A stretch of 64,000 nucleotides of DNA from positions 1 to 64,000 of the forward strand of contig JBBRLQ010000013.1 in assembly GCA_038231275.1 (NCBI GenBank), given 5' to 3'. The stretch is from Polyangiales bacterium. Its GTDB lineage: Bacteria; Myxococcota_A; Polyangia; Polyangiales; Polyangiaceae. The notes under the pieces were generated by a model. That model was not told the DNA's origin and did no database searches. It was given only the letters and a program-made list of their open reading frames with translations. Of this stretch, positions 1 through 64,000 are shown in pieces (the first letter of the stretch is position 1; the number at the start of each line of letters is the position of its first letter). The translations under genes were made by a program, and so were the position numbers.

Positions 1-708
1 CAAGAAGTAGTACATGATGCCGAGAACGGGGGTCGTCAGAAAGAAGGCGACGGCGTTGTGGCCGTACCACCACTGCACCAACGCATCTTGGGCTCCGCCG
101 TAAATCGAATAGCTCTTCAATGCCGACACAGGGATCGCGAGGCTGTTGACGATGTGGAGCACCGCCACCGTGATGATGGTGGAGATGTAAAACCAGACCG
201 CAACGTACAGGTGCTTCTCGCGGCGCTTGGCGAGCGTCCAGAAAAAGTTGACCGCGAAGACGACCCACACGATGGCGATCGCGATGTCGATCGGCCACTC
301 GAGCTCCGCGTACTCCTTGCCCTGCGTGTAGCCGAGCGGCAACGTGACGGCGGCGGCGACGATGATGAGCTGCCATCCCCAGAAGTGAATGCTGGAGAGC
401 GTGTCCGAGGCGAGGCGCGCCTTCACGAGGCGCTGCGTGGAGTAGTAGATGCCGGCGAACATCATGTTGCCGACGAAGGCAAAAATGGCGGCGTTGGTAT
501 GGAGCGGGCGCAGGCGGCCGAAGCTCAGGAACGACGCCGCGTTTGCCGGATACCACGCCAGCTGGAGGGCGACGACGAACCCGACGAGCATCGCGACGAT
601 CGCGAAGATGACGCTCGCGGCGACGAAGCGGCGGGCGATGGCGTCGTTGTAGACGATGCGCTCCTGCCGGACGGGGCCGGTGTCGGGGGTGGCGATCTCA
701 GCGGTCAT
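1..708 (-). CDS. ccoN: cbb3-type cytochrome c oxidase subunit I (5' part; runs off the window start)
   Basis: Minus-strand translation from ATG at 708 (MTAEIATPDTG...) contains RLRPLHTNAAIFAF and DALVQWWYGHNAVAFFLTTPVLGIMYYF, hallmark CcoN motifs. Not in the ORF track because it is truncated. Confidence 0.95.
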   Translation of the reverse strand, partial: MTAEIATPDTGPVRQERIVYNDAIARRFVAASVIFAIVAMLVGFVVALQLAWYPANAASFLSFGRLRPLHTNAAIFAFVGNMMFAGIYYSTQRLVKARLASDTLSSIHFWGWQLIIVAAAVTLPLGYTQGKEYAELEWPIDIAIAIVWVVFAVNFFWTLAKRREKHLYVAVWFYISTIITVAVLHIVNSLAIPVSALKSYSIYGGAQDALVQWWYGHNAVAFFLTTPVLGIMYYFL

Positions 709-871
709 GGGGGCGCTCCGGGTTGGTTTCGGTGGACTCCTCTTCGAGGGGGAAGAGGGCGAGACGATCGGCGTGCTCGTGATCGCGGCGGCGTACGCTG
801 CTGGCGAACGCCAAAATCGAGATGACGACGAGGACGAGGCTGACGAAGATTTGGAGGGTCAGGACTTCCAA
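698..871 (-). CDS. ccoS: cbb3 oxidase maturation protein CcoS/FixS-like (57 aa)
   Basis: TTG start; (M)EVLTLQIFVSLVLVVISILAFASSVRRRDHEHADRLALFPLEEE has one TM helix and an acidic tail; lies between ccoI and ccoN and overlaps both. Confidence 0.8.
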   Translation of the reverse strand: MEVLTLQIFVSLVLVVISILAFASSVRRRDHEHADRLALFPLEEESTETNPERPHDR

Positions 872-3153
872 AGGGCGCTCCTTGGCGAGAGGGAGAAGGT
901 CGTCGCGAGCACCACGGTGATCGAGCTGACGGGCATCACGATCGCGCACACGAGGGGCGACAGGAGCCCCGCATAGGCCAGGCCGACGGTCAGGACGTTG
1001 TAGGCGACGGCGACGACGAGGTTGCGCCGCGTGACGCGATCGAGCGCGCGCGCGGCGCGGAGGGCGAGGCCGACGGGTCGGAGGCCTGGCGTCGTGAAGT
1101 AGAAGTCGGTGCGCGCCGGCATGAAGGGGCGGTCCACCGCCGGCGTGCCCGAGCAGAAGGCCTCCTCCACCGCGAGGCTGTCGTTGAGCCCGTCGCCGAT
1201 GACGAGCGTGTCGTCGCGATCGACGTCGCGCACGAACTGGAGCTTGTCGCTGGGCTTTCTGCCGCCGAGCGCGCGACCCGGCGGCAGCGCGACGCGATCG
1301 GCGAGGGCGTCGACGTTGGACGCGTCGTCGCCGCTCAGGATCCAAACGTCGTAGCCGCGTCGCGTGAGATCTTGGACCTCGCGTTTCGCGTCGGGCCGCA
1401 GTCGCTCGCGAAGCTTCAGGAGGCAGCGGGGCGCACCGTCGACGACGAACGCGACCTGGCCCGCCGGACCGGCGCCGACGGAGTAGACGTGGCCATCGAC
1501 GGTGACCTCGAGGCCATGGCCGGCGCGCTCGATCACCGCTGCGCCACGCTCGAAGCGGACGCCGCGCGGCTCGAGCGCGCGCGCGATCGCCTGGCTCTTG
1601 GGGTGACCGCTGCGCGCGGTGAGGTTGTAGAGAATGCGGCGATCCTCCGCCGACAGACCCTCGAGGATGGCTGCGTCGACGACCTCGAGCGCGCCCGTCG
1701 TCAGCGTCCCGGTCTTGTCGAAGACGACGCGGCGCACGTTCTTCGCGCGATCGAGGAAGCCGGCGGAGCGCACGAATAGGCCGTTTCGCCGCAGTCCAGC
1801 GTTGACGAGCTCGTACGCGAGGGGCGTCGCGATGCCGAACGCGCACGGGCAAGTCACGATCAGGACGCCGGCGGTGACCACCAGCGCGCGCTCGACGTCG
1901 CGCGTCGCTAGCCACCAGCCTACGAAGCCGATCACGGCGAGCGACAGGACTCCCATGACGTAAACCCGCGCGAAGGACTGCCACCACGGCGTGGCGCGTG
2001 CGGCGTCGCCGGGACGGGCGCCACGCAGGAGCGAGGCGACCGGCGATCCGGCCCACCCGGCTGTCGCGCGCAAAAGCACGGCGGACTCGCCGACGTTGAA
2101 TGCGCCGGCCGGCAGGGCCTCGCCCTTCGCGAACGGGCGCGGCGCGCTCTCCCCATCGATCCAGTCGAGCGAGCACGACGCGGCCTCGCCCTCGAGCGTG
2201 CCGGGAACGACCACGAGGTCGCCGGGCGCCACCAGGAGCTCGTCACCCTCTTCGATCTCGGTCGCCGGGACGATCGACACGACGCCGTCGACGAGGCGCC
2301 GTGTGAGCAGTCCGAGCGCGCCGTCGCTCTCGAGGAGCATCCGTCGATTCTTCTCGACCATCCGCTCCTGAAGGAGCCGGCCGACGAGCATGAGCGCGAT
2401 GAAGACGCTCAGCGTGTCGAAGTAGGTGCCGGCGCCGCGCACGACGTACGCGTACGCGGAGCCGGCGTACGCGAGGGCGATGCCGAGCGCGATCGGGACG
2501 TCGAGGTGGAGGACGCGCCTCCGGATGGCCTGCCACGCCGAGCGGAAGAACACCGTGCCGCCGACGATGACCGAGAGCGTCTCCAGCGCGAAGTTGAGCG
2601 CGCCGAAGAGTCGGAAGAGCGGGCCTTCGCGGAGGCCCGCGTAGACCGCGACCGAGAAGATCATCGTGTTCATCGCGATCGCGACGCAGACGCCGATGCG
2701 CGTCAGCAGGTCGCCGGGCGGCGCGCGATCGTCCTTGAGCGACGGGCCGACCGCGTACCCGAAGCGCTCGACGTCGACGACGAAGTCACGGAGCGAGAAC
2801 GCGCCGGTGACCGAGAGGTCCATCTTGCCGAGGGCAGGGTTCACGACGATCGAGAGGGCGCCCTCGTGGCGGCGGAACAGCTGCTCGAAGAGCCACACGC
2901 ACGCGGCGCACTGGATGCCCTGCACGTCGAGCGTCATCCGCGGGGATTGCGCCAGCACCTCGAGCCACTTGTGATCGCGGGCGCGCGCCTCGGTCGCCGG
3001 CAACCCGACGTCGCCGCGCAGGTCGTAGTAACGGCCGAGGCCCTCGCCGCGCAGAAGACCGTAGACCGCTTCGCAGCCGCTGCAGCAGAACGTGTCGCCG
3101 GGGTCGCACGACGATCCGCAGTGGAGGCATGCGGCGATGGCCGACGGCATCAT
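859..3153 (-). CDS. ccoI: Heavy-metal (Cu) P1B-type ATPase, CcoI/FixI type
   Basis: N-terminal CLHC...FCCSGC, HMA-like CAAC, transmembrane CPC, phosphorylation motif DKTGTLT and GDGLND. True start taken at MMPSAIAAC, not the ORF-track start at 4224. Confidence 0.92.
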   Translation of the reverse strand: MMPSAIAACLHCGSSCDPGDTFCCSGCEAVYGLLRGEGLGRYYDLRGDVGLPATEARARDHKWLEVLAQSPRMTLDVQGIQCAACVWLFEQLFRRHEGALSIVVNPALGKMDLSVTGAFSLRDFVVDVERFGYAVGPSLKDDRAPPGDLLTRIGVCVAIAMNTMIFSVAVYAGLREGPLFRLFGALNFALETLSVIVGGTVFFRSAWQAIRRRVLHLDVPIALGIALAYAGSAYAYVVRGAGTYFDTLSVFIALMLVGRLLQERMVEKNRRMLLESDGALGLLTRRLVDGVVSIVPATEIEEGDELLVAPGDLVVVPGTLEGEAASCSLDWIDGESAPRPFAKGEALPAGAFNVGESAVLLRATAGWAGSPVASLLRGARPGDAARATPWWQSFARVYVMGVLSLAVIGFVGWWLATRDVERALVVTAGVLIVTCPCAFGIATPLAYELVNAGLRRNGLFVRSAGFLDRAKNVRRVVFDKTGTLTTGALEVVDAAILEGLSAEDRRILYNLTARSGHPKSQAIARALEPRGVRFERGAAVIERAGHGLEVTVDGHVYSVGAGPAGQVAFVVDGAPRCLLKLRERLRPDAKREVQDLTRRGYDVWILSGDDASNVDALADRVALPPGRALGGRKPSDKLQFVRDVDRDDTLVIGDGLNDSLAVEEAFCSGTPAVDRPFMPARTDFYFTTPGLRPVGLALRAARALDRVTRRNLVVAVAYNVLTVGLAYAGLLSPLVCAIVMPVSSITVVLATTFSLSPRSALWKS

Positions 3154-3241
3154 GCGCACGCCGGACAGGTCGAGGTCGTGTGCGCCTCCGTCCTCTACCT
3201 TGCGTGCTGTGGGAAGTGCGCTCACGGGATTCCGGCCATCG

Positions 3242-3257
3242 AGCAAGGCGCGTGCCT
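3242..3257 (-). promoter_or_regulatory. sigma54 (-24/-12) promoter candidate for ccoI-ccoS-ccoN
   Basis: Minus strand reads AGGCACGCGCCTTGCT, i.e. GG-N10-GC, nearly the TGGCACG-N4-TTGCW consensus, about 90 nt upstream of ccoI. Confidence 0.65.
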
Positions 3258-3510
3258 CGACCGACCGGGCGCCTGATTGGCGAAAATTCACGCGCCGGGG
3301 CGCGGCCCTTGCGACCCCACGAACGTCTTGCGCCGACCTCCTGGCGCCCGACGCGTGTGAGATCCTGAGCGCTCGGGATGAACCCTCGCCGGCTCCATCC
3401 AGCCAAATGGCCGAGCGCGTGACCGGCTCCAAACGCTGCAGACTTTGCACAGCGGCGCACCTCGTGCGCGGGCCGCCCGCTGCGACGCGGCCGTGCAAGA
3501 GGTTCACGCC

Positions 3511-3526
3511 GGGCACGGAGCTCGCA
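3511..3526 (+). promoter_or_regulatory. sigma54 promoter candidate for the CBS-hemerythrin-CBS operon
   Basis: GGGCACGGAGCTCGCA, GG-N10-GC spacing, 14 nt upstream of ATG 3541; a weaker match than the divergent site. Confidence 0.4.
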
Positions 3527-3540
3527 GCGAAAAGCTGGCA

Positions 3541-4254
3541 ATGCGGGTGGAGCGCGTTCCCATTCGGACGACGGTGCACCTCACGCCAGGAGGCGAGCGC
3601 CGCCGCACCCTCTCGGTCTACTGCCCGTTCCAAGGGCGGACGTTCCCCGCCCAGGTCTGCCACGACTGCGCGCGGTTGGTCACGTGGGCGGAGGACGCGG
3701 ATGCGTGCGGCGCCCACATCGTCTGCGCCTCCGACGCGGAGCCGCCCGAAATGCGCGTCGTCGCGATGCGCTTCGGAGACCGTGCAGCGGGCCGCTTCGA
3801 GGAGATCAGCGCCCGCACTCCCATCGGTCTGGTGATGGCCGCGACCTTCACGACCGCCCACGCCGACCTCGAGCTCGAGGAGCTTCGCCAACACGTCGGC
3901 GCCTCGACGGGGCGCGTGCTGCCGGTGGTCGACGACGACGGCACGCTCCTGGGGATCGTGTCGGCGGACCGGCTTCGTCCGAGCACGCCGCCGCCGCCGT
4001 CGCGCGCCGCGTTGAGCGAGCTCCTCGCGAGGCTCGTTCCGGCCAGGGTGCGCGAAGTGATGACCGGCCACGTCGTGGTCTTCCCCGAGACCGGGCGCGT
4101 CCGCGACGCCCTGAATGCGATGCTCGTCGAGCGGGTGCGGTACTTGCCAATCGTGTCCGACGAAGGGGTGGTCGTCGGCTTGGTATGGGACTTGGATCTC
4201 TTGTCGTGGCTGGCGCGGATGCACCGCGCGAGTCCAGAGGAGGGAAGCCTATGA
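3541..4254 (+). CDS. CBS-pair protein with N-terminal 4-Cys domain
   Basis: Two CBS motifs (LPVVDDDGTLLGIVS, LPIVSDEGVVVGLVWDLDLL) preceded by C-x11-C-x2-C-x18-C. Confidence 0.85.
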   Translation: MRVERVPIRTTVHLTPGGERRRTLSVYCPFQGRTFPAQVCHDCARLVTWAEDADACGAHIVCASDAEPPEMRVVAMRFGDRAAGRFEEISARTPIGLVMAATFTTAHADLELEELRQHVGASTGRVLPVVDDDGTLLGIVSADRLRPSTPPPPSRAALSELLARLVPARVREVMTGHVVVFPETGRVRDALNAMLVERVRYLPIVSDEGVVVGLVWDLDLLSWLARMHRASPEEGSL

Positions 4255-4667
4255 TCAGCCGAGAAGACGGCGACCGACTGAGGCGAGAGCACCGCCAGCT
4301 TCGCGTCCTCCTCGCGCGCCTCGAAGAGTCGGGGGCGCGGGTTCTAGGCGAGATCCCGGGCGGCCTCGGTGATCTGAGAGAGGCGGTCCGCGAGCTCGAT
4401 GTCTCGTTCCGCGCGCACCTCTTGACGGAGGAGACCGCGCTGGTACCCCTCCTCTCCCCTGCCGCGCTCGCGCGGCTCCACGAAGAGCACACTGCGCAGC
4501 GCGCCGCGCTCGCCGCGATTTCGTACGAGGCCGAGCTCGACACCAAGCCGCCCACGCGCCTCGCCGACGACGCGCTGTGGCTCGTTCGTGGGCTCTTGCG
4601 CGACATGCACGACGAAGACGCTGCGCTCGACGCGCTCTCGGTCTCGCACGAAGGGGGGGAGCGATGA
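4251..4667 (+). CDS. Hemerythrin/HHE cation-binding domain protein
   Basis: LRREHRQL, HLLTEE, LHEEHTAQR and DMHDED give a hemerythrin-like ligand pattern; ATGA overlaps with both neighbours. Confidence 0.8.
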   Translation: MISREDGDRLRREHRQLRVLLARLEESGARVLGEIPGGLGDLREAVRELDVSFRAHLLTEETALVPLLSPAALARLHEEHTAQRAALAAISYEAELDTKPPTRLADDALWLVRGLLRDMHDEDAALDALSVSHEGGER

Positions 4668-5377
4668 GCGCCCCGCGACGGACACGCCACGCGCTCACGG
4701 AGTTCTTGCCGCGACGCCAACCCATCTCCACGCCGGCACCCGAGCCTCAGACGGTCCCCATTTCCCGACGCGACCTCGTCGGCTCGCGCGATCCGCGAAC
4801 GTCGCTCGACGTGTTCTGCCCTTCGCAAGAGGCGACGGTGAGCGTCGATCGCTGCGCCGAGTGCGGATTCCTCGAGACCTTGCCCGCCGATCGCACGACG
4901 CCTCACGCCGCCCTGCGCTGCGCCCCTCCCGACATGAAGGCACGACGCGACGCGCGACGCTCGTCGCGGATCGACATGGCCGAGGCGGCCGCGCGCGTCC
5001 CGTTGGGCGAGCTCGTTCGCCGAGACCTCGTTTGCGTGACGGCCGACACCCGGCTGGAGAAGCTCCTCTCGCTGATGACCGAGCACGGCCTCGACGGCGT
5101 TCCGGTCGTCGACCTCGAGTGGCGACCGCTCGGCATCGTGACGACGACGGACCTGGCATTGAACGACGGCTCCGACGGCACCGTGGGCGACGTCATGAGT
5201 CCCTGCTCACATTGGCTCCCCGAGGACGCGCCGCTGTCACACGCGGTCTCGCTGATGGCGACCGAGTCCATCCACCACGTGCCGATCCTCACACGCGAGG
5301 GGACGGTCATCGGGATGGTCACGTCGCTCGACTGCATGCGCTGGATGGCGCGCGAGATGGGCTACTCCGCGGGCTGA
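4664..5377 (+). CDS. CBS-pair protein with N-terminal 4-Cys domain (paralog of 3541-4254)
   Basis: VPVVDLEWRPLGIVTTTDL, TVGDVMS and HHVPILTREGTVIGMVTSLD; same Cys spacing at the N-terminus. Confidence 0.85.
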   Translation: MSAPRRTRHALTEFLPRRQPISTPAPEPQTVPISRRDLVGSRDPRTSLDVFCPSQEATVSVDRCAECGFLETLPADRTTPHAALRCAPPDMKARRDARRSSRIDMAEAAARVPLGELVRRDLVCVTADTRLEKLLSLMTEHGLDGVPVVDLEWRPLGIVTTTDLALNDGSDGTVGDVMSPCSHWLPEDAPLSHAVSLMATESIHHVPILTREGTVIGMVTSLDCMRWMAREMGYSAG

Positions 5378-5384
5378 GCGGCGT

Positions 5385-7262
5385 TCAAGACTTGCGCGCG
5401 GCCGGGCCAGCGATTCGCACGTCTCCCTGACGGCGCGTGATTCCCTGCGTGTCGAGCCACTCGAGGAGCGGGATGGCGTATTTTCGCGAGAGGCCGCCGG
5501 CGAGCTCCTTGAAGGCGCCGGGGGTCAGCGCCGTCGCGCTCGCGAAGTGGGCGGCGACGCGGAGCTTGAGCGCGTCGAGGGCGGCGCCGTCGAAATGGAG
5601 CCCGCCGCCGAGCGCGCGCAACGTGCCCGCGCGCTTCAGCTCGACGAGGGTGTCGCGGAAGGGGCGAGCGTCGAGCGTCGCCGCCACGCGGGCCTCCTCG
5701 TCGAGCGGCGGCGCGAGGCCTGCCGCGGCGTAAATTCGCGCCACCCGCTCCAGCGCCGCCGGATCGAATCCTCCGCGCGCGGCGTCGCGGACGACGGCGC
5801 CGGTCTGCGCCAGCGTGCCGTTGGCGACGAGAGAGGCGATCGCGGCGGGCACGAGCGCGCGGAGGCGCGGCGGAACCTGCGTCTCGACTTCGGCGGTCAG
5901 GATTCCTCCCGCGTGCGGCCGCGCCGCGTGCAGCGCGCGAACGCTCCCCGTCACCGCGCGCGTCGCCTCGCTCCCCAGCGTCGCCGAGTAGAGCTTGCCG
6001 CCCGCCTCGAGCGCCGCACCGGACGCCACCAGCGCCGCGGCTTCACGCGCGACGTCCCGATCCGGCGGCAACCGGCGCGCGAGCTCCGCGACGTCGATCC
6101 CGGCATACCGCGCCTCGTCGACCATGGCGCGCACCGTGCTGTCCGCTCCTGGCACCTTGCCGCGCGTCGTGCGCGGGTGCGGATCGCGCACGACGCCTCC
6201 GCCGATCGTACGGTCTCGCCCGCGTTCGGCGCGTCGAACGACGAACGGCTGCCCGGCGTACGCGGCGATCGGGGCATCGAGACGCACGCGGGCGACACCA
6301 CGCGCTCCGGGAGCGAGCGCGTCGGCGCCGAGGACAGAGAGGTGCGCCGGCACGCCGACGGTCCCGACGTGGAACATGACCGCGGCGCGGCGCGGCAGCC
6401 CCTTCGAGGAGGCGAGGAGATGAAGATCGACCTCGACCCACCGCGTTGGAGCTTGCCAGCCGGCCGACGCGACGACGGCGCCGCGCGCCACGCTCCCCTC
6501 CCCTTCTCCGACCACGTTGACGGCGACGCGCAAAGCAGCCGCGGCAGATGCGACCGCGGCCCCGTGCACGTGGAGCCCGCGAACGCGCGCGGTCGCGACG
6601 TCGCCGTGCGCGGTCGGGAGGATTGCGACCGCATCGCCGACCGACAGCGTCCCGCGCGCGAGCGTCCCCGTCGCGACCGTGCCCGCGCCGGCCTTCGAGA
6701 AAACACGGTCGATCGCAAGATACGCGGGCCCTTTGACGGCTCGCAGCGATGATGCGCCTGCGGCCTTCGCTACCGCCGCGGCGAGCGCGTCGAGGCCGCT
6801 TCGTGCGCGGACCGACGTCCGCACGACCTGCGCCTCCGCGAGGAACGTTCCGCGCGTCGCCGCACGCACGTCCTCTTCGACGAGGGCGAGCGTCTCCTCG
6901 TCGCCCAGATCGCTCTTCGTGATCGCGACGACCCCCGCGCGAACCCCGAGCAGCGCGCATACGTCGAGGTGCTCGCGCGTCTGGGGCATCACGCCGTCGT
7001 CGGCGGCGACGCACAGGACGACGAGATCGATCCCGGTGGCTCCCGCCACCATCGTGCGAACGAACTTCTCGTGCCCCGGAACGTCCACGACGCTCGCGTC
7101 GAGCGACGGCGATACGCGCCACGACGCGAAGCCCAGCTCCAGCGTGATTCCCCGCGCTTTCTCCTCGGGGAGGCGATCGCAGTTCGTGCCGGTGAGCGCC
7201 TCCACGAGCGAGGTCTTGCCGTGATCGACGTGCCCCGCGGTCCCGACGACGACGTGCCTCAT
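5385..7262 (-). CDS. selB: Selenocysteine-specific elongation factor
   Basis: GTAGHVDHGKT, DVPGHEKFV, TKSD and C-terminal winged-helix SRKYAIPLLEWLD; adjacent to selA. Confidence 0.97.
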   Translation of the reverse strand: MRHVVVGTAGHVDHGKTSLVEALTGTNCDRLPEEKARGITLELGFASWRVSPSLDASVVDVPGHEKFVRTMVAGATGIDLVVLCVAADDGVMPQTREHLDVCALLGVRAGVVAITKSDLGDEETLALVEEDVRAATRGTFLAEAQVVRTSVRARSGLDALAAAVAKAAGASSLRAVKGPAYLAIDRVFSKAGAGTVATGTLARGTLSVGDAVAILPTAHGDVATARVRGLHVHGAAVASAAAALRVAVNVVGEGEGSVARGAVVASAGWQAPTRWVEVDLHLLASSKGLPRRAAVMFHVGTVGVPAHLSVLGADALAPGARGVARVRLDAPIAAYAGQPFVVRRAERGRDRTIGGGVVRDPHPRTTRGKVPGADSTVRAMVDEARYAGIDVAELARRLPPDRDVAREAAALVASGAALEAGGKLYSATLGSEATRAVTGSVRALHAARPHAGGILTAEVETQVPPRLRALVPAAIASLVANGTLAQTGAVVRDAARGGFDPAALERVARIYAAAGLAPPLDEEARVAATLDARPFRDTLVELKRAGTLRALGGGLHFDGAALDALKLRVAAHFASATALTPGAFKELAGGLSRKYAIPLLEWLDTQGITRRQGDVRIAGPAARKS

Positions 7263-7274
7263 CGTTTCATCGCC

Positions 7275-8648
7275 TCATCCCGTGCCCTGGACCGCGTTCG
7301 CCGCCGCGACGAGCGCGACAGTGAGTCGCTCGTCGTCTACGGGAGACACGGCGCGCAGGTCGAGGAAGACGGCGCCGTCATCGATGCGTCCAACGACCGG
7401 CGGAGCTCCCGCCCGCAGCGCCGCGGCCAGCGCGTTCGCGTCGTTGGTCGGGACCCGAACCGCGCGGCTCTCGATCTCCCGCGTCGGCGCCGCGCCTCCG
7501 CCCACGCGTGAGACGGACGGGGCGACCTCGGCGACGATCCCGCTCGCGCGCGCGGCCTCGACGATGCGCGCGGCGCGGCCTTCCAGAGACGCGACGGTCT
7601 GCTCGAGCATGCGCACCACCGGGATCCGCTCCGGCGCGTCGCGCCACAGGCGTAGCGTCGCGGCGAGCGCGGCGAGGCACGTCTTGTCCGGCCGCACGGC
7701 GCGCATTAGAGGATGGCGTCGCATGCGCTCGACCAGCGCCTTCTTCCCGACGACGATTCCAGTCTGCGGACCGCCGAGGAGCTTGTCGCCGGAGAACGTC
7801 ACCACGTCCGCCCCCGCCGCGACGAACGAGGCCACGGTCGGCTCGCCCGCGGCCGTCTCGCGAAGCGCGCCCGAGCCGGCGTCGTACACGACGGGGATCC
7901 CGCGCGCGTGACCGATCACCGCGAGCTCGCCGAGCTCGACGTCGCGCGTGAAGCCCACGATCGCGAAGTTCGATCGGTGCACCTTCATGAGGAGGGCAGT
8001 CTCCTCGCCGATCGCGCGTTCGTAGTCGGCGGGGTGCGTTCGGTTGGTCGTGCCCACCTCGACGAGACGCGCGCCCGATTGCCGAAGGACGTCGGGGATG
8101 CGAAACCCGCCGCCGATCTCGACGAGCTCGCCTCGACTCACGACGACCTCACGTCCCGTCGCGAGCGCCGCGAGGACGAGGAGCACCGCCGCCGCGTTGT
8201 TGTTCACGACGAGCGCGTCCTCGGCCAAGGTCAGCTCGCGCAGCAGCGCCGTCGCGTGGACGCTGCGCTCGCCGCGCGCGCCGGCGTCGAGATCGTACTC
8301 GAGCGTCGCGTACCCGGCGCCGATCTCGCCCATCGCCGCGATGGCCTCGGCCGCCAGCGGCGCCCGCCCGAGGTTGGTGTGCACGATGACGCCTGTGGCG
8401 TTCAGCACCGGCCGCAACGTCCCGGCGCCGGCACGCGCCACGCGCGCCTCGACGTCCTCGTCGGACACCGCCGCCTCACGCCCCGCGAAGATGGATGCGC
8501 GCGCGTCGGCGATGGCGTCACGCACTGCGCCGGTCACCGCCGCGCGCCCGTGCGCCTCCGCCAGAGCGACGACGCGTGGGCGGCCGAGCACGGCCGTCAC
8601 CGCCGGCAGCCCACGCAACCGCGGCTCGAGGTCGCTGCTGTCCGCCAT
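7275..8648 (-). CDS. selA: L-seryl-tRNA(Sec) selenium transferase
   Basis: NATGVIVHTNLGRAP, VNNNAAA, SRGELVEIGGGFRIPD, EVGTTNRT and FSGDKLLGGPQ (PLP Lys). Confidence 0.97.
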   Translation of the reverse strand: MADSSDLEPRLRGLPAVTAVLGRPRVVALAEAHGRAAVTGAVRDAIADARASIFAGREAAVSDEDVEARVARAGAGTLRPVLNATGVIVHTNLGRAPLAAEAIAAMGEIGAGYATLEYDLDAGARGERSVHATALLRELTLAEDALVVNNNAAAVLLVLAALATGREVVVSRGELVEIGGGFRIPDVLRQSGARLVEVGTTNRTHPADYERAIGEETALLMKVHRSNFAIVGFTRDVELGELAVIGHARGIPVVYDAGSGALRETAAGEPTVASFVAAGADVVTFSGDKLLGGPQTGIVVGKKALVERMRRHPLMRAVRPDKTCLAALAATLRLWRDAPERIPVVRMLEQTVASLEGRAARIVEAARASGIVAEVAPSVSRVGGGAAPTREIESRAVRVPTNDANALAAALRAGAPPVVGRIDDGAVFLDLRAVSPVDDERLTVALVAAANAVQGTG

Positions 8649-8758
8649 CGGACGAAACGGTACCTCGCCTCGACGACACGGCACAGTCCCACTGTGCAGC
8701 CGTACCCCGGCCGCGACTGTACCTGTCCGTCGCGGCCGTTCCCCGGAATCCTCGAGGG

Positions 8759-9466
8759 ATGCCCACCAAGACCATCGGCATCGTCGGCGGGATGAGCCCG
8801 GAGTCGACGGTGCTCTACTACCAGACGATCGTGCGCCGTCACTTCGCCGAGCGCGGCGATCATTTCTATCCGCGAATCGTGCTGGCGAGCGTGTCGTTCG
8901 GGCGCTACGTCGAGCTTCAACACGTCGGCGACTGGGCCGCGCTCGCCGAGGGTCTCGCCGCCGAGCTCCGCGCCCTCACCGCCGCAGGCGCCGACTTCGC
9001 GCTCGTCGCCTCGAACACGATGCACAAGGTCCTCCCCGACGCGCGCTCGGCTCTCTCGGTGCTGAGCGTGTTCGACGCCGTCGCGCGTGAGGCCAGGCGG
9101 CTCGGCGTCAGGCGCCTCGGCCTGACCGGCACGCGGTTCACGATGGCGGATGGCTTCTACGCGCGCGGCCTCGCGTCGCGCGGGCTCGAGATCGTCGTGC
9201 CCGAGGCGGCGGAGCAAGAGGAGATCCATCGCATCATCTACGAGGAGCTCATCGGCGGCCGCATCGTCCCGTCGTCGAGGACGCGCCTGACGGAGATCGC
9301 CCGCGCGCTCTCCGCGCGAGGCGCCGAAGCCCTGCTCCTGGGCTGCACCGAGCTCGAAATCCTGATGGCCGGGGCCGCGCTCGAGATGCCGCTCTTGCCG
9401 ACCGCTGCGCTGCACGCGAACCTGGCGTGGGAGATCGCGGTGGGCGAGGTGACGGGTCTGCTCTGA
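8759..9466 (+). CDS. Aspartate/glutamate racemase family protein (YgeA/RacX-like)
   Basis: KTIGIVGGMSPEST, SNTMH, LGLTGTRFTM and LLGCTEL motifs. Confidence 0.9.
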   Translation: MPTKTIGIVGGMSPESTVLYYQTIVRRHFAERGDHFYPRIVLASVSFGRYVELQHVGDWAALAEGLAAELRALTAAGADFALVASNTMHKVLPDARSALSVLSVFDAVAREARRLGVRRLGLTGTRFTMADGFYARGLASRGLEIVVPEAAEQEEIHRIIYEELIGGRIVPSSRTRLTEIARALSARGAEALLLGCTELEILMAGAALEMPLLPTAALHANLAWEIAVGEVTGLL

Positions 9467-9473
9467 GGCTCCG

Positions 9474-9501
9474 GCACGATGACGCCAGCACGATGACGCC
9501 A
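9474..9501. repeat. Perfect 14-bp tandem duplication GCACGATGACGCCA x2
   Basis: Read directly at 9474-9487 and 9488-9501. Confidence 0.9.
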
Positions 9502-9959
9502 TGAACGCGGGGTGGGCGTTTTAGCCGCGTCGCCACGGTTTTGCGGCCACTAAAAATCGATTCCGGTTCCAAGTTGCAGACCGAGATCCACACCGTGGCC
9601 GAGTCGGTCCATCGAGTCGCGGGGGAAGAGAGGAGGAGCTCGTAGCCAGCACCCGCAAAGAGTCCAAAGCGGACAGAGGTTTCGGTTGGCCGATCGCCCA
9701 CGGGCCGATCGAGAGGACTCCGAACGTGATCAGCGCCCACGCACATCTAGGAATGCGAGGCGATGAGAGTCTCACCATCGCATCTCGGCGAGCAGCGGGT
9801 CAGCGTCCACGAGGCAGTGAACCTGATCGTCGTGCTCGCTCTGGACCTCGGCAAGCGGTGGCGATTGATCCCTGAACGACCGCGGTCGGATTCCTGGCTT
9901 AGGAACCGGCGGGGAGCAGAAGGACGCGGAAACGGCGTAACCCGCGTTTTCCGGGAAAA

Positions 9960-10057
<98 letters not shown>

Positions 10058-10075
10058 GCGTCGAAGTACAGCCGC

Positions 10076-11356
10076 TCAGGGCTTGGGGCGCAAGAGGCCC
10101 ATCGCGGTGCGGAGCTGCGGGTCCTCCGCCGCGCGTTTGCCGAGGTCGGGCTGCGCGAGGAGCTTGTCGAGCGTGTGATCGCCGCTGCCTCCGCCGAACG
10201 CGACCTCGACGTCGGGGGGCAAGCCTTGCCCCCCAAAGGAGCGGCCGCTCGGCGTGGAGAACAAGCTCGTCGTGTACTTGATGGCGTAGCCGTTCGCGAG
10301 CGTGTCGAGCTTCTGCACGCTCCACTTCCCGAACGTCCGTGACCCGACCACCTGCGCGCCGCGACCCTCGGCGAGCGCGGCGGCGAGCAGCTCGGCGCCC
10401 GACGCGGTCTCCTCGTTCACGAGTACGACGAACGGCATGTCGCCGACGATGCGCTCGCCCTTCGCAGAGATCGTCTCGGACGGCTGCCCGCGCCGATCCA
10501 CCTTCACGATCGGCGTCCCGGGTTTCAAGAAGTAGCCGGCGCTGGTGATTGCCTCGTCGAAGAGGCCGCCCGCGTTCATGCGCAGGTCGAGCACCATCGC
10601 GCGCGCGCCGGACAGCGTGCCGAGGACTCCCTTGAGAACGCCCGGGGTCTTCTCGTGAAACGTGTGGATGCGTACGTAGCCGACCGCGTTGGGCAGCATT
10701 CCGCCGCTCGCGACGTCGATGGGGACGATCTCGCGCTTGAGGGACACGCTGAAAACTTTGTCGTCGCGGAGCACCGTGAGCGTGACGGCATCGCCGGTCT
10801 TGCCGCGGATGTCGTGGACGACGTCGCGGATCTCCTTCCCCTTGTAGAGCTTGCCGTCGACGCTGAGGATCTCGTCGCCCGCCTTGAGCTTCTCGCGCTC
10901 GGCGGGAGAGCCGGCGACGGTCCCGAGGACGCCAATGTGGCCCGTGGCCGGATCGAAGTGGATCTTCACGCCGACGCCGATGACCTCACCTTTGATGTCC
11001 GCCTGCATCTCGGCAAGCTCCGACGGGGAGAGGAGCTTGTTCCACTTTTGCTGCTTCGGATCGATGCGCGCCATCATCCCTTCGGCGGCGGCGCGGTAGA
11101 GATCGTCCTCGGTGAGGCCGGCGGAGTAGTAGCTCGCGAGCAGCGTGTCCTTCACGGTCCGGAACGCCTTCTCGCCGTCGGTGAACTTCTCCACCGGGAT
11201 CGGGTCCTCGGGCTCGGCGGCGCCCGGAGCGGACGCGGGGGCCTGGGCCGCTTGAGGCGCGGCGCCCGTGGGCGTCGGCGTCGGGGAAGCGTCAGGGTGA
11301 CCGCACGCGCCGAAGAGAGCGAGGGTCAACGGGAGCGTGAGCGTGGAGACCTTCAT
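10076..11356 (-). CDS. S41A C-terminal processing peptidase (PDZ + peptidase), lipoprotein
   Basis: Lipobox LFGAC, PDZ segment GVGV...GSPAERE.LKAGDEI, DLRMNAGG, TASGAE (Ser) and TFGKWSVQ (Lys). Confidence 0.92.
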   Translation of the reverse strand: MKVSTLTLPLTLALFGACGHPDASPTPTPTGAAPQAAQAPASAPGAAEPEDPIPVEKFTDGEKAFRTVKDTLLASYYSAGLTEDDLYRAAAEGMMARIDPKQQKWNKLLSPSELAEMQADIKGEVIGVGVKIHFDPATGHIGVLGTVAGSPAEREKLKAGDEILSVDGKLYKGKEIRDVVHDIRGKTGDAVTLTVLRDDKVFSVSLKREIVPIDVASGGMLPNAVGYVRIHTFHEKTPGVLKGVLGTLSGARAMVLDLRMNAGGLFDEAITSAGYFLKPGTPIVKVDRRGQPSETISAKGERIVGDMPFVVLVNEETASGAELLAAALAEGRGAQVVGSRTFGKWSVQKLDTLANGYAIKYTTSLFSTPSGRSFGGQGLPPDVEVAFGGGSGDHTLDKLLAQPDLGKRAAEDPQLRTAMGLLRPKP

Positions 11357-11382
11357 GGTGCGTTCTCGGGTGATTTCTTTTG

Positions 11383-11466
11383 AGTGGAGTCGCTCGAGTG
11401 GAGTCTCTTCAATGGAATCTCTTGAGAAGGTTCTCTTCAGTGGAGTCTTTTCAGTGGATTCGTTCG
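11383..11466. repeat. Intergenic imperfect tandem array, 6 x 14 bp (consensus AGTGGAGTCTCTTC)
   Basis: Units: AGTGGAGTCGCTCG, AGTGGAGTCTCTTC, AATGGAATCTCTTG, AGAAGGTTCTCTTC, AGTGGAGTCTTTTC, AGTGGATTCGTTCG. Confidence 0.85.
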
Positions 11467-11477
11467 AACGCTTCCAC

Positions 11478-11882
11478 TCAGTAGATGGACAGGCTCTCCG
11501 CGAGCGGGCGCGCCGTGTCGACGTAGCGTCCGCCAGCCGCGGGCGGCGTCTTGTCCGCGAACGCCGGGAGCAGCGCAGCGACCACCAGCGCGAGCACTGC
11601 GGCGGCGAGGCCCTGGTAGAACGGAATAGGACGCGACATCCAACCGCGCGCGCGCGCCAACGTCGAGGGTCGAAAGCGCTCGGCCACCGCGCCGCGAAGC
11701 CTGGCGCGCACCGCGTCGGAAGGGACCTCGCCGCCGACCCCTCGCGCGACCTGGCGCTTCAGCGCGAGGTACGACCGCAGACACGCTGTGCAGCCGAGGA
11801 GATGATCGTCGATCGCGTCGCGCGCCCCCTCCTCGAGCGTGCCGAAGTGGTAGCTGACGAGATCGACTACGACGCAGTCCAT
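11478..11882 (-). CDS. Zinc-binding anti-sigma factor (ZAS, zf-HC2) with TM helix
   Basis: HLLGCTAC matches HxxxCxxC; one TM segment; overlaps the upstream ECF sigma gene. Confidence 0.85.
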   Translation of the reverse strand: MDCVVVDLVSYHFGTLEEGARDAIDDHLLGCTACLRSYLALKRQVARGVGGEVPSDAVRARLRGAVAERFRPSTLARARGWMSRPIPFYQGLAAAVLALVVAALLPAFADKTPPAAGGRYVDTARPLAESLSIY

Positions 11883-12403
11883 GGCTTCATCTCCTCTCGC
11901 AACGTGGTCACCATCTGGCTCATTCTCGACTTGATCGTGCCGAGCGGCGTCTCGAGCACCTCGGCCATTTCCTCGTAGGTCATGCCGGACGAGCGCAAGT
12001 GGAAGAGCTCGAGCAAGCGCGGTGGCAGGCGCGCGACGGCTCCAGCGAGCGCCGTATCGAGCTCGTGGCCTTCGAGGCGCTCGTCCGCGCGCAGACGCGG
12101 CGCCTCTTCGGGGATCGACGTGATCGCGCGCGCGCCGCGCTCTCGCCCGCGGAGGACGTTGAGCGCGGAGTTTCGCGCGATCCGGTACAGCCACGCCCGG
12201 AATCCCCCGGGCCGCAGCTCGACGTCGCGCGCGTCGAGCGCCTTCATGAACGCTTCGTGAAACACGTCCTCTGCGTCCGCGCGGTTGCGGAGCATCGACA
12301 GCAGGAATCCGTACAGGCGCGACTCATATCGCGCGTAAAGCTCGTCGAACGCGCGCATGTCGCCGCGGCGCACGCGCGCGTAGAGGGCCTCGTCGGGATC
12401 CAT
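11867..12403 (-). CDS. ECF RNA polymerase sigma factor
   Basis: AFDELYARY, DAEDVFHEAF, FRAWLYRIARN and TYEEMAEVLETPLGTIKSR. Confidence 0.95.
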   Translation of the reverse strand: MDPDEALYARVRRGDMRAFDELYARYESRLYGFLLSMLRNRADAEDVFHEAFMKALDARDVELRPGGFRAWLYRIARNSALNVLRGRERGARAITSIPEEAPRLRADERLEGHELDTALAGAVARLPPRLLELFHLRSSGMTYEEMAEVLETPLGTIKSRMSQMVTTLREEMKPWTAS

Positions 12404-12421
12404 CGCTCAGTCCTCGGTAGC

Positions 12422-12448
12422 TTAAACACCGCGGGCCGAGAATGGTTC
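12422..12448 (-). promoter_or_regulatory. ECF-type (sigmaE-like) autoregulatory promoter candidate
   Basis: Minus strand GAACCA-N15-GTTTAA, 18 nt upstream of the sigma start; resembles GAACTT-N15-GTCAAA. Confidence 0.5.
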
Positions 12449-12533
12449 GACGGAAACGAGCCCTTCTTTCCAGCGGAACGTCGCGCACCTGCGCGCGTCG
12501 CGCCGGCGCCGTGCGCCTACACCAGCGTTCGTT

Positions 12534-13166
12534 TCAGGGGAGCGCGCCGGCGTCGAGCTCGACGAGCTCGAAGACGAGGCGGCGGCCAGGCGGCACCGCA
12601 AGTCGGCCGATCATGCGCTCGTGCTCGTGCGGCGGATTCTCGTTGCCGCTGAGTGCCTCGGACTGGCCGAAGGTCGACACGCTGAGCCGACCGGCACCGT
12701 CGTCGGCGACGCGGACGTAGTCTCCGTACCCCGCGTAGTAGCAGACGAGCCCACCCTTCACGCGCGGGGCGTCGTCCAGCTCCGCGGCGTGGTAGGCCAG
12801 GCGGCAGCCAGGCTCGTTCAGACGGCCGATCAGGAGACGCTGCGGCGGCTGGGTGTCGGCCACGAGCTCGAGCGTCGTGTGGAACCGCTCCTGCCCAGTT
12901 TTGGGATCTTTGCGCAGCTCCTGATCGAGGACGTAGAAGCGGACCTTGACGGTGGCGTCGTCGTCAGGGCCCGTCGCCCTGGCGGTTTGGGTGGCGGCTG
13001 CAGTCGCCGAGGTCGGCGGGGCGCGCGCGGCCGACGCGCTGGGAGGGACCTCCACCACGTGCGTGGCGGGCGGCGACGAAGGCCTCGCGCACCCGCTGGC
13101 GAGAGCGAAGACGAGCGCGACGGCGCCGGAGATGCGGCAAGAACGGTGCGTCGCGGGCGTCGCCAC
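12534..13166 (-). CDS. Hypothetical lipoprotein
   Basis: Lipobox LASGC, Pro/Ala/Thr linker and a two-Cys globular C-terminal domain. Confidence 0.6.
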   Translation of the reverse strand: MATPATHRSCRISGAVALVFALASGCARPSSPPATHVVEVPPSASAARAPPTSATAAATQTARATGPDDDATVKVRFYVLDQELRKDPKTGQERFHTTLELVADTQPPQRLLIGRLNEPGCRLAYHAAELDDAPRVKGGLVCYYAGYGDYVRVADDGAGRLSVSTFGQSEALSGNENPPHEHERMIGRLAVPPGRRLVFELVELDAGALP

Positions 13167-13217
13167 ACCGTTGAAACGACCTAGCGCGCGCTCCGATTCC
13201 GCCGCACCTCCCGACGG

Positions 13218-14030
13218 TCACCCCGCGACAGGAAGCGGCGTGACCTCGTCGCCGACGCGAACCTCACCGAGGGTCTCGGGGGCGAGGTTGATCGCGAACC
13301 ACACCGCCTCGTCCCACCTCCGGAACGTGGCGAGCGTGCGCAGCGGCTCCTTGCCGCCGGCGCCGGTCGTGGGATCGATCGTCGTCACCACGCAGCGGTC
13401 GCAGCCCTTCGGAACCCGGAACGTCGCGGCGCCCACCGACACGCGCGGCCACGCGTCCTCGGCGAACGGCTCGTCGCAGGCGACGACGATGTTCGGGCGA
13501 AAGCGGCTCATTCCGAGCTTCTGCCCGGCGCGGCGCTCGAGGTCGGCGAGCGAGCCCGTCGACGCGAGGAGGACCGGAAAGCCGTCCGCGAACGAGACGA
13601 TGTCACCCGGCGCGGCGTGGCTCGGCTTCACCGCGCGCTCGACGTCGTCGGGCATGTACACGAGCGTCGCGGCGCGGCCGAGGATGCGCGTCATCCATTT
13701 GCGCGCGGGCGGGTGCTCGATCGCCTCGACCTCGGTGTGCCAGACCTCGACGCGCCTCCGCGTGCCCGCGTCGATCGCGCGCGGGAGATCGAGCGTCTCG
13801 TCGCCGTATTCGAGGCGGAGGCGCGCGCCCTCGAGTGCCGTCCGAACCAGGCAGAGGCGCGGCTCGTCGCGCTGCGTGATGAAGAGGCCTTCGTCGTCGA
13901 CGACCATCCAGCGCCGATCGCCCGAGAAGCCTCGTCGCTCGACGCGCGCGGCGTCGACCGCGATGCCGGCGCACGCCTTCACCGGGTAGATGTGCAGCGA
14001 TTCGACGCGGATCACTGCGGCTCCGATCAC
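13218..14030 (-). CDS. MOSC domain protein (YcbX/mARC-like molybdoenzyme)
   Basis: LHIYPVKAC, GDRRWMVVD, SFADGFP, RFRPNIVV, EDAW, CDRCVVTTIDP and EPLRTLATFR; GTGA overlap with the upstream stop. Confidence 0.92.
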   Translation of the reverse strand: MIGAAVIRVESLHIYPVKACAGIAVDAARVERRGFSGDRRWMVVDDEGLFITQRDEPRLCLVRTALEGARLRLEYGDETLDLPRAIDAGTRRRVEVWHTEVEAIEHPPARKWMTRILGRAATLVYMPDDVERAVKPSHAAPGDIVSFADGFPVLLASTGSLADLERRAGQKLGMSRFRPNIVVACDEPFAEDAWPRVSVGAATFRVPKGCDRCVVTTIDPTTGAGGKEPLRTLATFRRWDEAVWFAINLAPETLGEVRVGDEVTPLPVAG

Positions 14031-14734
14031 ATCCGCGTGTGCGCGGAGGCAGGCGTAGAACCAGCGGGCGCGCCCGCCGGAGGCGGAGCGAAGGGCGTCG
14101 CGATCTTCGTGTAGCCCTTGGGAACGTCGAAGAGAGATGCGTCGAGCGACTTTTTCTCGACGGTCACCGCTTCGGTGCGGCTGATCTCTTTGCCCGCGGC
14201 GTCGAACTCGACGCTGCGCAGCGGGAAGTTCTTCTTCTCGCGGAGCTCCTTGTTCCACGACGCGCCGCCGCCGTGACGGAGCGCGTCGATGTCGAAGAAG
14301 GCGAGGCCCTCGGCGATGCACACCTCGGTGCGCTTGCCGCTGGGGTCTTTGACCACCCAGTCTTCGCAGTCGAGGCCCGCGATCGTCTCGTGCTTGCCGG
14401 TCTTGTCGACGGCGCTCGTGCGCGGATCGGTGTTGGGGGCGGCCGACGGCGCGGAGAAGTCCATGTCCATGTACGCCTTCTGGGCGTCCATCACGAGCAC
14501 CACCTTGTTCGCCTGCGGATCGAAGAGCGCGCATGCCGCCTGGCCATTGTTCGTCGTGTCGAAGCGGAGCTTCTCGCCCTTGGCCTTGACGACCATGTCT
14601 TGCGGCGGGCCGCCCGCGCGCGTCGTGCGCAGCGTGACCTCGCCCTCGAAGTTGGAGCCGAACCCCTTCTTGCAGCCCGGGAGGACGGCGACGAGGACGG
14701 CGGCGGCGGCGGCGGCGAAGGGAGCGCTCTTCAT
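14027..14734 (-). CDS. DUF4412-like lipoprotein
   Basis: Lipobox LPGC, FEGEV, KTGKHETIAGLDCEDW and LDASLFDVPKGY, typical of DUF4412/GLPGLI-type proteins. Confidence 0.7.
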   Translation of the reverse strand: MKSAPFAAAAAAVLVAVLPGCKKGFGSNFEGEVTLRTTRAGGPPQDMVVKAKGEKLRFDTTNNGQAACALFDPQANKVVLVMDAQKAYMDMDFSAPSAAPNTDPRTSAVDKTGKHETIAGLDCEDWVVKDPSGKRTEVCIAEGLAFFDIDALRHGGGASWNKELREKKNFPLRSVEFDAAGKEISRTEAVTVEKKSLDASLFDVPKGYTKIATPFAPPPAGAPAGSTPASAHTRM

Positions 14735-14745
14735 GGCCGAGCAGT

Positions 14746-16059
14746 CTACTCCAGTCGGAGGCGCAGCACCGTGGGCTCGAAGAGCTTCTCGGGAGGCCAA
14801 ATTTTGCCGTCTTTGTCGAAGCTCCCCCACTGGCTGTCCGCCACGTAGACGAGGTCGTGGCCGACGACGACGCCGAGCGTGGGCTCGTGCATCTCGGCGT
14901 GGTTCCACTCGAGGACGCGCGACAGGGCGACGCGATCGCCCTCGACGGTGAGCTCGACGACGCGGTGTGGCTCGTACGCGTTCTGGATGGCGATGAGCTT
15001 TCCGTGGTGCGCGCGCAGGCCGTCGGTCCCGGCGAGGAGCAAGTCGTCGGGGGCGTCGAGCCAGCGCACGCGCCGTGTCGCGCGATCGACGCGCGCGAGG
15101 CCGCGGGTCCAGTCGGCCACGTAGAGCGCGTCGCCGATCGCGGCGATCCCTTGCGGCGATCGAAAGCCTTTGGGGACGAACGGCCCGAGCGGTCCTTTCC
15201 CTGGAGGCAGCGCGAGGAGATCGCCGGCCGCCGCGTCGCTCACGAGGACGGTCCCGTCGGCGTCGAGGAACAGATCGTTGCAGTTGTGAGGTCCTGGTCC
15301 GGACAGGGGATGGCGCTGGGTCACGCGCCCGGTCCCGAGATCGAGGGCGACCAGTACCGCCTTGCCCTCGTCCTCCTTCGCGTAGCCGCGCATCTCCGGC
15401 ACCGCGGAGGTGCACGCCCACAGGACCTTTCGAGCGGGATCGAGGGCGAGGCCGAGGACCGCGAGGAGGCCGTCCTCGGGGCTCGTGAAATCGAGGGCGA
15501 CCCCGCTCCGAGCGACGCGGACGATCTTGCGGCGATGCACGCTGCTGACGAAGAACGCACCCGTCGCCTCGTCGACCGCGATTCCCTCCGCGACGAAGTC
15601 CTTCTCGGAAAGCCGGAACGCCACGGCGCTCGCGTTCGTTCGCTTCTGGAGCAGCGCGTCGAGCTCGGCCTTCACCTGCGCGAAGTCCGGACGCGCGCGC
15701 AGGCTCGCGAAGTCGTCTTCGGCGGCGATGTCGAAATAGGCCTTTAGCCGGGAGAGCCGCGTCAGCGTGGCCACCGCCTCGTCGGCACGCCCACTCACGG
15801 CGTAGGCCGCGGCGAGAAAATACAGCCCGCGTGGGCGACCCGGCTGAATCCTCACGGCCCGCTCGGCCGACGCCACGAACGCAGGCTTGTCTCCCGCCTT
15901 GTACGCCGCCAGCGCGACGGTGAGCTCGTCGGTCGCGTCTCCAGGCTCGAACGCCGGCGTGATCACCGCGGACGGCGCGGCCGGACCGGGAGAAGGCGCG
16001 GGCGCGCAGGACGCCGCCATCATGACCGCCGCGCATGCGAGACATGTCGCGCGCATCAC
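14746..16059 (-). CDS. Lipoprotein with TPR-like N-terminus and SMP-30/gluconolactonase-type beta-propeller
   Basis: Signal peptide with Cys; AEGIAVD, LGLALD, NDLFLDADG, SPQGIA and GTDGL blade motifs. Confidence 0.7.
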   Translation of the reverse strand: MMRATCLACAAVMMAASCAPAPSPGPAAPSAVITPAFEPGDATDELTVALAAYKAGDKPAFVASAERAVRIQPGRPRGLYFLAAAYAVSGRADEAVATLTRLSRLKAYFDIAAEDDFASLRARPDFAQVKAELDALLQKRTNASAVAFRLSEKDFVAEGIAVDEATGAFFVSSVHRRKIVRVARSGVALDFTSPEDGLLAVLGLALDPARKVLWACTSAVPEMRGYAKEDEGKAVLVALDLGTGRVTQRHPLSGPGPHNCNDLFLDADGTVLVSDAAAGDLLALPPGKGPLGPFVPKGFRSPQGIAAIGDALYVADWTRGLARVDRATRRVRWLDAPDDLLLAGTDGLRAHHGKLIAIQNAYEPHRVVELTVEGDRVALSRVLEWNHAEMHEPTLGVVVGHDLVYVADSQWGSFDKDGKIWPPEKLFEPTVLRLRLE

Positions 16060-16592
16060 TTTCCCGCTTCGCGCTCGACGTAGACGCGAATCTTCGTGAC
16101 GCCGCCGACGCGTGGCAACGGATCGCCCGGGCGCGCGAGGCGGCCACCTTGCCCATGGTACGCAGGGAACGGCTCCTCGGGCGCGAGCAAGCTCGCGAAC
16201 AGCTCACCGCGCCGATTCACGATCAACGCCGGCACCGGATCCTTGTCGCCCGATGGCCGCCGCAAGAGGATCGTAATGTCCTTCTCGCCGGTCGCCGCGA
16301 TCACCGCGCCCTCGCGCGACGCCGCCGCGCCGAGGAGCGTCGTCATCTTCCACGCCCGGTGCTCGTCGTCCTTGAAGTCCGGCGGCACGGTCGCGAGCTT
16401 CGCGGCATCGATCGCCGGCGCCGGCGTGCCGTCGATCTCCACCGAGACCGTGGCCGCGGCGGCGGGCGCAGCGGTGGCGGGCGGCGGCGGCTTCGGCATT
16501 CGCTTTCCGTCGCTCGACTCGCTCGCCTTCGAGCACGACGCGCACGCCAGCGCGAGCGCGACGGTCGCTGCTACGGCCAGGATGGTCCTCAT
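16056..16592 (-). CDS. Hypothetical lipoprotein, possible Moco-binding (sulfite-oxidase-like) fold
   Basis: Lipobox CASC; ATGA-coupled to modC; pattern VEIDG...AWKMTTLLG...RVGGVTKIRV. Confidence 0.6.
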   Translation of the reverse strand: MRTILAVAATVALALACASCSKASESSDGKRMPKPPPPATAAPAAAATVSVEIDGTPAPAIDAAKLATVPPDFKDDEHRAWKMTTLLGAAASREGAVIAATGEKDITILLRRPSGDKDPVPALIVNRRGELFASLLAPEEPFPAYHGQGGRLARPGDPLPRVGGVTKIRVYVEREAGK

Positions 16593-17332
16593 CGTCCCCA
16601 CCTCTCCCCTTCGCGCGTCTCCGCGCTCGGCACGACCTCGTCGCCGTCCTCGCCCAGCACGTCCTTCACGGGGCCCTCTTTCGTCACGCGCCCTCCGTCG
16701 ATCAGTACGGCGCGATCGCCGAGCGCGCGAGCCTCTCCGCGGTGATGCGTGACATGGAGCATGGGCACGCCGAGCTCCGCCACGAACGAGCGGAGATCCC
16801 GCACGAGATCGTTCCGCAGCTCGCGATCCATCGCGCTGAAGGGCTCGTCGAAGAGGACCACTTTGGGGTTCGTCGCGAAGGCCCGAGCGAGCGCGACGCG
16901 CTGCGCCTCCCCGCCCGAGAAGGTTGCGGGGCGACGGTGCTCGAGGTGACCCACGCGCAGCCGCTCGAGCATCTTCTTCGCGCGCGCGGCCCGCTCGTCT
17001 TTGCTCGCACCGCGGTCCATCCCATAGGCGACGTTCGCCGCCGCCGTCATGTGCGGGAAGAGCGCGAGAGACTGGAAGACGAATGCCACGCGGCGGAGGT
17101 GCACCGGGCGATCGAGCTTCTTCTCTGCGTCGAACCACACGTCGTCGCCGAGCGCGATCTTCCCCCGCGACGGGCGTACGAGGCCGGAGATCGCTGCGAG
17201 CGTCGTGCTCTTGCCGGCACCGCTCGGCCCGAAGAGGATCGTGATCCCCGGCGCCGCCTCGAACCGCACGTCGAGGTGGAAGCCGCCTTGCTGCTCCACT
17301 TCGATCTTCACGGTGAGCGCGTCAGTGGGCAT
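16589..17332 (-). CDS. modC: Molybdate ABC transporter ATP-binding subunit (short form, no TOBE domain)
   Basis: GPSGAGKST, FSGGEAQRVALARA, LFDEPFS and HVTH; follows modB. Confidence 0.88.
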   Translation of the reverse strand: MPTDALTVKIEVEQQGGFHLDVRFEAAPGITILFGPSGAGKSTTLAAISGLVRPSRGKIALGDDVWFDAEKKLDRPVHLRRVAFVFQSLALFPHMTAAANVAYGMDRGASKDERAARAKKMLERLRVGHLEHRRPATFSGGEAQRVALARAFATNPKVVLFDEPFSAMDRELRNDLVRDLRSFVAELGVPMLHVTHHRGEARALGDRAVLIDGGRVTKEGPVKDVLGEDGDEVVPSAETREGERWGR

Positions 17333-17984
17333 CGCGCCTCGCGGTAAGGCGATTTACCGTGTAGAGTACACCTATCGCGACGGCCGTGAGGACGAGCACC
17401 ATACCGAGCGCCTCGGTCTCGCGGTGCGCTTGGATCGCGTCGTAGATCGCGAGCGACGCGGTCTGCGTCTCCCCCGGGATGTCGCCTGCGACCATGAGCG
17501 TCACGCCGAAGTCGCCGAGCGAGCGCGCGAACGCGAGCATGAGCGCCGCGACGATCCCGCGCGCGGCAAGCGGCAAGCGGATCGTGAAGAACGCGCGCGT
17601 CGGGCTCGCGCCGAGCGTCCGCGCCGCGCGCACGAGCAGGACGTCGACCCCCTCCAGCGCCGCGCGTCCCGACTTCACCACGATGGGGAGGGCCCCGACC
17701 GTCGCCGCGCAGATCGCCCCCGTCTTGGTGAACACGATCGACGAGCCGGTCAGCTGCTCGAACGCGTGCCCGATCATGCTACGCCGCCCGATCGCGACGA
17801 GGAGGTAGTACCCGAGCACCGTCGGCGGCAGCACCGTGGGCGCGGTCACGAGTGCATCGAGCAGATCCCGCCCCGGCAGCCGCTCCCGCGTGAGCAACGC
17901 CGCCAGCGCGACGCCTAGCACCCCCGCCACGACGATCGCCGCGCACGCGATCTGCAGCGACAGTACGAGCGGCGCCAGGTCCAT
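17322..17984 (-). CDS. modB: Molybdate ABC transporter permease
   Basis: VLPPTVLGYYLL, AARTLGA and FARSLGDFGVTLMVAGDIPGETQT. Confidence 0.93.
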   Translation of the reverse strand: MDLAPLVLSLQIACAAIVVAGVLGVALAALLTRERLPGRDLLDALVTAPTVLPPTVLGYYLLVAIGRRSMIGHAFEQLTGSSIVFTKTGAICAATVGALPIVVKSGRAALEGVDVLLVRAARTLGASPTRAFFTIRLPLAARGIVAALMLAFARSLGDFGVTLMVAGDIPGETQTASLAIYDAIQAHRETEALGMVLVLTAVAIGVLYTVNRLTARRDAH

Positions 17985-18003
17985 CCCGCCGCGAGTCTAC
18001 CCC

Positions 18004-18210
18004 TTATTTCGTCCGCCTCGCGCCAATGGCTGCGAGCAGCTTGTCCACGTCGATCTCGTCTTATTTCCGTCCGACCGCGCGCTTGTTCGTGATCAAATCC
18101 TCGGCGGAGAGGAGCGTCGCCTCGCCAGGTCCGCGCTTCACGGACCGTCACCGCCCCGTAGCGTTCGCGTGACGAAGGTGCGGGGCGAGGTCACACCTGA
18201 AATGGAACAC
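18004..18210 (-). pseudogene. Degraded remnant of a small nucleotidyltransferase-like gene
   Basis: Fragments SISGVT... and LLSAEDLITNKRAVGRK*DEIDVDKL (in-frame TAA at 18061-18063, further TGA upstream) resemble the C-terminal motif DLIxNKRAxGRxxDxxD of MNT/DUF6036-like proteins. Confidence 0.55.
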
Positions 18211-18241
18211 CAAGGCTCATCCTCGTGACGGCGCCACCCGC

Positions 18242-19039
18242 CTATTTCGCGCTCGCCGCCGCCGGTTCGCCCGGGAGCAAGAACCCGTAGCGACGCATCA
18301 CCGCGCGCCCGTCCTCCGAGCCGACGAACGCGACGAAGCGACGTGCACCCTCGCTCACGGCGGCGCCTTTTCCTTTGCACGCGACCAGGGCCTGATCGAT
18401 CCGTTCGTGCGCCTCCGCGGGGATCGTGGAGTAGGCGCCGCCCTCGGTCACAGTGGCGAGCGACAACGCCACGATCGCCACCTCAACGTTCCCCGACTGC
18501 GCGAACTGCAGCGTCTGTTGGACGTTCTCGCCGTACACGACGCGCGGCTGCACCTTGTCCCATACGCCGGCCCGCGTCATCGCGTCCTTCGCGGCGCGTC
18601 CGTACGGCGCATGCTCCGGGTTGGCGATCGCGATCTTCGCCCACTTGGCGTCCGCGAGATCGGCCACCGTCTTCGGCGGATCGATGCCCTTCTTCGACCA
18701 AAGCACGATCCGACCGGTCGCATACAGCGCCTTGCTGTCGGCCGCGCACGCGCCGCTCTTCACCGCGTCGTCGGCGAAGCTGACGTTGGCGGCCGCGAAG
18801 ACTTCGAACGGCGCCCCCTCGGCGATCTGCTTCGCGAGGAGGCCCGTCGATCCGAACGAGAACGTCACGGGTTGCCCGGTCTTCTTCGTGTACGCGTCGC
18901 CGACGTCCTTGAACGCGAACGCCAGATCGGCCGCCGCGGCGACCTTCAGCGGCGCTCCGCCCGCCGGCGGATCCTTCTTGCACGCGAGGGACGGCGCGAC
19001 GCCGAGCGCGAGCACGAAGAGGACGCCGGCGGCTCTCAT
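18242..19039 (-). CDS. modA: Molybdate ABC transporter substrate-binding lipoprotein
   Basis: Lipobox SLAC, VAAAADL, FGSTGLLAKQIAEGAP, IAIANPEHAPYG and GENVQQ. Confidence 0.93.
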   Translation of the reverse strand: MRAAGVLFVLALGVAPSLACKKDPPAGGAPLKVAAAADLAFAFKDVGDAYTKKTGQPVTFSFGSTGLLAKQIAEGAPFEVFAAANVSFADDAVKSGACAADSKALYATGRIVLWSKKGIDPPKTVADLADAKWAKIAIANPEHAPYGRAAKDAMTRAGVWDKVQPRVVYGENVQQTLQFAQSGNVEVAIVALSLATVTEGGAYSTIPAEAHERIDQALVACKGKGAAVSEGARRFVAFVGSEDGRAVMRRYGFLLPGEPAAASAK

Positions 19040-19043
19040 CGCG

Positions 19044-19856
19044 TCAGGCCTTGGTGATGAGCGTGCCGACGTCCTCGCCGGCGAGCGCGCGGGTGAGCAT
19101 GCCACGCTCGAGTCCGTTGACGATCTGCAGCTCGTGGCACGATCGCGCGCGCACGAGGTACTCGATGACGACGCGCTCGAGGATCATGTCGGGCAAGTCG
19201 GCCTTCAGGAGGTCGCTCGCGGTGATGCGCGGGATGTGCTTGGCCTTGGGGTTCTTCTTCGGATCGTCCTCGAAGAGGCCGGCCTCGTCCTTGACGAAGA
19301 TGGCGCGCTTGCAGCCGAGCACCTCGGCGCTCAAGAAGACGCCGGCGTCGGTGCGGTGCTGCGGGATGCGCCCGTTCTCGGTCGGCTTCTCCCAGTACCC
19401 GAACGGCGGCATGCCCGTCATGATCGGGATGCAGCCGAGTCGGAAGTAGAGCGGCAGCTTCTCGAAGTCGTCGTGCATGATGTAGATCCCGCCGTGCTTG
19501 GCGAGGAGCATCTGCAGCATGCGGGCGTTCTGGCGCGGGACGTACCCGCCGAGCGCCGCGAGAATGCCGGTGGGCAGCTCGAGATCACTGGCCATCGCGT
19601 AGATGTGCCGCGCGCGTGTTCCGCCGCCGCAGCAGAGGAGCAGCTTGTACATGTCCTTCGCGGCCGCGACCTCCTCGAGGATCGGGAAGAGCGCAGCGCG
19701 TCCGCGATCCATCACCGACTGACCGCCGATCTTGACGACCTTCACGTCGGGCATCATCGCGACGGCGTCGTACGTAAAGCCACCCTTCTCGCCGTCTCCC
19801 ACGCCGGTGAGCGGCGAGTCGGCGAACTGGCTCTCGATGCGCTTCCTCTCAAGCAT
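19044..19856 (-). CDS. mosB: Molybdenum storage protein (MoSto) beta-like subunit, amino-acid-kinase fold
   Basis: PDVKVVKIGGQSVMDRGRAA, GGGTRARHIY, GMPP, IPQHRTDAG, IFVKDEAGL and QIVNGL...LTRALAGEDVGT match remembered MoSto motifs; directly upstream of modA. Confidence 0.8.
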   Translation of the reverse strand: MLERKRIESQFADSPLTGVGDGEKGGFTYDAVAMMPDVKVVKIGGQSVMDRGRAALFPILEEVAAAKDMYKLLLCCGGGTRARHIYAMASDLELPTGILAALGGYVPRQNARMLQMLLAKHGGIYIMHDDFEKLPLYFRLGCIPIMTGMPPFGYWEKPTENGRIPQHRTDAGVFLSAEVLGCKRAIFVKDEAGLFEDDPKKNPKAKHIPRITASDLLKADLPDMILERVVIEYLVRARSCHELQIVNGLERGMLTRALAGEDVGTLITKA

Positions 19857-20691
19857 GGGTCATCTCCTTCTCGATGACCGTGCCGACGTCTTCGCCGGCC
19901 AGCGCTCGAGTGAGCTCACCTTGCTTGAGGCCGTTGATGATCTGCACCTTCTTTACGTGCCGCGCGGTCTTCCACGCCGTGAAGAGGAGGCGATCCAAGA
20001 TGAGCTCTTCCGGCATGTCGGTGAGGAGCTTCGCGAGCGTCGTCTTCTTGATCTGCTTGGCGTCCGAGTGCTTCTTCGGGTCCTTGGTGAAGAGACCGTC
20101 CTCGTCCTTCACGAAGATGATCTTCTGCATGCCGAGCACCTCGGCGTGGATGAAGAGACCGAAGTCCGAGCCGTGCGTGGGCATCGGGCCCTCTTCGGGC
20201 GGCGGCTCCCAGAAGTGGTAGGGCGGGACCGAGATGACGATCGGCATCATCCCGTTCTCGAGGTAGAGCGGCAGCTCCCAGAAGTGCTCGCGCTGCATGA
20301 CGATCGAGCCATGCTTGGCGAGGAGCGCGTTCAGGAAGACGGCGTTCGCCTCCTCCATCGCGCCGACCAGCTGCGCGACGCCGCCGGTGGGCAGACCCAG
20401 ATCGAGCGCGATCGAAATCGTGTGGCGCACGCGCGTCCCGCCGCCGACGCCGATGACCATCTGGTGCTTGCCGCGCGCCGCCGAGAGCTCGTCGGCGATC
20501 GGGAGCAGCGCGCCCTTGCCGCGGTCGAAGATCGAGTGCCCTCCGAGGCTGACGAGCGTGACGTCGGGCAAGATCGAGAACTCACGCTCCGAGTTCGTCT
20601 TGGCGATGACACGACGGTCGACGAGCGACTCGCGCATGAGAGAAGAGGAGATGTGGGTCCGGCCGTCGCCGGTGACGAGCTTGCTGGTCAT
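19849..20691 (-). CDS. mosA: Molybdenum storage protein (MoSto) alpha-like subunit
   Basis: N-terminal HISSSLMRESLVDR, GGGTRVRH, PPYHFW, IFVKDEDGL and ARHVKKVQIINGL; tandem paralog of the next gene. Alpha/beta assignment is tentative. Confidence 0.72.
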   Translation of the reverse strand: MTSKLVTGDGRTHISSSLMRESLVDRRVIAKTNSEREFSILPDVTLVSLGGHSIFDRGKGALLPIADELSAARGKHQMVIGVGGGTRVRHTISIALDLGLPTGGVAQLVGAMEEANAVFLNALLAKHGSIVMQREHFWELPLYLENGMMPIVISVPPYHFWEPPPEEGPMPTHGSDFGLFIHAEVLGMQKIIFVKDEDGLFTKDPKKHSDAKQIKKTTLAKLLTDMPEELILDRLLFTAWKTARHVKKVQIINGLKQGELTRALAGEDVGTVIEKEMTHA

Positions 20692-20716
20692 TGCTTATTT
20701 CTCGGGAGATCGTGCG

Positions 20717-21967
20717 TTACGAGTGTTCCTGCGCCGAGGCAGGATCGCCTGTTACAGTTTTGTTACTTTCGGGACGGCGAAACTCGGCGAGCGGCTTCAA
20801 GATCTGCCAGCTGACCGCGCCGGAGAGTACGCCGAAGAGCGTGTGGACCGTGAGCCCCGGGATCAGCATCGCCCACGCGACCGCCGGCGCCTGCACGCTG
20901 AGGGTCACGACGAAGATCGTCGCGAAGCGGCACGCGCCCATCAGGCCACCGACCCACGACCACGTGATCGGGCCGGGGAGCTTCCCGCCACGCGTGAGGA
21001 TCGGGACGAGCAGATCGCAGACGAGCCCGGGGGCGACGTGCTTGGCGATCTCGAAGATGCCGTAGCGCCCGTCGCCGAGGAGGAACGCGACCGTGCCCAT
21101 GACGAGGCCGGTCAGCGTCGCGCCGAAGCGCGATTTCGTCTTCACCGCAGCGACGATGTAGAGCGGCGTCAGGATGACGAGCTTGTGGCCCGGCGCGAAG
21201 GGGATGCTCGGGAGGATCTTGAGCGCTTTGATGCCGAGCATCGTGAGCGCCATGCCGGCGATGACCGCCACGTCGGCGGCCATGCGCTTTCCGCCCTCAC
21301 CCGCGGCGCCGAGATCGTGCCCCGCGAGGTGCTCCTCGGTCCGTGCGATCTGACGCTCCATCCGGCGGAGGATCGGCGCGACGTCACCGCGCCCGAGGCG
21401 TTTCACGGACGCCCAGAACCCTTCGTGCGGCTCTCCATCGGCATTGCGTCCGCCGCCGCCACCGCCGCCACCGCCGCCACCACCACCGCCGCCGCCTCCA
21501 CCGCCACCACGCCCTCGGCCGCTCGTCCCCATCAGCGCGAGGACGGCGTCGATCGACGCGGCGACGATCTTCGGAACGCCGAGCTTGCCCATCCCCGCGG
21601 CGATCGCGCGCTCGTCGCCGGCGCGCGCCACCTGCGACGCGAGGACGACGCAGAGGACGCGCAGGACCATCAGCCCGCCCAGGATCGCGCCGGCGACGTT
21701 GAGACTCACCGTCCATCCGCCGAGGTGCACCGGCACCCAGCGATCGATCGCCGGATCCTCGGACGTGAGCGCGTACGAGAGGCCGATGAACGCTGCGAAG
21801 CCCCAGAGCTTCGTCACCTGACGCACGAGCCGCCTCGGCGGCAGGCGCACGATCAGCCACAAAATAGCCTGGCTCGCCGCGAGCGCGCCGAGCTGCCACG
21901 GCTGCCGCAGGAAGAAGACCCCGATGGCCACCCCGACCAGGTAGAGAACGCGCAGGCGGGGGTCCAT
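20717..21967 (-). CDS. Membrane protein: EcfT/CbiQ-like N-terminal half, poly-Gly linker, ECF S-component-like C-terminal half
   Basis: Starts MDPRLR; LGGLMVLRVL...AIAAGMGKLGVP is an EcfT-like pattern; Gly20; then a multi-TM domain with PGH and FGATLTGLVMG...GLVCDLL, like S components. Confidence 0.65.
   Translation of the reverse strand: MDPRLRVLYLVGVAIGVFFLRQPWQLGALAASQAILWLIVRLPPRRLVRQVTKLWGFAAFIGLSYALTSEDPAIDRWVPVHLGGWTVSLNVAGAILGGLMVLRVLCVVLASQVARAGDERAIAAGMGKLGVPKIVAASIDAVLALMGTSGRGRGGGGGGGGGGGGGGGGGGGGRNADGEPHEGFWASVKRLGRGDVAPILRRMERQIARTEEHLAGHDLGAAGEGGKRMAADVAVIAGMALTMLGIKALKILPSIPFAPGHKLVILTPLYIVAAVKTKSRFGATLTGLVMGTVAFLLGDGRYGIFEIAKHVAPGLVCDLLVPILTRGGKLPGPITWSWVGGLMGACRFATIFVVTLSVQAPAVAWAMLIPGLTVHTLFGVLSGAVSWQILKPLAEFRRPESNKTVTGDPASAQEHS
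20750..20766 (-). promoter_or_regulatory. Pho-box-like direct repeat upstream of mosA
   Basis: Minus strand GTAACA-AAACT-GTAACA (11-bp period), inside the 3' end of the upstream gene. Confidence 0.6.
21449..21508 (-). repeat. Poly-glycine tract (20 GGN codons)
   Basis: Mixed GGC/GGT/GGA codons counted directly. Confidence 0.9.
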
Positions 21968-22002
21968 CGAAGAAGCCTACCACCCCAGCCGGCGGCCGAA
22001 GC

Positions 22003-22500
22003 TTAGGGGGTCCCGGCTTCTTGCTCCGCCTTCGTCTTCAGCGGCGGGCACACGCTCCTCAGGATCTTCTGGTTCACGGGCGGGAGCGACCGGAGGTACT
22101 TCACGATGGAGTACGTCTCGAAGTCGTTCATCGTCGAGAAGTGCTTCATCTGCGGGCAGAGCTCGAGCCCGCCGAGATCGACTCCCGTACGGATCGCGAG
22201 CGCAAGCTGGTCGTCGGTCCACGCGGCGACGCCGTAGGTGGGATCAGGCGTGAGGTTCGGCGGGTAGAGCTCCACGGTCGGATCCTGCGGGTAAGCGATC
22301 GCCGCCACGGCGCCCGCCATGTTCTGCCCGTGGCACTTCACGCAGTCGCGCGTGACGACGGACGCCTTGCCCTGCTCGAGCGTCGCCTGGTCCTTGCCGG
22401 TGGGCGTTCCTCCGTCCCCGCTGTCGCCGCTCTTGCTGCTGCTGCACGCCGCGAGGACGCCTACCGCACCCGTCGCGAAAAGCCAAAGCCACCGTCGCAT
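22003..22500 (-). CDS. Monoheme cytochrome c lipoprotein
   Basis: Lipobox LAAC, CVKCH, YPPNLTPD, WTDDQLALAIRTG, PQM and YLRSLPPV. Confidence 0.85.
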   Translation of the reverse strand: MRRWLWLFATGAVGVLAACSSSKSGDSGDGGTPTGKDQATLEQGKASVVTRDCVKCHGQNMAGAVAAIAYPQDPTVELYPPNLTPDPTYGVAAWTDDQLALAIRTGVDLGGLELCPQMKHFSTMNDFETYSIVKYLRSLPPVNQKILRSVCPPLKTKAEQEAGTP

Positions 22501-22544
22501 ACGCTCACTCCTCTTGGATCGGATCGTCCTCACGAAAATGAGAA

Positions 22545-22575
22545 CGGCCCCGCTCTCTCGTGGAGAGCAGGGCCG
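22545..22575 (-). terminator. Intrinsic terminator candidate after 22609-23595
   Basis: Hairpin CGGCCC-CGCTCTC / GAGAGC-AGGGCCG, followed on the minus strand by TTCTCATTTT. Confidence 0.65.
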
Positions 22576-22608
22576 AGCTCTATGCCTTGTAGCCGTGACT
22601 CGTTCTAA

Positions 22609-23595
22609 TCACTGACCGCATGTCTTGGCATTGTACTTCGTGATGATGTCCTGCGCGAACGCGTCGATCGCAGTCGCCATCGTCGGAGTGATGGTGAACA
22701 TCGGGTGCGAGTAGGGCGCACCCGTCGAGGTCGCGGTGGACTTGTCCTTCAGCGCAGCCGACGCGACGAGCGAGGTGCCGTTCGTGCCGATGTACTTGCT
22801 GATGATGTTGATGCCCTCGGGCGAGAGCGCGTTGTCCTGGAGCGCCTTCAGCGTCGGCGTGCCGATCGCGCTGAAATTCGCGTGCATCGCGTACTCGCCC
22901 TGCGTGTGGCAGGTCTGGCACGGAGCCTGGTTGCAGCCGGTGCAGGTGTTGGCGTTCTCGTTGGTGCGCCGGATCGTGCGCAGCTTGTCGAGGCCGATCG
23001 CCTGGAACTTCGTGGTGTCGATGCAGGTGCCGAGCTTGGCCAGGATGCTCGTCGGCGTGTTCACGCCGCGAACCTGGGCCTCCATCGCCAGCCACGTGTT
23101 CATGTCGCCGGTCTCCTGCGCGGTGAGCGCGGGGCCCGTGTGCTGTCCCTTTCGGAGGAGCATCGACGTCGTCATGATGTAGCCGCGCGCCTCGACGGAC
23201 GCGTAGGCGGTGACGGCGTCGGCGTTCCAGAAGGTCGGCGCGCCGGACGCGCCGGGCGGCGCGTGGCAGCTGGCGCACGTCGTGGTCAGCTCGGGGAACA
23301 CGGTCTTGACGAAGTATTCCTTCGCGGTCGGCGACGTCACGCCGGGCGGGGGAACATCGGGCGGAGTGACGACGCCGCCGGAGCTCGTCGTCCCGGGGAT
23401 GGTGCCGCCGCTGGAGGTGCCACCGCTGGTGCTGCCGCCGCTCGTGGAGCCGCCGCTGCTGGTGCCACCGGAGCTGCTGCCGCCGCCGCCGGGATCATTC
23501 TGGCCGAGCGTATTCGGGTCGGTGCTTCCGCACGCCAGCGCAGTTGCACCGGCGAGCGCCGCGACCAGTGCGAAGGCGTACGGCTTCATGTTCAC
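22609..23595 (-). CDS. Di-heme c-type cytochrome lipoprotein with Gly/Ser linker
   Basis: Lipobox ALAC, (TSSGG)n linker, CASCH and CTGCNQAPCQTCH. Confidence 0.75.
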   Translation of the reverse strand: MNMKPYAFALVAALAGATALACGSTDPNTLGQNDPGGGGSSSGGTSSGGSTSGGSTSGGTSSGGTIPGTTSSGGVVTPPDVPPPGVTSPTAKEYFVKTVFPELTTTCASCHAPPGASGAPTFWNADAVTAYASVEARGYIMTTSMLLRKGQHTGPALTAQETGDMNTWLAMEAQVRGVNTPTSILAKLGTCIDTTKFQAIGLDKLRTIRRTNENANTCTGCNQAPCQTCHTQGEYAMHANFSAIGTPTLKALQDNALSPEGINIISKYIGTNGTSLVASAALKDKSTATSTGAPYSHPMFTITPTMATAIDAFAQDIITKYNAKTCGQ

Positions 23596-25553
23596 TTCTC
23601 CCCTTGCTTGCGGCGGAGGGCCAGGAGCATTCCGAGTCCGACGAGGAAGAGGCCGCCTGCGCCGCCGGTGCTGGTTCCGGTCGTGGAGACCGCGCAGCCC
23701 GAGTTCGCGCCGTCGAGGCCGTTGTGGAACGCGCCGCTGTTCGGATCCGGGCTGTCACCGCCGGGGATGACGCTGGGCGGGGGCTCGGCGTTCGGGCTGG
23801 GGTTGGTGCCGGGGACGTTCACGCGCGGGAGCGGGCCGGTGACGCTGGGCTGTCCGTCGGGGCCGACGCCGGGCGTTCCGGTCGGGCCGCCGGGGATGGT
23901 CGGCGTGCTGGGGATCCACGACGCGGGGACGAGCGAGAGGTAGATGCTCTCGCGCGCGGCGAGCTTCGCGGTGTCGGCGCTGGTGTAGCCCTGGACCGCC
24001 GACCCGATGAGCGTCTTCACTTCCGGCATGAACGCCGTGGCGCCCTTGTTGTAGCCCGGGTTCTGGATGCCGCCCTGGGCGTAGATGAAGCCGCGGCCCT
24101 GGTTGTTCGGGTTGCGCTTGCCGCGGACGACGGTGCCGGCGATGTCACTGTAGGTTGACGTGGCGTAGAGCTTGAGCGGGTCCTTTGTGCCGATGACGTT
24201 GTTCACGCTGTCGAGCGGCAGAATCTGGACGAAGCCCTTGCCCGTACCGGTCGACGAGGCGCCCATCGAGACGACGACCGGCATCTCGCTGCCTTCCGGG
24301 CCCCACGTCGCGCCGATGGCGCCGGCGTGACGCGCGTACGGCGCCACGTTCGACATCATCGGGCCAACAGGCGCGAGGGTCGTCTTGTCGAACATCGCGA
24401 GGTTCGACTCGTTGATGCCGCCGGTGTGGCCGTTGTTGCCGTTGCCGGGGCCGCCGCGGACCGCCGCGCTCGTCTGGTAGCTGACGGCGATGTACTTTCC
24501 GAGGTCGGCGATGTTCGGCTGCACCGCGTACTTGTTGTTCTTCGGGTCGCTCTTGGCGATGAGCGCGGTCTTGATGACCTTGCCGGTCGTGACATCGAAG
24601 GAGAGGAGGCGGACACCGACATTGGCCGGCTGCGTGTTCGCCTCGACGCTGGTGAGGTACGCCGTCTTGCCGTCGGCCGAGTTGGTGACGACGTCGGGGC
24701 GACAGTGCTGCGCGTTCTGGATGACGCGGTTCAGGTATTTGACGTCGAGCTTGACGCCGCCGCCCGCCGCGTCCTCGATCACGTCGGTGCGGAGGACGTA
24801 CGCGTTGTTGTTGTTGCGCTGCACGCCCATGACGAACGCATTGTCGGTGCCCTGAACGCGGGCGATCGAGTGCGCGCCGTACTGTTGGTTGTCGTTGTTG
24901 CCCGAGAGCTCGATGAGGTTGGTCGGCTTGAGGAGGCTGTTGCTCCGGTTCGTGTTGGTGACCTTGACCGGCTTCATCGTCGCCTTGTCGTAGACGAACG
25001 CGACGATCTGCGGGTTGTTGTTCTGGCCGTTGTCCTCGCTCGCGCCGACGAGCAAGTAGTACTTGTTCGTCGCCATGATGTTCGGCTTGGCGAACGTGCG
25101 GTCGCCCTCGAGCTCGGGGAGCTCGACGTACTGCATCGCGTCGACCTGCGGGCCCTGCGTCGTGAGGTGCGTGACCGCGAACGCCGCCTGCATGTAGCTG
25201 TTGTTGCTGTTCGGGTTGACCGTGTTGGCCGTCCGCGTCGCGATGAAGAGGAGGGGGACGTCCGTGGCAAAGCTGGTCGCCGCCGTCGGGCTGTCGTCGA
25301 CCTTCAGCTGGGGATCCATGAAGCCGACGCCGGTGCAGCGGCCGACGCGCGGGACCTTGTTGCCGGCCGCGTCGGTCTTGGTCGGGCCGAGGAGGTCACC
25401 GATCATCTTCGGCAGGATCTGGTGGTACGTGTTGAGCACCACCGTGCCGCCCGTCTGCCCGCCGGCCTGGGGAACGTCCGCCTTCGCGCTCGCCGTTGCA
25501 CCAACGATCGCGAGAGTCGAGAGAGCCACTGTGCAGATACGGGACGTCTTCAT
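23592..25553 (-). CDS. Secreted surface protein with MYXO-CTERM-like C-terminal sorting signal
   Basis: Signal peptide, Asn-rich beta-type body, Pro/Gly linker and SGCAV...GGLFLVGLGMLLALRRK tail. Confidence 0.75.
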   Translation of the reverse strand: MKTSRICTVALSTLAIVGATASAKADVPQAGGQTGGTVVLNTYHQILPKMIGDLLGPTKTDAAGNKVPRVGRCTGVGFMDPQLKVDDSPTAATSFATDVPLLFIATRTANTVNPNSNNSYMQAAFAVTHLTTQGPQVDAMQYVELPELEGDRTFAKPNIMATNKYYLLVGASEDNGQNNNPQIVAFVYDKATMKPVKVTNTNRSNSLLKPTNLIELSGNNDNQQYGAHSIARVQGTDNAFVMGVQRNNNNAYVLRTDVIEDAAGGGVKLDVKYLNRVIQNAQHCRPDVVTNSADGKTAYLTSVEANTQPANVGVRLLSFDVTTGKVIKTALIAKSDPKNNKYAVQPNIADLGKYIAVSYQTSAAVRGGPGNGNNGHTGGINESNLAMFDKTTLAPVGPMMSNVAPYARHAGAIGATWGPEGSEMPVVVSMGASSTGTGKGFVQILPLDSVNNVIGTKDPLKLYATSTYSDIAGTVVRGKRNPNNQGRGFIYAQGGIQNPGYNKGATAFMPEVKTLIGSAVQGYTSADTAKLAARESIYLSLVPASWIPSTPTIPGGPTGTPGVGPDGQPSVTGPLPRVNVPGTNPSPNAEPPPSVIPGGDSPDPNSGAFHNGLDGANSGCAVSTTGTSTGGAGGLFLVGLGMLLALRRKQGEK

Positions 25554-25607
25554 TTTGAATGCCTCCGAGCGAACGGTTCGGTGCGAGCAGCCTCGCAAGC
25601 CACCTAG

Positions 25608-26708
25608 CTATCGCTTGTTTTCCTGGTCGTCGTTGCGCGCGTCGTCGTTTGCGGCGAGCTGCGCGCTGAGATTGGTCATGTCCGAGATCGCGACGAGCTC
25701 ACGGCTCATCGGGGTCGTGTGCTTGTAAACGTGCACGCTGGTGACGAGCGCGTCCTTGTCGACGCCCCCGTCGGCCTGCATCGACGCGGGGACACGCACC
25801 AGAACCTTGCCGTGCTGGTGCTTGCCCAAGGTGAAAAAGATCTCGTCCGAAACTTTTGCCCACTTCATCGCGTCGGCGCGGCCGACGACCTCGTCGCCGC
25901 TCACGAGCTCGACGGAGGTGGCGCCCGCGGTGTCGGCGCCGAGCGCCGTCGCGAGCTTGGCGAGGGAGAGCTTGGCGTCGCCGTCGGCGGTGGCGCCCAT
26001 CGCGATGCCGTCGCTCACGAGCTTGCGCTTCACGACGCCGGCGAGCTTGCCGTCGACGTAGAGGCGCGTGCCCTTTGCGGCGTCGACCGTGGCGTAGGGG
26101 ATCGCGTCCGAGCAGTCGCCGTCGGCGCCGACGATGCACTGCTTGCCCTTGGCGATCTTCGGCGCGTCCTTGCCGACGAAGACCTCGAACTTACGGATCT
26201 CGTGGACGATGAAGAGGTTCTTCAGGCCCGTCGTGTCCCACGCCGCCTCGGCGCCGCCGGTGATGCCCGCGCTGAAGCGAACCACGAAGCGGTCCTGCTC
26301 CTTCGTGAGCTCCTTGCCGTCGACGCTGCCGATGCGGCTCGTGTTGTCCCAGACGTAGATCGACTTGACGGTCTCGGGGGCGACGCCGATGGCCTTGAGG
26401 TACTCGGCGAGGCGGAACGCGGGCGCCTCGTCGGAGCCGATGTTCGCGATGCCGGGCATGTCGCCGTACCGGAGGACGCCCTTCTGGACGCCGTCGACGT
26501 AGACGGGGAGGTCGAGGCCCTTGAGCTTGCGGCTGCCGTGCATGTCGGCCGGGACGCCGCCCGCCCCTGCCATCGCCGGGTCCTCGACCTTGGCCTGGAC
26601 CGGCGCTGCCGCCTTCGTGGCCGGCTCGGCGTTCTTCTTGGAGCAGCCCGTCGCGACGATGGCCGTCGTGGCTGCAAAGAAGATCCAGCTGAGGAGGGAG
26701 CCGCGCAT
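25608..26708 (-). CDS. Lipoprotein with two internally repeated domains
   Basis: Lipobox ATGC; repeats VYVDG...FRLAEYLKAIG...IRKFEVF and LYVDG...LSLAKLATALG...VTSVHVY. Confidence 0.7.
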   Translation of the reverse strand: MRGSLLSWIFFAATTAIVATGCSKKNAEPATKAAAPVQAKVEDPAMAGAGGVPADMHGSRKLKGLDLPVYVDGVQKGVLRYGDMPGIANIGSDEAPAFRLAEYLKAIGVAPETVKSIYVWDNTSRIGSVDGKELTKEQDRFVVRFSAGITGGAEAAWDTTGLKNLFIVHEIRKFEVFVGKDAPKIAKGKQCIVGADGDCSDAIPYATVDAAKGTRLYVDGKLAGVVKRKLVSDGIAMGATADGDAKLSLAKLATALGADTAGATSVELVSGDEVVGRADAMKWAKVSDEIFFTLGKHQHGKVLVRVPASMQADGGVDKDALVTSVHVYKHTTPMSRELVAISDMTNLSAQLAANDDARNDDQENKR

Positions 26709-26822
26709 GCAGACCCTCAGTGCACCCCGTGTGCCGAACACTGCCGCTGGATTTTCCGCGCCCCACCGCACGCAAGTGCTTGGAGTCCGCACCCCAGCGG
26801 ACGAAAAGCCGCTATCCCCCGC

Positions 26823-26839
26823 GGTTACCTGGTTGTTAC
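26823..26839 (-). promoter_or_regulatory. Pho-box-like direct repeat upstream of the 26708-22609 operon
   Basis: Minus strand GTAACA-ACCAG-GTAACC (11-bp period). Confidence 0.6.
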
Positions 26840-27056
26840 ACGCGATCCAGGGGTGACTTCGTCGCTACCCGGGGCGGTTGGAGGGCGATGTAGGTTGGAT
26901 CCCCCGGTGACCACCCAAAACCCCCGAAATCTGCCCCGACTGGACAGGCGACCTGCCAGATCCGCCTGGCACCCGGACAAACTGCTGCCAACAGCCATCA
27001 CCCCCTGGATCGGCAACTTGCTGCCTGTGCCCATCAATGGGCATACAATTCACGGA

Positions 27057-27743
27057 ATGCGGCGAATTCTTTTGGGACTTTTTGGTGGTGCGATCGTCCT
27101 CGCCTCGGCGTGCGACGCCGGTGACGACACAGTGCAACCGCTGTCCAAAAAGGATGCAGGAGGCGACGCCACGACCGGCGGAGACGCAGGGGGGACGGAG
27201 GGTGGCGTCATCAACACCAACTCGACCTGCTTCAAGATCGGCGGTTTCTCGAAGGTCCAGGCGATCTCCTCGGCTGTGCTGAAGGCGGCCTCCGCGGACT
27301 GCCGGATCGGGGCCTACTTCACGGGGCTCGCCCTCACCGAGCAGACCCATTTCACCGACTGCTTCGCCAAGCAGCTCGGGGAGATGCTCCAGTGCGACGG
27401 CGTCACCTACGCGGGGAGCATCGACTCGCTCCAGGTGGCGTGCCGGTCGCTGGCGGACGCGCACCAGGCGATCAATCCGCAAATCACCGCCGCCGACTTC
27501 GACGCGTTCGTGGCGGACGTCACGAGCGTGATGAAGCAGCTGGGCGTGAGCACGGCGGATCTCGGGACGATCGCGCCGCTCCTGAACGGTACGCGCGGGC
27601 CGGTTCAACAGTCGGCTGACAACACGCTGGGTCAGACGACCTGCGACGCCGGCGCGGTCGACGACGCCGAAGCAGGAGCCGACGGCGCAACCGACTCCGA
27701 CAGCGGATCGGACACGGGCGCCGACGCCGACGACGCGGGCTGA
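27057..27743 (+). CDS. Lipoprotein with group I truncated (2/2) globin domain
   Basis: Lipobox ASAC; FKIGG (AB Gly-Gly), D.RIGAYF (CD1 Phe), YAG, RSLADAH (proximal His F8), ITAADFDAFV and LGV. Confidence 0.8.
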   Translation: MRRILLGLFGGAIVLASACDAGDDTVQPLSKKDAGGDATTGGDAGGTEGGVINTNSTCFKIGGFSKVQAISSAVLKAASADCRIGAYFTGLALTEQTHFTDCFAKQLGEMLQCDGVTYAGSIDSLQVACRSLADAHQAINPQITAADFDAFVADVTSVMKQLGVSTADLGTIAPLLNGTRGPVQQSADNTLGQTTCDAGAVDDAEAGADGATDSDSGSDTGADADDAG

Positions 27744-27753
27744 TCGTCCGCCG

Positions 27754-28242
27754 CTACTTCTTGCAGTATCCCTGGTTGTTGCAGACGCCGCTGAACGGGG
27801 CGACGCACACCGTGCCGGCGTTGGCCTGCGTGCAGTGCAGCGAGCAGTAGCTTCCCTGCCCGCCCATGAAGCACGCGTTGCTCTCGCACTCGGCGTCACC
27901 GCCGCAGTCCGCGAGCGCCGGCTTCTTCCCGCCGTCGCCACCGGAATCGTTGCCCGCGTCGCCGCTGGTTCCACTGGCGCCGCTCGTTCCGCTGGCGCCG
28001 CTCGTTCCGCTCGTTCCGCTCGTTCCGCTCGTTCCGCTCGTCCCGCTGGCGCCACTCGTTCCGCTCGTTCCGCTGGCGCCGCTCGTTCCGCTTGTCCCGC
28101 TGGCGCCGCTCGTTCCGCTCGAGCCGCCGTCGTCGGTCGTCCCGCCACTCGACGACGTCGACGAGCTACCGCTGCAACCCGCGGCGATGACGAGCACCGC
28201 CGCGCACGACGAGACGAGCCCAGCCGAAATCCAACGGTTCAT
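27754..28242 (-). CDS. Lipoprotein with (SGT/SGA)n linker and 8-Cys C-terminal domain
   Basis: Lipobox AAGC; 9-bp tandem repeats; C-terminal Cys cluster. Confidence 0.75.
   Translation of the reverse strand: MNRWISAGLVSSCAAVLVIAAGCSGSSSTSSSGGTTDDGGSSGTSGASGTSGTSGASGTSGTSGASGTSGTSGTSGTSGTSGASGTSGASGTSGDAGNDSGGDGGKKPALADCGGDAECESNACFMGGQGSYCSLHCTQANAGTVCVAPFSGVCNNQGYCKK
27962..28120 (-). repeat. 9-bp coding tandem repeat (plus strand CCGCTCGTT / CCGCTGGCG) encoding SGT/SGA
   Basis: Visible directly as repeated ccgctcgtt units. Confidence 0.9.
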
Positions 28243-28277
28243 GGGAATGAGTGTGGCCCGATTCTCCGCAGATCCGC

Positions 28278-28302
28278 GGTTACACTATTGTCACACGGGT
28301 GA
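28278..28302 (-). promoter_or_regulatory. Pho-box-like motif, near-identical to 47502-47526
   Basis: Minus strand TCACCCGTGTGACAATAGTGTAACC, ending 35 nt upstream of ATG 28242. Confidence 0.75.
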
Positions 28303-29445
28303 TTTGTCCGTGTCGGTGTCGGTCGGCGGATGTGACCTGCGCGCGCGGCGGCGGAGCGCGTAGAGAAAGACGAGCGCGGCGGCGGCCATCGCGACACCGA
28401 ACCACCACGCGCGCGAGGCAGGCGGGGCGCTCGCGGCGCGGGCGAACTGCGGGGCGACGTACGAAGCGGTGTCGAGGCCTGCGAGGCTGGGCGTCGGGCG
28501 ACCGGACGGAAAGAAGAGCAGCGACGTCGCGAAGCCGGCGGCGGAGACCTCGGGCGTCGCAGGGATCGCCGGCGCGTAGAGATCGACGATCGTGCGCACG
28601 TGACGAGGATCGAGCGCGGGCAGCTCGCGCCCGAGCGCGGCGGCGGACGCGGCTTGATCTTGATGAATCAGGCGCTCTGCTCGCGCGATCGCGCGCGCCA
28701 TTGCCGCCGCGGTCGCCGGGCTCGCCTCCGCGAACGCGCGCGTGAAGACGAGCGCGTGGATTTGACGCTCGGCGAGAACCGGCACCTCGCCGCCGGAGAT
28801 GTTGACGAGGAGCCGCGCGCCTTGCTCGACGAGCGCCTTCTCGACGTACGGCGTGTGCGCGAAGAGGACATCGACCTCGCCGCGCCCGAACGCGCCATTC
28901 TGATCCTTGCCGTGGATGATGTGAACGTCGACGTCGCGATCCGCGTCGAGGCCATACGCCGCATACATCGCGCGGAGGCGCGCGGGCGGGTGCGGCGCGA
29001 TGCCGAGCTTGAGGCCCTTGAGCGCGAGGAGACGCTCGCGCACCGGGACGTCGCGCGTGAGCTTGCGCTCGTCCCACACGCGCCCGCTCACGACGACGTT
29101 GATGGGATCGTTCTTGAGGAGGTTGCAGACCAGGACGAGCGGCACCTTGGCGCCGATGAGCTCGAGGTAGACCGGCGGCGGGAGCACTGCGACGTTGGCC
29201 TCGCCGCGCTCGAAGTAGATGCGCGTCTCTTGCGGAGACGGCGGCACGACGAGCGTGACATCGACGCCCTCCTCGGCGAAAAATCCGGCCCCCTTCGCGA
29301 GCCAGAACGCCATGTATTGCAGGTTGTCGGCGTCGGGGAGGAGGACCTTCACGTCGCGGCTCGCGGCGCGCGACGAGGGCGCGACGGTGATCCCGACGAG
29401 CATAGCGACGAGCGCGAGGGCCAGCGCGACGATCCGGCGCGTCAC
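28291..29445 (-). CDS. NMT1/SsuA-family ABC substrate-binding protein with C-terminal TM anchor
   Basis: Signal peptide, WLAKGAGFFAEEGVDVTL, LKGLKLG and AFGRGEVD; hydrophobic C-terminal helix followed by RRRARR. Confidence 0.8.
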   Translation of the reverse strand: MTRRIVALALALVAMLVGITVAPSSRAASRDVKVLLPDADNLQYMAFWLAKGAGFFAEEGVDVTLVVPPSPQETRIYFERGEANVAVLPPPVYLELIGAKVPLVLVCNLLKNDPINVVVSGRVWDERKLTRDVPVRERLLALKGLKLGIAPHPPARLRAMYAAYGLDADRDVDVHIIHGKDQNGAFGRGEVDVLFAHTPYVEKALVEQGARLLVNISGGEVPVLAERQIHALVFTRAFAEASPATAAAMARAIARAERLIHQDQAASAAALGRELPALDPRHVRTIVDLYAPAIPATPEVSAAGFATSLLFFPSGRPTPSLAGLDTASYVAPQFARAASAPPASRAWWFGVAMAAAALVFLYALRRRARRSHPPTDTDTDKSPV

Positions 29446-31676
29446 TGCGCGCCTCCGGCCGCGGGAAGAGGCTGCCGCTCCCAATCCCAGCGCACGCCCA
29501 CGAGGACCTGCCGGTAGCCGCCCGTGAAGATCCCCTCGGGCCGGCGCGCCGCGATGTACGTCGCGTCCAGCGCGTTCTTGACGGTGAGGCGCACCGTGAT
29601 CCCGCTCTCCTTGTGGCGGTAGTGCACCGTCGCGTTCACGTAGTCGACCGACGGGATGATGCCGACGCGGCCCGTCGAGTCCTCGGCGACGGTGTTCGCC
29701 TCGTCCGCGTATTGTGCACTCAAATGGGTCCATGCGACCTGGCCTCCGATGCCGTTTTTGTGCTCGACGTCGACGTTGGCGCTGACGTTGTGGAGCGGCG
29801 CGTAGGGGAGGAGGTTTCCGGCGAAGGAGCCGCCCACGAACGTCGCGCGCGCGTAGGTGTGACGCGCGCCGACCTCGAGGAGCGTGGGCCAGCCGAGCGC
29901 GCGGCCGATCTGGAGCGTCGCCGCGGCTTCGGTGCCGATGTGACGGGTCTCGCCGGCATCGACCTCGCCCGAAGCGACCGCCGACGCGCCCGCGGTGTTG
30001 GCCACGACTTGGTTGGTGAACTTCGACGCGAAGAGCGTGAGCTCCGTCCGTAGCCACTTGCTCGGCGACACGCGGGCACCGATCTCCCAGTTGATGCTCT
30101 CTTCGGCGCTCACCTGGTTCGGCGTCCCCTTCGGGCTGATCGCCGCCGTGATGCGCGGCGGCGCCCAGCCAACGTGGAGCCCTGCGAAGACGTGCGCGGT
30201 GCGGGAGCCGTAAATGATGCCGATCCCGGGGATGAGCCCGTTCGACGCCGTGTCGCCGGCCGCGGAGACGTCCTGGCCGTTCACGCGCATCTGGAGCTTG
30301 TGGAACGACGCGTGCTCGAAGCGCAGCCCTGGCGTCACGAGCAGGTCCTCCTTGAACGCGATGCGATCCTGCGCGTACGCCGCCGCCGCGATCGTGCGGT
30401 GCTTCTCCTCGGCGTCGAGCGTCCCGGAGTACGACGTTGGGCTCTGCCCGGTGCGCTGCTGGTAGTGCGCCGTCTCGCCGAGCACGCGCCCGCCGTACTC
30501 CAGCGTGTGCGCGACGGGTCCGGTGTCGAAGCGCGTCTCGAACCGCGGCTCGATGCCCGCGACCTGGTAGTCGCGATCGAGCACGGCGTCCGACGGCTGG
30601 AAAAAGATCGCGGAGTTCGGCAACGACGTGTCGCCGATGACGCGATCGTAGTCCTGACCGGCGAACCCTGCGCGCACGTAGAGCTGGCGCCGCCAGATAC
30701 GATTGGTGTCGTACGCGTAGAGGAGCGTGCGGAGCTTCGTCTTCTCCCACCGTTGCTCGTGCGTGAGCGACACGTCGTACCGGCGCAGGTGCAGCTTGTC
30801 GTCGGGGGCGAGCGTGCCGCGCCGCGGCGTGTCGGCGTACATCTGGCGCGTGAGACCGACGTCGTCCGAGACCGACGCGTCGTCGTGGAATCCGAGCTTG
30901 AGGGTGGCCTCGCCGGTGTCGCTCGTGTCGAAGGCGACCTTGCCGAGCATGTTGACGGATTCGAACGCATCGTCACGAAATCCGTCACCGCGGCGATAGA
31001 GACCTTGGACCACGTAGCGCGCGGATCCGAACGTGTCGCCGTAGCTCGCGAGCGCGCGGGCGTAGCCGTATTGGCCGCCTTCGAAGTCGGCCGTGGTCGA
31101 CTGGCGGGTCGGCGGCGCGAGGCTCAAGAAATTCACGACGCCGCCGATCGTCTGCGGCCCGAAGAGGACGCTGCCGCTCCCCTTCACGACCTCGATACCG
31201 CGCATGCGCTCGATCGGCGGCGAGTAGTACATGTCCGGCTCGGCGTACGGATTGAGCGATATCGGGATGCCGTCCTCGAGGATGAGCACGTGGCGGCTGC
31301 GGCCGTTGTCGAGCCCGCGCACGCCGATGTCGAGCCGCCCGCCGCCGCCGTACTCCTGTCGCACGACGAGCCCGGGCACGCGGCGGAGCATCTCGGAGAC
31401 CTCGGTGGGCTGCGCGCGCTCGATGTCCTTCTTGCCGACGACCGTGCCGGAGCCGGGGATTCGCTGCAGAGAATCGGCCTTGTCGCCGATGACGCGAACC
31501 TCCGGGGGCTCTGATTTTTCGGCTTTCGGAGTCGGAATCGGATCCGGGGTCGGTGTCGGGGTCGGTGTCGGAGTCGGAGTCGGATCCGGGGTCGGTGTCG
31601 GATCCGCCGTCGGCTCTTGCGCGTGGGCGAGTGCGGGGAGGAGGAGCGCCGCGAGGAACGCGATGCGCCGGCTCAT
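29442..31676 (-). CDS. TonB-dependent receptor (FecA-like)
   Basis: Signal peptide, PT linker, EVRVIG TonB-box-like segment, plug LRRVPG...IGVRG...LEDGIP, IEVVKGSGSVLFGP and VKNALDATY. Confidence 0.93.
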   Translation of the reverse strand: MSRRIAFLAALLLPALAHAQEPTADPTPTPDPTPTPTPTPTPTPDPIPTPKAEKSEPPEVRVIGDKADSLQRIPGSGTVVGKKDIERAQPTEVSEMLRRVPGLVVRQEYGGGGRLDIGVRGLDNGRSRHVLILEDGIPISLNPYAEPDMYYSPPIERMRGIEVVKGSGSVLFGPQTIGGVVNFLSLAPPTRQSTTADFEGGQYGYARALASYGDTFGSARYVVQGLYRRGDGFRDDAFESVNMLGKVAFDTSDTGEATLKLGFHDDASVSDDVGLTRQMYADTPRRGTLAPDDKLHLRRYDVSLTHEQRWEKTKLRTLLYAYDTNRIWRRQLYVRAGFAGQDYDRVIGDTSLPNSAIFFQPSDAVLDRDYQVAGIEPRFETRFDTGPVAHTLEYGGRVLGETAHYQQRTGQSPTSYSGTLDAEEKHRTIAAAAYAQDRIAFKEDLLVTPGLRFEHASFHKLQMRVNGQDVSAAGDTASNGLIPGIGIIYGSRTAHVFAGLHVGWAPPRITAAISPKGTPNQVSAEESINWEIGARVSPSKWLRTELTLFASKFTNQVVANTAGASAVASGEVDAGETRHIGTEAAATLQIGRALGWPTLLEVGARHTYARATFVGGSFAGNLLPYAPLHNVSANVDVEHKNGIGGQVAWTHLSAQYADEANTVAEDSTGRVGIIPSVDYVNATVHYRHKESGITVRLTVKNALDATYIAARRPEGIFTGGYRQVLVGVRWDWERQPLPAAGGAQ

Positions 31677-32140
31677 GGGGCCTTGCAGACGCCCTGCGGG
31701 TTGCAGCCGCCCGACGGCGGCGGACACTCCGTCGGCTGCGTGCAGTGACGCGTGCAGTGCGGGCCCTTCGAGGGGAAGTTGAAGCAGAGGTTCGTGTCGC
31801 ATTGCGCGTCCGTGTCGCACGGGGACATGAACGGGAGGAGCGCGGCGGCCTCCGCTGCAGGCCCATCGGGCGCGGGGCCGTCGACCGCGGACGCCTCGCC
31901 GCCACTGCCGCCGCCGTCAGAGACACCAGGGACGGCGCCGCTGCAGTCGCACGCGCCGTAGGTCTGGCCGTCGCTCGTGCACTGCTGGAAGCCGTGCGGC
32001 GCGCCGGGACAAGCGCATGCGCGGTAGTCCTGAGGATAGCAGGGCCTGCCGTCGTCGGTACACGCCGAGGCGAGCGCGACGACGACGACGACCGCGACGA
32101 GCGCGGCGAGGACCCGGGTGCCGAGCTTCACGAGGCTCAT
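31673..32140 (-). CDS. Cys-rich lipoprotein upstream of the TBDR
   Basis: Lipobox ASAC and two Cys clusters; the start may be GTG 32131. Confidence 0.7.
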   Translation of the reverse strand: MSLVKLGTRVLAALVAVVVVVALASACTDDGRPCYPQDYRACACPGAPHGFQQCTSDGQTYGACDCSGAVPGVSDGGGSGGEASAVDGPAPDGPAAEAAALLPFMSPCDTDAQCDTNLCFNFPSKGPHCTRHCTQPTECPPPSGGCNPQGVCKAP

Positions 32141-32329
32141 CGTAGCCAACGCGCGCGCCGCCGGACTACCAAACCGGGATTCTTGCAAAGTTGTAACATC
32201 CCACTTCATGAAGTACCGGCGGCCGCGGCGCTCGCGACGTTCGCCGTCGCCGCGAAGCGCACACGCTCCGCGTCGCCAACCGAGAGTCCGCGTCGACGTG
32301 GCCACCGACGCACCGAGCGACAGGCGCGT

Positions 32330-32431
32330 TCGACACCGGTCTGGATTCACACGCAAGCGATCGCGCTCGACGCGGCGTACGTGTACTACACGGTGTCCTC
32401 CGCGAACCCGATAGGGCGCCTTCCGAAGTAG
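32330..32431 (+). pseudogene. Possible C-terminal remnant of a beta-propeller repeat gene
   Basis: ...TQAIALDAAYVYYTVSSANPIGRLPK* resembles the last blade (IAVD..xVYWT...I.K.PK) of myxobacterial propeller lipoproteins; no plausible matching upstream coding region. Confidence 0.4.
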
Positions 32432-32464
32432 GACGGCCGCGCCGCCGGTGCTAGTCTTCACCGC

Positions 32465-33034
32465 ATGGACAAGCGCCCCTCGCTTCACACCCTCGCGGCG
32501 GTCCTGACGTTCGTCTCGGCGGGCGGCGTCGTTGCGCTTTTCGCGTGCACCGATGTCGGCACGACCACGTACGGCGACCCCACGGGCCTCCGCTCGGACA
32601 ACCTGCCGGGCGAAGGCGGCACCGAGGCTGTCGTGTGCGGTGACGGCGGGAGCGGCGGCGGCGAAGGTGGAGGAGGCGCTGGCGCGTGCGCGATCTCCTT
32701 CAAGACGGACATCTACCCGAACATGACGGCGGCCGGCCCGTGGAAGTGCGCCTCGACCGGAAAATGCCACGGCGGCGGGCAAGCCCCGGCGATCGACGGG
32801 ACGTCGCCGCAGACGGTCTTGGACAGCCTGAAGAACTACTCGATCAAGGTCGGCGCCAACCCGGTCCCCTTCATCACGCAAGACGGCGGGAAGGATCCGA
32901 CCGGCTCCGCCTTCGAGTGCAACGTGACCGGGCAGTGCGGCCAAGGCATGCCGATCGCGCCGGGGATCTCGCTCACCGCGGATCAGGTCTGCCGCATCGA
33001 CGCATGGCTTCGCTGCGGCGCACCGAACAACTGA
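32465..33034 (+). CDS. Lipoprotein, cytochrome c-like with atypical CX5CH motif
   Basis: Lipobox LFAC, ISFKTDIYP, CASTGKCH, GMP and IDAWLRCGAPNN. Confidence 0.7.
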   Translation: MDKRPSLHTLAAVLTFVSAGGVVALFACTDVGTTTYGDPTGLRSDNLPGEGGTEAVVCGDGGSGGGEGGGGAGACAISFKTDIYPNMTAAGPWKCASTGKCHGGGQAPAIDGTSPQTVLDSLKNYSIKVGANPVPFITQDGGKDPTGSAFECNVTGQCGQGMPIAPGISLTADQVCRIDAWLRCGAPNN

Positions 33035-33081
33035 AGCGCGGCGTCACGCGGGGCATCGCTTCGTCGTGCGCGTGCGCGTGC

Positions 33082-33483
33082 ATGATCGCAGCGCTCGTCG
33101 ACGCGTGCAGCCCGTCGTCCAGCGGCAGCGCCGACCACGCGTGCGTCCAGGGTCTGTCGGTGACGTGCAAGCCGCTCTACGATCCGCCGACGTTCGACAC
33201 GCTCTACGCCAAGCTCTTCGTTCCGACGTGCGCGAGCGGGACAGGTACCTGCCACACGTCGGACGCCGCCAAGGGGGGCCTCGTCTTCGCCAGCCCGGAT
33301 GATGCGTACAGCCGTCTCGTGGGACAAGGACGCGTGACGCCGAACGATCCCGCCTGCAGCCTCGTCATGAAGCGCGTCAGCTCGACCGATCCGAGCTTCC
33401 ACATGCCGCCGGGCCCCACGTCGATCTCCGCGGGCGAACAGTGCACGATCGTGCAATGGATCGCAGCGGGAGCGAAGCGATGA
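33082..33483 (+). CDS. Lipoprotein, cytochrome c-like with atypical CX6CH motif
   Basis: PTFDTLY...CASGTGTCH...HMPP...IVQWIAAGA; start uncertain. Confidence 0.65.
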   Translation: MIAALVDACSPSSSGSADHACVQGLSVTCKPLYDPPTFDTLYAKLFVPTCASGTGTCHTSDAAKGGLVFASPDDAYSRLVGQGRVTPNDPACSLVMKRVSSTDPSFHMPPGPTSISAGEQCTIVQWIAAGAKR

Positions 33484-34940
33484 GGATCCGAACGCGCGCG
33501 TGGATGACCGTACTTGCCGTGATCGTCGCGATCCCGCTGGCGTGCACCACCAAGAGCGGTGACACGACGCTCACGCGCGATCAGCTGCTCGACCCGCAGA
33601 CGTGCGCGCAGTGCCACGCCAAGCACGTCGAGGAGTGGTCGGGGAGCATGCACGCGTACGCCGCGGAAGATCCGGTCTTCGTCGCGATGAACAAGCGTGG
33701 CCAGCGCGAGACCGGCGGCGCGCTCGGCGACTTCTGCGTGAAGTGCCACGCGCCGATGGCCGCGCGCGACGGGCTGACGAAGGACGGGCTGAACCTAGCC
33801 ACGGTGCCGGCGGCGCGGCGCGGAGTGACCTGCTTCTTCTGCCACACCGCCGACTCGGTCACCGGCACCCACGACGCCGCCCTCACGCTCGCCGGGGATC
33901 CGACGATGCGTGGAGAATACACGGATCCGGTGGCGAACACCGCGCACCACGCCACGTACTCCAAGCTGCACGATCGCGATCAGCTCGACTCGGCGAAGCT
34001 GTGCGGCGCGTGCCACGACATCGTCAACGGCCACGGGCAGTCGCTCGAGCGCACGCTCGCGGAGTGGCAGGCGACGGTGTTTTCGAAGGCCCCCGGCGGC
34101 GCCACGTGCGGGCAGTGCCACATGGCGCAGAGCGCGACGCTCGAGCCGATCGCGCAGGCGCCCGGGGTCTTTGCGAGGCGGCGGCACTCGCACACGTTCG
34201 CGGCGGTCGACCTCGCGCTCACCGACTTCCCGCAAGCTGCCGAGCAGAAGGCCGAGGTGCAAGCGCAGCTCGACAAGACGCTCCAGTCGGCGCTCTGCGT
34301 CGGCGCGACGGGCGCGCAGGTCAAGGTGCTCCTCGATAACGTCGCGGCGGGGCACGGCTTCCCCAGCGGCGCGGTGCAAGATCGGCGGCTGTGGGTCGAG
34401 GTCACCGCGTACGTCGGCGCCGACGTCGTCTATCGGAGCGGCGCGCCCTCCACCGACGGCACGCCCATCACGCAGTCGACCGATCCGGATCTGTGGCTGG
34501 TGCGCGACTGCATCTTCGACGGCGCCGGCAAGGAAGTGCACATGTTCTGGCAGGCCGAGCAGCTCGAGAGCAACGAGCTGCCCGGACAGGCGACCTTCGA
34601 CCAGACCGATCCGCGCTTTTACCAGACGCACATCGTGCAGACGTACCCGCGCGCAGGCGCGCTGCCAAAGTCGCCCGATCGCGTGACGATGCGCGTGCAC
34701 CTCCAGCCGATGGGGACCGACGTGCTCGACGAGCTCGTGGCGTCCGGCGATCTGGATCCTGCGGTGCGCGCGAAGATGACGACGTTCGACGTCGGGCCGC
34801 TCCTCGAGTGGACGGCGGCGAAGGCGACGGCGACGTACACCGACACGGCCGATCACCTCCAGTACGCGTGCGTGAGCGACACGAACTTCAACGTGGTGGC
34901 CGATCGCGTGCCGGCGACGAACCACACGCGTTGCAAGTAG
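33480..34940 (+). CDS. Multiheme (5 x CxxCH) cytochrome c lipoprotein, c554-like N-terminus
   Basis: CAQCH, CVKCH, CFFCH, CGACH and CGQCH; WSGSMHAYA; NVAAGHGFPSG. Confidence 0.9.
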   Translation: MRIRTRAWMTVLAVIVAIPLACTTKSGDTTLTRDQLLDPQTCAQCHAKHVEEWSGSMHAYAAEDPVFVAMNKRGQRETGGALGDFCVKCHAPMAARDGLTKDGLNLATVPAARRGVTCFFCHTADSVTGTHDAALTLAGDPTMRGEYTDPVANTAHHATYSKLHDRDQLDSAKLCGACHDIVNGHGQSLERTLAEWQATVFSKAPGGATCGQCHMAQSATLEPIAQAPGVFARRRHSHTFAAVDLALTDFPQAAEQKAEVQAQLDKTLQSALCVGATGAQVKVLLDNVAAGHGFPSGAVQDRRLWVEVTAYVGADVVYRSGAPSTDGTPITQSTDPDLWLVRDCIFDGAGKEVHMFWQAEQLESNELPGQATFDQTDPRFYQTHIVQTYPRAGALPKSPDRVTMRVHLQPMGTDVLDELVASGDLDPAVRAKMTTFDVGPLLEWTAAKATATYTDTADHLQYACVSDTNFNVVADRVPATNHTRCK

Positions 34941-34952
34941 CGCCCCGGCGCC

Positions 34953-35636
34953 ATGTTCCGAGCCCTCTACGACAGCCCGCTCCTCGATCCCCTGCTCTTC
35001 TGGATCGGCGGGGCGGCGCTCCTGCTCGCGGTCGCCCGGAGGCTGCCGCTTCTCTACGCGTACCTCGTCGCGTTCGGGCTCTCCATCCTCGCCGACGCGA
35101 CCCTGACCGGCCCGTGGTCGCCGATCGCGCCGGGGTCGCGCGTGGCCACCGTGGCCTCCGTCCTCTTCGTGATCCTCGGGGATTTACGGTATTTCGTCGT
35201 CCTCGCGCGGGCGCGCGCGACCGGCGCGTCGATCGCGAAGTCGGGGTGGCTCATGGCGATCGGGACGTCGCTGATCGTGCCGATCCTGTCGTTCGCGGCG
35301 GGCGAAGCGTTTCCCGCGGCCTTCGCGAACGGGCGCGTGCAGTTCCTCGCGTACGAGCTCGCCTTCTTCGCGCTCGTCCTGACGCTCCGCGTGGGCGCGC
35401 GACGGCTCGCGCCGGGAGGTGCCGCGTACGCGCGATGGGCGGCGCGGACGAGCGACTTCGAGCTCTGCCAATACGGGCTATGGGCACTCGCGGACGTGGT
35501 CGTCCTTTCCGGCTACGATGCCGGCTTCCTCCTCCGCGTGGTCCCCAACGTCATGTACTACGTCCTCTTCCTCCCCTTCGTCGCGTGGACCGCGCCGCGC
35601 GAGCTCGCCGAGCCATGGCACGGGGCGCGCGCGTAG
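34953..35636 (+). CDS. Hypothetical integral membrane protein
   Basis: About 7 hydrophobic segments; in the operon between two cytochrome genes. Confidence 0.75.
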   Translation: MFRALYDSPLLDPLLFWIGGAALLLAVARRLPLLYAYLVAFGLSILADATLTGPWSPIAPGSRVATVASVLFVILGDLRYFVVLARARATGASIAKSGWLMAIGTSLIVPILSFAAGEAFPAAFANGRVQFLAYELAFFALVLTLRVGARRLAPGGAAYARWAARTSDFELCQYGLWALADVVVLSGYDAGFLLRVVPNVMYYVLFLPFVAWTAPRELAEPWHGARA

Positions 35637-36454
35637 CGGCCGGCGTCGTCGCGGTCCTCGCGGTGATCGCATGCCGCGACGCCCGCAAGGACGGCGACGC
35701 GCGCTTGTCGTTCGAGAAGGACGGCGCGCAAGTGAAGACGCTCTCGCTGGCCGAGCTGAAGGACGTGCCGGTCGAGACGTTCACCGCCTACGATCCGTAC
35801 TACGCCAAGAAGAAGACGTACCGCGCGCTGCCGCTTCGCGCCGTGCTCGAGCGCGCGTTCGGGGCCAGCAGCGCGCCGCTCGAGGCGCAGGCGTACGTGC
35901 TGCGTGCGAAGGACGGGTACACCGTTCCGCTCTCGGGCGCGCGCCTCCTCGAGCCTGGCGGGTACATCGCGATCGCCGACGTCGACGTGCCGGGGTGGGA
36001 GCCGATCGGACCGCAGCAGGTGAGCCCCGCTCCCTTCTACGTCGTGTGGCGCAACGACGATCAGCAAAACATGAGCACGCACCCGCGCCCCTGGCAGCTC
36101 GCGACGATCGCGATCGCGCGCTTCGAGGACTCGTTCCCGCACGCGGTGCCCACCGGCGAAGCGCCGGGATCGCCGGCGATGCGCGGCCTCGCGACGTTCC
36201 GTGCACAATGCATTCATTGCCACGCGATCAACCGCGAGGGGGGGCGCGTCGGACCGGATCTCAACCTGCCGATGAACGTCCTCGAATACCGGCCCGAGGC
36301 GCAGGTGCGCGCGTACATCAAGAACCCGCTCGCGTTTCGCTACGGCAACATGCCGGCGCACCCGGGCCTCACCGAGGGCGACCTCGACGACCTCGTGGCG
36401 TACCTTCGCGCGATGAAGGACCGGAAGCACGAGCCGGACGCGGGGGCGCATTGA
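35615..36454 (+). CDS. Lipoprotein: Moco-binding-like (oxidored_molyb) domain fused to monoheme cytochrome c
   Basis: TLSLAEL...YRALPLRAVL...LRAKDGY...PFYVVW...PWQLATI, then CIHCH, VGPDL and GNMP. Confidence 0.75.
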   Translation: MARGARVAAGVVAVLAVIACRDARKDGDARLSFEKDGAQVKTLSLAELKDVPVETFTAYDPYYAKKKTYRALPLRAVLERAFGASSAPLEAQAYVLRAKDGYTVPLSGARLLEPGGYIAIADVDVPGWEPIGPQQVSPAPFYVVWRNDDQQNMSTHPRPWQLATIAIARFEDSFPHAVPTGEAPGSPAMRGLATFRAQCIHCHAINREGGRVGPDLNLPMNVLEYRPEAQVRAYIKNPLAFRYGNMPAHPGLTEGDLDDLVAYLRAMKDRKHEPDAGAH

Positions 36455-37452
36455 TCGCGCCGACGGCAGAGGCGCTCGTGCGCGGCCGGCTCGCGGCGCT
36501 TCCGGCGTGCTTGCGCGAGGTCGCGGCGCGCGTGCAGACCGGCTCGATTTCGTCGGGCGGTGTCGTCGTCACAGGGATCGGCGCGTCGGAGGCGCCGGCG
36601 CGCCTGATGGCCGAGCTCCTGCGTGCGTCGCGCGGCGCTTCGGCCGTGTTCGCGCCGCTCTCGGCCTTCGCAGCCGGAGCCGCCGGCGCCGATCCCACCG
36701 GGACCGACGATGGCCGCGGGCGCTCGCTCGTCGTGTTCTCGCAGGGCCTCTCTCCGAACGCGTGCCTGGCGCTCGCGCGGGCGCGTGAGTTCGAGCACGC
36801 CACGCTCTTCACCTCGGCCCGTGAAGGCGCGCAGCTCGCGCGCTTCGTCGCCGACGGCGGCCACGTCGTCCGCCTCCCGCCGGAGCGCGAAGAAGGCGCG
36901 CTGGTCCGCGTCCTCGGTCCGTCGGCGGCGATGCTCGCGGCGGCGCTCTACACGGGCGCGGCCTCGGCGCGCGACGTCGACGCTCTCCTCGCGACGCTCG
37001 CGCGCGACACCACGCAGGTCGCTCCGGCGCCGACGCGCTGCGAGCGTGTCGCCTTCGTGACGGCCGGCGGCTACGGCGAGCGCTGCCATGCCGTGAAGAA
37101 CACGTGGCTCGAGGCCCTCTCCGCGCCCGAGCCGCCGATGTGGGACGTGCTTCAGATCGCGCATGGGCCGTTCCAGCAGTTCTTCGACGCCGAGATCGTG
37201 CTCTTCGCGCTGGAGCGTGAAGGCGCGGAGTCCGAGCTCTGGGATCGCCTCGCGCGCATGCTCGTCCCGGCGCGGCACACGCTGGTTCGTCTGCGGTCGG
37301 TCCTTCCGGGCGCGCTCGCGCCGATCGACCACCTCGCGCAGGTGCTCGCGATCGTGTGCCGCGCGCTCGAGGCGTCGCCGCGCGATCTGGGCGCCTGGCC
37401 CGGCTCGGGACTGGACGCGCCGCTCTACGAGCTCGGGCGCGAAACGAGCTAG
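36451..37452 (+). CDS. SIS-domain (sugar isomerase-like) protein
   Basis: VVTGIGAS, LVVFSQGLSPN and QIAHGP; TTGA overlap with the upstream stop. Confidence 0.65.
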   Translation: MIAPTAEALVRGRLAALPACLREVAARVQTGSISSGGVVVTGIGASEAPARLMAELLRASRGASAVFAPLSAFAAGAAGADPTGTDDGRGRSLVVFSQGLSPNACLALARAREFEHATLFTSAREGAQLARFVADGGHVVRLPPEREEGALVRVLGPSAAMLAAALYTGAASARDVDALLATLARDTTQVAPAPTRCERVAFVTAGGYGERCHAVKNTWLEALSAPEPPMWDVLQIAHGPFQQFFDAEIVLFALEREGAESELWDRLARMLVPARHTLVRLRSVLPGALAPIDHLAQVLAIVCRALEASPRDLGAWPGSGLDAPLYELGRETS

Positions 37453-37462
37453 AAGGAGGCGC

Positions 37463-38041
37463 GTGCGAGGCATCGAGGGCTTCTTCACCGAGGACGAAGG
37501 GCGATGGTACGCGCGGTTCGCGCGCGCGCTCGTGGGCGGCACGTTCGTCGAAGTGGGCTCGTGGAAGGGGCGGAGCACGTCGTTCGTCGCGCCCGTCTGC
37601 AAGGCGAACGGGACGCGCCTCGTGTGCGTCGATCACTGGCGCGGCTCGAACGACGATCTCGGCCCGAAGTACGCCGCGACGCTCGCCGTCGAGGACGTCG
37701 AACGAACGTTCCGCGCGAACATGCAGGCGCTCGACGTGGAGGTCCTCGTGCTCGCCGAGACGTCGCGCGACGCGGCGGCGCGCTTCGAGGCGGGGAGCGT
37801 CGATCGCGTCTTCCTCGACGGAAGTCACGATGGGCCGAGCGTCGCCGAGGATCTCCTCCTCTGGAGCCCGCTCCTCGCCGCCGGCGGCGTCCTCGCGGGG
37901 CACGACTACGACGTGAAGCACCCTGCGCTCGTCTCCGCCGTCGACGCGTTCGCGGAGGCGCGCCGCCTCACCGTCCGCCGCGGTCCGCGCTCCATTTACT
38001 GGCTCGAGCCGACAGGTAGTATCCCTCGCCCAAAGGAGTGA
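37463..38041 (+). CDS. Class I SAM-dependent methyltransferase (Methyltransf_24-like)
   Basis: VEVGSWKGRST, VDHW, VFLDGSH and GGVLAGHDY; AGGAGG RBS. Confidence 0.88.
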   Translation: MRGIEGFFTEDEGRWYARFARALVGGTFVEVGSWKGRSTSFVAPVCKANGTRLVCVDHWRGSNDDLGPKYAATLAVEDVERTFRANMQALDVEVLVLAETSRDAAARFEAGSVDRVFLDGSHDGPSVAEDLLLWSPLLAAGGVLAGHDYDVKHPALVSAVDAFAEARRLTVRRGPRSIYWLEPTGSIPRPKE

Positions 38042-38044
38042 GGC

Positions 38045-39226
38045 ATGGCGCGCGCGAAACAGAAGACGGCTCCGAAGAAGCAGAGCGGCTCGACGAAGAA
38101 GGAAAAGGTGATCCTCCTCGTCGCGACGCGAAAAGGCGCGTGGATCTTTCACGGAGACTCCGCGCGCACGCGGTGGCGCGCCGATGGGCCGCATTTCCTC
38201 GGTCACATCGTGAGCCACGTCGTCCTCGATCCGCGCGACGGCAAGACGCTCCTCGCCGCCGCGAAGACCGGTCACCTCGGCCCGACGGTGTTCCGTTCGA
38301 CCGATCTCGGTCGCACGTGGAAGGAGGCCGCGCGCCCGCCGGCCTTCCCCAAGGCCAAGGAAGGCGAGAAGGGGCGCGTCGTCGATCACACGTTCTGGCT
38401 CACGCCCGGCCACGCCAGCGAGCCCGCCACCTGGTACGCCGGCACCTCGCCGCAAGGCCTGTTTCGCTCGGTGGACGGCGGCGTGACGTGGGACTCGGTG
38501 TCCGGCTTCAACGACGAGCCGGAGCACGTGAAGCGAATGGGCGGCCAGCAAGACGGCACGCCCGACGGACCGAAGCTCCACTCGGTGATCGTCGATCCCC
38601 GAGACCGCAACCACCTCTACCTCGGCATGTCGAGCGGCGGCTTCCACGAGTCGCGCGATCGCGGCGCGACGTGGACGCCGCTCTCGCAAGGAATGGAGGT
38701 CGTCGGCGGCTTCGACCCCGCGAACCTCACGTTCCACGATCCGCACAGCGTCCAAATCTGTCCGAGTAATCCCGATCGGCTCTACCAGCAGAACCACTGC
38801 GGCATCTATCGCCTCGATCGCCCCGGCAAGACGTGGACGCGCGTGGGCAAGGCGATGCCGAAGAAGGTCGGGGACGTGGGCTTCCCTGTCGTCGTGCACC
38901 CGCGCGACGCCGACGTGGCGTGGGTCTTCCCGATGGACGGGACCGACGTGTGGCCGCGCACGAGTCCCGGAGGCTCGCCGGCCGCGTACGTCACGCGAAA
39001 CGGCGGAAAGACGTGGCAGCGCCAGGATGGCGGCATGCCGAAGAGCGAGGCCTGGTGGACCGTGAAGCGGCAAGCCATGGCCGCCGACGCGTGCCCGAAG
39101 GTCGGGCTCTACCTCGGCACGACGAGCGGCGAGGTCTGGGCGAGCCGCAACGAGGGCAAGGCGTGGGCACCCATCGCGCGCCACCTCCCCGAGATTTACG
39201 CGGTCGAGACCGCGTCGATCGGATGA
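38045..39226 (+). CDS. BNR/Asp-box repeat beta-propeller (sialidase-like) protein
   Basis: Repeated S.DxGxTW boxes (RSTDLGRTW, RSVDGGVTW, ESRDRGATW, TRNGGKTW) and YQQNHCG. Confidence 0.88.
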   Translation: MARAKQKTAPKKQSGSTKKEKVILLVATRKGAWIFHGDSARTRWRADGPHFLGHIVSHVVLDPRDGKTLLAAAKTGHLGPTVFRSTDLGRTWKEAARPPAFPKAKEGEKGRVVDHTFWLTPGHASEPATWYAGTSPQGLFRSVDGGVTWDSVSGFNDEPEHVKRMGGQQDGTPDGPKLHSVIVDPRDRNHLYLGMSSGGFHESRDRGATWTPLSQGMEVVGGFDPANLTFHDPHSVQICPSNPDRLYQQNHCGIYRLDRPGKTWTRVGKAMPKKVGDVGFPVVVHPRDADVAWVFPMDGTDVWPRTSPGGSPAAYVTRNGGKTWQRQDGGMPKSEAWWTVKRQAMAADACPKVGLYLGTTSGEVWASRNEGKAWAPIARHLPEIYAVETASIG

Positions 39227-39480
39227 AGGTCCACATTCCGAGCCCGCTCGTCTCGTACACGCAAGCGCGTGAGGTCGACGCGCGCGGCGCGACGCTGTCC
39301 GAGGTGCTCGTCGATCTCGACCGGCAATTTCCGGGCTTTCGCTTCCGCGTGATCGACGAGCAGGACAACATGCGCCCGCACGTCCGCTTCTTCGTGAACG
39401 GCGAGCAGGTGTTCGACCTCGCGCGCGCGCTCGCACCGAGCGACGAAATTCAGCTGGTGCAAGCGCTCAGCGGGGGCTGA
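39223..39480 (+). CDS. MoaD/ThiS-family ubiquitin-like sulfur carrier
   Basis: 85 aa, FFVNGE, C-terminal ALSGG. Confidence 0.9.
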   Translation: MKVHIPSPLVSYTQAREVDARGATLSEVLVDLDRQFPGFRFRVIDEQDNMRPHVRFFVNGEQVFDLARALAPSDEIQLVQALSGG

Positions 39481-39504
39481 GGCCGAACCTCGGCGGCGGG
39501 GGCG

Positions 39505-40158
39505 CTAGCGGCAGTCGCCGTGATCGCCACTGGCTTCGCCGTGATCTCCCTCGCCGTCGCCGGCCTCGTAGAAGAAGTACGTCGCGGTGTACGGCACGCG
39601 CGCGCTCGCGCCGACGGTCGACGCGTCGCAGCCGCCGGAAGGCGCGAGGCCGCCGGTCGTCTCGAGGCGCTGCACGAACGTGACCTCGTCCATCTTCCCG
39701 TCGCCGGCGTGCGAGACGGCGCGGAGGAGGAGCCACGGGACCGCTGTGGGATCGGGCGTCGCCGCGGCGACCTTTGCGCCGACGACCGTGCTGCCGTCGT
39801 TCGCTTCCCACGTCGGGCCGGCGTAGTGCTTCCCGGAGACGTGGCCGCCGTGCTTGTAGAGCGTCGCTTCCGGCGCCTGGAACACCCAGCCGTACCCGGC
39901 GGCCGTCGCGCTGCACGCGTAGATTTGAACGCCGATGGCGTCGAGGTGGAACGAGACGCGGTTGCCGGCGGGGACGGCGAGCGCCGGGCTCGGAAGGGCC
40001 GGCACGCACTGCGACGACTCGTCCGAGAGCGGGCTGGACGCGTGGCCCGTCGTGCCGTTCGGCGTCGGATCGACGGCGCCGCCGCAACCTCCGAGCGCGA
40101 CGGCGCTGAGCGAGACGACGGCGAGGCAGATGTTGAACAGAGCGATCGGTGCGCGCAT
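39505..40158 (-). CDS. DUF3455-like lipoprotein
   Basis: GVQIYAC, APEATL, GKHYAGPTW, VPWLLL, VQRLETTGGLAP and VPYTATYFFY. Confidence 0.85.
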   Translation of the reverse strand: MRAPIALFNICLAVVSLSAVALGGCGGAVDPTPNGTTGHASSPLSDESSQCVPALPSPALAVPAGNRVSFHLDAIGVQIYACSATAAGYGWVFQAPEATLYKHGGHVSGKHYAGPTWEANDGSTVVGAKVAAATPDPTAVPWLLLRAVSHAGDGKMDEVTFVQRLETTGGLAPSGGCDASTVGASARVPYTATYFFYEAGDGEGDHGEASGDHGDCR

Positions 40159-40316
40159 GGAGCCCTCCCGAGGCGCCGCGAGGGCGCCCTGGCACGTGGA
40201 TGGAAATGGGGACGACCGAAGCCACCGCACCCGTGCGATGTCCCCGCCGCCACGAGGGGATACGTCAGCCGTCGCGGCCGGTGTCGCACAAAGCGCGGCG
40301 CGCGATTTCGGGGAAT

Positions 40317-40838
40317 TTACCCTGCGACGCAGAAGAAGAACGCGACTTCTTCAGCCGCGCCCGCGCCCGCGCCCGCGTCGGCGGAGGCAGCGGGAAGCGA
40401 GAACGTGATGCGCCAGACGCCCGGCATGAAGAGGTAGACCGGCGTGACGGCGTAGTTGCCGTCGGCCTGCGGCGTGATGACCGCCTTCACCGAGCTTCCG
40501 TGTCCGTGATCGGGCATGAACGAAGCGATCGCCAGCGGAGCGTTCGACATGGGCGCGCCGGAGGCATCGGCGACGTGCAGCGTCCACGAGTTGGTGCCCA
40601 CGGACGGAGGGGCTGGATCGCTCGAGACGAGCGTGACCTTCAATTTTCCGGTCGACGACGACTTGGCGAGGTTCGCGACGTACGTGTCCACGCGCGTGTC
40701 GTTCTGGCAGGTCACGACCGGCTGCGCGTCCGCGGGCGCGGCGCCCGACGAGCCGCTCGACGACGTGCACCCGGCCGCGCCTGCGATGCAGAGCGAGAGC
40801 CACGAAATGAGCCGCGTCGAGGTCATGAGATGGAGCAT
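40317..40838 (-). CDS. YtkA/FixH-like metal-binding lipoprotein
   Basis: Lipobox AAGC, FMPDHGHGS and LFMPGVWRI. Confidence 0.8.
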   Translation of the reverse strand: MLHLMTSTRLISWLSLCIAGAAGCTSSSGSSGAAPADAQPVVTCQNDTRVDTYVANLAKSSSTGKLKVTLVSSDPAPPSVGTNSWTLHVADASGAPMSNAPLAIASFMPDHGHGSSVKAVITPQADGNYAVTPVYLFMPGVWRITFSLPAASADAGAGAGAAEEVAFFFCVAG

Positions 40839-40928
40839 GCCAAAGGGGGTACGCGCGAAGGGGGCGACCGGTTTCGTGAGCGTAGCGCGTTCGCGAAAAA
40901 CGGCACGGTCGCGCTCAGTTGCAGCGTC

Positions 40929-41345
40929 CTAATTGCGGGGTGAGCCGCAGACGAGCCACCCGAGCAACGTGGCGCGCTCGTCCGAGGTGAGGGCGGCGGC
41001 GTCGGCCGGCGGCATCAGGCACCCGTACACCTGCGCCAGGACCGCGCCGCGCTGGCGGAAGACGCCGTCGTACGAGCCGAGATCGTGCTGCGTCGCCTCG
41101 ATGCCGCCGTCGGCGTGGCATGCCCAGCAGCGGCGCGCGACGAGCGGCCCCACCGAGGCCTCGTAGCTGGGCGCAGGAGACGGGCACGCCGCGGGCAGAT
41201 CGGAGGGGCACGCCTCGACGCCCCCGTCGGGCGACGCGTCGGAAATGGGAGACGGGCCCGTCGAGCTCGGCGAGCACGCGAGCGGCGCGACGACTCCCAG
41301 GGCCGCAGCGACCACGAGCGCAGACACGATGCGCGTCAGAACCAC
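40929..41345 (-). CDS. Small monoheme cytochrome c lipoprotein
   Basis: Lipobox PLAC, CWACH and LMPP. Confidence 0.75.
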   Translation of the reverse strand: MVLTRIVSALVVAAALGVVAPLACSPSSTGPSPISDASPDGGVEACPSDLPAACPSPAPSYEASVGPLVARRCWACHADGGIEATQHDLGSYDGVFRQRGAVLAQVYGCLMPPADAAALTSDERATLLGWLVCGSPRN

Positions 41346-42274
41346 GCGTAGACGCCCCCCACCGTGAGGCCCATCGTCGCGGGCAGGTTCCTCCCGAGCT
41401 GCGGCACCGGGGGATTCATGAAGACGCTGCCGATCACCCGCAAGTGATGATCGATCGGGTAGAGCCCCGCAAGGCTCATGGTGAAGATTCGGCGCGAGCT
41501 CTTCGCGACCTCGTCGCCATCGACAGTGGCGTTGCCCTCGAGCGTGAACGAGCCGACGAGCACGATCGACGCGTCATTCGAGAAGGCATATCCGCCCGCG
41601 GCGAGGATCGTGGTCTGCGCCCCGAGAAGCGAATGAACGCCTTGCACCGTTCGCGCGGCCCGCTTGGCGACGAGCACCGTCGCGTCGACGATCCACGGAC
41701 CGAACGTCTGTTCCAGCGCGAGGCCGACGTTGCCCTGGAACGCGCCGACGCCCGTCGCGTCGGTCGCGAGAGGACGGCTCGCGCTCACGGACTCTGGCGG
41801 GCGCCCGGTCGGCAACGTGACGCCTGCGAGGACGCCGATGCCCGGGACAATCTTGGATTCGCCGGCGTCGGTGAAGTCGTACCGCGCGCTGACGTTGAGA
41901 TCGCCGAACCCGCCCCCGAATTCCGGCCCGTCGCGACGCGTCTGCCGGTGGGTCTCGACGATGGGCACGAGGACCGCCGCCTGCGCGCGCCTCAAGAAGC
42001 GAACGGCGGCGAAGGCATCTTGCTCGAGATCGACCTCGCTCGTCCCGGGCGGCGACGTGGCGTAGTGGCCGTCCGAGTCGAACGACGCGAACACGTTCGC
42101 CGCGCGGGCCTGCGCACCGACGAGGATGGCCTCTTGCGGCGCGAGGCGGCCCGGCGTGAGCGCGGATCCGCCGGCGCAGCAGGCTTGCGCGCGCGCGTCG
42201 GCGCTCCACGCCAAGGCCATGGCGAGAAGCGCCGCCGTGACGGCGCTACGGCACGGAGAGGACCGGCGCCGCAT
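41336..42274 (-). CDS. Outer-membrane beta-barrel transporter (MetA-pathway-like) with N-terminal Cys-Cys
   Basis: Signal peptide then QACC; GFGDL, GVTLPTG and ATGVG; terminal aromatic residues (YAWF). Confidence 0.75.
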   Translation of the reverse strand: MRRRSSPCRSAVTAALLAMALAWSADARAQACCAGGSALTPGRLAPQEAILVGAQARAANVFASFDSDGHYATSPPGTSEVDLEQDAFAAVRFLRRAQAAVLVPIVETHRQTRRDGPEFGGGFGDLNVSARYDFTDAGESKIVPGIGVLAGVTLPTGRPPESVSASRPLATDATGVGAFQGNVGLALEQTFGPWIVDATVLVAKRAARTVQGVHSLLGAQTTILAAGGYAFSNDASIVLVGSFTLEGNATVDGDEVAKSSRRIFTMSLAGLYPIDHHLRVIGSVFMNPPVPQLGRNLPATMGLTVGGVYAWF

Positions 42275-42698
42275 GATCGGTGACGGAGCCGCCGAGTGTG
42301 AGCCGAAGCTCCCAGTCGCCGGGCATGAACATTCCCACGTTGGCGATCGCGTAACGGCCGCCGCCGCGAGGCGTGACCTCCGCGCGGATCGACGAGCCGT
42401 GCCCCATCGCGGGCATCCATGGGACGGCGTCGACCGTGAGCCCGTCCTTCGGCGCGCCGCTCGCGTCCGTCACGTCGAGGAGCACGTCGAACGTGCCGCG
42501 CGGAGGCGGCTGCGGATCGGTCCGCACGTCGACGTGAAGCCCGCCGGCGCTGACGATCGACGTGAACGGCGTCGCCGACGTGAACTGCGCGTCGGCGGCG
42601 CCTGCATCGGACGACGCTGACGCCCGCCCCCCTCCTCCGCTCGAGCACGCCGCGAGGAGCACCCCCGCGGCGAGCGTCGTCTTCGCGCCCGTGCTCAT
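42246..42698 (-). CDS. YtkA/FixH-like metal-binding lipoprotein
   Basis: Lipobox LAAC, PWMPAMGHGS and MFMPGDWEL. Confidence 0.8.
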   Translation of the reverse strand: MSTGAKTTLAAGVLLAACSSGGGGRASASSDAGAADAQFTSATPFTSIVSAGGLHVDVRTDPQPPPRGTFDVLLDVTDASGAPKDGLTVDAVPWMPAMGHGSSIRAEVTPRGGGRYAIANVGMFMPGDWELRLTLGGSVTDHAAPVLSVP

Positions 42699-43348
42699 GG
42701 CACCTGCACGAAGAAGGCGGCGTGCCCGTGCGGCGAGTCGTCGCGCGTGTCCTCGCAGGACTCGTGGAAGTGGAACCGTACGGTCCAATTTCCGGACGCG
42801 TCGAAGCGAATGGGGCCGACGGTGTAGGTCCCCTGCGTCGACGTCTCCGCGGAGGTCTGCTTCGTGTTCGGCCCGGGGTGCGTGTCGTTCAGGTAGACCT
42901 CGGCGCGAACGGGGATGAGCCCGCCCGTCCCTTCGCCGGGAAGCGGCCGCATCGGCGACGACGCTGCGTCCTTCGTCGTGACCGTCACCGTGAACGTGAC
43001 GTCGGCGCCTTGGCGGACCGATGTCGCGCTCCATTTCACGTGGTACTTGCAATCGTCGTCGTCGCCCTCGGCGTTGAATTCGGTATCGCCGTACGTGATT
43101 CCGCCGCCACCGCCATCGCCGCCCGCGCCGGCATCGTCGGGTGCGCCGCCGTCACCCGGGTGACAGGACGCCGCGCTGACGGATTGCGTGACGCCGCCGT
43201 CGGCTTTGCAGTGCGCGTCTTGCGCGCCGGAGACGGGACCGCCGCCGGGACCGGCATCGGCAGTGCCGCCACTCGAAGACGTCGAGCAGGCCGCGACGAG
43301 GCCACAAATCGTGACGAAAGGAGTGAAAAATAGACGTTTTCTGACCAT
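42695..43348 (-). CDS. His/Cys-containing lipoprotein with YtkA-like C-terminal domain
   Basis: Lipobox VAAC, DDDCKYHV and GNWTVRFHFHESC...PHGHAAF. Confidence 0.7.
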   Translation of the reverse strand: MVRKRLFFTPFVTICGLVAACSTSSSGGTADAGPGGGPVSGAQDAHCKADGGVTQSVSAASCHPGDGGAPDDAGAGGDGGGGGITYGDTEFNAEGDDDDCKYHVKWSATSVRQGADVTFTVTVTTKDAASSPMRPLPGEGTGGLIPVRAEVYLNDTHPGPNTKQTSAETSTQGTYTVGPIRFDASGNWTVRFHFHESCEDTRDDSPHGHAAFFVQVP

Positions 43349-43433
43349 GGAAAGATCTCCCACGACGAGATTCCCGCGGCGCGAGGCCGCCGAATCCCAC
43401 CGAAGAAACAAACGTTCGAGGCGCCCGTTGGTT

Positions 43434-43847
43434 TCAGGCGTCGCGTCGAGGCGGCGGCGTCGGGGGAGTATCGCGTCCGCGCGGGGGCGCTCGCTCGCGG
43501 GAGGACAACGGAGACGGAACGATCGCGGGCGCACCGGCGAGGGCCACCGCGACGGGCACGGTCGCCAGCGGGAGCGGCGCCGCGTTCGGCATCGGAGGTG
43601 TGTCGTCGTCGCAGGTGGAGCGGAGGGTCGGTCGCGGACTGTGCGCCTTCGCTTGCGCGCGCGCGCTTTGCTGCTCGGCGCACTCCGGGCATGCACACTT
43701 GCCGCGCATCATCCCGCACGCGCAGTGATGCTCGGGCTCGCCCCCGACCGCGCGAAGCGCCCACGGCGCGGCGGGGCCGAGCAGCATCGGCGCCGCGAGG
43801 AGCATCCCGACCACGAGCGAGCAGACGACGTGCACCGCGCGGCGCAT
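43434..43847 (-). CDS. DUF2946/CruR-like leader protein (TM, Cys cluster, RAPP)
   Basis: N-terminal hydrophobic helix, HHCACGMMRGKCACPEC, C-terminal RERAPP...PPTPPPR; first gene of a metal-uptake operon. Confidence 0.6.
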   Translation of the reverse strand: MRRAVHVVCSLVVGMLLAAPMLLGPAAPWALRAVGGEPEHHCACGMMRGKCACPECAEQQSARAQAKAHSPRPTLRSTCDDDTPPMPNAAPLPLATVPVAVALAGAPAIVPSPLSSRERAPPRGRDTPPTPPPRRDA

Positions 43848-43924
43848 TCGTGCTCCAACGTGCTCGCGGCTCACCACGCAATGAGTTTAGTGGGCCCTAC
43901 CTTTGCGAGCAACCGGACGTCGCG

Positions 43925-45136
43925 TCACGGCACCGGAAAGATCCGGATCGCGTGCGCCGTGCCCGCGTTGTCGTGCTCGGCGACGAAGAGGCGCTTGTGC
44001 GCGCCGTCGTAGGCGCAGCCACGCGCGCTCTTGAGGCCGGTCTGGAACGACGTGACCGCCCCCGTCTTCGAGATCTGAAAGACGGTGCCGGCCGAGCTGC
44101 CGGCGAAGAACGTCCCGTCAGGCCCCTGGCACACGAGGTCGGGCGACGCGAGCGCGGCGAAGACCGAGGGCTGCGGCCCTGCGTCGACCGGCGGCGCCGC
44201 ATCCGCCGCATCGACGCCACCGTCACCGCCATCCCCCGCTTCGACGCTGCCGTCATCCGCGTCCGCGCCCGCGTCGGCGACGGACGCGTCCGGATCGGTG
44301 AACACGCCACCGGTCAGCGTCGACGCGATCAAATATCCGAAGTCCTGATCACTGAGGAGGATCCGCCCGTCCAGCGTCTGCGTGACGCCGATGGGCTTTT
44401 GGAGTCCGGCGATGAGATCCTTCTCGGTCCCGGCGATGAGGTTGATCTTCGCGATGGCGCCGATGCGCGGGCCGCCGTCGGGTGTCGAGGTAAAGTACGT
44501 GTCGACGATCGTTCCGTCGGCGAGCATCGCGAGGCCGATGCGGCGCTTCTTCGTGCTGAGCGGCACCGGTCCGCCGTCGACGATTCCCGTGACGACGCCC
44601 GCGTCTCCTTTCGGGGAGACCACGATGATCGCGCCGTACTGCCCGAAGCCGAAGCGCGTCACGAGCAAGGTACCGTCGAGGAGACGGATGACTTGCCCGA
44701 GCGTCGGATTCGCGGCGCCGCCGTCCGCAAGCGGGTCGAGCGCAGGGAGGGTCGCCGCGACCGCGAAGCCCGCGGCGTCGGCCCATTTCTGGATCGAGTT
44801 GTTCACGCTATCGGCGATGTAGAGCGCCGCGTTCACGCCGGGGTCCCAGAAGAGGCCGTTGGGATCGCCGTTGAAGGGCATGGTCGTCGGGCCGCGATCG
44901 AACGTCCCCGAGTCCTTCCCGCTGTCCGCACCGGTGTCGCCTCCGCCGGTGTCCGACGTGGAGGTGTCGCCTCCCCCGCCGGTGTCTCCGCCGCTCGTAT
45001 CGGGCCCGACGGTCACGTCGCCCGGACCGGCATCGCGGACAGCGTCCGACGTGTCGTCGCCGCCGCACGCGAGCGCGAGGGAGCCGCCTACGCCAAAAAT
45101 GAGGACCGCGAGCCCCGTGCGACGACCGTACGTCAT
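43925..45136 (-). CDS. Beta-propeller (NHL/SMP-30-like) lipoprotein
   Basis: Lipobox ALAC, DPNGLFWD, LYIADS, LQKPIGV and SARGCAYD. Confidence 0.7.
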   Translation of the reverse strand: MTYGRRTGLAVLIFGVGGSLALACGGDDTSDAVRDAGPGDVTVGPDTSGGDTGGGGDTSTSDTGGGDTGADSGKDSGTFDRGPTTMPFNGDPNGLFWDPGVNAALYIADSVNNSIQKWADAAGFAVAATLPALDPLADGGAANPTLGQVIRLLDGTLLVTRFGFGQYGAIIVVSPKGDAGVVTGIVDGGPVPLSTKKRRIGLAMLADGTIVDTYFTSTPDGGPRIGAIAKINLIAGTEKDLIAGLQKPIGVTQTLDGRILLSDQDFGYLIASTLTGGVFTDPDASVADAGADADDGSVEAGDGGDGGVDAADAAPPVDAGPQPSVFAALASPDLVCQGPDGTFFAGSSAGTVFQISKTGAVTSFQTGLKSARGCAYDGAHKRLFVAEHDNAGTAHAIRIFPVP

Positions 45137-45181
45137 AGCGCTTTCATCGCACGAACGAGCGAGGGGCCCGATCAACAGTCC

Positions 45182-45211
45182 TGTGACATCAGTTGTAACA
45201 ACAAGGCAACA
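45182..45211 (+). promoter_or_regulatory. Pho-box-like triple repeat upstream of the PstS-like gene
   Basis: TGTGACA-TCAGT-TGTAACA-ACAA-GGCAACA (12- and 11-bp periods). Confidence 0.6.
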
Positions 45212-45244
45212 ACCGTCCTCGCGCGGGCATGGCACCCTCGCCCC

Positions 45245-46465
45245 ATGACTCGCCCGATCACTCCTGCAAAGACGCTCGCGTCCGCCGCGGTCGCCGTCTG
45301 CGCGATGCTCGGCGCCGAGCGCGCCGCGTCCGCCGGCAACTGCAGCGCTCTGCCCAATCCCATCGTCGTCGAGTCGGGCGACACGCAGGAGCCGCTCCTC
45401 AAGTCGCTCGGGCAAAAGCTGAGTAACTCGGCGAGCGCGCCGATGACCGTCGCGTACTTCCTCACGGGGTCATGCACGCTCGTCGACGACATGTACAATG
45501 CACGCAAGCTCACGGTGAACCTGAGCTACGTGCCGTCGACCACCGAGGATCCGACGTGGACCACCGCGAAGCCGAGCCCGACGTGCACGATGGACGTCGC
45601 GGGCGGGATGCCGGTGGATATCGCGATCAGCGCGACGTTCGTCTCGAGCTGCACCCAGGCTGCTCCGCCGACGCCACTCGGCTTGGTCCAAGGCCCGATC
45701 CAGAGCTACGCGTTCATCGTCCCCAAGGCGAGCGCGCAGCAGGTCATCACCGCCGAGGAGGGATACTTCACGTTCGGCTTCGGCAACGGCGGGCAGGTGA
45801 GCCCGTGGAGCGACGAGCTCTTCATGTTCATCCGCCCGGCGACGAAGAGCACGATCCTCACGATCGCCGCGGCGATCGGCGTGCCCGCGGCGAAGTGGAA
45901 GGGCCAGCGCAAGAACGCATCGACCGAGGTCCTCAACCTCGTGGCGACGTCGACGAACCCCGACAAGACGATCGGCATCATCGGCTCCGAGGTCTACGAC
46001 TCGAACCGCGGTGAGGTGACCGAGCTCGCGTACCGCGCGTACGGCCAAAAGCACGGGTTTTTGCCGGACTCGAGCGTGACGGCGTTCGACAAGAAGAACC
46101 TCCGCGACGGGCACTACACGATGTGGGCGCCCACCGTTTACATCACGGCGGTGGACGCCGGGGGCACGCCGACCGGTGCCAACGCGAAGACGTTCATCGA
46201 CCTGGTGCTCGGCAACCCGACGCCGAGCGTCACCGACGTCGACGGACTGGGCACCGTGGTCTCGAAGGGCCTCGTCCCCGACTGCGCGATGAAGGTGAAG
46301 CGCGCATTCGAAGGCGCCGACCTCTCGCTCTACACACCGGCGCAACCGTGCGGCTGCTTCTACGAGTCGAAGGTGCCGCAAGGGAGCACGAGCTGCACGG
46401 CCTGCACCGACAACACGCCATGTGGGACCGGCCAGTGCCGCCACGGCTTCTGCGAGGCCAAGTGA
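45245..46465 (+). CDS. PstS-like (PBP superfamily) substrate-binding protein with Cys-rich C-terminal tail
   Basis: Signal peptide; SGDT, TGSC, DIAISAT, IRPATKST, IGIIG and LRDGHYTMWAP follow the PstS motif order, although divergent. Confidence 0.6.
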   Translation: MTRPITPAKTLASAAVAVCAMLGAERAASAGNCSALPNPIVVESGDTQEPLLKSLGQKLSNSASAPMTVAYFLTGSCTLVDDMYNARKLTVNLSYVPSTTEDPTWTTAKPSPTCTMDVAGGMPVDIAISATFVSSCTQAAPPTPLGLVQGPIQSYAFIVPKASAQQVITAEEGYFTFGFGNGGQVSPWSDELFMFIRPATKSTILTIAAAIGVPAAKWKGQRKNASTEVLNLVATSTNPDKTIGIIGSEVYDSNRGEVTELAYRAYGQKHGFLPDSSVTAFDKKNLRDGHYTMWAPTVYITAVDAGGTPTGANAKTFIDLVLGNPTPSVTDVDGLGTVVSKGLVPDCAMKVKRAFEGADLSLYTPAQPCGCFYESKVPQGSTSCTACTDNTPCGTGQCRHGFCEAK

Positions 46466-46800
46466 TGAAGACCACCGCGCTCACGTTTTACGCGTCCGCC
46501 GCGCTCGTGGGCGGGCTGCTCTCGTTCGGCGTCGTCGCCGCGTGCGACAGCTCCTCGGGCGTCCACGAGACACCGCCTGGCACGGACTCGGGCGGCGACA
46601 CCGCGGCACCACCCGGTGACTCGGGAGGCGGCGGCGACACGAGCACACTGCCAGACGGGGCGCCGGCGCCCGACGATTGCGTGGTGAACCCGACGACGCA
46701 CCTCGAGATCATCAACGCGTGCACCGACGCGTCGCGGTTCGACAAGAAGCCGAACCTGCCTTTGCTCCTCGCCGACGGCGGCCTTCCGCCCCTTCCCTGA
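46465..46800 (+). CDS. Small lipoprotein
   Basis: Lipobox VAAC; DCVVNPTTHLEIINACT...PLP; TGATG coupling. Confidence 0.7.
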   Translation: MKTTALTFYASAALVGGLLSFGVVAACDSSSGVHETPPGTDSGGDTAAPPGDSGGGGDTSTLPDGAPAPDDCVVNPTTHLEIINACTDASRFDKKPNLPLLLADGGLPPLP

Positions 46801-46803
46801 GGA

Positions 46804-47556
46804 TCAACGGCACGCGGGCCGATTGCACAAATCGGTCTGCGGCCCTACCGACCACTCTCCCTCGGTGCACGTCAAGTAGGGCCCCAGCGACACGCCGTAG
46901 CACGCGTCGTATCCGCACACGAAGCCTTCGCTCGCACACGCCGTGCCGAGGCGCGGGCGATCGGCGGGGCATCCGGCCGGCGCGGTCGCGAGGCCGCCGT
47001 CGTCGAGGAACGGCGCGACGTCGTCCCACGCGCGGCACCGCCACTGGAAGAGGCGCCCGCCGTCCGTGTCCCCGCACTCGCCACACGTGCAGCGCCCGGC
47101 AGAGTAGTCGCAGCTGCCGGTGGTGACCGGACAGCTCGCGTCGGACGCGGCGCCGAACGATGGGGGGCACGCCGCGACGTTGGGGGCACAAGGGAAATCC
47201 GCACCGAACGTCGCCCACTCGATCTTGCCGCCGGTCCCCGCTTTTTTCGTGCAGAGTGCACGCGTCGCGCAGCGCTGGTGGGCGCCGCCGCCGAACTCGC
47301 ACCACAAGCCCGGCGTGTCGCACGCCTCACCCTCGCTCGGCGAGATTGGCGGACACGTTCGATCGGGCGACGCGTCCGCAGCCGCCGCGTCGGTCGCGTC
47401 GCCATCAGGAGCTCCGGCGTCGAACAATCGGAGCGAGAGCGACCCTTCGCAACCCGCGACGAGGAGGACCGCGACTGCGATCGGGAAGCACCTTACCGAG
47501 CTCACGCGTGTGACAATAGTGTAACCCTTGGCGATCCACTCCCGTGATGTGATCAT
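46804..47556 (-). CDS. Cys-rich repeat lipoprotein (start uncertain)
   Basis: Lipobox VAGC; three repeats of CP...P..G..C...G..C.(Y/F). Confidence 0.6.
   Translation of the reverse strand: MITSREWIAKGYTIVTRVSSVRCFPIAVAVLLVAGCEGSLSLRLFDAGAPDGDATDAAAADASPDRTCPPISPSEGEACDTPGLWCEFGGGAHQRCATRALCTKKAGTGGKIEWATFGADFPCAPNVAACPPSFGAASDASCPVTTGSCDYSAGRCTCGECGDTDGGRLFQWRCRAWDDVAPFLDDGGLATAPAGCPADRPRLGTACASEGFVCGYDACYGVSLGPYLTCTEGEWSVGPQTDLCNRPACR
47502..47526 (+). promoter_or_regulatory. Pho-box-like motif upstream of the porin operon
   Basis: TCACGCGTGTGACAATAGTGTAACC, ending 36 nt upstream of GTG 47563. Confidence 0.75.
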
Positions 47557-47562
47557 CGCCGC

Positions 47563-48858
47563 GTGTTCCTTGCGCCGCGAAGCCTCCTCGTCGCCGCCGC
47601 GGCGCTCTTCGTCGCGTCAGGGGCGCGCGCGCAGGACGCCGAACCGAACCCGCGCGCGGTGGTCGCTCCGACGACGCCGAGCTGGACGCGCGACCTTCGC
47701 TTCAGCGGCTTCGTGCAGGCGGATTGGGGCATCGTGCGGCAGTCGTCGCAGGACGAGGTGAACGCCGCCACCGGGGATCCGCTGAACGAAAACCGCTTCC
47801 TCATCCGTCGAGGGCACGTGCGCGCCGACTACGACCGCGACGGTCCCGTCTTCGGCTCGCTGGAGCTCGACGCGAACACCGTCAGGGCTCCCACCGTGCG
47901 CCTCATCGACGCGGAGGCGTCGTTCCGGTGGCCCAAGGCCAAGGATCCCGAGTCGACGTCGTCGTTCATCACGACGATGGGCCTCTTCAAGATCCCGTTC
48001 GGTTTCGAGGTGCTCGAGGCCGACAACCGGCGCCCCTTCCTCGAGCGCGCGACGGTGATCCGCGCGCTCTTTCCCGGCGAATACGATCTCGGCCTTCGCT
48101 TCAAGGTGAAGTGGCGCGCGCTCGATCTCGCGATGGGCCTCATGAACGGCGCGCCGATCGGCGAGCGGCAGTTCCCGGGCCGCGATCCGAACGAGAGCAA
48201 GGACATGGTCGCGCGGCTCGGCGCCACCACCAAGCCGATCGACGGCGTGGGCGTCGACGTCGGAGTGTCGGGCGTCACGGGCGCGGGGTTCCACAAGGGG
48301 ACGCCGTCGACGAAGGACCAGCTCGTCTGGCGCGACACCAACGAGAACGGCATCGTCGAGCCGACGGAGATCCAGGTCATCCCCGGGAGCTCGGCGACGG
48401 CGTCGCAGAATTTTCGGCGGTTCGCGCTGGGGGCCGACGCGCAGGTTCGCGTCGCGATCCCCGTGCTCGGCGAGATGGCGGTGCGCGCCGAGATCGTGTG
48501 GGCGAAGAACCTCGATCGCGCGCTGGTGATCGCGGATCCGATGGCGACGGGGCGCGATCTCCGGGAGACTGGCTACTACGCCGGCGTCACGCAAGAGATC
48601 ACGCGGTGGGGGATGGTCGGCGTTCGCTACGATCGCTACGACGGGGACGCCGACGCGAGTCGGCAAGCGGGCGCCGTCGTCGTGCCGAGCCGCGCGGTCT
48701 TCACGACGGTGGCGGTCATGGGGATGCTTCGCTGGTCGCCGGGGCGCCTGATCCTCGAGTACGATCACAACACGAACCCGCTCGGACGGGACGCCGCCGG
48801 CGCACCGGCGACGCTCAAGGACGATGCGCTCACGCTCCGCGCGGAGGTGTCGTTCTGA
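47563..48858 (+). CDS. Outer-membrane porin, OprO/OprP (phosphate-selective)-like
   Basis: FSGFVQAD, FLIRRGHV, LIDAE, MGLFKIPFGFE, FLERA, YDLG and NG; terminal Phe. Confidence 0.75.
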   Translation: MFLAPRSLLVAAAALFVASGARAQDAEPNPRAVVAPTTPSWTRDLRFSGFVQADWGIVRQSSQDEVNAATGDPLNENRFLIRRGHVRADYDRDGPVFGSLELDANTVRAPTVRLIDAEASFRWPKAKDPESTSSFITTMGLFKIPFGFEVLEADNRRPFLERATVIRALFPGEYDLGLRFKVKWRALDLAMGLMNGAPIGERQFPGRDPNESKDMVARLGATTKPIDGVGVDVGVSGVTGAGFHKGTPSTKDQLVWRDTNENGIVEPTEIQVIPGSSATASQNFRRFALGADAQVRVAIPVLGEMAVRAEIVWAKNLDRALVIADPMATGRDLRETGYYAGVTQEITRWGMVGVRYDRYDGDADASRQAGAVVVPSRAVFTTVAVMGMLRWSPGRLILEYDHNTNPLGRDAAGAPATLKDDALTLRAEVSF

Positions 48859-49748
48859 TGCGCGCCGCCTTCGTCCTCGCGATCGTCGCATCCGCCGTCG
48901 CCGCCGCGTGCAGCGGGACGACCGCCGATCAAGGCCTCGACAGCGACATGCAAGTGCAAGGCGCGCAGTTCTTCCGCGGCGCGATGCCCGCGGAGACGGG
49001 TGGCCCCAAGGTGGCGAGCGTCGCCCTCCTCACGCAAGCGGTGCGCGCCGGGCAGATCGGCAAATCGGCGACGGGCGCGCTCGAGCCGCCCGCCGCTGCG
49101 GCCGCGCTGATGCTCGCGGGAGATCGCGGGTACTGGATCTTGTCGGCGGGAGTTCCGGACGTGCAGTCGCCGACGTTCCCGTCGTTCAAGGCGAGCCTGT
49201 CGTTCGCGCGCACGCTGGCGGCCGGCCCGCGCGATCTCCTCGTACGCGCCGTCGACGGCGACGGCCGCTTCGGTCCCGCGAGCCCGCAAAGCCTGACGAT
49301 CGCAGCGGACGGCCCTCCGCCCGGCGCGCTCGTCTTCTCGCTGACGTGGGACACCGAGAGCGATCTCGATATTCACGTCGTCGATCCGACCGGCGCCGAG
49401 GTCTACAAGGGGAACATCAACTCGTGGTCGCCGCCAGCCCCCGGTCAGCCGTCGCCGCCCGACGCGTGGAAGACCGGCGGCATCCTCGATTTCGACTCGA
49501 ACGCGTCGTGCGTCATCGACGGCCTCCGCAGGGAAGACGTCGTCTACGCGAGCGCGCCGCCGGCCGGACACTACCTCGTCCGCGTCGACACGTTCTCTTT
49601 GTGCAGCGAGATCTCCGCGCACTGGACGATGGAAGCGCTCGCGGACGGCGTCGTCGTCGGGAGGGCGACCGGCTCGAGCTTCGAGACCGACACCCAGATG
49701 CCGCACGATCGCGGCGCCGGCGTCCTCGCCCTCGAGATCGATCGGTGA
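48858..49748 (+). CDS. Lipoprotein with YfaP/DUF2135-like C-terminal domain
   Basis: Lipobox AAAC; LTWDTESDLDIHVVDPTG, GGILDFDSN and REDV. Confidence 0.7.
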   Translation: MRAAFVLAIVASAVAAACSGTTADQGLDSDMQVQGAQFFRGAMPAETGGPKVASVALLTQAVRAGQIGKSATGALEPPAAAAALMLAGDRGYWILSAGVPDVQSPTFPSFKASLSFARTLAAGPRDLLVRAVDGDGRFGPASPQSLTIAADGPPPGALVFSLTWDTESDLDIHVVDPTGAEVYKGNINSWSPPAPGQPSPPDAWKTGGILDFDSNASCVIDGLRREDVVYASAPPAGHYLVRVDTFSLCSEISAHWTMEALADGVVVGRATGSSFETDTQMPHDRGAGVLALEIDR

Positions 49749-52195
49749 GGCGGCGCCGGCCGTTCCTCGCAGGCCCCCTCGCGCTCGCCTTCGCTCTCGC
49801 GTTCGCGGTCCCCGCGGCGGCGCAGCCGGTCACGAAGATGCCGGAGCTCGTGACCTTCGTGGAGGCGGAGTACCCGAAGGAGAAGCTCGCGGCGGGCGTC
49901 TCCGCGGACGTCATCCTGGTCCTCACGGTCGACGTCGACGGCCGCGTGAGCGCGGCGGCCGTCCAGCGCAGCGCGGGAGAGGACTTCGACGCGGCCGCGA
50001 TCGCCGCAGCGAAGCAGTTCGTGTTCAAGCCGGCGGAGGTGGACGGGAAGAAGGTCGCGTCGAAGATCACGTACCGATACGCCTTCACGCTGACGCCGAC
50101 GCCGACGCCGACTCCGACGCCGACCCCTACGCCGACCCCTACGCCGACGCCGACGCCGACCCCGACTCCGACTCCGACTCCGACTCCGACTCCGACGCCG
50201 ACCCCGATCGACGAGGTGACCGTTCGCGCCCCACTCCGTGCGCGCGAGGCGACCTCCACCACGGTCCTCGCCGACGAGGCTCGGCGTGTGCCCGGCACGC
50301 ATGGCGACGTCCTCAAGGTCGTGCAGTCGCTCCCCGGCGTCGCGCGCTCTTCGTTTTCGAGCGGGCAGCTGGTCGTGTGGGGATCCGCGCCGCGCGAGAC
50401 GCGCGTCTACGTCGACGGCGTGGAGATTCCGGCGCTCTACCACGGCAGCGGGATCCGCTCGACGGTGAGCTCCGACCTCGTGCGATCGATCGAGCTCGTG
50501 CCCGGCGCGTACGGTGCGGAGCACGGGCGGGGGCTCGGCGGGCTCGTGCGCGTCGAGACGAAGGGGCTGCCGAAGCAAGGCACGCACGGGTACGTCTCCG
50601 TCGACACGCTCGACGCCTCGACGCTGGTGTCCACCGCGCTGAGCGATCGCGTGCGCGTCGCGGTCGGCGGGCGCTACGGGTACCTCGATCGCGAGCTGCC
50701 GCTCTTCACGTCGCGCGACGTGTCGGACGTGTACCCGATCCCGCGCTACGGCGATTACCAGGCGCGCGTCGAGGCCGATCTCCGGAAGGGAGAGACGGTG
50801 CGCGTCACGCTCCTCGGCTCACGCGACGATCTGCGGCGCGCGGTGCTCTCCGCCGATCCGGCGGCGACGCAGTCCGAGGACACGTCGAGCGCGTTCCAAC
50901 GGGTCTATGCACATTACACCCATCGACTCGACGACGGCTCCGACGTCTCGATCACGCCGTTCTTCGGCCGCGACACGACGAGCTATGCGGCGGCCTTCGG
51001 CGCGAACCCGGCGCGGCTCGACGTCGGGACATGGCGCTACGGCGCACGCGGATCGTACGCGACGCGGGTGACGGCTGGACCGGTGGCGGCAACGGTGTCG
51101 GTGGGCCTCGACGCGCTGGGCTCGGCGTCCGACGTCACCCGACGTGGGTCGCTGAACCTGCCGCCGCGCGAGGGGGACCGTTACGTCTTCGGTCAGCCAC
51201 CCGGCGACGACGTCGCGAGCGATGCCTTCCAAACGCACATCCTGAACGTGGCGCCGTACGCGACGGCGCAGCTTCAGGCGGGCGCGTTCACCGTCGAGCC
51301 AGGCGCACGCGTGGATGCGTTCCTCATCGAGGGGAGTCGATCGACGCCGCGCGTGGGGCAGACGCCCAGCATCGGATTTTCGCGCCTCGAGGGGGGCTTG
51401 GATCCGCGGGTGCGCGTGAGGTGGAAGGCGAGCCCCCGCTTCTCGGCCGTCGTTGCGGCGGGCACCTACCACCAGGCGCCGGAGCCGGAGGAGCTCTCGG
51501 CCGTCTTCGGTACGCCGGCACTCGGGCTCGCGAAGGCGACGCACGCGAGCCTCGGAGAGGCTCTCGAGCTCACGCGCACCCTGTCGATGGAGCTGACCAC
51601 CTTCTACAAGAAGCTCTCCGATCTGACGGTACGCAGCCGCCTCACGACGCCGCTCCTCGCGCGTGCGCTCGTGCAGGACGGCGAGGGCCGCAGCTACGGC
51701 GCGCAGCTCCTCGTGAGGCAGCGGCCGTGGCGCGGGTTCTTCGGGTGGGTGTCGTACACGATGACGCGCAGCGAGCGGCGCTACACGGACGAAGAGCGGT
51801 GGCGCCTTTTCGATTTCGATCAACCGCACGTCGTCACCGTGGTCGCCGCGAAGGAGCTCGGCACCTGGGAGCTGGGGCTACGCCTGCGCGCGGCCACCGG
51901 GATGCCGCGGACGCCGGTGACCGGCGCGCTCTACGACGCGCGCGACGATCGGTACCAGCCGGTCTTCGGCGACCACAACTCCATCCGCATCCCGGCGTTC
52001 TTCGCGCTCGACGCGCGCGTCCAGAAATCCTTCCACCTGTCGACCGACATGAAGCTCGACGTCTTCATCGACGCGCAGAACGTGACCTTCCACGAGAACA
52101 AGGAGGAGATCGTGTACGGCTTCGATTTCTCGCGGCGCGCATACATCACCGGGCTGCCGACGCTCGCCGTGGTCGGCGGGAGGCTCGAGCTATGA
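49745..52195 (+). CDS. TonB-dependent receptor with N-terminal TonB C-terminal domain
   Basis: YP...V...VDVDGRV...FDAAAIAAAKQFVFKPA (TonB_C), long PT linker, plug VPGTHGDVLKVVQSLPGV and barrel GRSYGAQL...FDQPH. Confidence 0.9.
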   Translation: MRRRRPFLAGPLALAFALAFAVPAAAQPVTKMPELVTFVEAEYPKEKLAAGVSADVILVLTVDVDGRVSAAAVQRSAGEDFDAAAIAAAKQFVFKPAEVDGKKVASKITYRYAFTLTPTPTPTPTPTPTPTPTPTPTPTPTPTPTPTPTPTPTPIDEVTVRAPLRAREATSTTVLADEARRVPGTHGDVLKVVQSLPGVARSSFSSGQLVVWGSAPRETRVYVDGVEIPALYHGSGIRSTVSSDLVRSIELVPGAYGAEHGRGLGGLVRVETKGLPKQGTHGYVSVDTLDASTLVSTALSDRVRVAVGGRYGYLDRELPLFTSRDVSDVYPIPRYGDYQARVEADLRKGETVRVTLLGSRDDLRRAVLSADPAATQSEDTSSAFQRVYAHYTHRLDDGSDVSITPFFGRDTTSYAAAFGANPARLDVGTWRYGARGSYATRVTAGPVAATVSVGLDALGSASDVTRRGSLNLPPREGDRYVFGQPPGDDVASDAFQTHILNVAPYATAQLQAGAFTVEPGARVDAFLIEGSRSTPRVGQTPSIGFSRLEGGLDPRVRVRWKASPRFSAVVAAGTYHQAPEPEELSAVFGTPALGLAKATHASLGEALELTRTLSMELTTFYKKLSDLTVRSRLTTPLLARALVQDGEGRSYGAQLLVRQRPWRGFFGWVSYTMTRSERRYTDEERWRLFDFDQPHVVTVVAAKELGTWELGLRLRAATGMPRTPVTGALYDARDDRYQPVFGDHNSIRIPAFFALDARVQKSFHLSTDMKLDVFIDAQNVTFHENKEEIVYGFDFSRRAYITGLPTLAVVGGRLEL
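50093..50206 (+). repeat. 6-bp coding repeat (ACN CCN) encoding a (Thr-Pro)n linker
   Basis: Read directly. Confidence 0.9.
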
Positions 52196-53058
52196 GGCGC
52201 AGGATCGCGTGCGTGGGCCTCGTCGTGGCCGCGTCGGTGGCGTGCAAGCCGGATTTCGGCGAGCGCGCGTCCGTCGTGACCGCGCCGCGCATCCTCGCCG
52301 TGCGCGCCGAACCTCCGGAGGCACCGCAAGGGGCGACCGTCGCGCTGACGCCGCTGGTCGCGTCATCGGACGGGACCGTCGCCGCGCCGCAACTCGGCTG
52401 GGCGTTCTGCGCGACGTCGAAGCCGCTCGGCGAGAACGACGTCGTCGGCGTGGACTGCCTCGGGACAGCGGTCCGTCCGATCTCCGAGGGTCCAGCCGCC
52501 TCCGCGGTCATCCCGTCCGACGCGTGCGCGCTCTTTGGCCCCGAGCCGCCGCCCGGCGCGCGCCCTCGCGACGCCGACGTGACCGGCGGCTACTACCAGC
52601 CTCTCCGCGCTACCCTCGGAGGCGCGCCGACGATCGCGCTCCTCCGTGTCGTGTGCAACCTCGGGAGCGCCTCCGCCGACGTCGCGGCCGATTTCAAGGC
52701 GCGCGACCACGCGAACAAGAACCCTGCGCTCTCGATCGACGTCCCGGAATCTGCGACCCTCGGCGCCCGCGTCAATTTGCACGCGTCGTGGCCCGCGAAC
52801 GACGCCGAGGCGTACGTGGCCTTCGACGGTGCGTCTCAGACCGTCACCGCCCGTCGTGAAGCGATGCGCGTGTCGTGGTTCGTGAGCAGCGGCGCGCTCG
52901 ACGCCGATCACACCGGTCGCGACGAATCGGACCCGCTGACCGCGACCGACGACGGATGGACGACACCGAGCTCCCCCGGGATCGTGCACGTATGGGTCGT
53001 CCTCCGCGACAGCCGCGGCGGCGTGGACTTCGCGAGCGCCGACGTCAACGTTCGATGA
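52192..53058 (+). CDS. TBDR-associated lipoprotein
   Basis: Lipobox SVAC; PRILAVRAEPPEA, NKNP and VWVVLRDSRGGV; ATGA coupling. Confidence 0.75.
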   Translation: MRRRIACVGLVVAASVACKPDFGERASVVTAPRILAVRAEPPEAPQGATVALTPLVASSDGTVAAPQLGWAFCATSKPLGENDVVGVDCLGTAVRPISEGPAASAVIPSDACALFGPEPPPGARPRDADVTGGYYQPLRATLGGAPTIALLRVVCNLGSASADVAADFKARDHANKNPALSIDVPESATLGARVNLHASWPANDAEAYVAFDGASQTVTARREAMRVSWFVSSGALDADHTGRDESDPLTATDDGWTTPSSPGIVHVWVVLRDSRGGVDFASADVNVR

Positions 53059-54598
53059 CGGAGACGAGCGCCTCTTCGAGCACGTTCAGATCAAACGGCT
53101 TCTCGACGCACGGGTTCGTCATCGTTCCGAGGAACGCGGTCTCGCGCGGCGCGAAGGCGCCCCCGGTCATGAAGATCATTCGCCGTTCGAGACCCCGTCC
53201 GTCTTGTCGGAGGCGCTCGTGCAGGTCCGGGCCGCCCATGTCGGGCATCATCACGTCGCACAAGATGCAGTCGAACGCGCGCTCCTTGCAGAGGCGGATC
53301 GCCTCGTGACCGCTCTGCGTGAAGGTGACGTCGTGCGCAGATAGGGCGCGGGAGAGGGCGCTGCCGATCTGCATGTCGTCGTCGACGACGAGGATGCTCA
53401 CCTTGCGCGGTCGCCGCCGCGACTCCGCCGGCGACGGCGGAGCGGCTTGTGCGGCCTCGGCGTAGGGGAGGGTGACACGGAACGTCGCTCCGCTTCCCTT
53501 GTTCGGTTCGCGCGCGTCCAGCGTGATCGTGCCACCGAACGCGCTGACGATGCTCTGGCAGACCGAGAGCCCGAGGCCGGTCCCCATGCCGACGGGTTTC
53601 GTCGTGAAGAACGGCTCGAAGAGTCGCGCGCGCACGTCTTCGGGGATTCCCACGCCGGTGTCGCTCACCGTGATCGTCACGCCCTCGGGAGCAAGAGACG
53701 TCTCCACACGGATCTCGTCCTTCTCGACGCTCCCCTCGGCGATCGCGTCGGCGGCGTTCACGAGGAGGTTCACGAACACCTGGGTGAGGCGCGACTCGTT
53801 CGCCCGTACGGCGCGCGATCCGCCGTACGCCTTGGTGAGGCGCGCGCGGTGCCGGATTCGGTTCTCCGTGATCTTCATCGCGGCGTCGATCGCCTGATGC
53901 ACGTCGACCGCTGCGACCGGCTCGTCCTCGCTGCGGCTGAACGCGCCGAGGCCGCGGACGATCCGGCGGACGCGCTCGGTGCCGTCGCGCGATTCGTCGA
54001 TCGCGTCGCGGACGGCAGCGACGATGGGCGACGGTTCGAGCGCCGCCAGTTTTCGCGCGGCGAGCTCGAGGTTCAGCACCACGTAGGCCATGGGGTTGTT
54101 GATCTCGTGCGCGACGCCGCCCGCGAGGCGCCCGAGCGCCGCGAGCCGGTCGGCGTGGAGGAGCTGCGATTGGAGCTCTTTGATGCGCGCCTCCGCGGCC
54201 TTGCGCGCCGAGACGTCCCACACGACGCCGATCATCTTGAGCGGCCTTCCCGACGCGTCGCGGAAGACTTGTCCGCGGCACGCCAGCCAACGAATCGGGG
54301 CGCCCTCGACGACGACGCGATGCTCGAGCTCGTACGGGACCCCGGCGCTCGCCACCGACGCCTCGATCGCGGCGACCACGCCCGCGCGATCGTCGGGATG
54401 GAGCACCTTCTGGTAACCCTCGAACGTCCCGTCGAACTCGCCCGGCTTCAAGCCAACAATTGCCTCGATGCCGTCCGACCACTCGACCTTGCCGGTCGTG
54501 ATGTCCCATACCCACGTCTGCATGCGCGCCGCGGACAACGCGAGCTCGAAATGGTCGGAGCGGGGCGGCAAGGACGTCAACGGGATCTCCTCAGGCAT
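53045..54598 (-). CDS. Hybrid histidine kinase (PAS - HisKA - HATPase - REC)
   Basis: PAS_3 (HPDDR...WL), GVAHEINNP, NAADA, DTGVG, FEPFFTTK, GTGLGL and receiver ILVVDDD...CDVMMP...KPF. Confidence 0.93.
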   Translation of the reverse strand: MPEEIPLTSLPPRSDHFELALSAARMQTWVWDITTGKVEWSDGIEAIVGLKPGEFDGTFEGYQKVLHPDDRAGVVAAIEASVASAGVPYELEHRVVVEGAPIRWLACRGQVFRDASGRPLKMIGVVWDVSARKAAEARIKELQSQLLHADRLAALGRLAGGVAHEINNPMAYVVLNLELAARKLAALEPSPIVAAVRDAIDESRDGTERVRRIVRGLGAFSRSEDEPVAAVDVHQAIDAAMKITENRIRHRARLTKAYGGSRAVRANESRLTQVFVNLLVNAADAIAEGSVEKDEIRVETSLAPEGVTITVSDTGVGIPEDVRARLFEPFFTTKPVGMGTGLGLSVCQSIVSAFGGTITLDAREPNKGSGATFRVTLPYAEAAQAAPPSPAESRRRPRKVSILVVDDDMQIGSALSRALSAHDVTFTQSGHEAIRLCKERAFDCILCDVMMPDMGGPDLHERLRQDGRGLERRMIFMTGGAFAPRETAFLGTMTNPCVEKPFDLNVLEEALVSVIER

Positions 54599-54685
54599 GC
54601 CAGAGTACAATCGGAATGCCCACGCCGTCGACGACCAGCGAGGGCAATTTGCGAGGCGTGACGCCTCGCCGAGAATGAGCCCACC

Positions 54686-56110
54686 ATGACCCCCGACGAG
54701 TTTCGCCGCTACGGCCACGAGCTGATCGAATGGATCGCCGACTACCGCGCGACGCTGGAATCGCGGCCGGTGATGCCGCCGGTGGTGCCGGGCGCGATCA
54801 AGGCGAGCCTCCCGACATCCCCGCCCGAGACCGCGGAGCCGTTCAGCCGCGTCCTCTCGGACTTCCGCGAGAAGATCGCGCCCGGCCTTCTCCACTGGCA
54901 ACATCCTCGTTTCTTCGGCTTTTTCCCCTCGAACGGCACGCTTTCGTCGGTCCTCGGAGACGTGCTCAGCACGGGCCTCGGAGTCATCGGCCTCTCGTGG
55001 CAGTCGAGCCCCGCGCTCGGCGAGCTCGAGGAGGTCGTGTGCGATTGGGTGCGTCAGCTCGTCGACCTATCGTCCGGTTGGAGCGGAGTCATCCAGGACA
55101 CCGCCTCCACGAGCACACTCGTCGCGCTCGTGTGCGCGCGAGAGAAGAGCAGCGCCTACTCGCTCGCGGGGGACGGCCTCCAGGGGAGCGGCAAACGCCT
55201 GGCCGTGTACGTCTCCTCGCAGAGCCACAGCTCGGTGGAGAAGGCGGCGCTCCTCGCCGGGTTCGGACGGAGCTACGTACGCAGCATCCCCGTCGACGAC
55301 GCGTTCGCGATGCGTCCCGACGCCCTCGCCGCGGCGATCGCGGCCGATCGTGCGGCAGAAATCGTCCCCTGCGCGATCGTCGCGACGACGGGGACGACGA
55401 CCACCACCGCCGCCGATCCGCTCGGCCCGATCGGCGCGATCGCGCGCGAGCACGGCGCCTGGCTCCACGTCGACGCCGCGATGGCCGGCTCCGCGATGAT
55501 CCTGCCGGAGTGCCGCCGCTTGTGGGACGGCGTCGAGCAAGCGGACTCGCTCGTCATCAACGCGCACAAATGGCTCGGCGTCGCGTTCGACTGCTCGCTC
55601 TACTACGTCCGGGATCCCGAGCACCTCGTGCGCGTGATGAGCACGAACCCGAGCTACCTGCAGAGCGCCGTCGACGGCCGCGTGAAGAACTTTCGCGACT
55701 GGGGCATCCCGCTCGGCCGCCGATTCCGTGCGCTCAAGCTCTGGTTCATGCTGCGCGAGCAAGGGGCGGAGGCGCTGCGCGCGCGGTTGCGGCGCGATCT
55801 CGAGAACGCAAAGTGGCTCGAGGCCGAGGTGCGGAAGACGCCAGGCTGGAAGATCCTCGCGCCGGTCGTCCTCCAGACCGTCTGCGTGCGCCACGAGCCG
55901 GACGGCGTCGCCGGCGAACGGCTCGAACGCCACACGCAGGCGTGGGCCGAGCGCCTCAACGCGTCCGGCACCGCCTACGTGACGCCCGCCAAGATCGACG
56001 GATCGTGGATGGTGCGCGTCTCGATCGGCGCGCTCGCGACCGAGCGAGAGCACGTCGCCGCCGTGTGGCAGGCCATGCAAGCGGCGGCTATCATCGAGGC
56101 GAAGCGATGA
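54686..56110 (+). CDS. PLP-dependent aromatic L-amino acid decarboxylase (group II)
   Basis: HWQHPRFFGFFP, WQSSPA, HSSVEKA, HVDAA, NAHKW and LGRRFRALKLW. Confidence 0.92.
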   Translation: MTPDEFRRYGHELIEWIADYRATLESRPVMPPVVPGAIKASLPTSPPETAEPFSRVLSDFREKIAPGLLHWQHPRFFGFFPSNGTLSSVLGDVLSTGLGVIGLSWQSSPALGELEEVVCDWVRQLVDLSSGWSGVIQDTASTSTLVALVCAREKSSAYSLAGDGLQGSGKRLAVYVSSQSHSSVEKAALLAGFGRSYVRSIPVDDAFAMRPDALAAAIAADRAAEIVPCAIVATTGTTTTTAADPLGPIGAIAREHGAWLHVDAAMAGSAMILPECRRLWDGVEQADSLVINAHKWLGVAFDCSLYYVRDPEHLVRVMSTNPSYLQSAVDGRVKNFRDWGIPLGRRFRALKLWFMLREQGAEALRARLRRDLENAKWLEAEVRKTPGWKILAPVVLQTVCVRHEPDGVAGERLERHTQAWAERLNASGTAYVTPAKIDGSWMVRVSIGALATEREHVAAVWQAMQAAAIIEAKR

Positions 56111-56808
56111 GCGACCGCATCCTCCTCGTCGACGACGAGCCCGACATCCTGCAGCTCTTGTCGTTCAACTTGAGCGAGGCCGGCTTCGAGATCGAGGCCG
56201 TGGGAACCGCCGGCGAAGGGTTGGCCGCCGCCGCGCGCGCGCGTCCGAGCGTCGTCATCCTGGACTTGATGCTTCCGGACATGAGCGGCACCGAGGTGTG
56301 CCGGAAGCTCCGCGCCGATCCGCTGACGAGCGATCTGCCGATCCTGATGCTGACCGCGCGCGGCGACGAATACGACAAGGTCCTCGGCTTCGAGGTCGGC
56401 GCCGACGACTACGTGGTGAAGCCGTTCAGCGTGCGCGAGGTCGTGATGCGCGTCCGTGCGCTGGCGCGGCGCGCGCAGGAGCGGACGCAGGCGCGCGCCG
56501 CGACCGAGACCGCCAAACCGCTCGCCTGGCGCGCCCTGGCGGTGGACACCGTGCGCCACCGCGTCACCCTCGACGGCCAGGAGCTGTCGCTTCGGCCCCT
56601 CGAGTTCAAGCTCGTGACGACGTTCCTCGAGAACCCCGGCGTCGTCTACTCGCGCGCGCGCCTCCTCGAGGAAGTCTGGGGGATCACGGCGGAGATGAAC
56701 ACGCGCACCGTCGACACGCATATCCGTCGCCTCCGCGAGCGCCTCGGCACGCACGGCGAGGCGATCGAGACGGTGCACGGCTTCGGCTACCGCCTCGCGC
56801 CCCCGTGA
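56107..56808 (+). CDS. phoB: OmpR/PhoB-family response regulator (PhoB-like)
   Basis: ILLVDDE, LDLMLPDMSG, PILMLTARG, GADDYVVKPFS, RTVDTHIRRLR and IETVHGFGY. Confidence 0.75.
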   Translation: MSDRILLVDDEPDILQLLSFNLSEAGFEIEAVGTAGEGLAAAARARPSVVILDLMLPDMSGTEVCRKLRADPLTSDLPILMLTARGDEYDKVLGFEVGADDYVVKPFSVREVVMRVRALARRAQERTQARAATETAKPLAWRALAVDTVRHRVTLDGQELSLRPLEFKLVTTFLENPGVVYSRARLLEEVWGITAEMNTRTVDTHIRRLRERLGTHGEAIETVHGFGYRLAPP

Positions 56809-56812
56809 CGGA

Positions 56813-57202
56813 TCACAGCGAGATCGACATCCACCCCGAATAGCGGGGCACGCGGAGACGGTGGCTCGGGCGGCGGAGCTCCGACAGATCCACGTCGACG
56901 CCCGAGTCGATCTCGGCGAGGCGAAGACGCGCGCCGCCGACGGAGAGGACCGCGCCGGGCGGCACCACCGTCCACATGATCGCCGGGAGCTTGTCGACGA
57001 AGATGGGCTCGGCGACGCTCGCGCTCAGGGCCCACAGCTCTCCGTCGAAGTGCGCCAGCGAGCCGTGCAGGCAGAGCACGCCGTCGGCCGTGACGACGAA
57101 GTCTCCCTCGGAGCCGACCGTGATCGCCTGGCCGGAGCGGAACGAGAGGGTCTCGGTCCCGGCCCGGCCGACGAGCGCTTCCACGCGGATTTCGAAGGTC
57201 AT
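56813..57202 (-). CDS. Small FHA-like domain protein
   Basis: ITVGS...V...H...IFVD...LSVG pattern; the conserved FHA Arg/Ser residues are absent. Confidence 0.45.
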   Translation of the reverse strand: MTFEIRVEALVGRAGTETLSFRSGQAITVGSEGDFVVTADGVLCLHGSLAHFDGELWALSASVAEPIFVDKLPAIMWTVVPPGAVLSVGGARLRLAEIDSGVDVDLSELRRPSHRLRVPRYSGWMSISL

Positions 57203-57266
57203 ACCTACATGTACGCCTTCCGTCGCTAAGTCTCCCCGCGTTTTCGCTATCTCCCTGGATATTTGA

Positions 57267-58130
57267 TTATTTTACGCCAAGAAGTCCTCGCAGAACGACC
57301 TCAGGGGCGGTGCTCGCGGCGACGCTTCGGTGGCCACCTTCGAAGGCGACGTGGCCCGAGTTGATGCCCGCCGTCATCTCCTTGAAGAGGCCCGCGACGT
57401 CGTCGCTGATGCCGTGGCCCGTCAGCACGGCAACCATGGCATCGAGCGGCGCTTCGGTGACCTTCACGGGCTTTCCGATCACGCGCGAGATGGCCGCGGC
57501 GAACTGCTCGAACGAGACGTTCGAGCCCAGCTCGACGATTTGATTCTTGGTCGTGCCCTCGACGAGGAGCTGCGCGGCGAGCCGGCCGATGTCGACGGTG
57601 GCGACGGCCGGAAACTCGTGCTTCGCCGGCGTGAAGCTCGGCAGGATCCCCTGATCGAGCTGGCCGAGCGAACCGCCGACGTTCTCGATGAAAGAGCCGG
57701 CGCGAAGGAACGAGAAGGCAGTGCCGGGGATCGCCGCGAAGGCCTTCTCCGCGGCGTGGACCGACCTGATGGGGCCGGTGCCGGCGGGGTGCTGCGCGCC
57801 GACCGACGACAGGAAGACGACGTGCGGCACGCGCGCCGTGCCGACCGCCTCCGCGATCGCGCGCGTCACCGCCGCTTGCGACGCGAGCAGCGTTGGGTTC
57901 GTGTAGTCGGGCGGCACCAAGAGGTACGCGCCCGACACGCCCTCGAGCGCACGCGCCAAGGCCGACGCGTCCGAGAGATCGGCCACCGCGACCTCTGCCC
58001 CCTTGGCCTTCCACGCCTCGCCTTTGGCCGCTGTGCGGACGATGACGCGAACCTTCTTGCCCTGCGAAAGGAGCGTGTCTGCGACGACCTTGCCCGTATT
58101 CCCCGAAACCCCTGCGATCGCGAACGTCAT
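57267..58130 (-). CDS. NmrA-family NAD(P)-binding protein
   Basis: IAGVSGNTGK, VADL, HVVFLSS, LRAGSF and VATVDIG. Confidence 0.9.
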   Translation of the reverse strand: MTFAIAGVSGNTGKVVADTLLSQGKKVRVIVRTAAKGEAWKAKGAEVAVADLSDASALARALEGVSGAYLLVPPDYTNPTLLASQAAVTRAIAEAVGTARVPHVVFLSSVGAQHPAGTGPIRSVHAAEKAFAAIPGTAFSFLRAGSFIENVGGSLGQLDQGILPSFTPAKHEFPAVATVDIGRLAAQLLVEGTTKNQIVELGSNVSFEQFAAAISRVIGKPVKVTEAPLDAMVAVLTGHGISDDVAGLFKEMTAGINSGHVAFEGGHRSVAASTAPEVVLRGLLGVK

Positions 58131-58208
58131 GGCGTCTTCTCCTTTTTTTTCGCCCCGTCGGGAGGCGCACAGACAAGATGGGCTCGCACGGCTCATTCGT
58201 CACGTGCA

Positions 58209-58240
58209 ATGATGTCATGACCATCATGCATGGAATGCAT
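58209..58240. promoter_or_regulatory. LysR-type operator (T-N11-A dyads) between nmrA and lysR
   Basis: ATGATG-N7-CATCAT (58209-58227) and ATGCAT-GGA-ATGCAT (58226-58240). Confidence 0.6.
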
Positions 58241-59257
58241 CTCGCCGGCGTCGACCTCAACCTGGCGGTCGTCCTCCATGCGCTGCTCGCCGAGCGCAGC
58301 GTCTCGCGCGCGGCGAAGCGGCTGGGGCTCAGTCAATCGGCGACCAGCCACGCGCTCGCTCGCCTCCGTGTGCTGCTCGGCGATCCAGTGTTCGTGCGGA
58401 CGAAGGACGGCATCGCCCCGACGCCGCGCGCCGACGCCCTGGCCGACAAGCTCGCGGCATCGCTCAGCGCGCTCGAGAACGCGCTGCTCGCCGCGCCGGC
58501 GTTCGACCCCAAGACCGCCAAGCGCAGGTTCTACGTGAGCGCGTCGGACTACGCGGAGTTCGTGCTCCTTCCTCCCCTCCTCGCACGCATCGCGGTGGAG
58601 GCGCCCGGCGTCGACCTGTGGGTTCGACCGTACGATGAAGGTCTCGCCGAGCACCTGCGGCGCGGGGACGTCGACGTCGTGCTCGGTGTTCCGGCGTCGA
58701 TCGAGGACGCGGACGGCATACGGGCCGCGGAGCTCTTCGACGAGCGGTTCGTGTGCCTCGCGCGAAAGGGGCATCCGCTGACGCGGGGGAAGCTGACCCC
58801 CGCGCGCTTCGCGGCGGCGCGGCACGCGTTCATCGCGCCGCGTGGGCGGCCGGGAGGGGTCGTGGACGTCGCGCTCGCCGAGCTGGGGCTGGTGCGCCGC
58901 GTGGCGTTCGCGGTGCCGCATTTCCTCATCGCGCCGCACGTCGTGGCCGAGACCGATCTCGTGCTCACGGTCGCCGCGCGAATCGGGCGTGCGTTCGCGC
59001 GCTCGCTCTCCCTCCAGCTCTTCGAGCCGCCCGTCGCGCTTCCCCATTTCACGCTTTCGATGTTCTGGCATGGCCGACACGACGCCGATTCCGCGCACCT
59101 CTGGCTGCGGCGCGCGCTCGAGGGGGTCGCCGCGGAGCTGATGAGTGGAGCGAAGCGCAGCGCAGCGAAACGCTCCTGGCGGAAAGGCCTGACCGCAGTT
59201 TCCAGTCAGGCCTCGGGGCGCCGCCCGGCACGCGCCAAGGCCGCGCGCGCGCGGTGA
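58226..59257 (+). CDS. LysR-family transcriptional regulator (NodD/DntR-like)
   Basis: DLNL...SVSRAAKRLGLSQSATSHALARLR...GDPVFVR; divergent from nmrA. Confidence 0.93.
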   Translation: MHGMHLAGVDLNLAVVLHALLAERSVSRAAKRLGLSQSATSHALARLRVLLGDPVFVRTKDGIAPTPRADALADKLAASLSALENALLAAPAFDPKTAKRRFYVSASDYAEFVLLPPLLARIAVEAPGVDLWVRPYDEGLAEHLRRGDVDVVLGVPASIEDADGIRAAELFDERFVCLARKGHPLTRGKLTPARFAAARHAFIAPRGRPGGVVDVALAELGLVRRVAFAVPHFLIAPHVVAETDLVLTVAARIGRAFARSLSLQLFEPPVALPHFTLSMFWHGRHDADSAHLWLRRALEGVAAELMSGAKRSAAKRSWRKGLTAVSSQASGRRPARAKAARAR

Positions 59258-59296
59258 TCGCTGTACTCTGCATGTGCCCCCCTGGAGCCGACGACG

Positions 59297-61042
59297 ATGC
59301 CCTTCCCCCAGCTCACCTTCCGGACCAAGCTCCTCGCGAGCCACGTCGGCCTCGTCGCGGTCGTCGTCACGATCGCGTTCCTCCTCTTGAACCGGACGCT
59401 CGGCGCCGATCTGGCCGCGCAGCTCGATCAGCGGCTCGAGGCGCAAGCACGCGGCGCCGCGGTCTGGGTCGGCGAGGGGCGAAGGCACCCCGACAAGCTC
59501 GCCGGGCGCATCGCGCTCATCGTCAGCGCCACGGTCACCATCTTCGACAAGGACGGCAAGGTCGTCGGCGACTCGGCCGGCGCGCCGCCTCCCCGCGATC
59601 TCCCGCCCGAGGTCCTCGCCGCGCAAGCGGGCGACGCGATGGGGCGCGCGTCGCGGGTGACCGATGCGGGCGAGGAGATGCACTACGTCGCGGTGCAAGC
59701 GGGCGACGGCGTCATCTTGCGCCTCGGCGCGCCGCTCAGCGGAATCAACGCCACCGTCCGCGAGATGCGCCACCAGCTATTCGTCGCGAGCGGCATCGCC
59801 CTCGCGATCGCGCTCGGCCTGGGATTTCTCGCCGCGCGCGTCGCGTCCGATCCGCTGCGCGCAATGACCGCGTCGGCGACCCGCCTCATGCGCGGCGACT
59901 ACGACCTCGAGCCGCTGCGTCATTCTCCCGATGAGTTTGGTCTCCTCTCGCGGACCTTGTCGTCGCTCGCGGCCGAGCTCAAATCGAAGATCGGCGACCT
60001 CACGAGCGAGCGCGATCGGCTGTCGGCGATCCTCGCGGGAATGGCCGAAGGCGTGCTCGTCACGGGCGAGGACGGCCGCGTCCTCTTGGCGAACCCCGCG
60101 GCGTCGCAGATCCTTGGCAACGAGCTCCCGCCGGGCACCGCGCTCACCGACGCGGTTCGCGCGCCGGAGTTGCTCGCGTTCATCGAGTCCGCGCGCAAGA
60201 GCGGCGAGATCCGAGAGGACGAGATCGAGACGCACGACCAAGGCGATCGCACGATCGCGCTCTACGTGCGCCCGCTTGGCAGCGATCCGCCGCGCGGCCT
60301 CGTCACGGTGCTCCGCGATCGCACGCGCCTGCTCCACTTGATGGAGCTGCGCAAGGACTTCGTGGCCAATGTGTCCCACGAGCTACGGACGCCGGTGACC
60401 TCCATCCAGGGCTACGCCGAGACGCTCCTCCGCGGGACAACGGACGCGCCCACCACGCGCCAGTTCCTCGAGATCATCCACCGCCAATCGCAGCGCATCG
60501 GGCAGCTCGTGACCGGCCTCCTCCGGTTGTCCGAGCTGGAGGCGCGCCCAGAGAGCGAGGCGGTCCGTGAGCCCGTTTTGCTCTCCGCGGTCGCCGACGC
60601 GGTGCGCGACACCGTCCACGCGCGCCTCGACGAGGCCGGGAGCACCCTCACCGTGACGATCCCCGACGATCTCCGCGTCCTCGGCGATCCCAGCGGCCTC
60701 GAGCAGGTGCTCTTGAACCTCGTCGAAAACGCCCTCAAGTACGGCGCGCGGGACGGCGCGAAGGGGCGCATCGCCGTCTCCGCCACCCGCGACGCGAAGA
60801 ACGCCGTCCTCCGCGTCGAGGACGACGGGCCAGGCATCGAGTCCCGCCACCTCCCGCGCCTCTTCGAGCGCTTCTACCGCATCGACGCCGGCCGCTCGCG
60901 CGATCGCGGCGGCTCGGGGCTCGGCCTGGCCATCGTCAAGCACCTCGTCGAAGCGATGGGCGGCCGGATCGAGGTCCAAAGCCGCGTCGGAGAAGGCTCG
61001 ATCTTCGAGGTGCGTCTCCCGCTCGCCGCAAACGCAAAATAG
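59297..61042 (+). CDS. phoR: Sensor histidine kinase (HAMP-PAS-HisKA-HATPase), PhoR-like
   Basis: Two TM helices, [36 protein letters not shown] and [29 protein letters not shown]. Confidence 0.8.
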
Positions 61043-61157
61043 TAACAAAATCCGATGCCAATCCAGTAACGTAGCCGTCGTGCGTCAGGGCCTTAGGAGG
61101 GTAGACGAGCTGTCCCCCGACACGTTCATGCGGGTTCCGGTGACTAACCGCTGGACC

Positions 61158-63260
61158 ATGCGGCTTTTGGGCGTCCTAATCGCGCTCGCGCTCGTCGCGG
61201 CGCCCCGCCACGCGCGCGCGGACGACGCGCCGGTTATCGCCGCGGTCGAGAAGATCCAGCGCGACGACATCGCGAACGCGAACTTCGGCGACGCCAAGAA
61301 GAAGCTCAAGGCGATGCTCGAAAAATGCGGAAAAAGGCCCGTATGCGGGACCAACGCCGTCGCCCAAATCCACCTCACGCTCGGCATGGTCAACGCCCAG
61401 ATCGGCCGCGACGACGAGGCGAAGCAGGAGTACACGGACGCCCTCAACGCCGACGCGTCGACCTCGCTCCCGGCGAGCGGCACGACCGACTCGATGAAGA
61501 AGGTCTTCGCGGACGCGCAAAAGGGGTGGATCGCCGCGCACCCGCAGCCCGACGACTCGACCAAGGCCGGATGGCAAAACAAGGTCGCCTTCGATTTCGC
61601 GACCGCGGCGACGACGGCCGACCAGCAAGGGAACTTCCCGGACTGCATCCAGAAGGATCGCGCCGCCCTCCAGCTCGAGGAGCAGCAGCGCGCCCGCCTC
61701 CACCTCGCCGGCTGCGAGCAGAAGGCCGGCAAGATCATCGACGCGCTCCGCGACGCGCAGAAGGCTTACGAAGGCGCGAGCCAGAAGAAGGACCTCATCG
61801 TCAGCAAGGCCGCGCAGGTCAAGCTCGCAGAGCTGATCCCGAAGATCGCGCACGTCACCTTCAAGCCGCCGGTAGGGGCAGGCGCCCTGAAGGTGACCTT
61901 CGACGAGAAGCCGGTCCCGTCCGACAAGCTCACCCAGAACTTCTCGATCGATCCCGGCCAGCACCATGCGCACGCCGAAGGGCAGGTCTCCGGCATCCTG
62001 ATGAGCTTCGATCAGACGGTCGATCTCAAAGAGGGCGAGACGCAGGAGGTCGATATCCGCCTCAAGCCGACGGCCCTCACGCCGGGCGAGCTCGAGTGCA
62101 TGCTCAAGGCGAAGACGGAGGAGGAGATCCGCGCCTGCCTCCCCAAGAACGAGAAGCCCCTCGTCGTTCGCGCCGCGCTCGACTTTGGCGGGTACACGGA
62201 CAGCGTGTCGGTCAACGTCCTCAGCCCGGCGATCCGCGGCTCGATCGTATCGCCGACCGGCGGCTGGAACGTCGGCGCCAGCTACACGCTCGACGTGCTC
62301 ACCGCGGCGTCGCCCGACGTCGTCGCCACCGCGTCGCGCCGCTTCTACGACACGCGGCACGCCGTCACCGCGACCGGCGGGTACAAGCCGGGCCGCTTCG
62401 GCGGACAGATCTCGGCGTTCGGGTCGTCGGAGAAGGACTACTTCTCGCGCGGCGTGAACGTCACCGCGAACGGGGATTTTTTCGACAAGCAGCTCACGCC
62501 GCAGATTGGCGTCGGCTACAGCATCGACACCGCCGGCCGCTCGTCCACCCCGTTCAGCATCTTCAACGAGAAGTACACGACGCTGACGCTGAGCGGCGGC
62601 GCCACCATCGTCGCCTCCCCCACATCGGTGCTCGTGGTCGGCCTCACGATGATGCTGGAGCGCGGCGACCAGTCGAAGCCCTACCGCTGGATCCCGATCT
62701 TCGACACCGGCTTCACCGTGCCGATCGGCGCGTCGATCAGCTCGGTCAACGCGAACCGCCTGCCCATCCGCCCGCTCGAGCACCTGCCCACGGAGCGCGA
62801 TCGCTACTCGCTCAACGGGCGCTACCTCCTCCGCGTGAAGGGCCGCTCGACGCTGCGCCTCGAAGAGCGCATCTACTACGACAGCTGGGGCGTCAAGGCG
62901 AGCACCACCGACGGCCGCTGGATGTATGATCTCTCGAAGAGCCTAGTCGTGTGGCCCCACGTGCACCTCAACGCGCAGACCGGCGCGAATTTCTTCCAAC
63001 GCGCCTACAACGCGACATTGAATCCTGACGGTTCGATCGGCCTCCCCGCCAACCGGACGACCGATCGCGAGCTCTCGCCGCTCATCACGATCGCCGGCGG
63101 CCCCGGAACCCGACTTGCGCTCACGCCGCCCGAGAACAAGATTCAGATAGGCCTCTCGCTCCAGGCCGACGTCATGTACAGCCGCTATTTCAACGCGCTC
63201 TTCATCAAGCAGAGGATGGCCTACTACGGCACTCTGGGCTTCGACGGGGAGTTCGAATGA
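61158..63260 (+). CDS. DUF3570-like outer-membrane protein with N-terminal TPR/PEGA-like region
   Basis: Signal peptide; YTLDVLTAASPD, SSEKDY, GDQSKPYR, EHLPTERDR, YYDSWGV and DRELSP. The start could be 61080 or 61128. Confidence 0.7.
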   Translation: MRLLGVLIALALVAAPRHARADDAPVIAAVEKIQRDDIANANFGDAKKKLKAMLEKCGKRPVCGTNAVAQIHLTLGMVNAQIGRDDEAKQEYTDALNADASTSLPASGTTDSMKKVFADAQKGWIAAHPQPDDSTKAGWQNKVAFDFATAATTADQQGNFPDCIQKDRAALQLEEQQRARLHLAGCEQKAGKIIDALRDAQKAYEGASQKKDLIVSKAAQVKLAELIPKIAHVTFKPPVGAGALKVTFDEKPVPSDKLTQNFSIDPGQHHAHAEGQVSGILMSFDQTVDLKEGETQEVDIRLKPTALTPGELECMLKAKTEEEIRACLPKNEKPLVVRAALDFGGYTDSVSVNVLSPAIRGSIVSPTGGWNVGASYTLDVLTAASPDVVATASRRFYDTRHAVTATGGYKPGRFGGQISAFGSSEKDYFSRGVNVTANGDFFDKQLTPQIGVGYSIDTAGRSSTPFSIFNEKYTTLTLSGGATIVASPTSVLVVGLTMMLERGDQSKPYRWIPIFDTGFTVPIGASISSVNANRLPIRPLEHLPTERDRYSLNGRYLLRVKGRSTLRLEERIYYDSWGVKASTTDGRWMYDLSKSLVVWPHVHLNAQTGANFFQRAYNATLNPDGSIGLPANRTTDRELSPLITIAGGPGTRLALTPPENKIQIGLSLQADVMYSRYFNALFIKQRMAYYGTLGFDGEFE

Positions 63261-63826
63261 GCACGCTCGCCAACACCTCGCGCTTCGGCGTGGTCCTCGT
63301 GATCGCGGCACTCGCCGCGTGCGGCCTCGACCCCATCCACGACGGCGCCGTCGCCGCGCAGGGCAAGGAGACGACCGGCGTGCCGATCGGCCCCTTCCAC
63401 CGCGCCGGTCAGCCCTGCGTCGTCTGCCACGAAGATCACGGGCCCGCGTCGAACGTCGTGTTCTCCGTCGCAGGAACCATCTTCGCGGGCCCCACCGGCA
63501 CGGTCGGCGTCGACGGCGCGACCGTCCAGATGACCGACTCGAAGGGCTCCAAGTTCGAGAAGGCGACCAACTGCGTCGGCAACTTCTTCGTGAAGCCCTC
63601 CGAGTGGGACCCCGCCTTCCCCATCCTCGTCCGCGTCTCCAAGGGGGCCGCCAAGCGCTCGATGAAGACCCCCATCGGCCGCGAGCCATCGTGCGGCAAC
63701 TGCCACGTCACCATCATCAACGACACGAACCAGTTCGGTTCGATGGCGCACATCTACCTGTTCGCCGGCGACGATCCCGCGGGGCCCGCCAAAGACTGCC
63801 CTGTCAACCCGGACCTCGGACTATGA
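63257..63826 (+). CDS. Di-heme (2 x CxxCH) lipoprotein
   Basis: Lipobox LAAC, HRAGQPCVVCH, TNCVGNF and SCGNCH. Confidence 0.8.
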   Translation: MSTLANTSRFGVVLVIAALAACGLDPIHDGAVAAQGKETTGVPIGPFHRAGQPCVVCHEDHGPASNVVFSVAGTIFAGPTGTVGVDGATVQMTDSKGSKFEKATNCVGNFFVKPSEWDPAFPILVRVSKGAAKRSMKTPIGREPSCGNCHVTIINDTNQFGSMAHIYLFAGDDPAGPAKDCPVNPDLGL

Positions 63827-64000
63827 AGCGCGGCCCCTTCGTCTTCTCGATTCTGTCCTCGGCGTTCGGCGCATTTGGCGCGGTCTGCCTCGTGATGGCC
63901 TGCTCGTCCTCGCCCTCCACGTCCGACAAATTCACCGTGTCAGGCCCCAACCCCGGCGACTTCTCCACGACGGTCGGCGGCGTCGACCCCGTCTTCGAGC
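63823..64000 (+). CDS. Lipoprotein, 5' part (runs off the window end)
   Basis: ATGA overlap; MKRGPFVFSILSSAFGAFGAVCLVMACSSSP..., open to the window end. Confidence 0.65.
   Translation, partial: MKRGPFVFSILSSAFGAFGAVCLVMACSSSPSTSDKFTVSGPNPGDFSTTVGGVDPVFE

Follow-up and report, generated by a model that had tools for sequence, protein, structure and literature searches.

Organization of the locus

The window analysed, a 64-kb (64,000-nucleotide) stretch of DNA from a soil myxobacterium, contains a run of genes (A to K) that all lie on the minus strand according to third-position GC periodicity and the ORF listing. The run and its surroundings comprise, in the direction of transcription:

29442..31679, minus strand, TonB-dependent outer-membrane receptor (Pfam Plug, E 1.9e-21; TonB_dep_Rec_b-barrel, E 1.3e-33)
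25608..26708, minus strand, A, lipoprotein with two tandem domains (AF2 pLDDT 84.2; predicted PruR/SUOX-like fold)
23592..25553, minus strand, B, surface protein with MYXO-CTERM sorting signal (TIGR03901, 24.2 bits, cutoff 20, residues 618-648)
22609..23595, minus strand, C, di-heme c-type cytochrome lipoprotein (CASCH 107-111, CQTCH 226-230)
22545..22575, minus strand, intrinsic terminator-like hairpin in the C/D interval (13-bp stem with 10 GC pairs, T-rich tail)
22003..22533, minus strand, D, monoheme cytochrome c lipoprotein (Pfam Cytochrom_C, 27.9 bits, cutoff 21.3, E 5.9e-6)
20717..21967, minus strand, E, polytopic membrane protein (CbiQ/EcfT-like N-terminus, poly-Gly linker, second membrane domain)
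21450..21508, minus strand, imperfect (CCG/CCA)n repeat coding for the poly-Gly linker of E (Tandem Repeats Finder, period 3, 18.7 copies)
19849..20691, minus strand, F (Mos1), MoSto-family subunit with AA_kinase fold, alpha position (best PDB match MosB, E 1.7e-63)
19044..19856, minus strand, G (Mos2), MoSto-family subunit with AA_kinase fold, beta-equivalent (best PDB match MosB)
18242..19039, minus strand, modA, molybdate-binding lipoprotein (TIGR01256, 189 bits, cutoff 62.5)
17322..17984, minus strand, modB, permease (TIGR02141, 211.1 bits, cutoff 182.6)
16589..17332, minus strand, modC, ABC ATPase (TIGR02142, 220.9 bits, cutoff 285)
16056..16592, minus strand, K, small lipoprotein-like protein (signal peptide with Cys)
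14746..16059, TPR/beta-propeller-like gene
14027..14734, DUF4412 gene
13218..14012, minus strand, MOSC enzyme (MOSC_N, E 4.2e-28; MOSC, E 1.6e-20)

The co-oriented run is thus placed as described in the initial annotation and, since the same arrangement recurs in related genomes, is not due to chance. Genes A, B and C form one unit that ends at the hairpin, the strongest of 14 terminator-like sites in positions 13000-32000, and the terminator previously suggested there was borne out. The second transcription unit starts with D and continues with E, the two MoSto-like genes, modABC and further lipoproteins. The internal promoters that had also been suggested found no support in a sigma-70 scan of 13000-32000, which gave none inside the run and two sites near 28900-29280 (0.9 expected), with a consensus that may not fit Myxococcota. 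The noted absence of nif genes holds, as none of the 49 ORFs of the window that were scanned gave a match to a nitrogenase family. The gene for the TonB-dependent receptor lies upstream of the run and beyond its boundaries; 19 + 4 related loci likewise have such receptors upstream. The MOSC enzyme is located downstream as annotated, but two genes intervene between it and K, and among the related loci none but the closest two (L001 and L002) have it, so that it is no part of the conserved module. K belongs to no family in Pfam or NCBIfam, and its homologues are clustered in 9 loci.

Gene neighbourhoods were compared in 80 related loci that were selected by similarity to E, so that mos1/mos2 pairs were sampled through E; unless all 80 are given as denominator, the neighbourhood fractions below refer to loci with enough flank. 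By record label, 62 loci belong to Myxococcota, 3 to Eremiobacterota, 2 to Usitatibacter and the rest to other groups.

A MoSto-like pair adjoining modABC

The best solved-structure matches of F and G are chains of the molybdenum storage protein MoSto, with G matching MosB at E 7.5e-69 and F matching MosA at 1.4e-43. The two proteins are 48% identical to each other, and G overlaps F by 8 nt. Their annotation as mosA and mosB is correct with regard to the family; by bit score, however, both are nearer to MosB (216 bits for F, 235 for G) than to MosA (152 and 146 bits, respectively), and we refer to them as Mos1 and Mos2. Mos1 forms a clade of its own (SH-aLRT 100), and both the Mos1 and the Mos2 clade are separate from P0166, which represents MosA, and from the pair of Azospirillum. 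Residues 33-269 of Mos2 align without gaps to MosB 33-269 (E 7.7e-69), about half of the residues being identical and Met149 being kept. Mos1 carries a conserved N-terminal arm and retains one of the three classical cluster ligands (H159, equivalent to His156), while Glu129 is replaced by Gln133 and His140 by Tyr143; that His140 is a classical ligand, as well as the assignment of the ligands to the subunits, is presumed here. Given these replacements, the pair may store another species, or it may serve a purpose other than storage. Mean column identity was 78% for Mos1 (31 loci) and 82% for Mos2, compared to 54% for E and 27-33% for A-C, which fits a tightly constrained machine.

Of the adjoining transporter genes, modA and modB are bona fide. 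The third is ModC-like but short (247 aa), matching positions 7-222 of the 353 in the model and lacking the C-terminal regulatory domain. In related loci, modA usually starts within mos2, 16-22 nt short of its end, according to the ORF listing. ModA is encoded in 37/66 loci and the complete modABC set in 27/57; roughly half of the loci, among them all three Eremiobacterota loci, have no modABC nearby. Judged by its bona fide modA and modB, the ModC-like ATPase and the MoSto-family proteins, the locus is concerned with molybdenum, as initially proposed.

Alternatively, the kinase-fold pair could be a small-molecule kinase that acts on a substrate entering through the S-like domain of E (group translocation), with the similarity to MoSto reflecting ancestry only. 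The family is descended from kinases acting on UMP and isopentenyl phosphate, to which the pair gives weak NCBIfam matches, and both the loss of two of three cluster ligands in Mos1 and the loci devoid of modABC would be in line with this. However, any kinase match of F or G reaches at most 34 bits as opposed to 216-235 bits to MoSto, and the gapless alignment of Mos2 to MosB with its retained Met149, together with the coupling of modA to mos2 in many loci, renders such an activity improbable.

Membrane protein E resembles fused EcfT and S components

E is composed of an EcfT-like N-terminal part, a Gly/Arg linker with cytoplasmic helices, and a six-helix ECF-S-like domain. The N-terminal fragment scored 28.0 bits against CbiQ (cutoff 25) and matches model positions 9-139, about 60% of the model. 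In the AF2 model of E (pLDDT 85.6, pTM 0.83), all fold matches with a probability of at least 0.85 (0.85-0.98) were ECF S components (5edl, 4rfs_S, 4tkr) or EcfT chains (6zg3_D, 7nnu_D), although these matches are weak, with Foldseek E-values of 0.29-1.1 and a target-normalised TM of about 0.5. By sequence, E matches no known S family (Trep_Strep, E 0.58). The predicted fold and the CbiQ match agree with the EcfT+S architecture assigned earlier. Residues 152-175 of the linker have a pLDDT below 50, and the linker differs in length between homologues.

Among the 314 homologues of E found, the segment 'ARAGD' at residues 114-118 is nearly invariant. The S-like domain contains many invariant charged or polar residues within or between its helices (K250, K262, R280, D299, Y302, E306, K309, H310, D318, R347 and H375), more than a passive anchor would need.

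E is linked to the MoSto-like pair

In 76/79 loci, mos1 is located within 400 bp downstream of E on the same strand, and mos1 and mos2 occur in tandem in 67/71. At two loci, L065 and L075, no mos gene was present within 10 kb of E. In Eremiobacterota, as in several metagenome proteins, E and mos1 share one reading frame: they form a single ORF in L031 (669 aa) and L035, the junction is in frame in L030, and further fusion proteins are P0272-P0275, P0277, P0281 (767 aa) and P0134 (732 aa). The fused P0277 (730 aa) is 53% identical to E over its entire length.

No EcfA-type ATPase is encoded in the window, where modC is the sole ABC ATPase gene, and the related loci yielded no recognisable EcfA-like gene. 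An ABC ATPase match was obtained in 37/80 loci, the best being mostly a modC homologue (40-86% identical) downstream of mos2; weak matches occurred as extra ones in 3 loci (25-31% identity) and as extra or sole ones in 5 loci. E had been taken for an independent second importer. Its tie to the MoSto-like pair and the in-frame fusions in several lineages, along with the missing EcfA, argue against this; E rather looks like an obligate partner of the pair than a separate cofactor importer.

The same findings bear on two further explanations. An ordinary soluble MoSto with ModABC beside unrelated membrane and surface genes would accord with classical MoSto, which is soluble and works alone (PMC6448029), and with the Azospirillum MoSto pairs, which have no E within 6 kb. 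Adjacency in nearly all loci, across several phyla by record label, and recurrent in-frame fusions are strongly against this explanation, which we consider highly improbable. The second is that E and Mos1/Mos2 constitute a primary transporter in which the MoSto-like ATPase replaces EcfA/A' as motor and moves molybdate across the membrane, perhaps directly into the cage, with no need of ModABC. The absence of EcfA, the E-Mos1 fusions, the T-like part with its conserved 'ARAGD' segment, the invariant Lys, Arg and His residues of the S-like domain, and the core trio lacking modABC in about half of the loci would all suit such a transporter. On the other hand, the evidence for the T/S fold is weak, and modABC, where present, is translationally coupled to mos2, suggesting that ModABC does the importing. 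We also know of no amino-acid-kinase-fold ATPase that drives a transporter. We therefore regard this possibility as unlikely, though worth considering.

Accessory genes A to D

Gene A has no Pfam family, but a pterin-binding fold of the PruR/SUOX type is predicted for its product: the best Foldseek match of its model was PruR (7kom, probability 1.00, TMt 0.55, E 0.012), followed by the PruR entries 7kp2, 7kos and 7kou, and the 12 best matches include these four PruR entries, SorA and SoxC. The lead of the atlas search was Oxidored_molyb (0.84). This predicted fold fits the pterin proposed in the initial annotation; at the sequence level, by contrast, no relation to Moco or pterin binders was detected, as 0/37 members of the A family match Oxidored_molyb, and there is no conserved Cys beyond the lipobox.

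The Cys-containing, hydrophobic and Arg-rich tail of B is kept in the 40 homologues listed; its body has no PDB or Pfam relative, and the atlas leads were beta-propeller-type families, all below 0.9. Both CXXCH motifs of C are kept in 38/39 homologues, the exception being a 127-aa fragment, and alignment A5 shows no variation at C107, C110, H111, C226, C229 and H230. A occurs upstream of E in 40/56 loci, B in 41/63 and C in 41/69, i.e. in only 59-71% of loci, and by tblastn none of the three was found in the Eremiobacterota or Usitatibacter loci. D is located directly upstream of E in 18/71 loci. The A-B-C unit and D are lineage-specific, putative accessories of the periplasm or surface.

According to the initial annotation, E would be a self-standing ECF-type importer of an organic form of Mo or W (Moco, molybdopterin or another pterin) that is captured outside by A-C and stored by MoSto. 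The ECF T/S-like fold predicted for E, the fold predicted for A and the upstream TonB-dependent receptor speak in its favour, and PruR is described as a pterin-binding protein of the periplasm (PMC11194511). However, a terminator separates A-C from E, the invariant partner of E is the MoSto-like pair and not A-C, which are confined to certain lineages, no EcfA/A' was recognised in the window or the loci, and A has neither a conserved Cys beyond the lipobox nor Oxidored_molyb matches. In addition, MoSto stores an inorganic polyoxometalate (PMC6448029, PMC4504029), specified in the former as polyoxomolybdate and not Moco. The initial interpretation is supported in part, by the molybdenum genes, the T/S-like E, the predicted fold of A and the upstream receptor, whereas an independent importer, capture by A-C and storage of Moco find no support; we consider organic cofactor import improbable.

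Proposed function

Taken together, the best reading, which we favour by a modest degree, is a complex docked at the membrane that sequesters molybdate at the expense of ATP and is supplied by ModABC. The locus would be an island for molybdate acquisition and hoarding with E, Mos1 and Mos2 as conserved core, and these three may assemble into a single complex on the inner side of the cytoplasmic membrane. Driven by ATP at the beta-like Mos2 site, the Mos1/Mos2 oligomer would transfer molybdate (or tungstate) into a protein-enclosed store, similar to MoSto of Azotobacter vinelandii. E would dock the complex at the membrane by its cytoplasmic C-terminus, next to which the conserved N-terminal arm of Mos1 would lie, and probably has a part in handing on or gating the anion as well. 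The molybdate would come from ModABC, whose genes are translationally coupled to mos2 in roughly half of the genomes. Our literature search found no published description of this E-mos1-mos2 module. Pairing and fusion of E with MoSto-like proteins point to a membrane-bound form of molybdenum hoarding that is as yet undescribed.

Comparison with known systems

Like A. vinelandii MoSto (MosA/MosB; PDB 2OGX, 4F6T, 6GU5), the pair consists of two tandem-encoded paralogous subunits of the amino-acid-kinase fold with a link to molybdate, here through the adjacent modABC, and the resemblance extends to the gapless alignment of G to MosB with Met149 kept. Unlike MoSto, both subunits resemble MosB more than they do MosA and form clades of their own, Mos1 has the Glu129 and His140 equivalents replaced, the membrane partner E adjoins the pair (76/79 loci) and is sometimes fused to it, nif genes are absent from this window, and the hosts are mostly Myxococcota.

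With ECF transporters (EcfT/CbiQ and S; PDB 4RFS, 6ZG3, 7NNU, 5EDL), E shares the N-terminal match to CbiQ 9-139 and a C-terminal six-helix domain whose predicted fold is best matched by solved S components. It differs in that T and S parts are joined in one chain by the Gly/Arg linker, the T part spans no more than about 60% of the CbiQ model, no known S family is matched by sequence (Trep_Strep, E 0.58), and the genetic partner is an amino-acid-kinase-fold ATPase instead of EcfA/A'.

The predicted fold of A resembles that of Agrobacterium PruR (degenerate SUOX fold; PDB 7KOU, 7KOM, 7KP2), and A is likewise exported and devoid of a Mo-binding Cys (for PruR, PMC11194511). In contrast to PruR, A has two tandem domains, is lipid-anchored, shows no sequence similarity and has no adjoining DcpA-type partner; any pterin binding by A is putative. 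Finally, the importer corresponds to ModABC in that modA and modB pass the NCBIfam equivalog cutoffs, but differs by a ModC without the C-terminal domain of the model and by an operon that is translationally coupled to a storage gene.

Results

Organization of the gene run

Genes in the window, which has a GC content of approximately 70%, were called from third-position GC periodicity together with the GC1>GC2 rule and were then subjected to family searches. The co-oriented minus-strand run claimed by the initial annotation was present, with a gene encoding a TonB-dependent receptor located upstream.

Features of the gene run, by descending coordinates
29442-31679, TonB-dependent receptor, upstream of the run
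25608-26708, minus strand, A, lipoprotein
23592-25553, minus strand, B, MYXO-CTERM protein
22609-23595, minus strand, C, lipoprotein with two CXXCH motifs
22575-22545, minus strand, terminator-like hairpin between C and D
22003-22533, minus strand, D, monoheme cytochrome c
20717-21967, minus strand, E, membrane protein
19849-20691, minus strand, F (Mos1), amino-acid-kinase fold
19044-19856, minus strand, G (Mos2), amino-acid-kinase fold
18242-19039, minus strand, modA
17322-17984, minus strand, modB
16589-17332, minus strand, modC
16056-16592, minus strand, K, small lipoprotein

From D to the gene following K, neighboring genes either overlap or are separated by 4-35 nt, the exception being a gap of 257 nt between modA and modB. 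The hairpin between C and D has a 13-bp stem and corroborates the terminator proposed for this region. Together with the gene spacing, its position after C indicates that A, B and C form one transcription unit and that D and the genes onward form another. Beyond K, three genes follow downstream, which are of the TPR/beta-propeller-like, DUF4412 and MOSC types; K itself yielded no family. In agreement with the reported absence of nif genes, nitrogenase families were unmatched in all window ORFs scanned (49/49). No match to Moco-biosynthesis families was obtained among the 49 ORFs scanned across the window, and searches around the locus revealed neither a Moco riboswitch nor a match to another Rfam family.

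ModA and ModB were identified at equivalog level (189 bits, cutoff 62.5, and 211.1 bits, cutoff 182.6, respectively). ModC, a protein of 247 aa matching model positions 7-222 of 353, lacks the C-terminal third and for this reason, at 220.9 bits, did not reach the cutoff of 285. Other ModC proteins carry a C-terminal domain that mediates molybdate-dependent regulation, whereas the window ModC is without it.

Several further features were observed around the run. Between the TonB-dependent receptor and A, 28291-29440 encodes a 383-aa protein with hydrophobic N- and C-terminal segments for which family searches gave no match, and 27754-28242 encodes a small lipoprotein consisting mostly of GTS repeats, which are specified by a 9/27/54-bp tandem repeat (27962-28121). 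Past the receptor, at 33303-34940 on the plus strand, lies a gene for a multiheme c-type cytochrome (Cytochrome_C554, with an MtrC/MtrF-like domain below cutoff), around which exported redox proteins are abundant. A single 1123-aa ORF at 48824-52192 combines TonB_C and Plug domains with the barrel of a TonB-dependent receptor, and is explained either by an uncommon fusion involving a TonB receptor or by the merging of two genes during ORF calling. A selenocysteine cluster comprising selB (5388-7262), selA (7278-8684) and tRNA-Sec (9965-10057, 66.3 bits) is situated at a distance of approximately 6 kb. Typical users of selenocysteine are Mo/W formate dehydrogenases; no gene for such an enzyme was seen within the window.

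Architecture of the membrane protein E

In E, an EcfT-like part is followed by a Gly/Arg-rich linker, then by amphipathic helices and finally by a six-helix domain of very high conservation. The CbiQ/EcfT profile (cutoff 25) scored 23.6 bits with whole E and 28.0 bits with the N-terminal fragment, covering model positions 9-139 of 216 only, and TIGR02454 scored 37.3 versus a cutoff of 111.8. The six-helix domain matched no Pfam family and, among known S families, only Trep_Strep at an E-value of 0.58; no Pfam domain was detected in any of the 120 short S-like homologues listed. Stand-alone S-like proteins were also considered as split genes; most of the 173 hits lie on short contigs, so splitting was not shown. 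A PDB sequence search with E retrieved only artificial Gly-linker constructs.

A confident AlphaFold2 model of E was obtained with 30 homologues (pLDDT 85.6, pTM 0.83). In a fold search of the PDB with this model, all matches at a probability of ≥0.85 were ECF S components or EcfT, with E-values of 0.29-1.1. Among the S components were 5edl (prob 0.98, TMt 0.51), 4rfs_S (0.92, 0.52) and 4tkr (0.85, 0.51), while the EcfT chains 6zg3_D, 7nnt_D and 7nnu_D matched with TM scores of 0.44-0.49. The designation of E as an EcfT+S fusion is thus a fair description of the predicted structure, but these data do not firmly place E in either family. EcfT coupling helices carry Ala-Arg-Gly motifs; inspection of the E homologue alignment by eye revealed a nearly invariant ARAGD at residues 114-118 and, in GRGD at 192-195, invariant G194 and D195. 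The S-like domain contains many invariant charged residues. An imperfect triplet repeat of CCG/CCA units (21450-21508) specifies 23 consecutive glycines in E, and as the linkers of E homologues vary widely in length and Gly/Arg content, slippage of this repeat may tune linker length.

Association of E with mos and mod genes

One genome per species was scanned with an alignment of E, yielding 178 pattern matches and 138 confirmed relatives, of which the best 80 loci were kept. These were annotated by tblastn using all window proteins, and loci with enough flank served as denominators.

Genes accompanying E in the loci with enough flank
mos1 on the same strand as E and at most 400 bp downstream: 76/79
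mos1 and mos2 in tandem: 67/71
modA present: 37/66
modA, modB and modC present: 27/57
A upstream of E: 40/56
B upstream of E: 41/63
C upstream of E: 41/69
D upstream of E: 18/71

Neighborhood conservation, proposed as a check in the initial annotation, was thus nearly complete for mos1 and for the mos tandem; A, B and C were each present in 59-71% of the loci with enough flank. Mos1 adjacency was lost in L021 (a 2.1-kb insert) and in L065 and L075 (mos gene absent); the tandem was also missing in the latter two, frameshifted in L030 and represented by a fragment only in L061. L065 and L075, both labelled 'delta proteobacterium', carry A- and B-like genes and E, whereas mos genes are absent from the 10 kb that follow; among the loci, no others depart clearly from the E-mos1-mos2 trio. 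Where modA is present, its start usually precedes the mos2 end by 16-22 nt. ABC ATPase matches occurred in 37 of the 80 loci. Most of the best matches were modC homologues encoded after mos2, and the small number of remaining matches were weak (25-31% identity).

According to their record labels, which may be wrong for short MAG contigs, the loci derive from Myxococcota (62), 'delta proteobacterium' (8), Pseudomonadota (5, two of them Usitatibacter), Eremiobacterota (3), Acidobacteriota (1) and Gemmatimonadota (1); one Eremiobacterota locus resides on a 3.27-Mb chromosome record. In the Eremiobacterota and Usitatibacter loci, tblastn with the window proteins detected the E-mos1-mos2 trio only. 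Hit P0021 bears the source name Pendulispora albinea, a cultured carrier. The MoSto-like lineage is represented in 78 or more species-level genomes, most of them from non-diazotrophic soil Myxococcota. An additional protein of approximately 340 aa, 'cluster 6', is encoded in 20 loci (L043, L044, L064, L069, L073, L080 and 14 others), often directly after mos2 or ahead of modB. By tblastn, it shares 30-34% identity with ModA in L043 and L044; a family search gave only a weak TusA match below cutoff (E 7e-4).

A continuous reading frame spans E and Mos1 in L031 (a 669-aa ORF) and in L035, and in L030 the E-Mos1 junction is in frame, with the frameshift further inside mos1. Fused proteins were also obtained in protein searches: P0272-P0275 (658-665 aa), P0134 (732 aa), P0277 (730 aa; 53% identical to full-length E, followed by Mos1) and P0281 (767 aa; S-like part 40% identical to E). 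These in-frame fusions indicate that the C-terminus of E is cytoplasmic and abuts the N-terminal arm of Mos1. The suggestion that E functions as an independent, cofactor-type importer was not borne out by the fusions and the almost regular adjacency of mos1. We conclude that a distinct lineage of MoSto-like proteins has E as its dedicated partner in the membrane.

The MoSto-like pair Mos1/Mos2

Both members of the pair matched the AA_kinase Pfam family (E 1.5e-16 and 1.7e-20). Their closest solved relatives are the chains of the A. vinelandii molybdenum storage protein, MoSto, with E-values to MosB of 1.7e-63 for F and 7.5e-69 for G; UMP kinase, the next PDB family, reached only 1e-7. Bit scores to MosB versus MosA were 216 versus 152 for F and 235 versus 146 for G. 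F and G share 48% identity, and their reading frames overlap by 8 nt. The MoSto-like family is small, comprising 78 representatives at E≤1e-30 among 1.84 billion proteins.

Two quick trees (midpoint root, short search, SH-aLRT support only; five long-branch rows removed from the second) were anchored by PDB searches of P0135 and of the MosA representative P0166 (473 bits to 2ogx_A) and by annotated Azospirillum plasmid genes. Mos1-type and Mos2-type sequences formed separate clades with good support (SH-aLRT 100 and 97-99), and P0166 and the annotated Azospirillum pair lay outside these two clades. P0166, with MosA on a long branch, clustered with classical beta-like sequences and apart from Mos1; the branching order among the MoSto clades is tentative. 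Of the genes initially named mosA and mosB, neither appears to be an alpha orthologue, as judged from the higher MosB scores and the separation of P0166 from Mos1. On a plasmid of Azospirillum sp. B510 (L081, 5902-6714) and on seven other Azospirillum plasmids, a MosB-like gene next to one labelled 'molybdenum storage protein subunit alpha' bears the label 'uridine (monophosphate) kinase', which is probably a misannotation. No homologue of E, modA, modB or modC was found within 6 kb of the Azospirillum plasmid MoSto pairs.

G aligns without gaps to MosB residues 33-269. Its M149, invariant in 31 Mos2 sequences, aligns with M149 of 2ogx_B; Brunle et al. 2019 reportedly propose that molybdate passes at Met149 of the beta subunit. 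In Mos1, the N-terminal arm is rich in invariant residues (D9, G10, R11, H13, S16, L18, M19, E21, S22 and L23). Covalent cluster ligands reported for MoSto include Glu129 and His156 (PMC4504029). Ligand positions were transferred to Mos1 through P0166 with an offset of one residue, in an inferred mapping. We take the cluster ligands to belong to the alpha subunit and His140, on the threefold axis, to be a further one. The Mos1 equivalents of Glu129, His156 and His140 are Gln133, His159 and Tyr143, so that one of the three ligands (His156) is kept and two are replaced. Owing to these replacements, the species stored by Mos1/Mos2 could differ from that in A. vinelandii.

Accessory proteins A, B and C

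At the sequence level, A belongs to no family: Oxidored_molyb (PF00174) was matched in 0/37 family members at E-values up to 10, and a profile search of the PDB returned nothing significant, with PruR and SUOX chains not found. The lipobox Cys is its sole conserved Cys. In a feature-based atlas, the molybdopterin-oxidoreductase cluster was the only family lead (0.84), below the level of more than a lead. The best fold match of the confident model of A (pLDDT 84.2) was PruR 7kom (prob 1.00, TMt 0.55, rmsd 7.0, E 0.012), accompanied by the PruR structures 7kp2, 7kos and 7kou and, lower in the list, by SorA (sulfite dehydrogenase) and SoxCD/SoxC. PruR, a periplasmic pterin binder, is described as having a degenerate version of the sulfite-oxidase fold, with pterin-stacking Tyr/Trp and Asn and a Pro-Trp motif (PMC11194511). 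The model suggests that A may have a SUOX-like fold resembling that of PruR; no relation to PruR or Oxidored_molyb was found at the sequence level. For the pterin capture suggested initially, this predicted fold is the sole supporting result.

In C, both heme motifs are kept in 38 of 39 homologues, and in B the sorting tail is kept in all 40 homologues listed, the body of B having no known relatives. PDB profile searches with B and C gave nothing significant, and Pfam scans over the A and B family members revealed nothing consistent.

Discussion

As the most likely arrangement, and with somewhat better than even probability, we propose that E, Mos1 and Mos2 constitute a membrane-docked, ATP-driven complex that sequesters molybdate or tungstate and is fed by ModABC. 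A bolder reading, which we consider improbable, is that the three proteins act as a primary-active pump for oxyanions, of a class not previously known and with a motor other than an ABC ATPase. Here, a MoSto-like 'molybdate kinase' of the amino-acid-kinase fold would energize an ECF-type T/S module in place of ABC ATPases, and molybdate leaving the membrane module would be driven directly into the protein cage, so that transport and storage would be united in one machine; the conserved N-terminal arm of Mos1 would provide the mechanical link to the membrane part. The invariant charged residues in the S-like domain and the occurrence of the trio without modABC in many genomes keep the pump under consideration.

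A 2019 study describes MoSto as being without known homologues (PMC6448029). In a literature search of limited coverage, ECF components were not linked with molybdenum storage, nor was MoSto with Myxococcota; mosAB is merely listed for a Nitrotoga genome in one preprint. MoSto has so far been regarded as a soluble oddity of Azotobacter, and here a distinct lineage is encoded beside, and sometimes fused to, a membrane protein of the ECF T/S-like type. If the trio forms one complex, a direct connection between metal storage and the membrane is possible and a non-ABC ATPase can pair with ECF-type membrane modules, and the system would offer tractable access to the question of how bacteria hoard a trace metal in short supply for use outside nitrogenase. 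The PruR-like fold predicted for lipoprotein A hints at roles of exported SUOX-fold proteins beyond c-di-GMP signalling.

With MoSto, the F/G pair shares the amino-acid-kinase fold and the side-by-side occurrence of two paralogous subunits. MoSto binds polyoxomolybdate or polyoxotungstate in an ATP-dependent manner. However, MoSto consists of one MosA and one MosB subunit, whereas F and G are both nearer to MosB, and two of the three MoSto cluster ligands are replaced in Mos1. ECF T components work with EcfA/A', which are usually co-encoded; E has none in the window, where ModC is the sole ABC ATPase, although such ATPases may be encoded elsewhere in the genome. Thus, in contrast to the ABC ATPase partner of ECF systems, the genetic neighbors of E are a pair of proteins with the amino-acid-kinase fold.

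What the first reader, a model, noticed from the sequence alone, without database searches (positions are those of the whole stretch)
20717..21967. EcfT-like domain fused to an S-component-like domain, with poly-Gly replacing the coupling helices and no EcfA ATPase nearby
Seen: the N-half has the DPR start and TM pattern of EcfT/CbiQ. Where EcfT carries Arg-motif coupling helices, the protein reads GRGR-Gly20-RNADG, then an amphipathic helix (ILRRMERQIARTEEHL), then a multi-TM S-like domain with PGH. The Gly20 uses mixed codons, so it is not a pure slippage tract. The only nearby ABC ATPase is ModC. Known: ECF transporters need T, S and A components. Inference: this is an ATP-independent T-S facilitator, a transporter borrowing another ATPase, or a sensor.
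Basis: partly seen in the sequence, partly recalled or inferred. Interest (0 to 1): 0.75.

Follow-up and report, generated by a model that had tools for sequence, protein, structure and literature searches.

The report
ECF-like membrane protein partnered with molybdenum storage
This gene encodes a membrane protein that joins the two membrane parts of a vitamin-type (ECF) transporter in one chain, and across many bacteria it sits beside, or is fused to, molybdenum storage and molybdate uptake proteins, so it is probably an undescribed route for handling molybdate.

Summary
Window 20717-21967 (-) encodes a 416-aa protein with an EcfT-like N-half, a 20-glycine run in mixed codons, two short cytoplasmic helices, and a six-helix C-half whose predicted fold matches only ECF S components.

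The next two genes are molybdenum storage protein (MoSto) homologues, followed by modABC.

- In 73 of 75 related loci with enough downstream DNA, the gene is followed directly by a MoSto gene.
- In Eremiobacterota the membrane protein is fused in frame to that MoSto subunit.
- In a sister clade, which includes an Acidobacteriia MAG, it is fused behind a full ModC ATPase.
- The Gly/Arg-rich linker is present in all 33 relatives aligned. The pure Gly20 is its extreme form.

Best reading: a T-S-fused, ECF-type membrane module dedicated to molybdate. It is physically coupled to MoSto and probably driven by a ModC-type ATPase. Substrate and energy source are inferred, not shown.

No EcfA gene lies in the window or next to any of the 80 relatives. 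I found no paper linking MoSto to ECF proteins. I rate it a new variant of a known kind, interest about 0.7.

The parts
20717..21967 (-). Whole ORF, 416 aa: T-S-fused ECF-like membrane protein (called 'TS' in this report)
   Evidence: ORF. 314+ full-length homologues. AlphaFold2 model with mean pLDDT 85.2 and pTM 0.83.
21524..21967 (-). EcfT-like membrane domain, residues 1-148. By sequence it corresponds to EcfT residues about 19-160 and stops before the part of EcfT that carries the Ala-Arg-Gly motifs.
   Evidence: Pfam CbiQ 23.6 bits, profile 9-139 of 216. NCBIfam ECF_T_CbiQ E 2.5e-9. Profile against the PDB hits only EcfT, E 0.019. Foldseek 7nnt_D (chain of the folate ECF transporter complex): prob 0.96, TM 0.40.
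21428..21523 (-). Gly/Arg-rich low-complexity cytoplasmic linker, residues 149-180. It contains Gly20 (residues 154-173, nt 21449-21508).
   Evidence: 20 Gly in codons GGC 11, GGT 7, GGA 2. pLDDT below 50 for residues 151-174. Present in all 33 aligned homologues. In 113 homologues the linker median is 42 aa, 44% G, 14% R, and the longest Gly run has a median of 8 and a next-highest value of 11.
21299..21427 (-). Two short cytoplasmic helices, residues 184-192 and 197-214. The first ends in the conserved (A/G/L)-R-G-D, a candidate remnant of an EcfT coupling helix.
   Evidence: Helices. G194 and D195 are invariant in A1. G194 is nearly invariant across both clades. The likeness to the EcfT Ala-Arg-Gly motif is read by eye and was not tested by a profile.
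20777..21298 (-). S-component-like six-helix domain, residues 224-397. Conserved polar residues: K262, D299, R301, E306, K309, H310, D318, R347.
   Evidence: Foldseek on the domain model: every hit with prob >= 0.84 and TM >= 0.45 is an ECF S component (5edl, 4tkr_A, 4rfs_S, 6zg3_C, 4huq_S, 3rlb_A, 4muu_A, 5kc0), with a best E of 0.053. Pfam Trep_Strep in 13 of 37 members, best E 5e-5, and ABC_cobalt in 3 of 37. Invariant residues; R301 is R or K by eye.
19849..20691 (-). First molybdenum storage protein homologue (MosX1), 280 aa, starting 25 nt after TS
   Evidence: PDB phmmer: MoSto beta E 1.7e-63, MoSto alpha E 1.4e-43. Pfam AA_kinase.
19044..19856 (-). Second molybdenum storage protein homologue (MosX2), 270 aa, overlapping MosX1 by 8 nt
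   Evidence: PDB phmmer: MoSto beta E 7.5e-69, MoSto alpha E 7e-42.
18242..19105 (-). ModA, the molybdate-binding protein
   Evidence: NCBIfam modA 188.7 bits, cutoff 62.5.
17322..17984 (-). ModB permease
   Evidence: NCBIfam modB_ABC 211.1 bits, cutoff 182.6.
16589..17332 (-). ModC ATPase, short form of 247 aa without the C-terminal TOBE domain
   Evidence: NCBIfam modC_ABC 220.9 bits, matching profile positions 7-222 of 353. It is the only ABC ATPase in the window.
22003..22533 (-). Small c-type cytochrome, 35 nt upstream of TS. It is probably the first gene of the same transcription unit.
   Evidence: Pfam Cytochrom_C. A terminator-like hairpin lies just upstream at 22575-22545. It is found upstream of TS in 15 of 55 loci with at least 4 kb of upstream DNA.

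Best explanation
The gene encodes a single-chain ECF-type membrane module dedicated to molybdate (possibly also tungstate) handling.

Shown:
- The N-half is the membrane domain of an EcfT/CbiQ scaffold.
- The C-half has the six-helix fold of an ECF substrate-binding S component.
- The two are joined by a cytoplasmic Gly/Arg-rich linker and two short helices.
- The gene belongs to a conserved cassette with two molybdenum storage protein genes.
- In other lineages the same protein is fused in frame to the first MoSto subunit or to a full ModC ATPase.

Inferred:
- The S-like domain binds the oxyanion on the periplasmic side. The candidate pocket is lined by the family-invariant K262, D299, E306, K309, H310 and D318, plus R301 (R or K in the sequences read) and the nearly invariant R347.
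- It carries the oxyanion inward while leaning on its own tethered T-like domain.
- The cytoplasmic face docks the MoSto cage, so that incoming molybdate is handed straight to ATP-driven storage.
- Energy comes from a ModC-type nucleotide-binding domain. It would engage the single surviving Arg-Gly helix (residues 184-195), one ATPase per chain, so the working unit would be a dimer.
- The Gly/Arg-rich segments are flexible, positively charged cytoplasmic arms. Their exact role is open.
For: Domains:
- EcfT-like N-half.
- S-component fold of the C-half.
- Confident single-unit model: pLDDT 85, pTM 0.83.

Context in the window: TS, MosX1, MosX2, modA, modB and modC lie on one strand with gaps of 25 nt or less, or overlaps, between TS, MosX1 and MosX2.

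Conservation in related loci:
- 73 of 75 loci with at least 900 nt downstream have MosX1 right after TS. One of these, L043, has only a 5' remnant.
- 67 of 70 have both Mos genes.
- 26 of 61 with at least 4.5 kb downstream also have modA, modB and modC.

Fusions:
- L033 (661 aa) and L021 (669 aa) are TS-MosX1 in one frame.
- Six protein clusters of 658-730 aa cover at least 98% of the fused query.
- P0181 (732 aa) is a divergent TS-Mos fusion.
- 15 of 78 hits are ModC-TS. P0320 passes the curated modC_ABC cutoff (317.9 against 285), and its TS part aligns at 34% identity over the full length of the window protein.
- P0371 is TS followed by a signal-anchor-like stretch and ModA.

Topology: a cytoplasmic ModC at the N-terminus and a cytoplasmic Mos at the C-terminus place both ends and the linker in the cytoplasm. 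That puts the PFAPGHK and GDGRYG loops outside, where S components bind substrate (inference).

Conserved residues.

From papers:
- EcfT TMH4 contacts S components through a conserved Arg (PMC4820897, passages). R103 aligns with that region in this clade.
- Solitary S components such as BioY and BtuM can transport without an ECF module (PMC11109136, passages).
Against: - No substrate was tested. 'Molybdate' rests on gene association only.
- Sequence and fold scores are weak. Pfam CbiQ is below its gathering score for this protein. No Foldseek hit reaches E <= 1e-3. The C-domain profile finds nothing in the PDB by sequence.
- modABC is already a complete molybdate importer, so a second uptake route looks redundant. 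ModC here could simply serve ModB.
- I could not see whether the ModC-TS fusion genomes still have modB.
- Canonical MoSto in Azospirillum plasmids has no TS or mod neighbour, and TS has no match in the plasmid collection. So MoSto does not need TS.
- Two loci (L056, L066) have TS without Mos or Mod nearby.
- R103 is Q in the ModC-fused clade.
- The 'single coupling helix' idea is by eye.
- The S fold is also used by non-transporters such as MreD and sensor kinases (PMC12625996 and PMC11109136, passages).
- Helix 1 has a conserved A234-x-x-x-G238 rather than a clear AxxxA.
Confidence: 0.45

Rival explanations
1. ATP-independent facilitator with MoSto as the sink. The T-S protein lets molybdate cross the membrane without its own ATPase. 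Net uptake is pulled by MoSto, which consumes ATP to lock molybdate into polyoxomolybdate clusters just below the membrane.
For: No EcfA is nearby. The EcfT region that carries the two Ala-Arg-Gly motifs is missing by sequence. The association and fusion with MoSto is the strongest and most direct signal in this clade. Solitary S components can transport without an ECF module (PMC11109136, passages). That MoSto loading needs ATP is stated in PMC6448029 (passages).
Against: It does not explain the recurrent ModC-TS fusions or why a T-like domain is kept. Loci and clades without adjacent Mos genes exist.
Confidence: 0.2
2. Membrane anchor or docking scaffold only. The protein tethers the MoSto cage, and in other clades ModC, to the membrane next to ModABC, and its S-like pocket is repurposed for a protein or regulatory contact. 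It does not translocate anything itself.
For: The fusions show tethering directly. The S fold is used for non-transport roles in MreD and sensor kinases (PMC12625996 and PMC11109136, passages). modABC is already a full importer. A clear AxxxA is missing in helix 1 (read).
Against: A ten-helix protein with about 20 invariant polar and Gly/Pro positions inside the S-like bundle is more than an anchor needs. The conserved charged residues sit where S components bind ligands.
Confidence: 0.17
3. Sensor or regulator. The S-like domain senses periplasmic molybdate or tungstate. Through the linker helices it gates MoSto loading or release, or ModC activity, in analogy to receptors built on the S-component fold.
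For: There is precedent for the S fold in receptors (PMC11109136, passages). The protein is fused to ModC, which in canonical form carries a regulatory TOBE domain, while the window's ModC lacks TOBE. Other fusions with a methyltransferase domain exist (P0346, P0354).
Against: There is no recognisable signalling output domain in the 416-aa form. The T-like scaffold domain has no known sensing role.
Confidence: 0.1
4. An ordinary cobalt/nickel or vitamin ECF T component (CbiQ/EcfT), as some databases name its relatives. It would work with EcfA and an S component encoded elsewhere.
For: Source names such as 'energy-coupling factor transporter transmembrane component T' and 'cobalt transport protein' are given to some homologues. 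There is a weak CbiQ match.
Against: The match covers only profile positions 9-139/145 of 216. The protein has its own S-like domain. No cbi, nik or ecfA genes are adjacent in 80 loci. All conserved partners are Mo-related.
Confidence: 0.03

Closest known systems
ECF transporter T component (EcfT/CbiQ, Pfam PF02361)
   Same: The N-terminal membrane domain is alignable to EcfT residues about 19-160, including the DPR start and the TMH4 region that touches S components. The full model also matches a chain of an ECF transporter complex by fold (7nnt_D).
   Different: The match stops at profile position about 140 of 216. The coupling domain with its two Ala-Arg-Gly motifs and the last TM helix are not detectable. 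A Gly/Arg-rich linker, two short helices and a covalently attached S-like domain take their place. No EcfA/EcfA' genes are nearby.
ECF transporter S components (YkoE 5edl, ThiT 3rlb/4tkr, PanT 4rfs_S, RibU 5kc0; Pfam Trep_Strep and ABC_cobalt)
   Same: Six-helix bundle with TM-scores of 0.5-0.63 normalised to the S components. No other fold class scores above about 0.25. There are weak sequence hits to two S-component Pfam families.
   Different: It is not a member of any named S family; the window protein scores 11 bits against a cutoff of 28.7. It is permanently fused to a T-like domain. The inferred substrate is an inorganic oxyanion rather than a vitamin or a Co/Ni cation. Helix 1 shows AxxxG rather than a clear AxxxA.
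Molybdenum storage protein MoSto (MosA/MosB of Azotobacter vinelandii; PDB 2ogx, 6gu5)
   Same: The two downstream genes are clear homologues, E 1e-63 to 1e-69.
   Different: Both window subunits score higher against the beta chain than the alpha chain. They come with a dedicated membrane partner, sometimes fused to it. The Azospirillum mosB-mosA pairs seen here stand alone.
ModABC molybdate ABC importer
   Same: It is encoded in the same cluster. ModC is fused to relatives of this protein in a sister clade.
   Different: ModB is a type I permease that is unrelated in fold. The protein studied here would be an ECF-type membrane partner for the same kind of ATPase.
Solitary S components (BioY, BtuM) and S-fold receptors (MreD, 5TMR sensor kinases)
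   Same: They use the S fold without a canonical EcfAA'T module (PMC11109136 and PMC12625996, passages).
   Different: None of those is joined to a T-like domain or linked to Mo genes. The term 'molybd' does not occur in PMC11109136.

Membership tests
EcfT/CbiQ T component (PF02361, TIGR02454) | Sequence match to the family model above the curated cutoff | tested here: not met
   Pfam scores 23.6 bits against a gathering score of 25. NCBIfam scores 37.3 against 111.8. Some relatives pass Pfam: P0181 39.9 bits and P0126 32 bits, and 38 of the 120 listed carry a precomputed PF02361. The match always covers only the first two thirds or so of the model.
EcfT/CbiQ T component | Homologous N-terminal transmembrane domain (TMH1-4) | tested here: met
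   The profile of 37 N-domains hits only EcfT chains in the PDB: E 0.019, query 1-145 against EcfT 19-160. Foldseek 7nnt_D gives prob 0.96.
EcfT/CbiQ T component | Coupling domain with two coupling helices ending in conserved Ala-Arg-Gly motifs (named as typifying in PMC11109136; arginines at the helix ends in PMC4820897) | tested here: not met
   No model or profile match goes beyond position about 145 of 216. Residues 149-180 are a disordered Gly/Arg linker. One (A/G/L)-R-G-D at 192-195 is conserved. Its equivalence to an EcfT motif is only read by eye.
EcfT/CbiQ T component | Works with EcfA/EcfA' ATPases | not testable with these tools
   No EcfA is in the 64-kb window or beside the gene in 80 loci. 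The rest of the source genome is not available.
ECF S component | Six-transmembrane-helix S-component fold | tested here: met
   The domain model has pLDDT 87. All Foldseek hits with prob >= 0.84 are S components, with TM 0.48-0.63 normalised to the target. Everything else is about 0.2. The E-values themselves are not significant; the best is 0.053.
ECF S component | Membership of a named S-component sequence family | tested here: not met
   The window protein scores 11.1 bits on Trep_Strep against a cutoff of 28.7. 13 of 37 relatives hit Trep_Strep (best E 5e-5) and 3 of 37 hit ABC_cobalt. That these two Pfam families are S components is recalled, not from a call.
ECF S component | AxxxA motif in helix 1 for docking on EcfT (PMC11109136, passages) | tested here: inconclusive
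   Helix 1 reads D232-V-A234-V-I-A237-G238. A234 and G238 (small-xxx-small) are conserved across both clades by eye, but it is not a strict AxxxA.
ECF S component | Binds and translocates a specific substrate | not testable with these tools
   Only conserved polar residues in the expected pocket region can be listed.
Molybdenum storage protein (the neighbouring genes) | Homology to MosA/MosB of solved MoSto | tested here: met
   E 1.7e-63 and 7.5e-69 to MoSto beta, and about 1e-42 to alpha.
ModC (the fusion partner in the sister clade) | NCBIfam modC_ABC equivalog cutoff | tested here: met
   P0320 scores 317.9 and P0333 scores 288.0 against a cutoff of 285.05. P0391 scores 270.5, below it.

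The most novel reading that the evidence does not exclude
MoSto itself is the motor and the destination. The T-S protein and the (alpha-beta)3 MoSto cage form one membrane-bound machine: three membrane modules per cage, as the Eremiobacterota fusions would give. In it an amino-acid-kinase-fold ATPase, not an ABC ATPase, takes the place of EcfAA'. Molybdate would pass from the periplasm through the S-like domain directly into ATP-driven polyoxomolybdate synthesis, with the Gly/Arg arms guiding the anion. This would be a new way of energising an ECF-type transporter and a direct uptake-to-mineral-store pipeline.
Probability: 0.15. Interest if true: 0.9.

Novelty: new variant of a known kind. Interest (0 to 1): 0.72.

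Why it matters
ECF transporters are known for vitamins and for Co/Ni. They are always described as S + T + two EcfA ATPases. This family has four unusual features:

- T and S are one chain.
- The canonical coupling domain is gone.
- No EcfA is nearby.
- The conserved partners are a metal-oxide storage cage and a type I importer ATPase.

If it moves molybdate, it adds a third kind of molybdate uptake component. It would also be a case of an ECF membrane module re-wired to a different motor. It would show how MoSto is fed in soil bacteria such as Polyangia, Eremiobacterota, the Acidobacteriia MAG represented here and some Proteobacteria.

Two further points matter in practice:

- Many database entries now call these proteins 'EcfT', 'cobalt transport protein' or, for the fusions, just 'ModC' or 'molybdenum storage protein'. 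These names look incomplete.
- The natural fusions are ready-made constructs for structural work.

Tried and rejected
Calls that gave nothing usable:
- Single-sequence search of the PDB returned only artificial Gly-Ser linkers matching the Gly tract.
- The full-length profile was also dominated by Gly/Arg-rich tails such as SmD1. EcfT appeared at E 0.016.
- The C-domain profile against the PDB found nothing meaningful.
- The protein Atlas gave only unnamed clusters at score 0.91 and one cluster with 20% ABC_cobalt. That is a lead only.
- Foldseek with the whole model gave noisy E-values, so I refolded the C-domain alone.
- tblastn of TS against plasmids found no match.
- The loci without Mos (L056, and L066 by tblastn) were inspected. 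L056 neighbours gave no informative Pfam hits apart from a PQQ propeller protein.
- The 5 ORFs upstream or on the other strand that overlap the gene are typical high-GC shadow ORFs and were not pursued.

Apparent fusions rejected:
- P0169 (639 aa) has a C-terminal extension that looks like out-of-frame read-through with no domain.
- P0122 comes from a contig of the same length as that of L043. It reads through into only about 45 residues of Mos and then unrelated sequence.

Ideas rejected:
- The Gly tract as an assembly or slippage artefact. The frame is kept, the codons are mixed, and every relative has a Gly/Arg-rich linker there.

- A profile-profile test of the post-linker helices against EcfT coupling helices. 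No EcfT alignment could be built from the sequences held.
The gene neighbourhoods of the ModC-TS fusions and of the 470-500 aa subfamily therefore stayed unchecked.
Full report
THE OBSERVATION

The ORF at 20717-21967 on the minus strand encodes 416 aa beginning MDPRLRVLYL. Residues 154-173 are twenty consecutive glycines, flanked by GRGR and RNADG. The codons are GGC 11, GGT 7 and GGA 2. The rest of the gene uses GGT only 3 times in 46 Gly codons. The window is about 70% G+C throughout.

THE TWO HALVES

N-half. It matches Pfam CbiQ at 23.6 bits, with a gathering score of 25 (residues 2-136 against profile positions 9-139 of 216). It matches NCBIfam ECF_T_CbiQ at E 2.5e-9, far below that model's cutoff. 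A profile built from 37 N-domains (A3) finds only two distinct sequences in the whole PDB. Both are EcfT (4hzu_T, 4huq_T; E 0.019), aligned from the shared DPR start through EcfT residue 160.

C-half. It has no Pfam or NCBIfam family, and its profile finds nothing in the PDB by sequence. Scanned one by one, 13 of 37 relatives touch Pfam Trep_Strep (best E 5e-5) and 3 of 37 touch ABC_cobalt. From memory, both are S-component families.

Structure. AlphaFold2 on 33 sequences gives a confident model with pLDDT 85.2 and pTM 0.83. It is disordered only at residues 151-174, at 252-257 and at the C-terminal tail (400-408, 411-416). Helices lie at 3-19, 23-39, 44-66, 91-114, 121-128 and 133-148. After the Gly tract come helices 184-192 and 197-214. 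Six long helices then span 224-397.
- Foldseek with the whole model is noisy. Its only high-probability hits are 7nnt_D, a chain of the folate ECF transporter complex, and two S components.
- The C-domain folded alone has pLDDT 87. It matches YkoE (5edl), ThiT, PanT, RibU and the 4huq S chain, with probability 0.84-1.00 and TM 0.48-0.63.
- Every other hit sits near TM 0.2. No E-value is significant; the best is 0.053.

So the T-plus-S reading is supported at profile and fold level, with weak statistics.

THE LINKER

All 33 aligned homologues have a Gly/Arg-rich stretch at this position. Over the 113 of 121 sequences where both anchor motifs could be located:
- The linker has a median of 42 residues, 44% Gly and 14% Arg.
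- The longest Gly run has a median of 8 and otherwise never exceeds 11.
- The window's run of 20 is therefore the extreme of a family trait.

After the tract, the family consensus FWAxxKRLARGDV ends the first short helix. G194 and D195 are invariant, and G194 is nearly invariant across clades. This looks like one surviving EcfT-type Arg-Gly motif, but I could not test that with a profile. In the divergent clades a second Gly/Arg-rich segment appears at the C-terminus, or between the S-like domain and a fused Mos domain. That argues it is more than passive spacer. Its role is unexplained.

The two genes immediately downstream on the same strand are 19849-20691 and 19044-19856. The first begins 25 nt after TS, and the two overlap by 8 nt. 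Both are clear homologues of the Azotobacter molybdenum storage protein. They score E 1.7e-63 and 7.5e-69 to the beta chain and about 1e-42 to the alpha chain. modA, modB and a short modC follow. A small cytochrome c gene lies 35 nt upstream, and a strong terminator-like hairpin lies just beyond it.

HOW GENERAL THE CONTEXT IS

The protein has 314+ homologues of similar length, mostly from Polyangia MAGs. An exhaustive profile search with the C-domain finds only 266 cluster representatives among 1.84 billion. Most of the best 150 listed carry the domain at about residues 180-400 of a 350-470 aa protein, and many of the shorter ones look like fragments. This suggests the S-like domain normally comes with the T-like domain.

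One scan of species-representative genomes gave 137 relatives, of which 80 loci were kept. tblastn with the window's neighbours shows the following:
- MosX1 lies directly after TS in 73 of 75 loci that have at least 900 nt downstream. One of these, L043, holds only a 5' remnant.
- Both Mos genes are present in 67 of 70 loci.
- Of 61 loci with at least 4.5 kb downstream, 36 have modA, 31 modB, 27 modC, and 26 have all three.
- L056 and L066 have no Mos or Mod nearby.
- Only 3 of 80 loci show any other ABC ATPase segment within 8 kb (L039, L041, L043).

The cassette also occurs outside Myxococcota: in Eremiobacterota (L021, L027, L033), Usitatibacter (L036, L039) and a Gemmatimonadales MAG (L065).

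FUSIONS

TS-Mos.
- In L033 (661 aa) and L021 (669 aa) the membrane protein and MosX1 are one open frame.
- Searching with the fused protein finds six more clusters of 658-730 aa that cover at least 98% of it.
- P0181 (732 aa) is a divergent TS-Mos fusion with a long Gly-rich joint.

ModC-TS.
- Searching with the TS part of P0177 finds 78 proteins of 470 aa or more. 15 of them carry an ABC ATPase domain in front of TS, and the full-length ones are 855-899 aa.
- P0320, from an Acidobacteriia MAG, passes the curated modC_ABC cutoff and has a TOBE domain.
- Its TS part aligns with the window protein over the whole length at 34% identity.

Others.
- P0371 is TS followed by a signal-anchor-like stretch and ModA.
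- P0346 and P0354 are TS followed by a methyltransferase domain.

These fusions fix the topology. Both termini and the linker are cytoplasmic. The loops PFAPGHK and GDGRYG therefore face outward, where S components bind ligands.

MECHANISM

Shown: an EcfT-like membrane domain and an S-fold domain sit in one chain. The gene is linked to MoSto genes and, in other lineages, covalently linked to MoSto or ModC.

Inferred, step by step:
(i) The substrate is molybdate or tungstate, because every conserved partner handles it.
(ii) The binding site is the outward pocket of the S-like bundle. The invariant K262, D299, E306, K309, H310 and D318 lie there, with R301 (R or K in the sequences read) and the nearly invariant R347.
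(iii) The tethered T-like domain supports the S-like domain as EcfT does. In EcfT, TMH4 carries an Arg and a Ser/Thr stretch that contact the S component (PMC4820897, passages). The aligned region here holds the clade-invariant R103, although it is Gln in the ModC-fused clade.
(iv) A ModC-type ATPase supplies energy through the one remaining Arg-Gly helix. That implies one ATPase per chain and a dimeric unit.
(v) MoSto docks underneath and receives the anion.

Steps (iv) and (v) rest on the fusions. The binding prediction that would have tested them was not available.

RIVALS
- A facilitator pulled by MoSto as an ATP-driven sink.
- A pure membrane anchor. The S fold is known in non-transporters such as MreD and sensor kinases (PMC12625996 and PMC11109136, passages).
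- A sensor.
- An ordinary CbiQ.

EVIDENCE AGAINST THE MAIN READING
- The sequence and fold statistics are weak.
- A second importer looks redundant with ModABC.
- MoSto exists without TS. In the Azospirillum brasilense plasmid inspected, mosB and mosA stand alone. Ten Azospirillum plasmids hold Mos homologues, and TS has no match in the plasmid collection.
- There are two TS loci without Mos.

COMPARISON WITH WHAT IS KNOWN

The protein fails the EcfT membership test on the defining coupling domain, and it fails membership of any named S family. It is an ECF-like architecture, not a member of either family.

Literature searches (listings only unless stated):
- No relevant paper holds both MoSto and ECF/EcfT/CbiQ terms. 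The one listed paper with a count under both, PMC7876471 on M. avium diagnostic sequences, looks unrelated.
- None holds 'molybdenum storage protein', 'ModABC' and 'comparative genomic' together.
- The six papers with 'ECF transporter', 'molybdate' and 'S-component' are five reviews or papers on ABC/ECF transporters in general and one trace-element study in Geotalea daltonii.
- The survey of the S-component fold (PMC11109136) does not contain 'molybd'.
- The A. vinelandii MoSto genetics paper (PMC6448029, passages) mentions no membrane partner.
- The search library omits most subscription-journal papers, so a description elsewhere cannot be excluded.
- From memory, not from a call: Brünle et al. 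(2019) described the MoSto beta subunit as the ATP-using site that pumps molybdate into the cage. The paper was not in the library.

VERDICT

The domain interpretation is right but incomplete. The feature is a conserved, so far unnamed, Mo-linked T-S fusion family. I rate it a new variant of a known kind, interest about 0.7.

Noticed in passing
window 19044-20691 (-): Both MoSto homologues score higher against the A. vinelandii beta chain than the alpha chain (216 vs 152 bits, and 235 vs 146 bits). This pair may have arisen by a duplication separate from the canonical alpha/beta split. MosX1 has a highly conserved N-terminal arm (D9, G10, R11, H13 ... invariant).
   Followed up: partly
window 16589-17332 (-): The window's ModC is only 247 aa and matches positions 7-222 of the 353-position modC model. 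It therefore lacks the C-terminal TOBE regulatory domain that the ModC-TS fusions keep.
   Followed up: partly
window 22003-25598 (-): Three same-strand upstream genes recur upstream of TS in Polyangia loci. They are a 668-aa secreted-looking protein with no Pfam family and a hydrophobic, basic C-terminal tail; a 328-aa protein with a Gly/Ser-rich N-region and a CxxCH motif; and a 176-aa cytochrome c. Of 55 loci with at least 4 kb upstream, they are present in 37, 30 and 15. A terminator-like hairpin at 22575-22545 separates the first two from the cytochrome c gene.
   Followed up: partly
L021:4217-7867 (+): In the Vulcanimicrobiaceae locus, a 1216-aa protein that looks like a respiratory nitrate reductase alpha subunit (NarG-like N-terminus, read by eye) ends about 115 nt before the TS-Mos fusion gene. 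That places a molybdoenzyme next to the cassette.
   Followed up: no
P0346, P0354 (proteins): Relatives of the TS protein are fused at the C-terminus to a SAM-dependent methyltransferase domain (717 and 754 aa). This does not fit a simple Mo-transport story.
   Followed up: no
P0320, P0322, P0333, P0384, P0350: In the ModC-fused and the 470-500 aa clades, a second Gly/Arg-rich segment (GGGRGxGGG-like) sits at the extreme C-terminus. In P0181 one lies between the S-like domain and Mos. The motif moves around but is kept.
   Followed up: partly
L030:9227-11347; L077:8441-9380; L058: In a few loci TS and MosX1 are separated by 0.36-2.1 kb instead of the usual gap of under 150 nt. The inserted DNA was not examined.
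   Followed up: no
L027:9105-10772: The second Eremiobacterota locus shows the Mos genes broken into several frames. This suggests frameshift errors in that long-read assembly, or pseudogenes.
   Followed up: no
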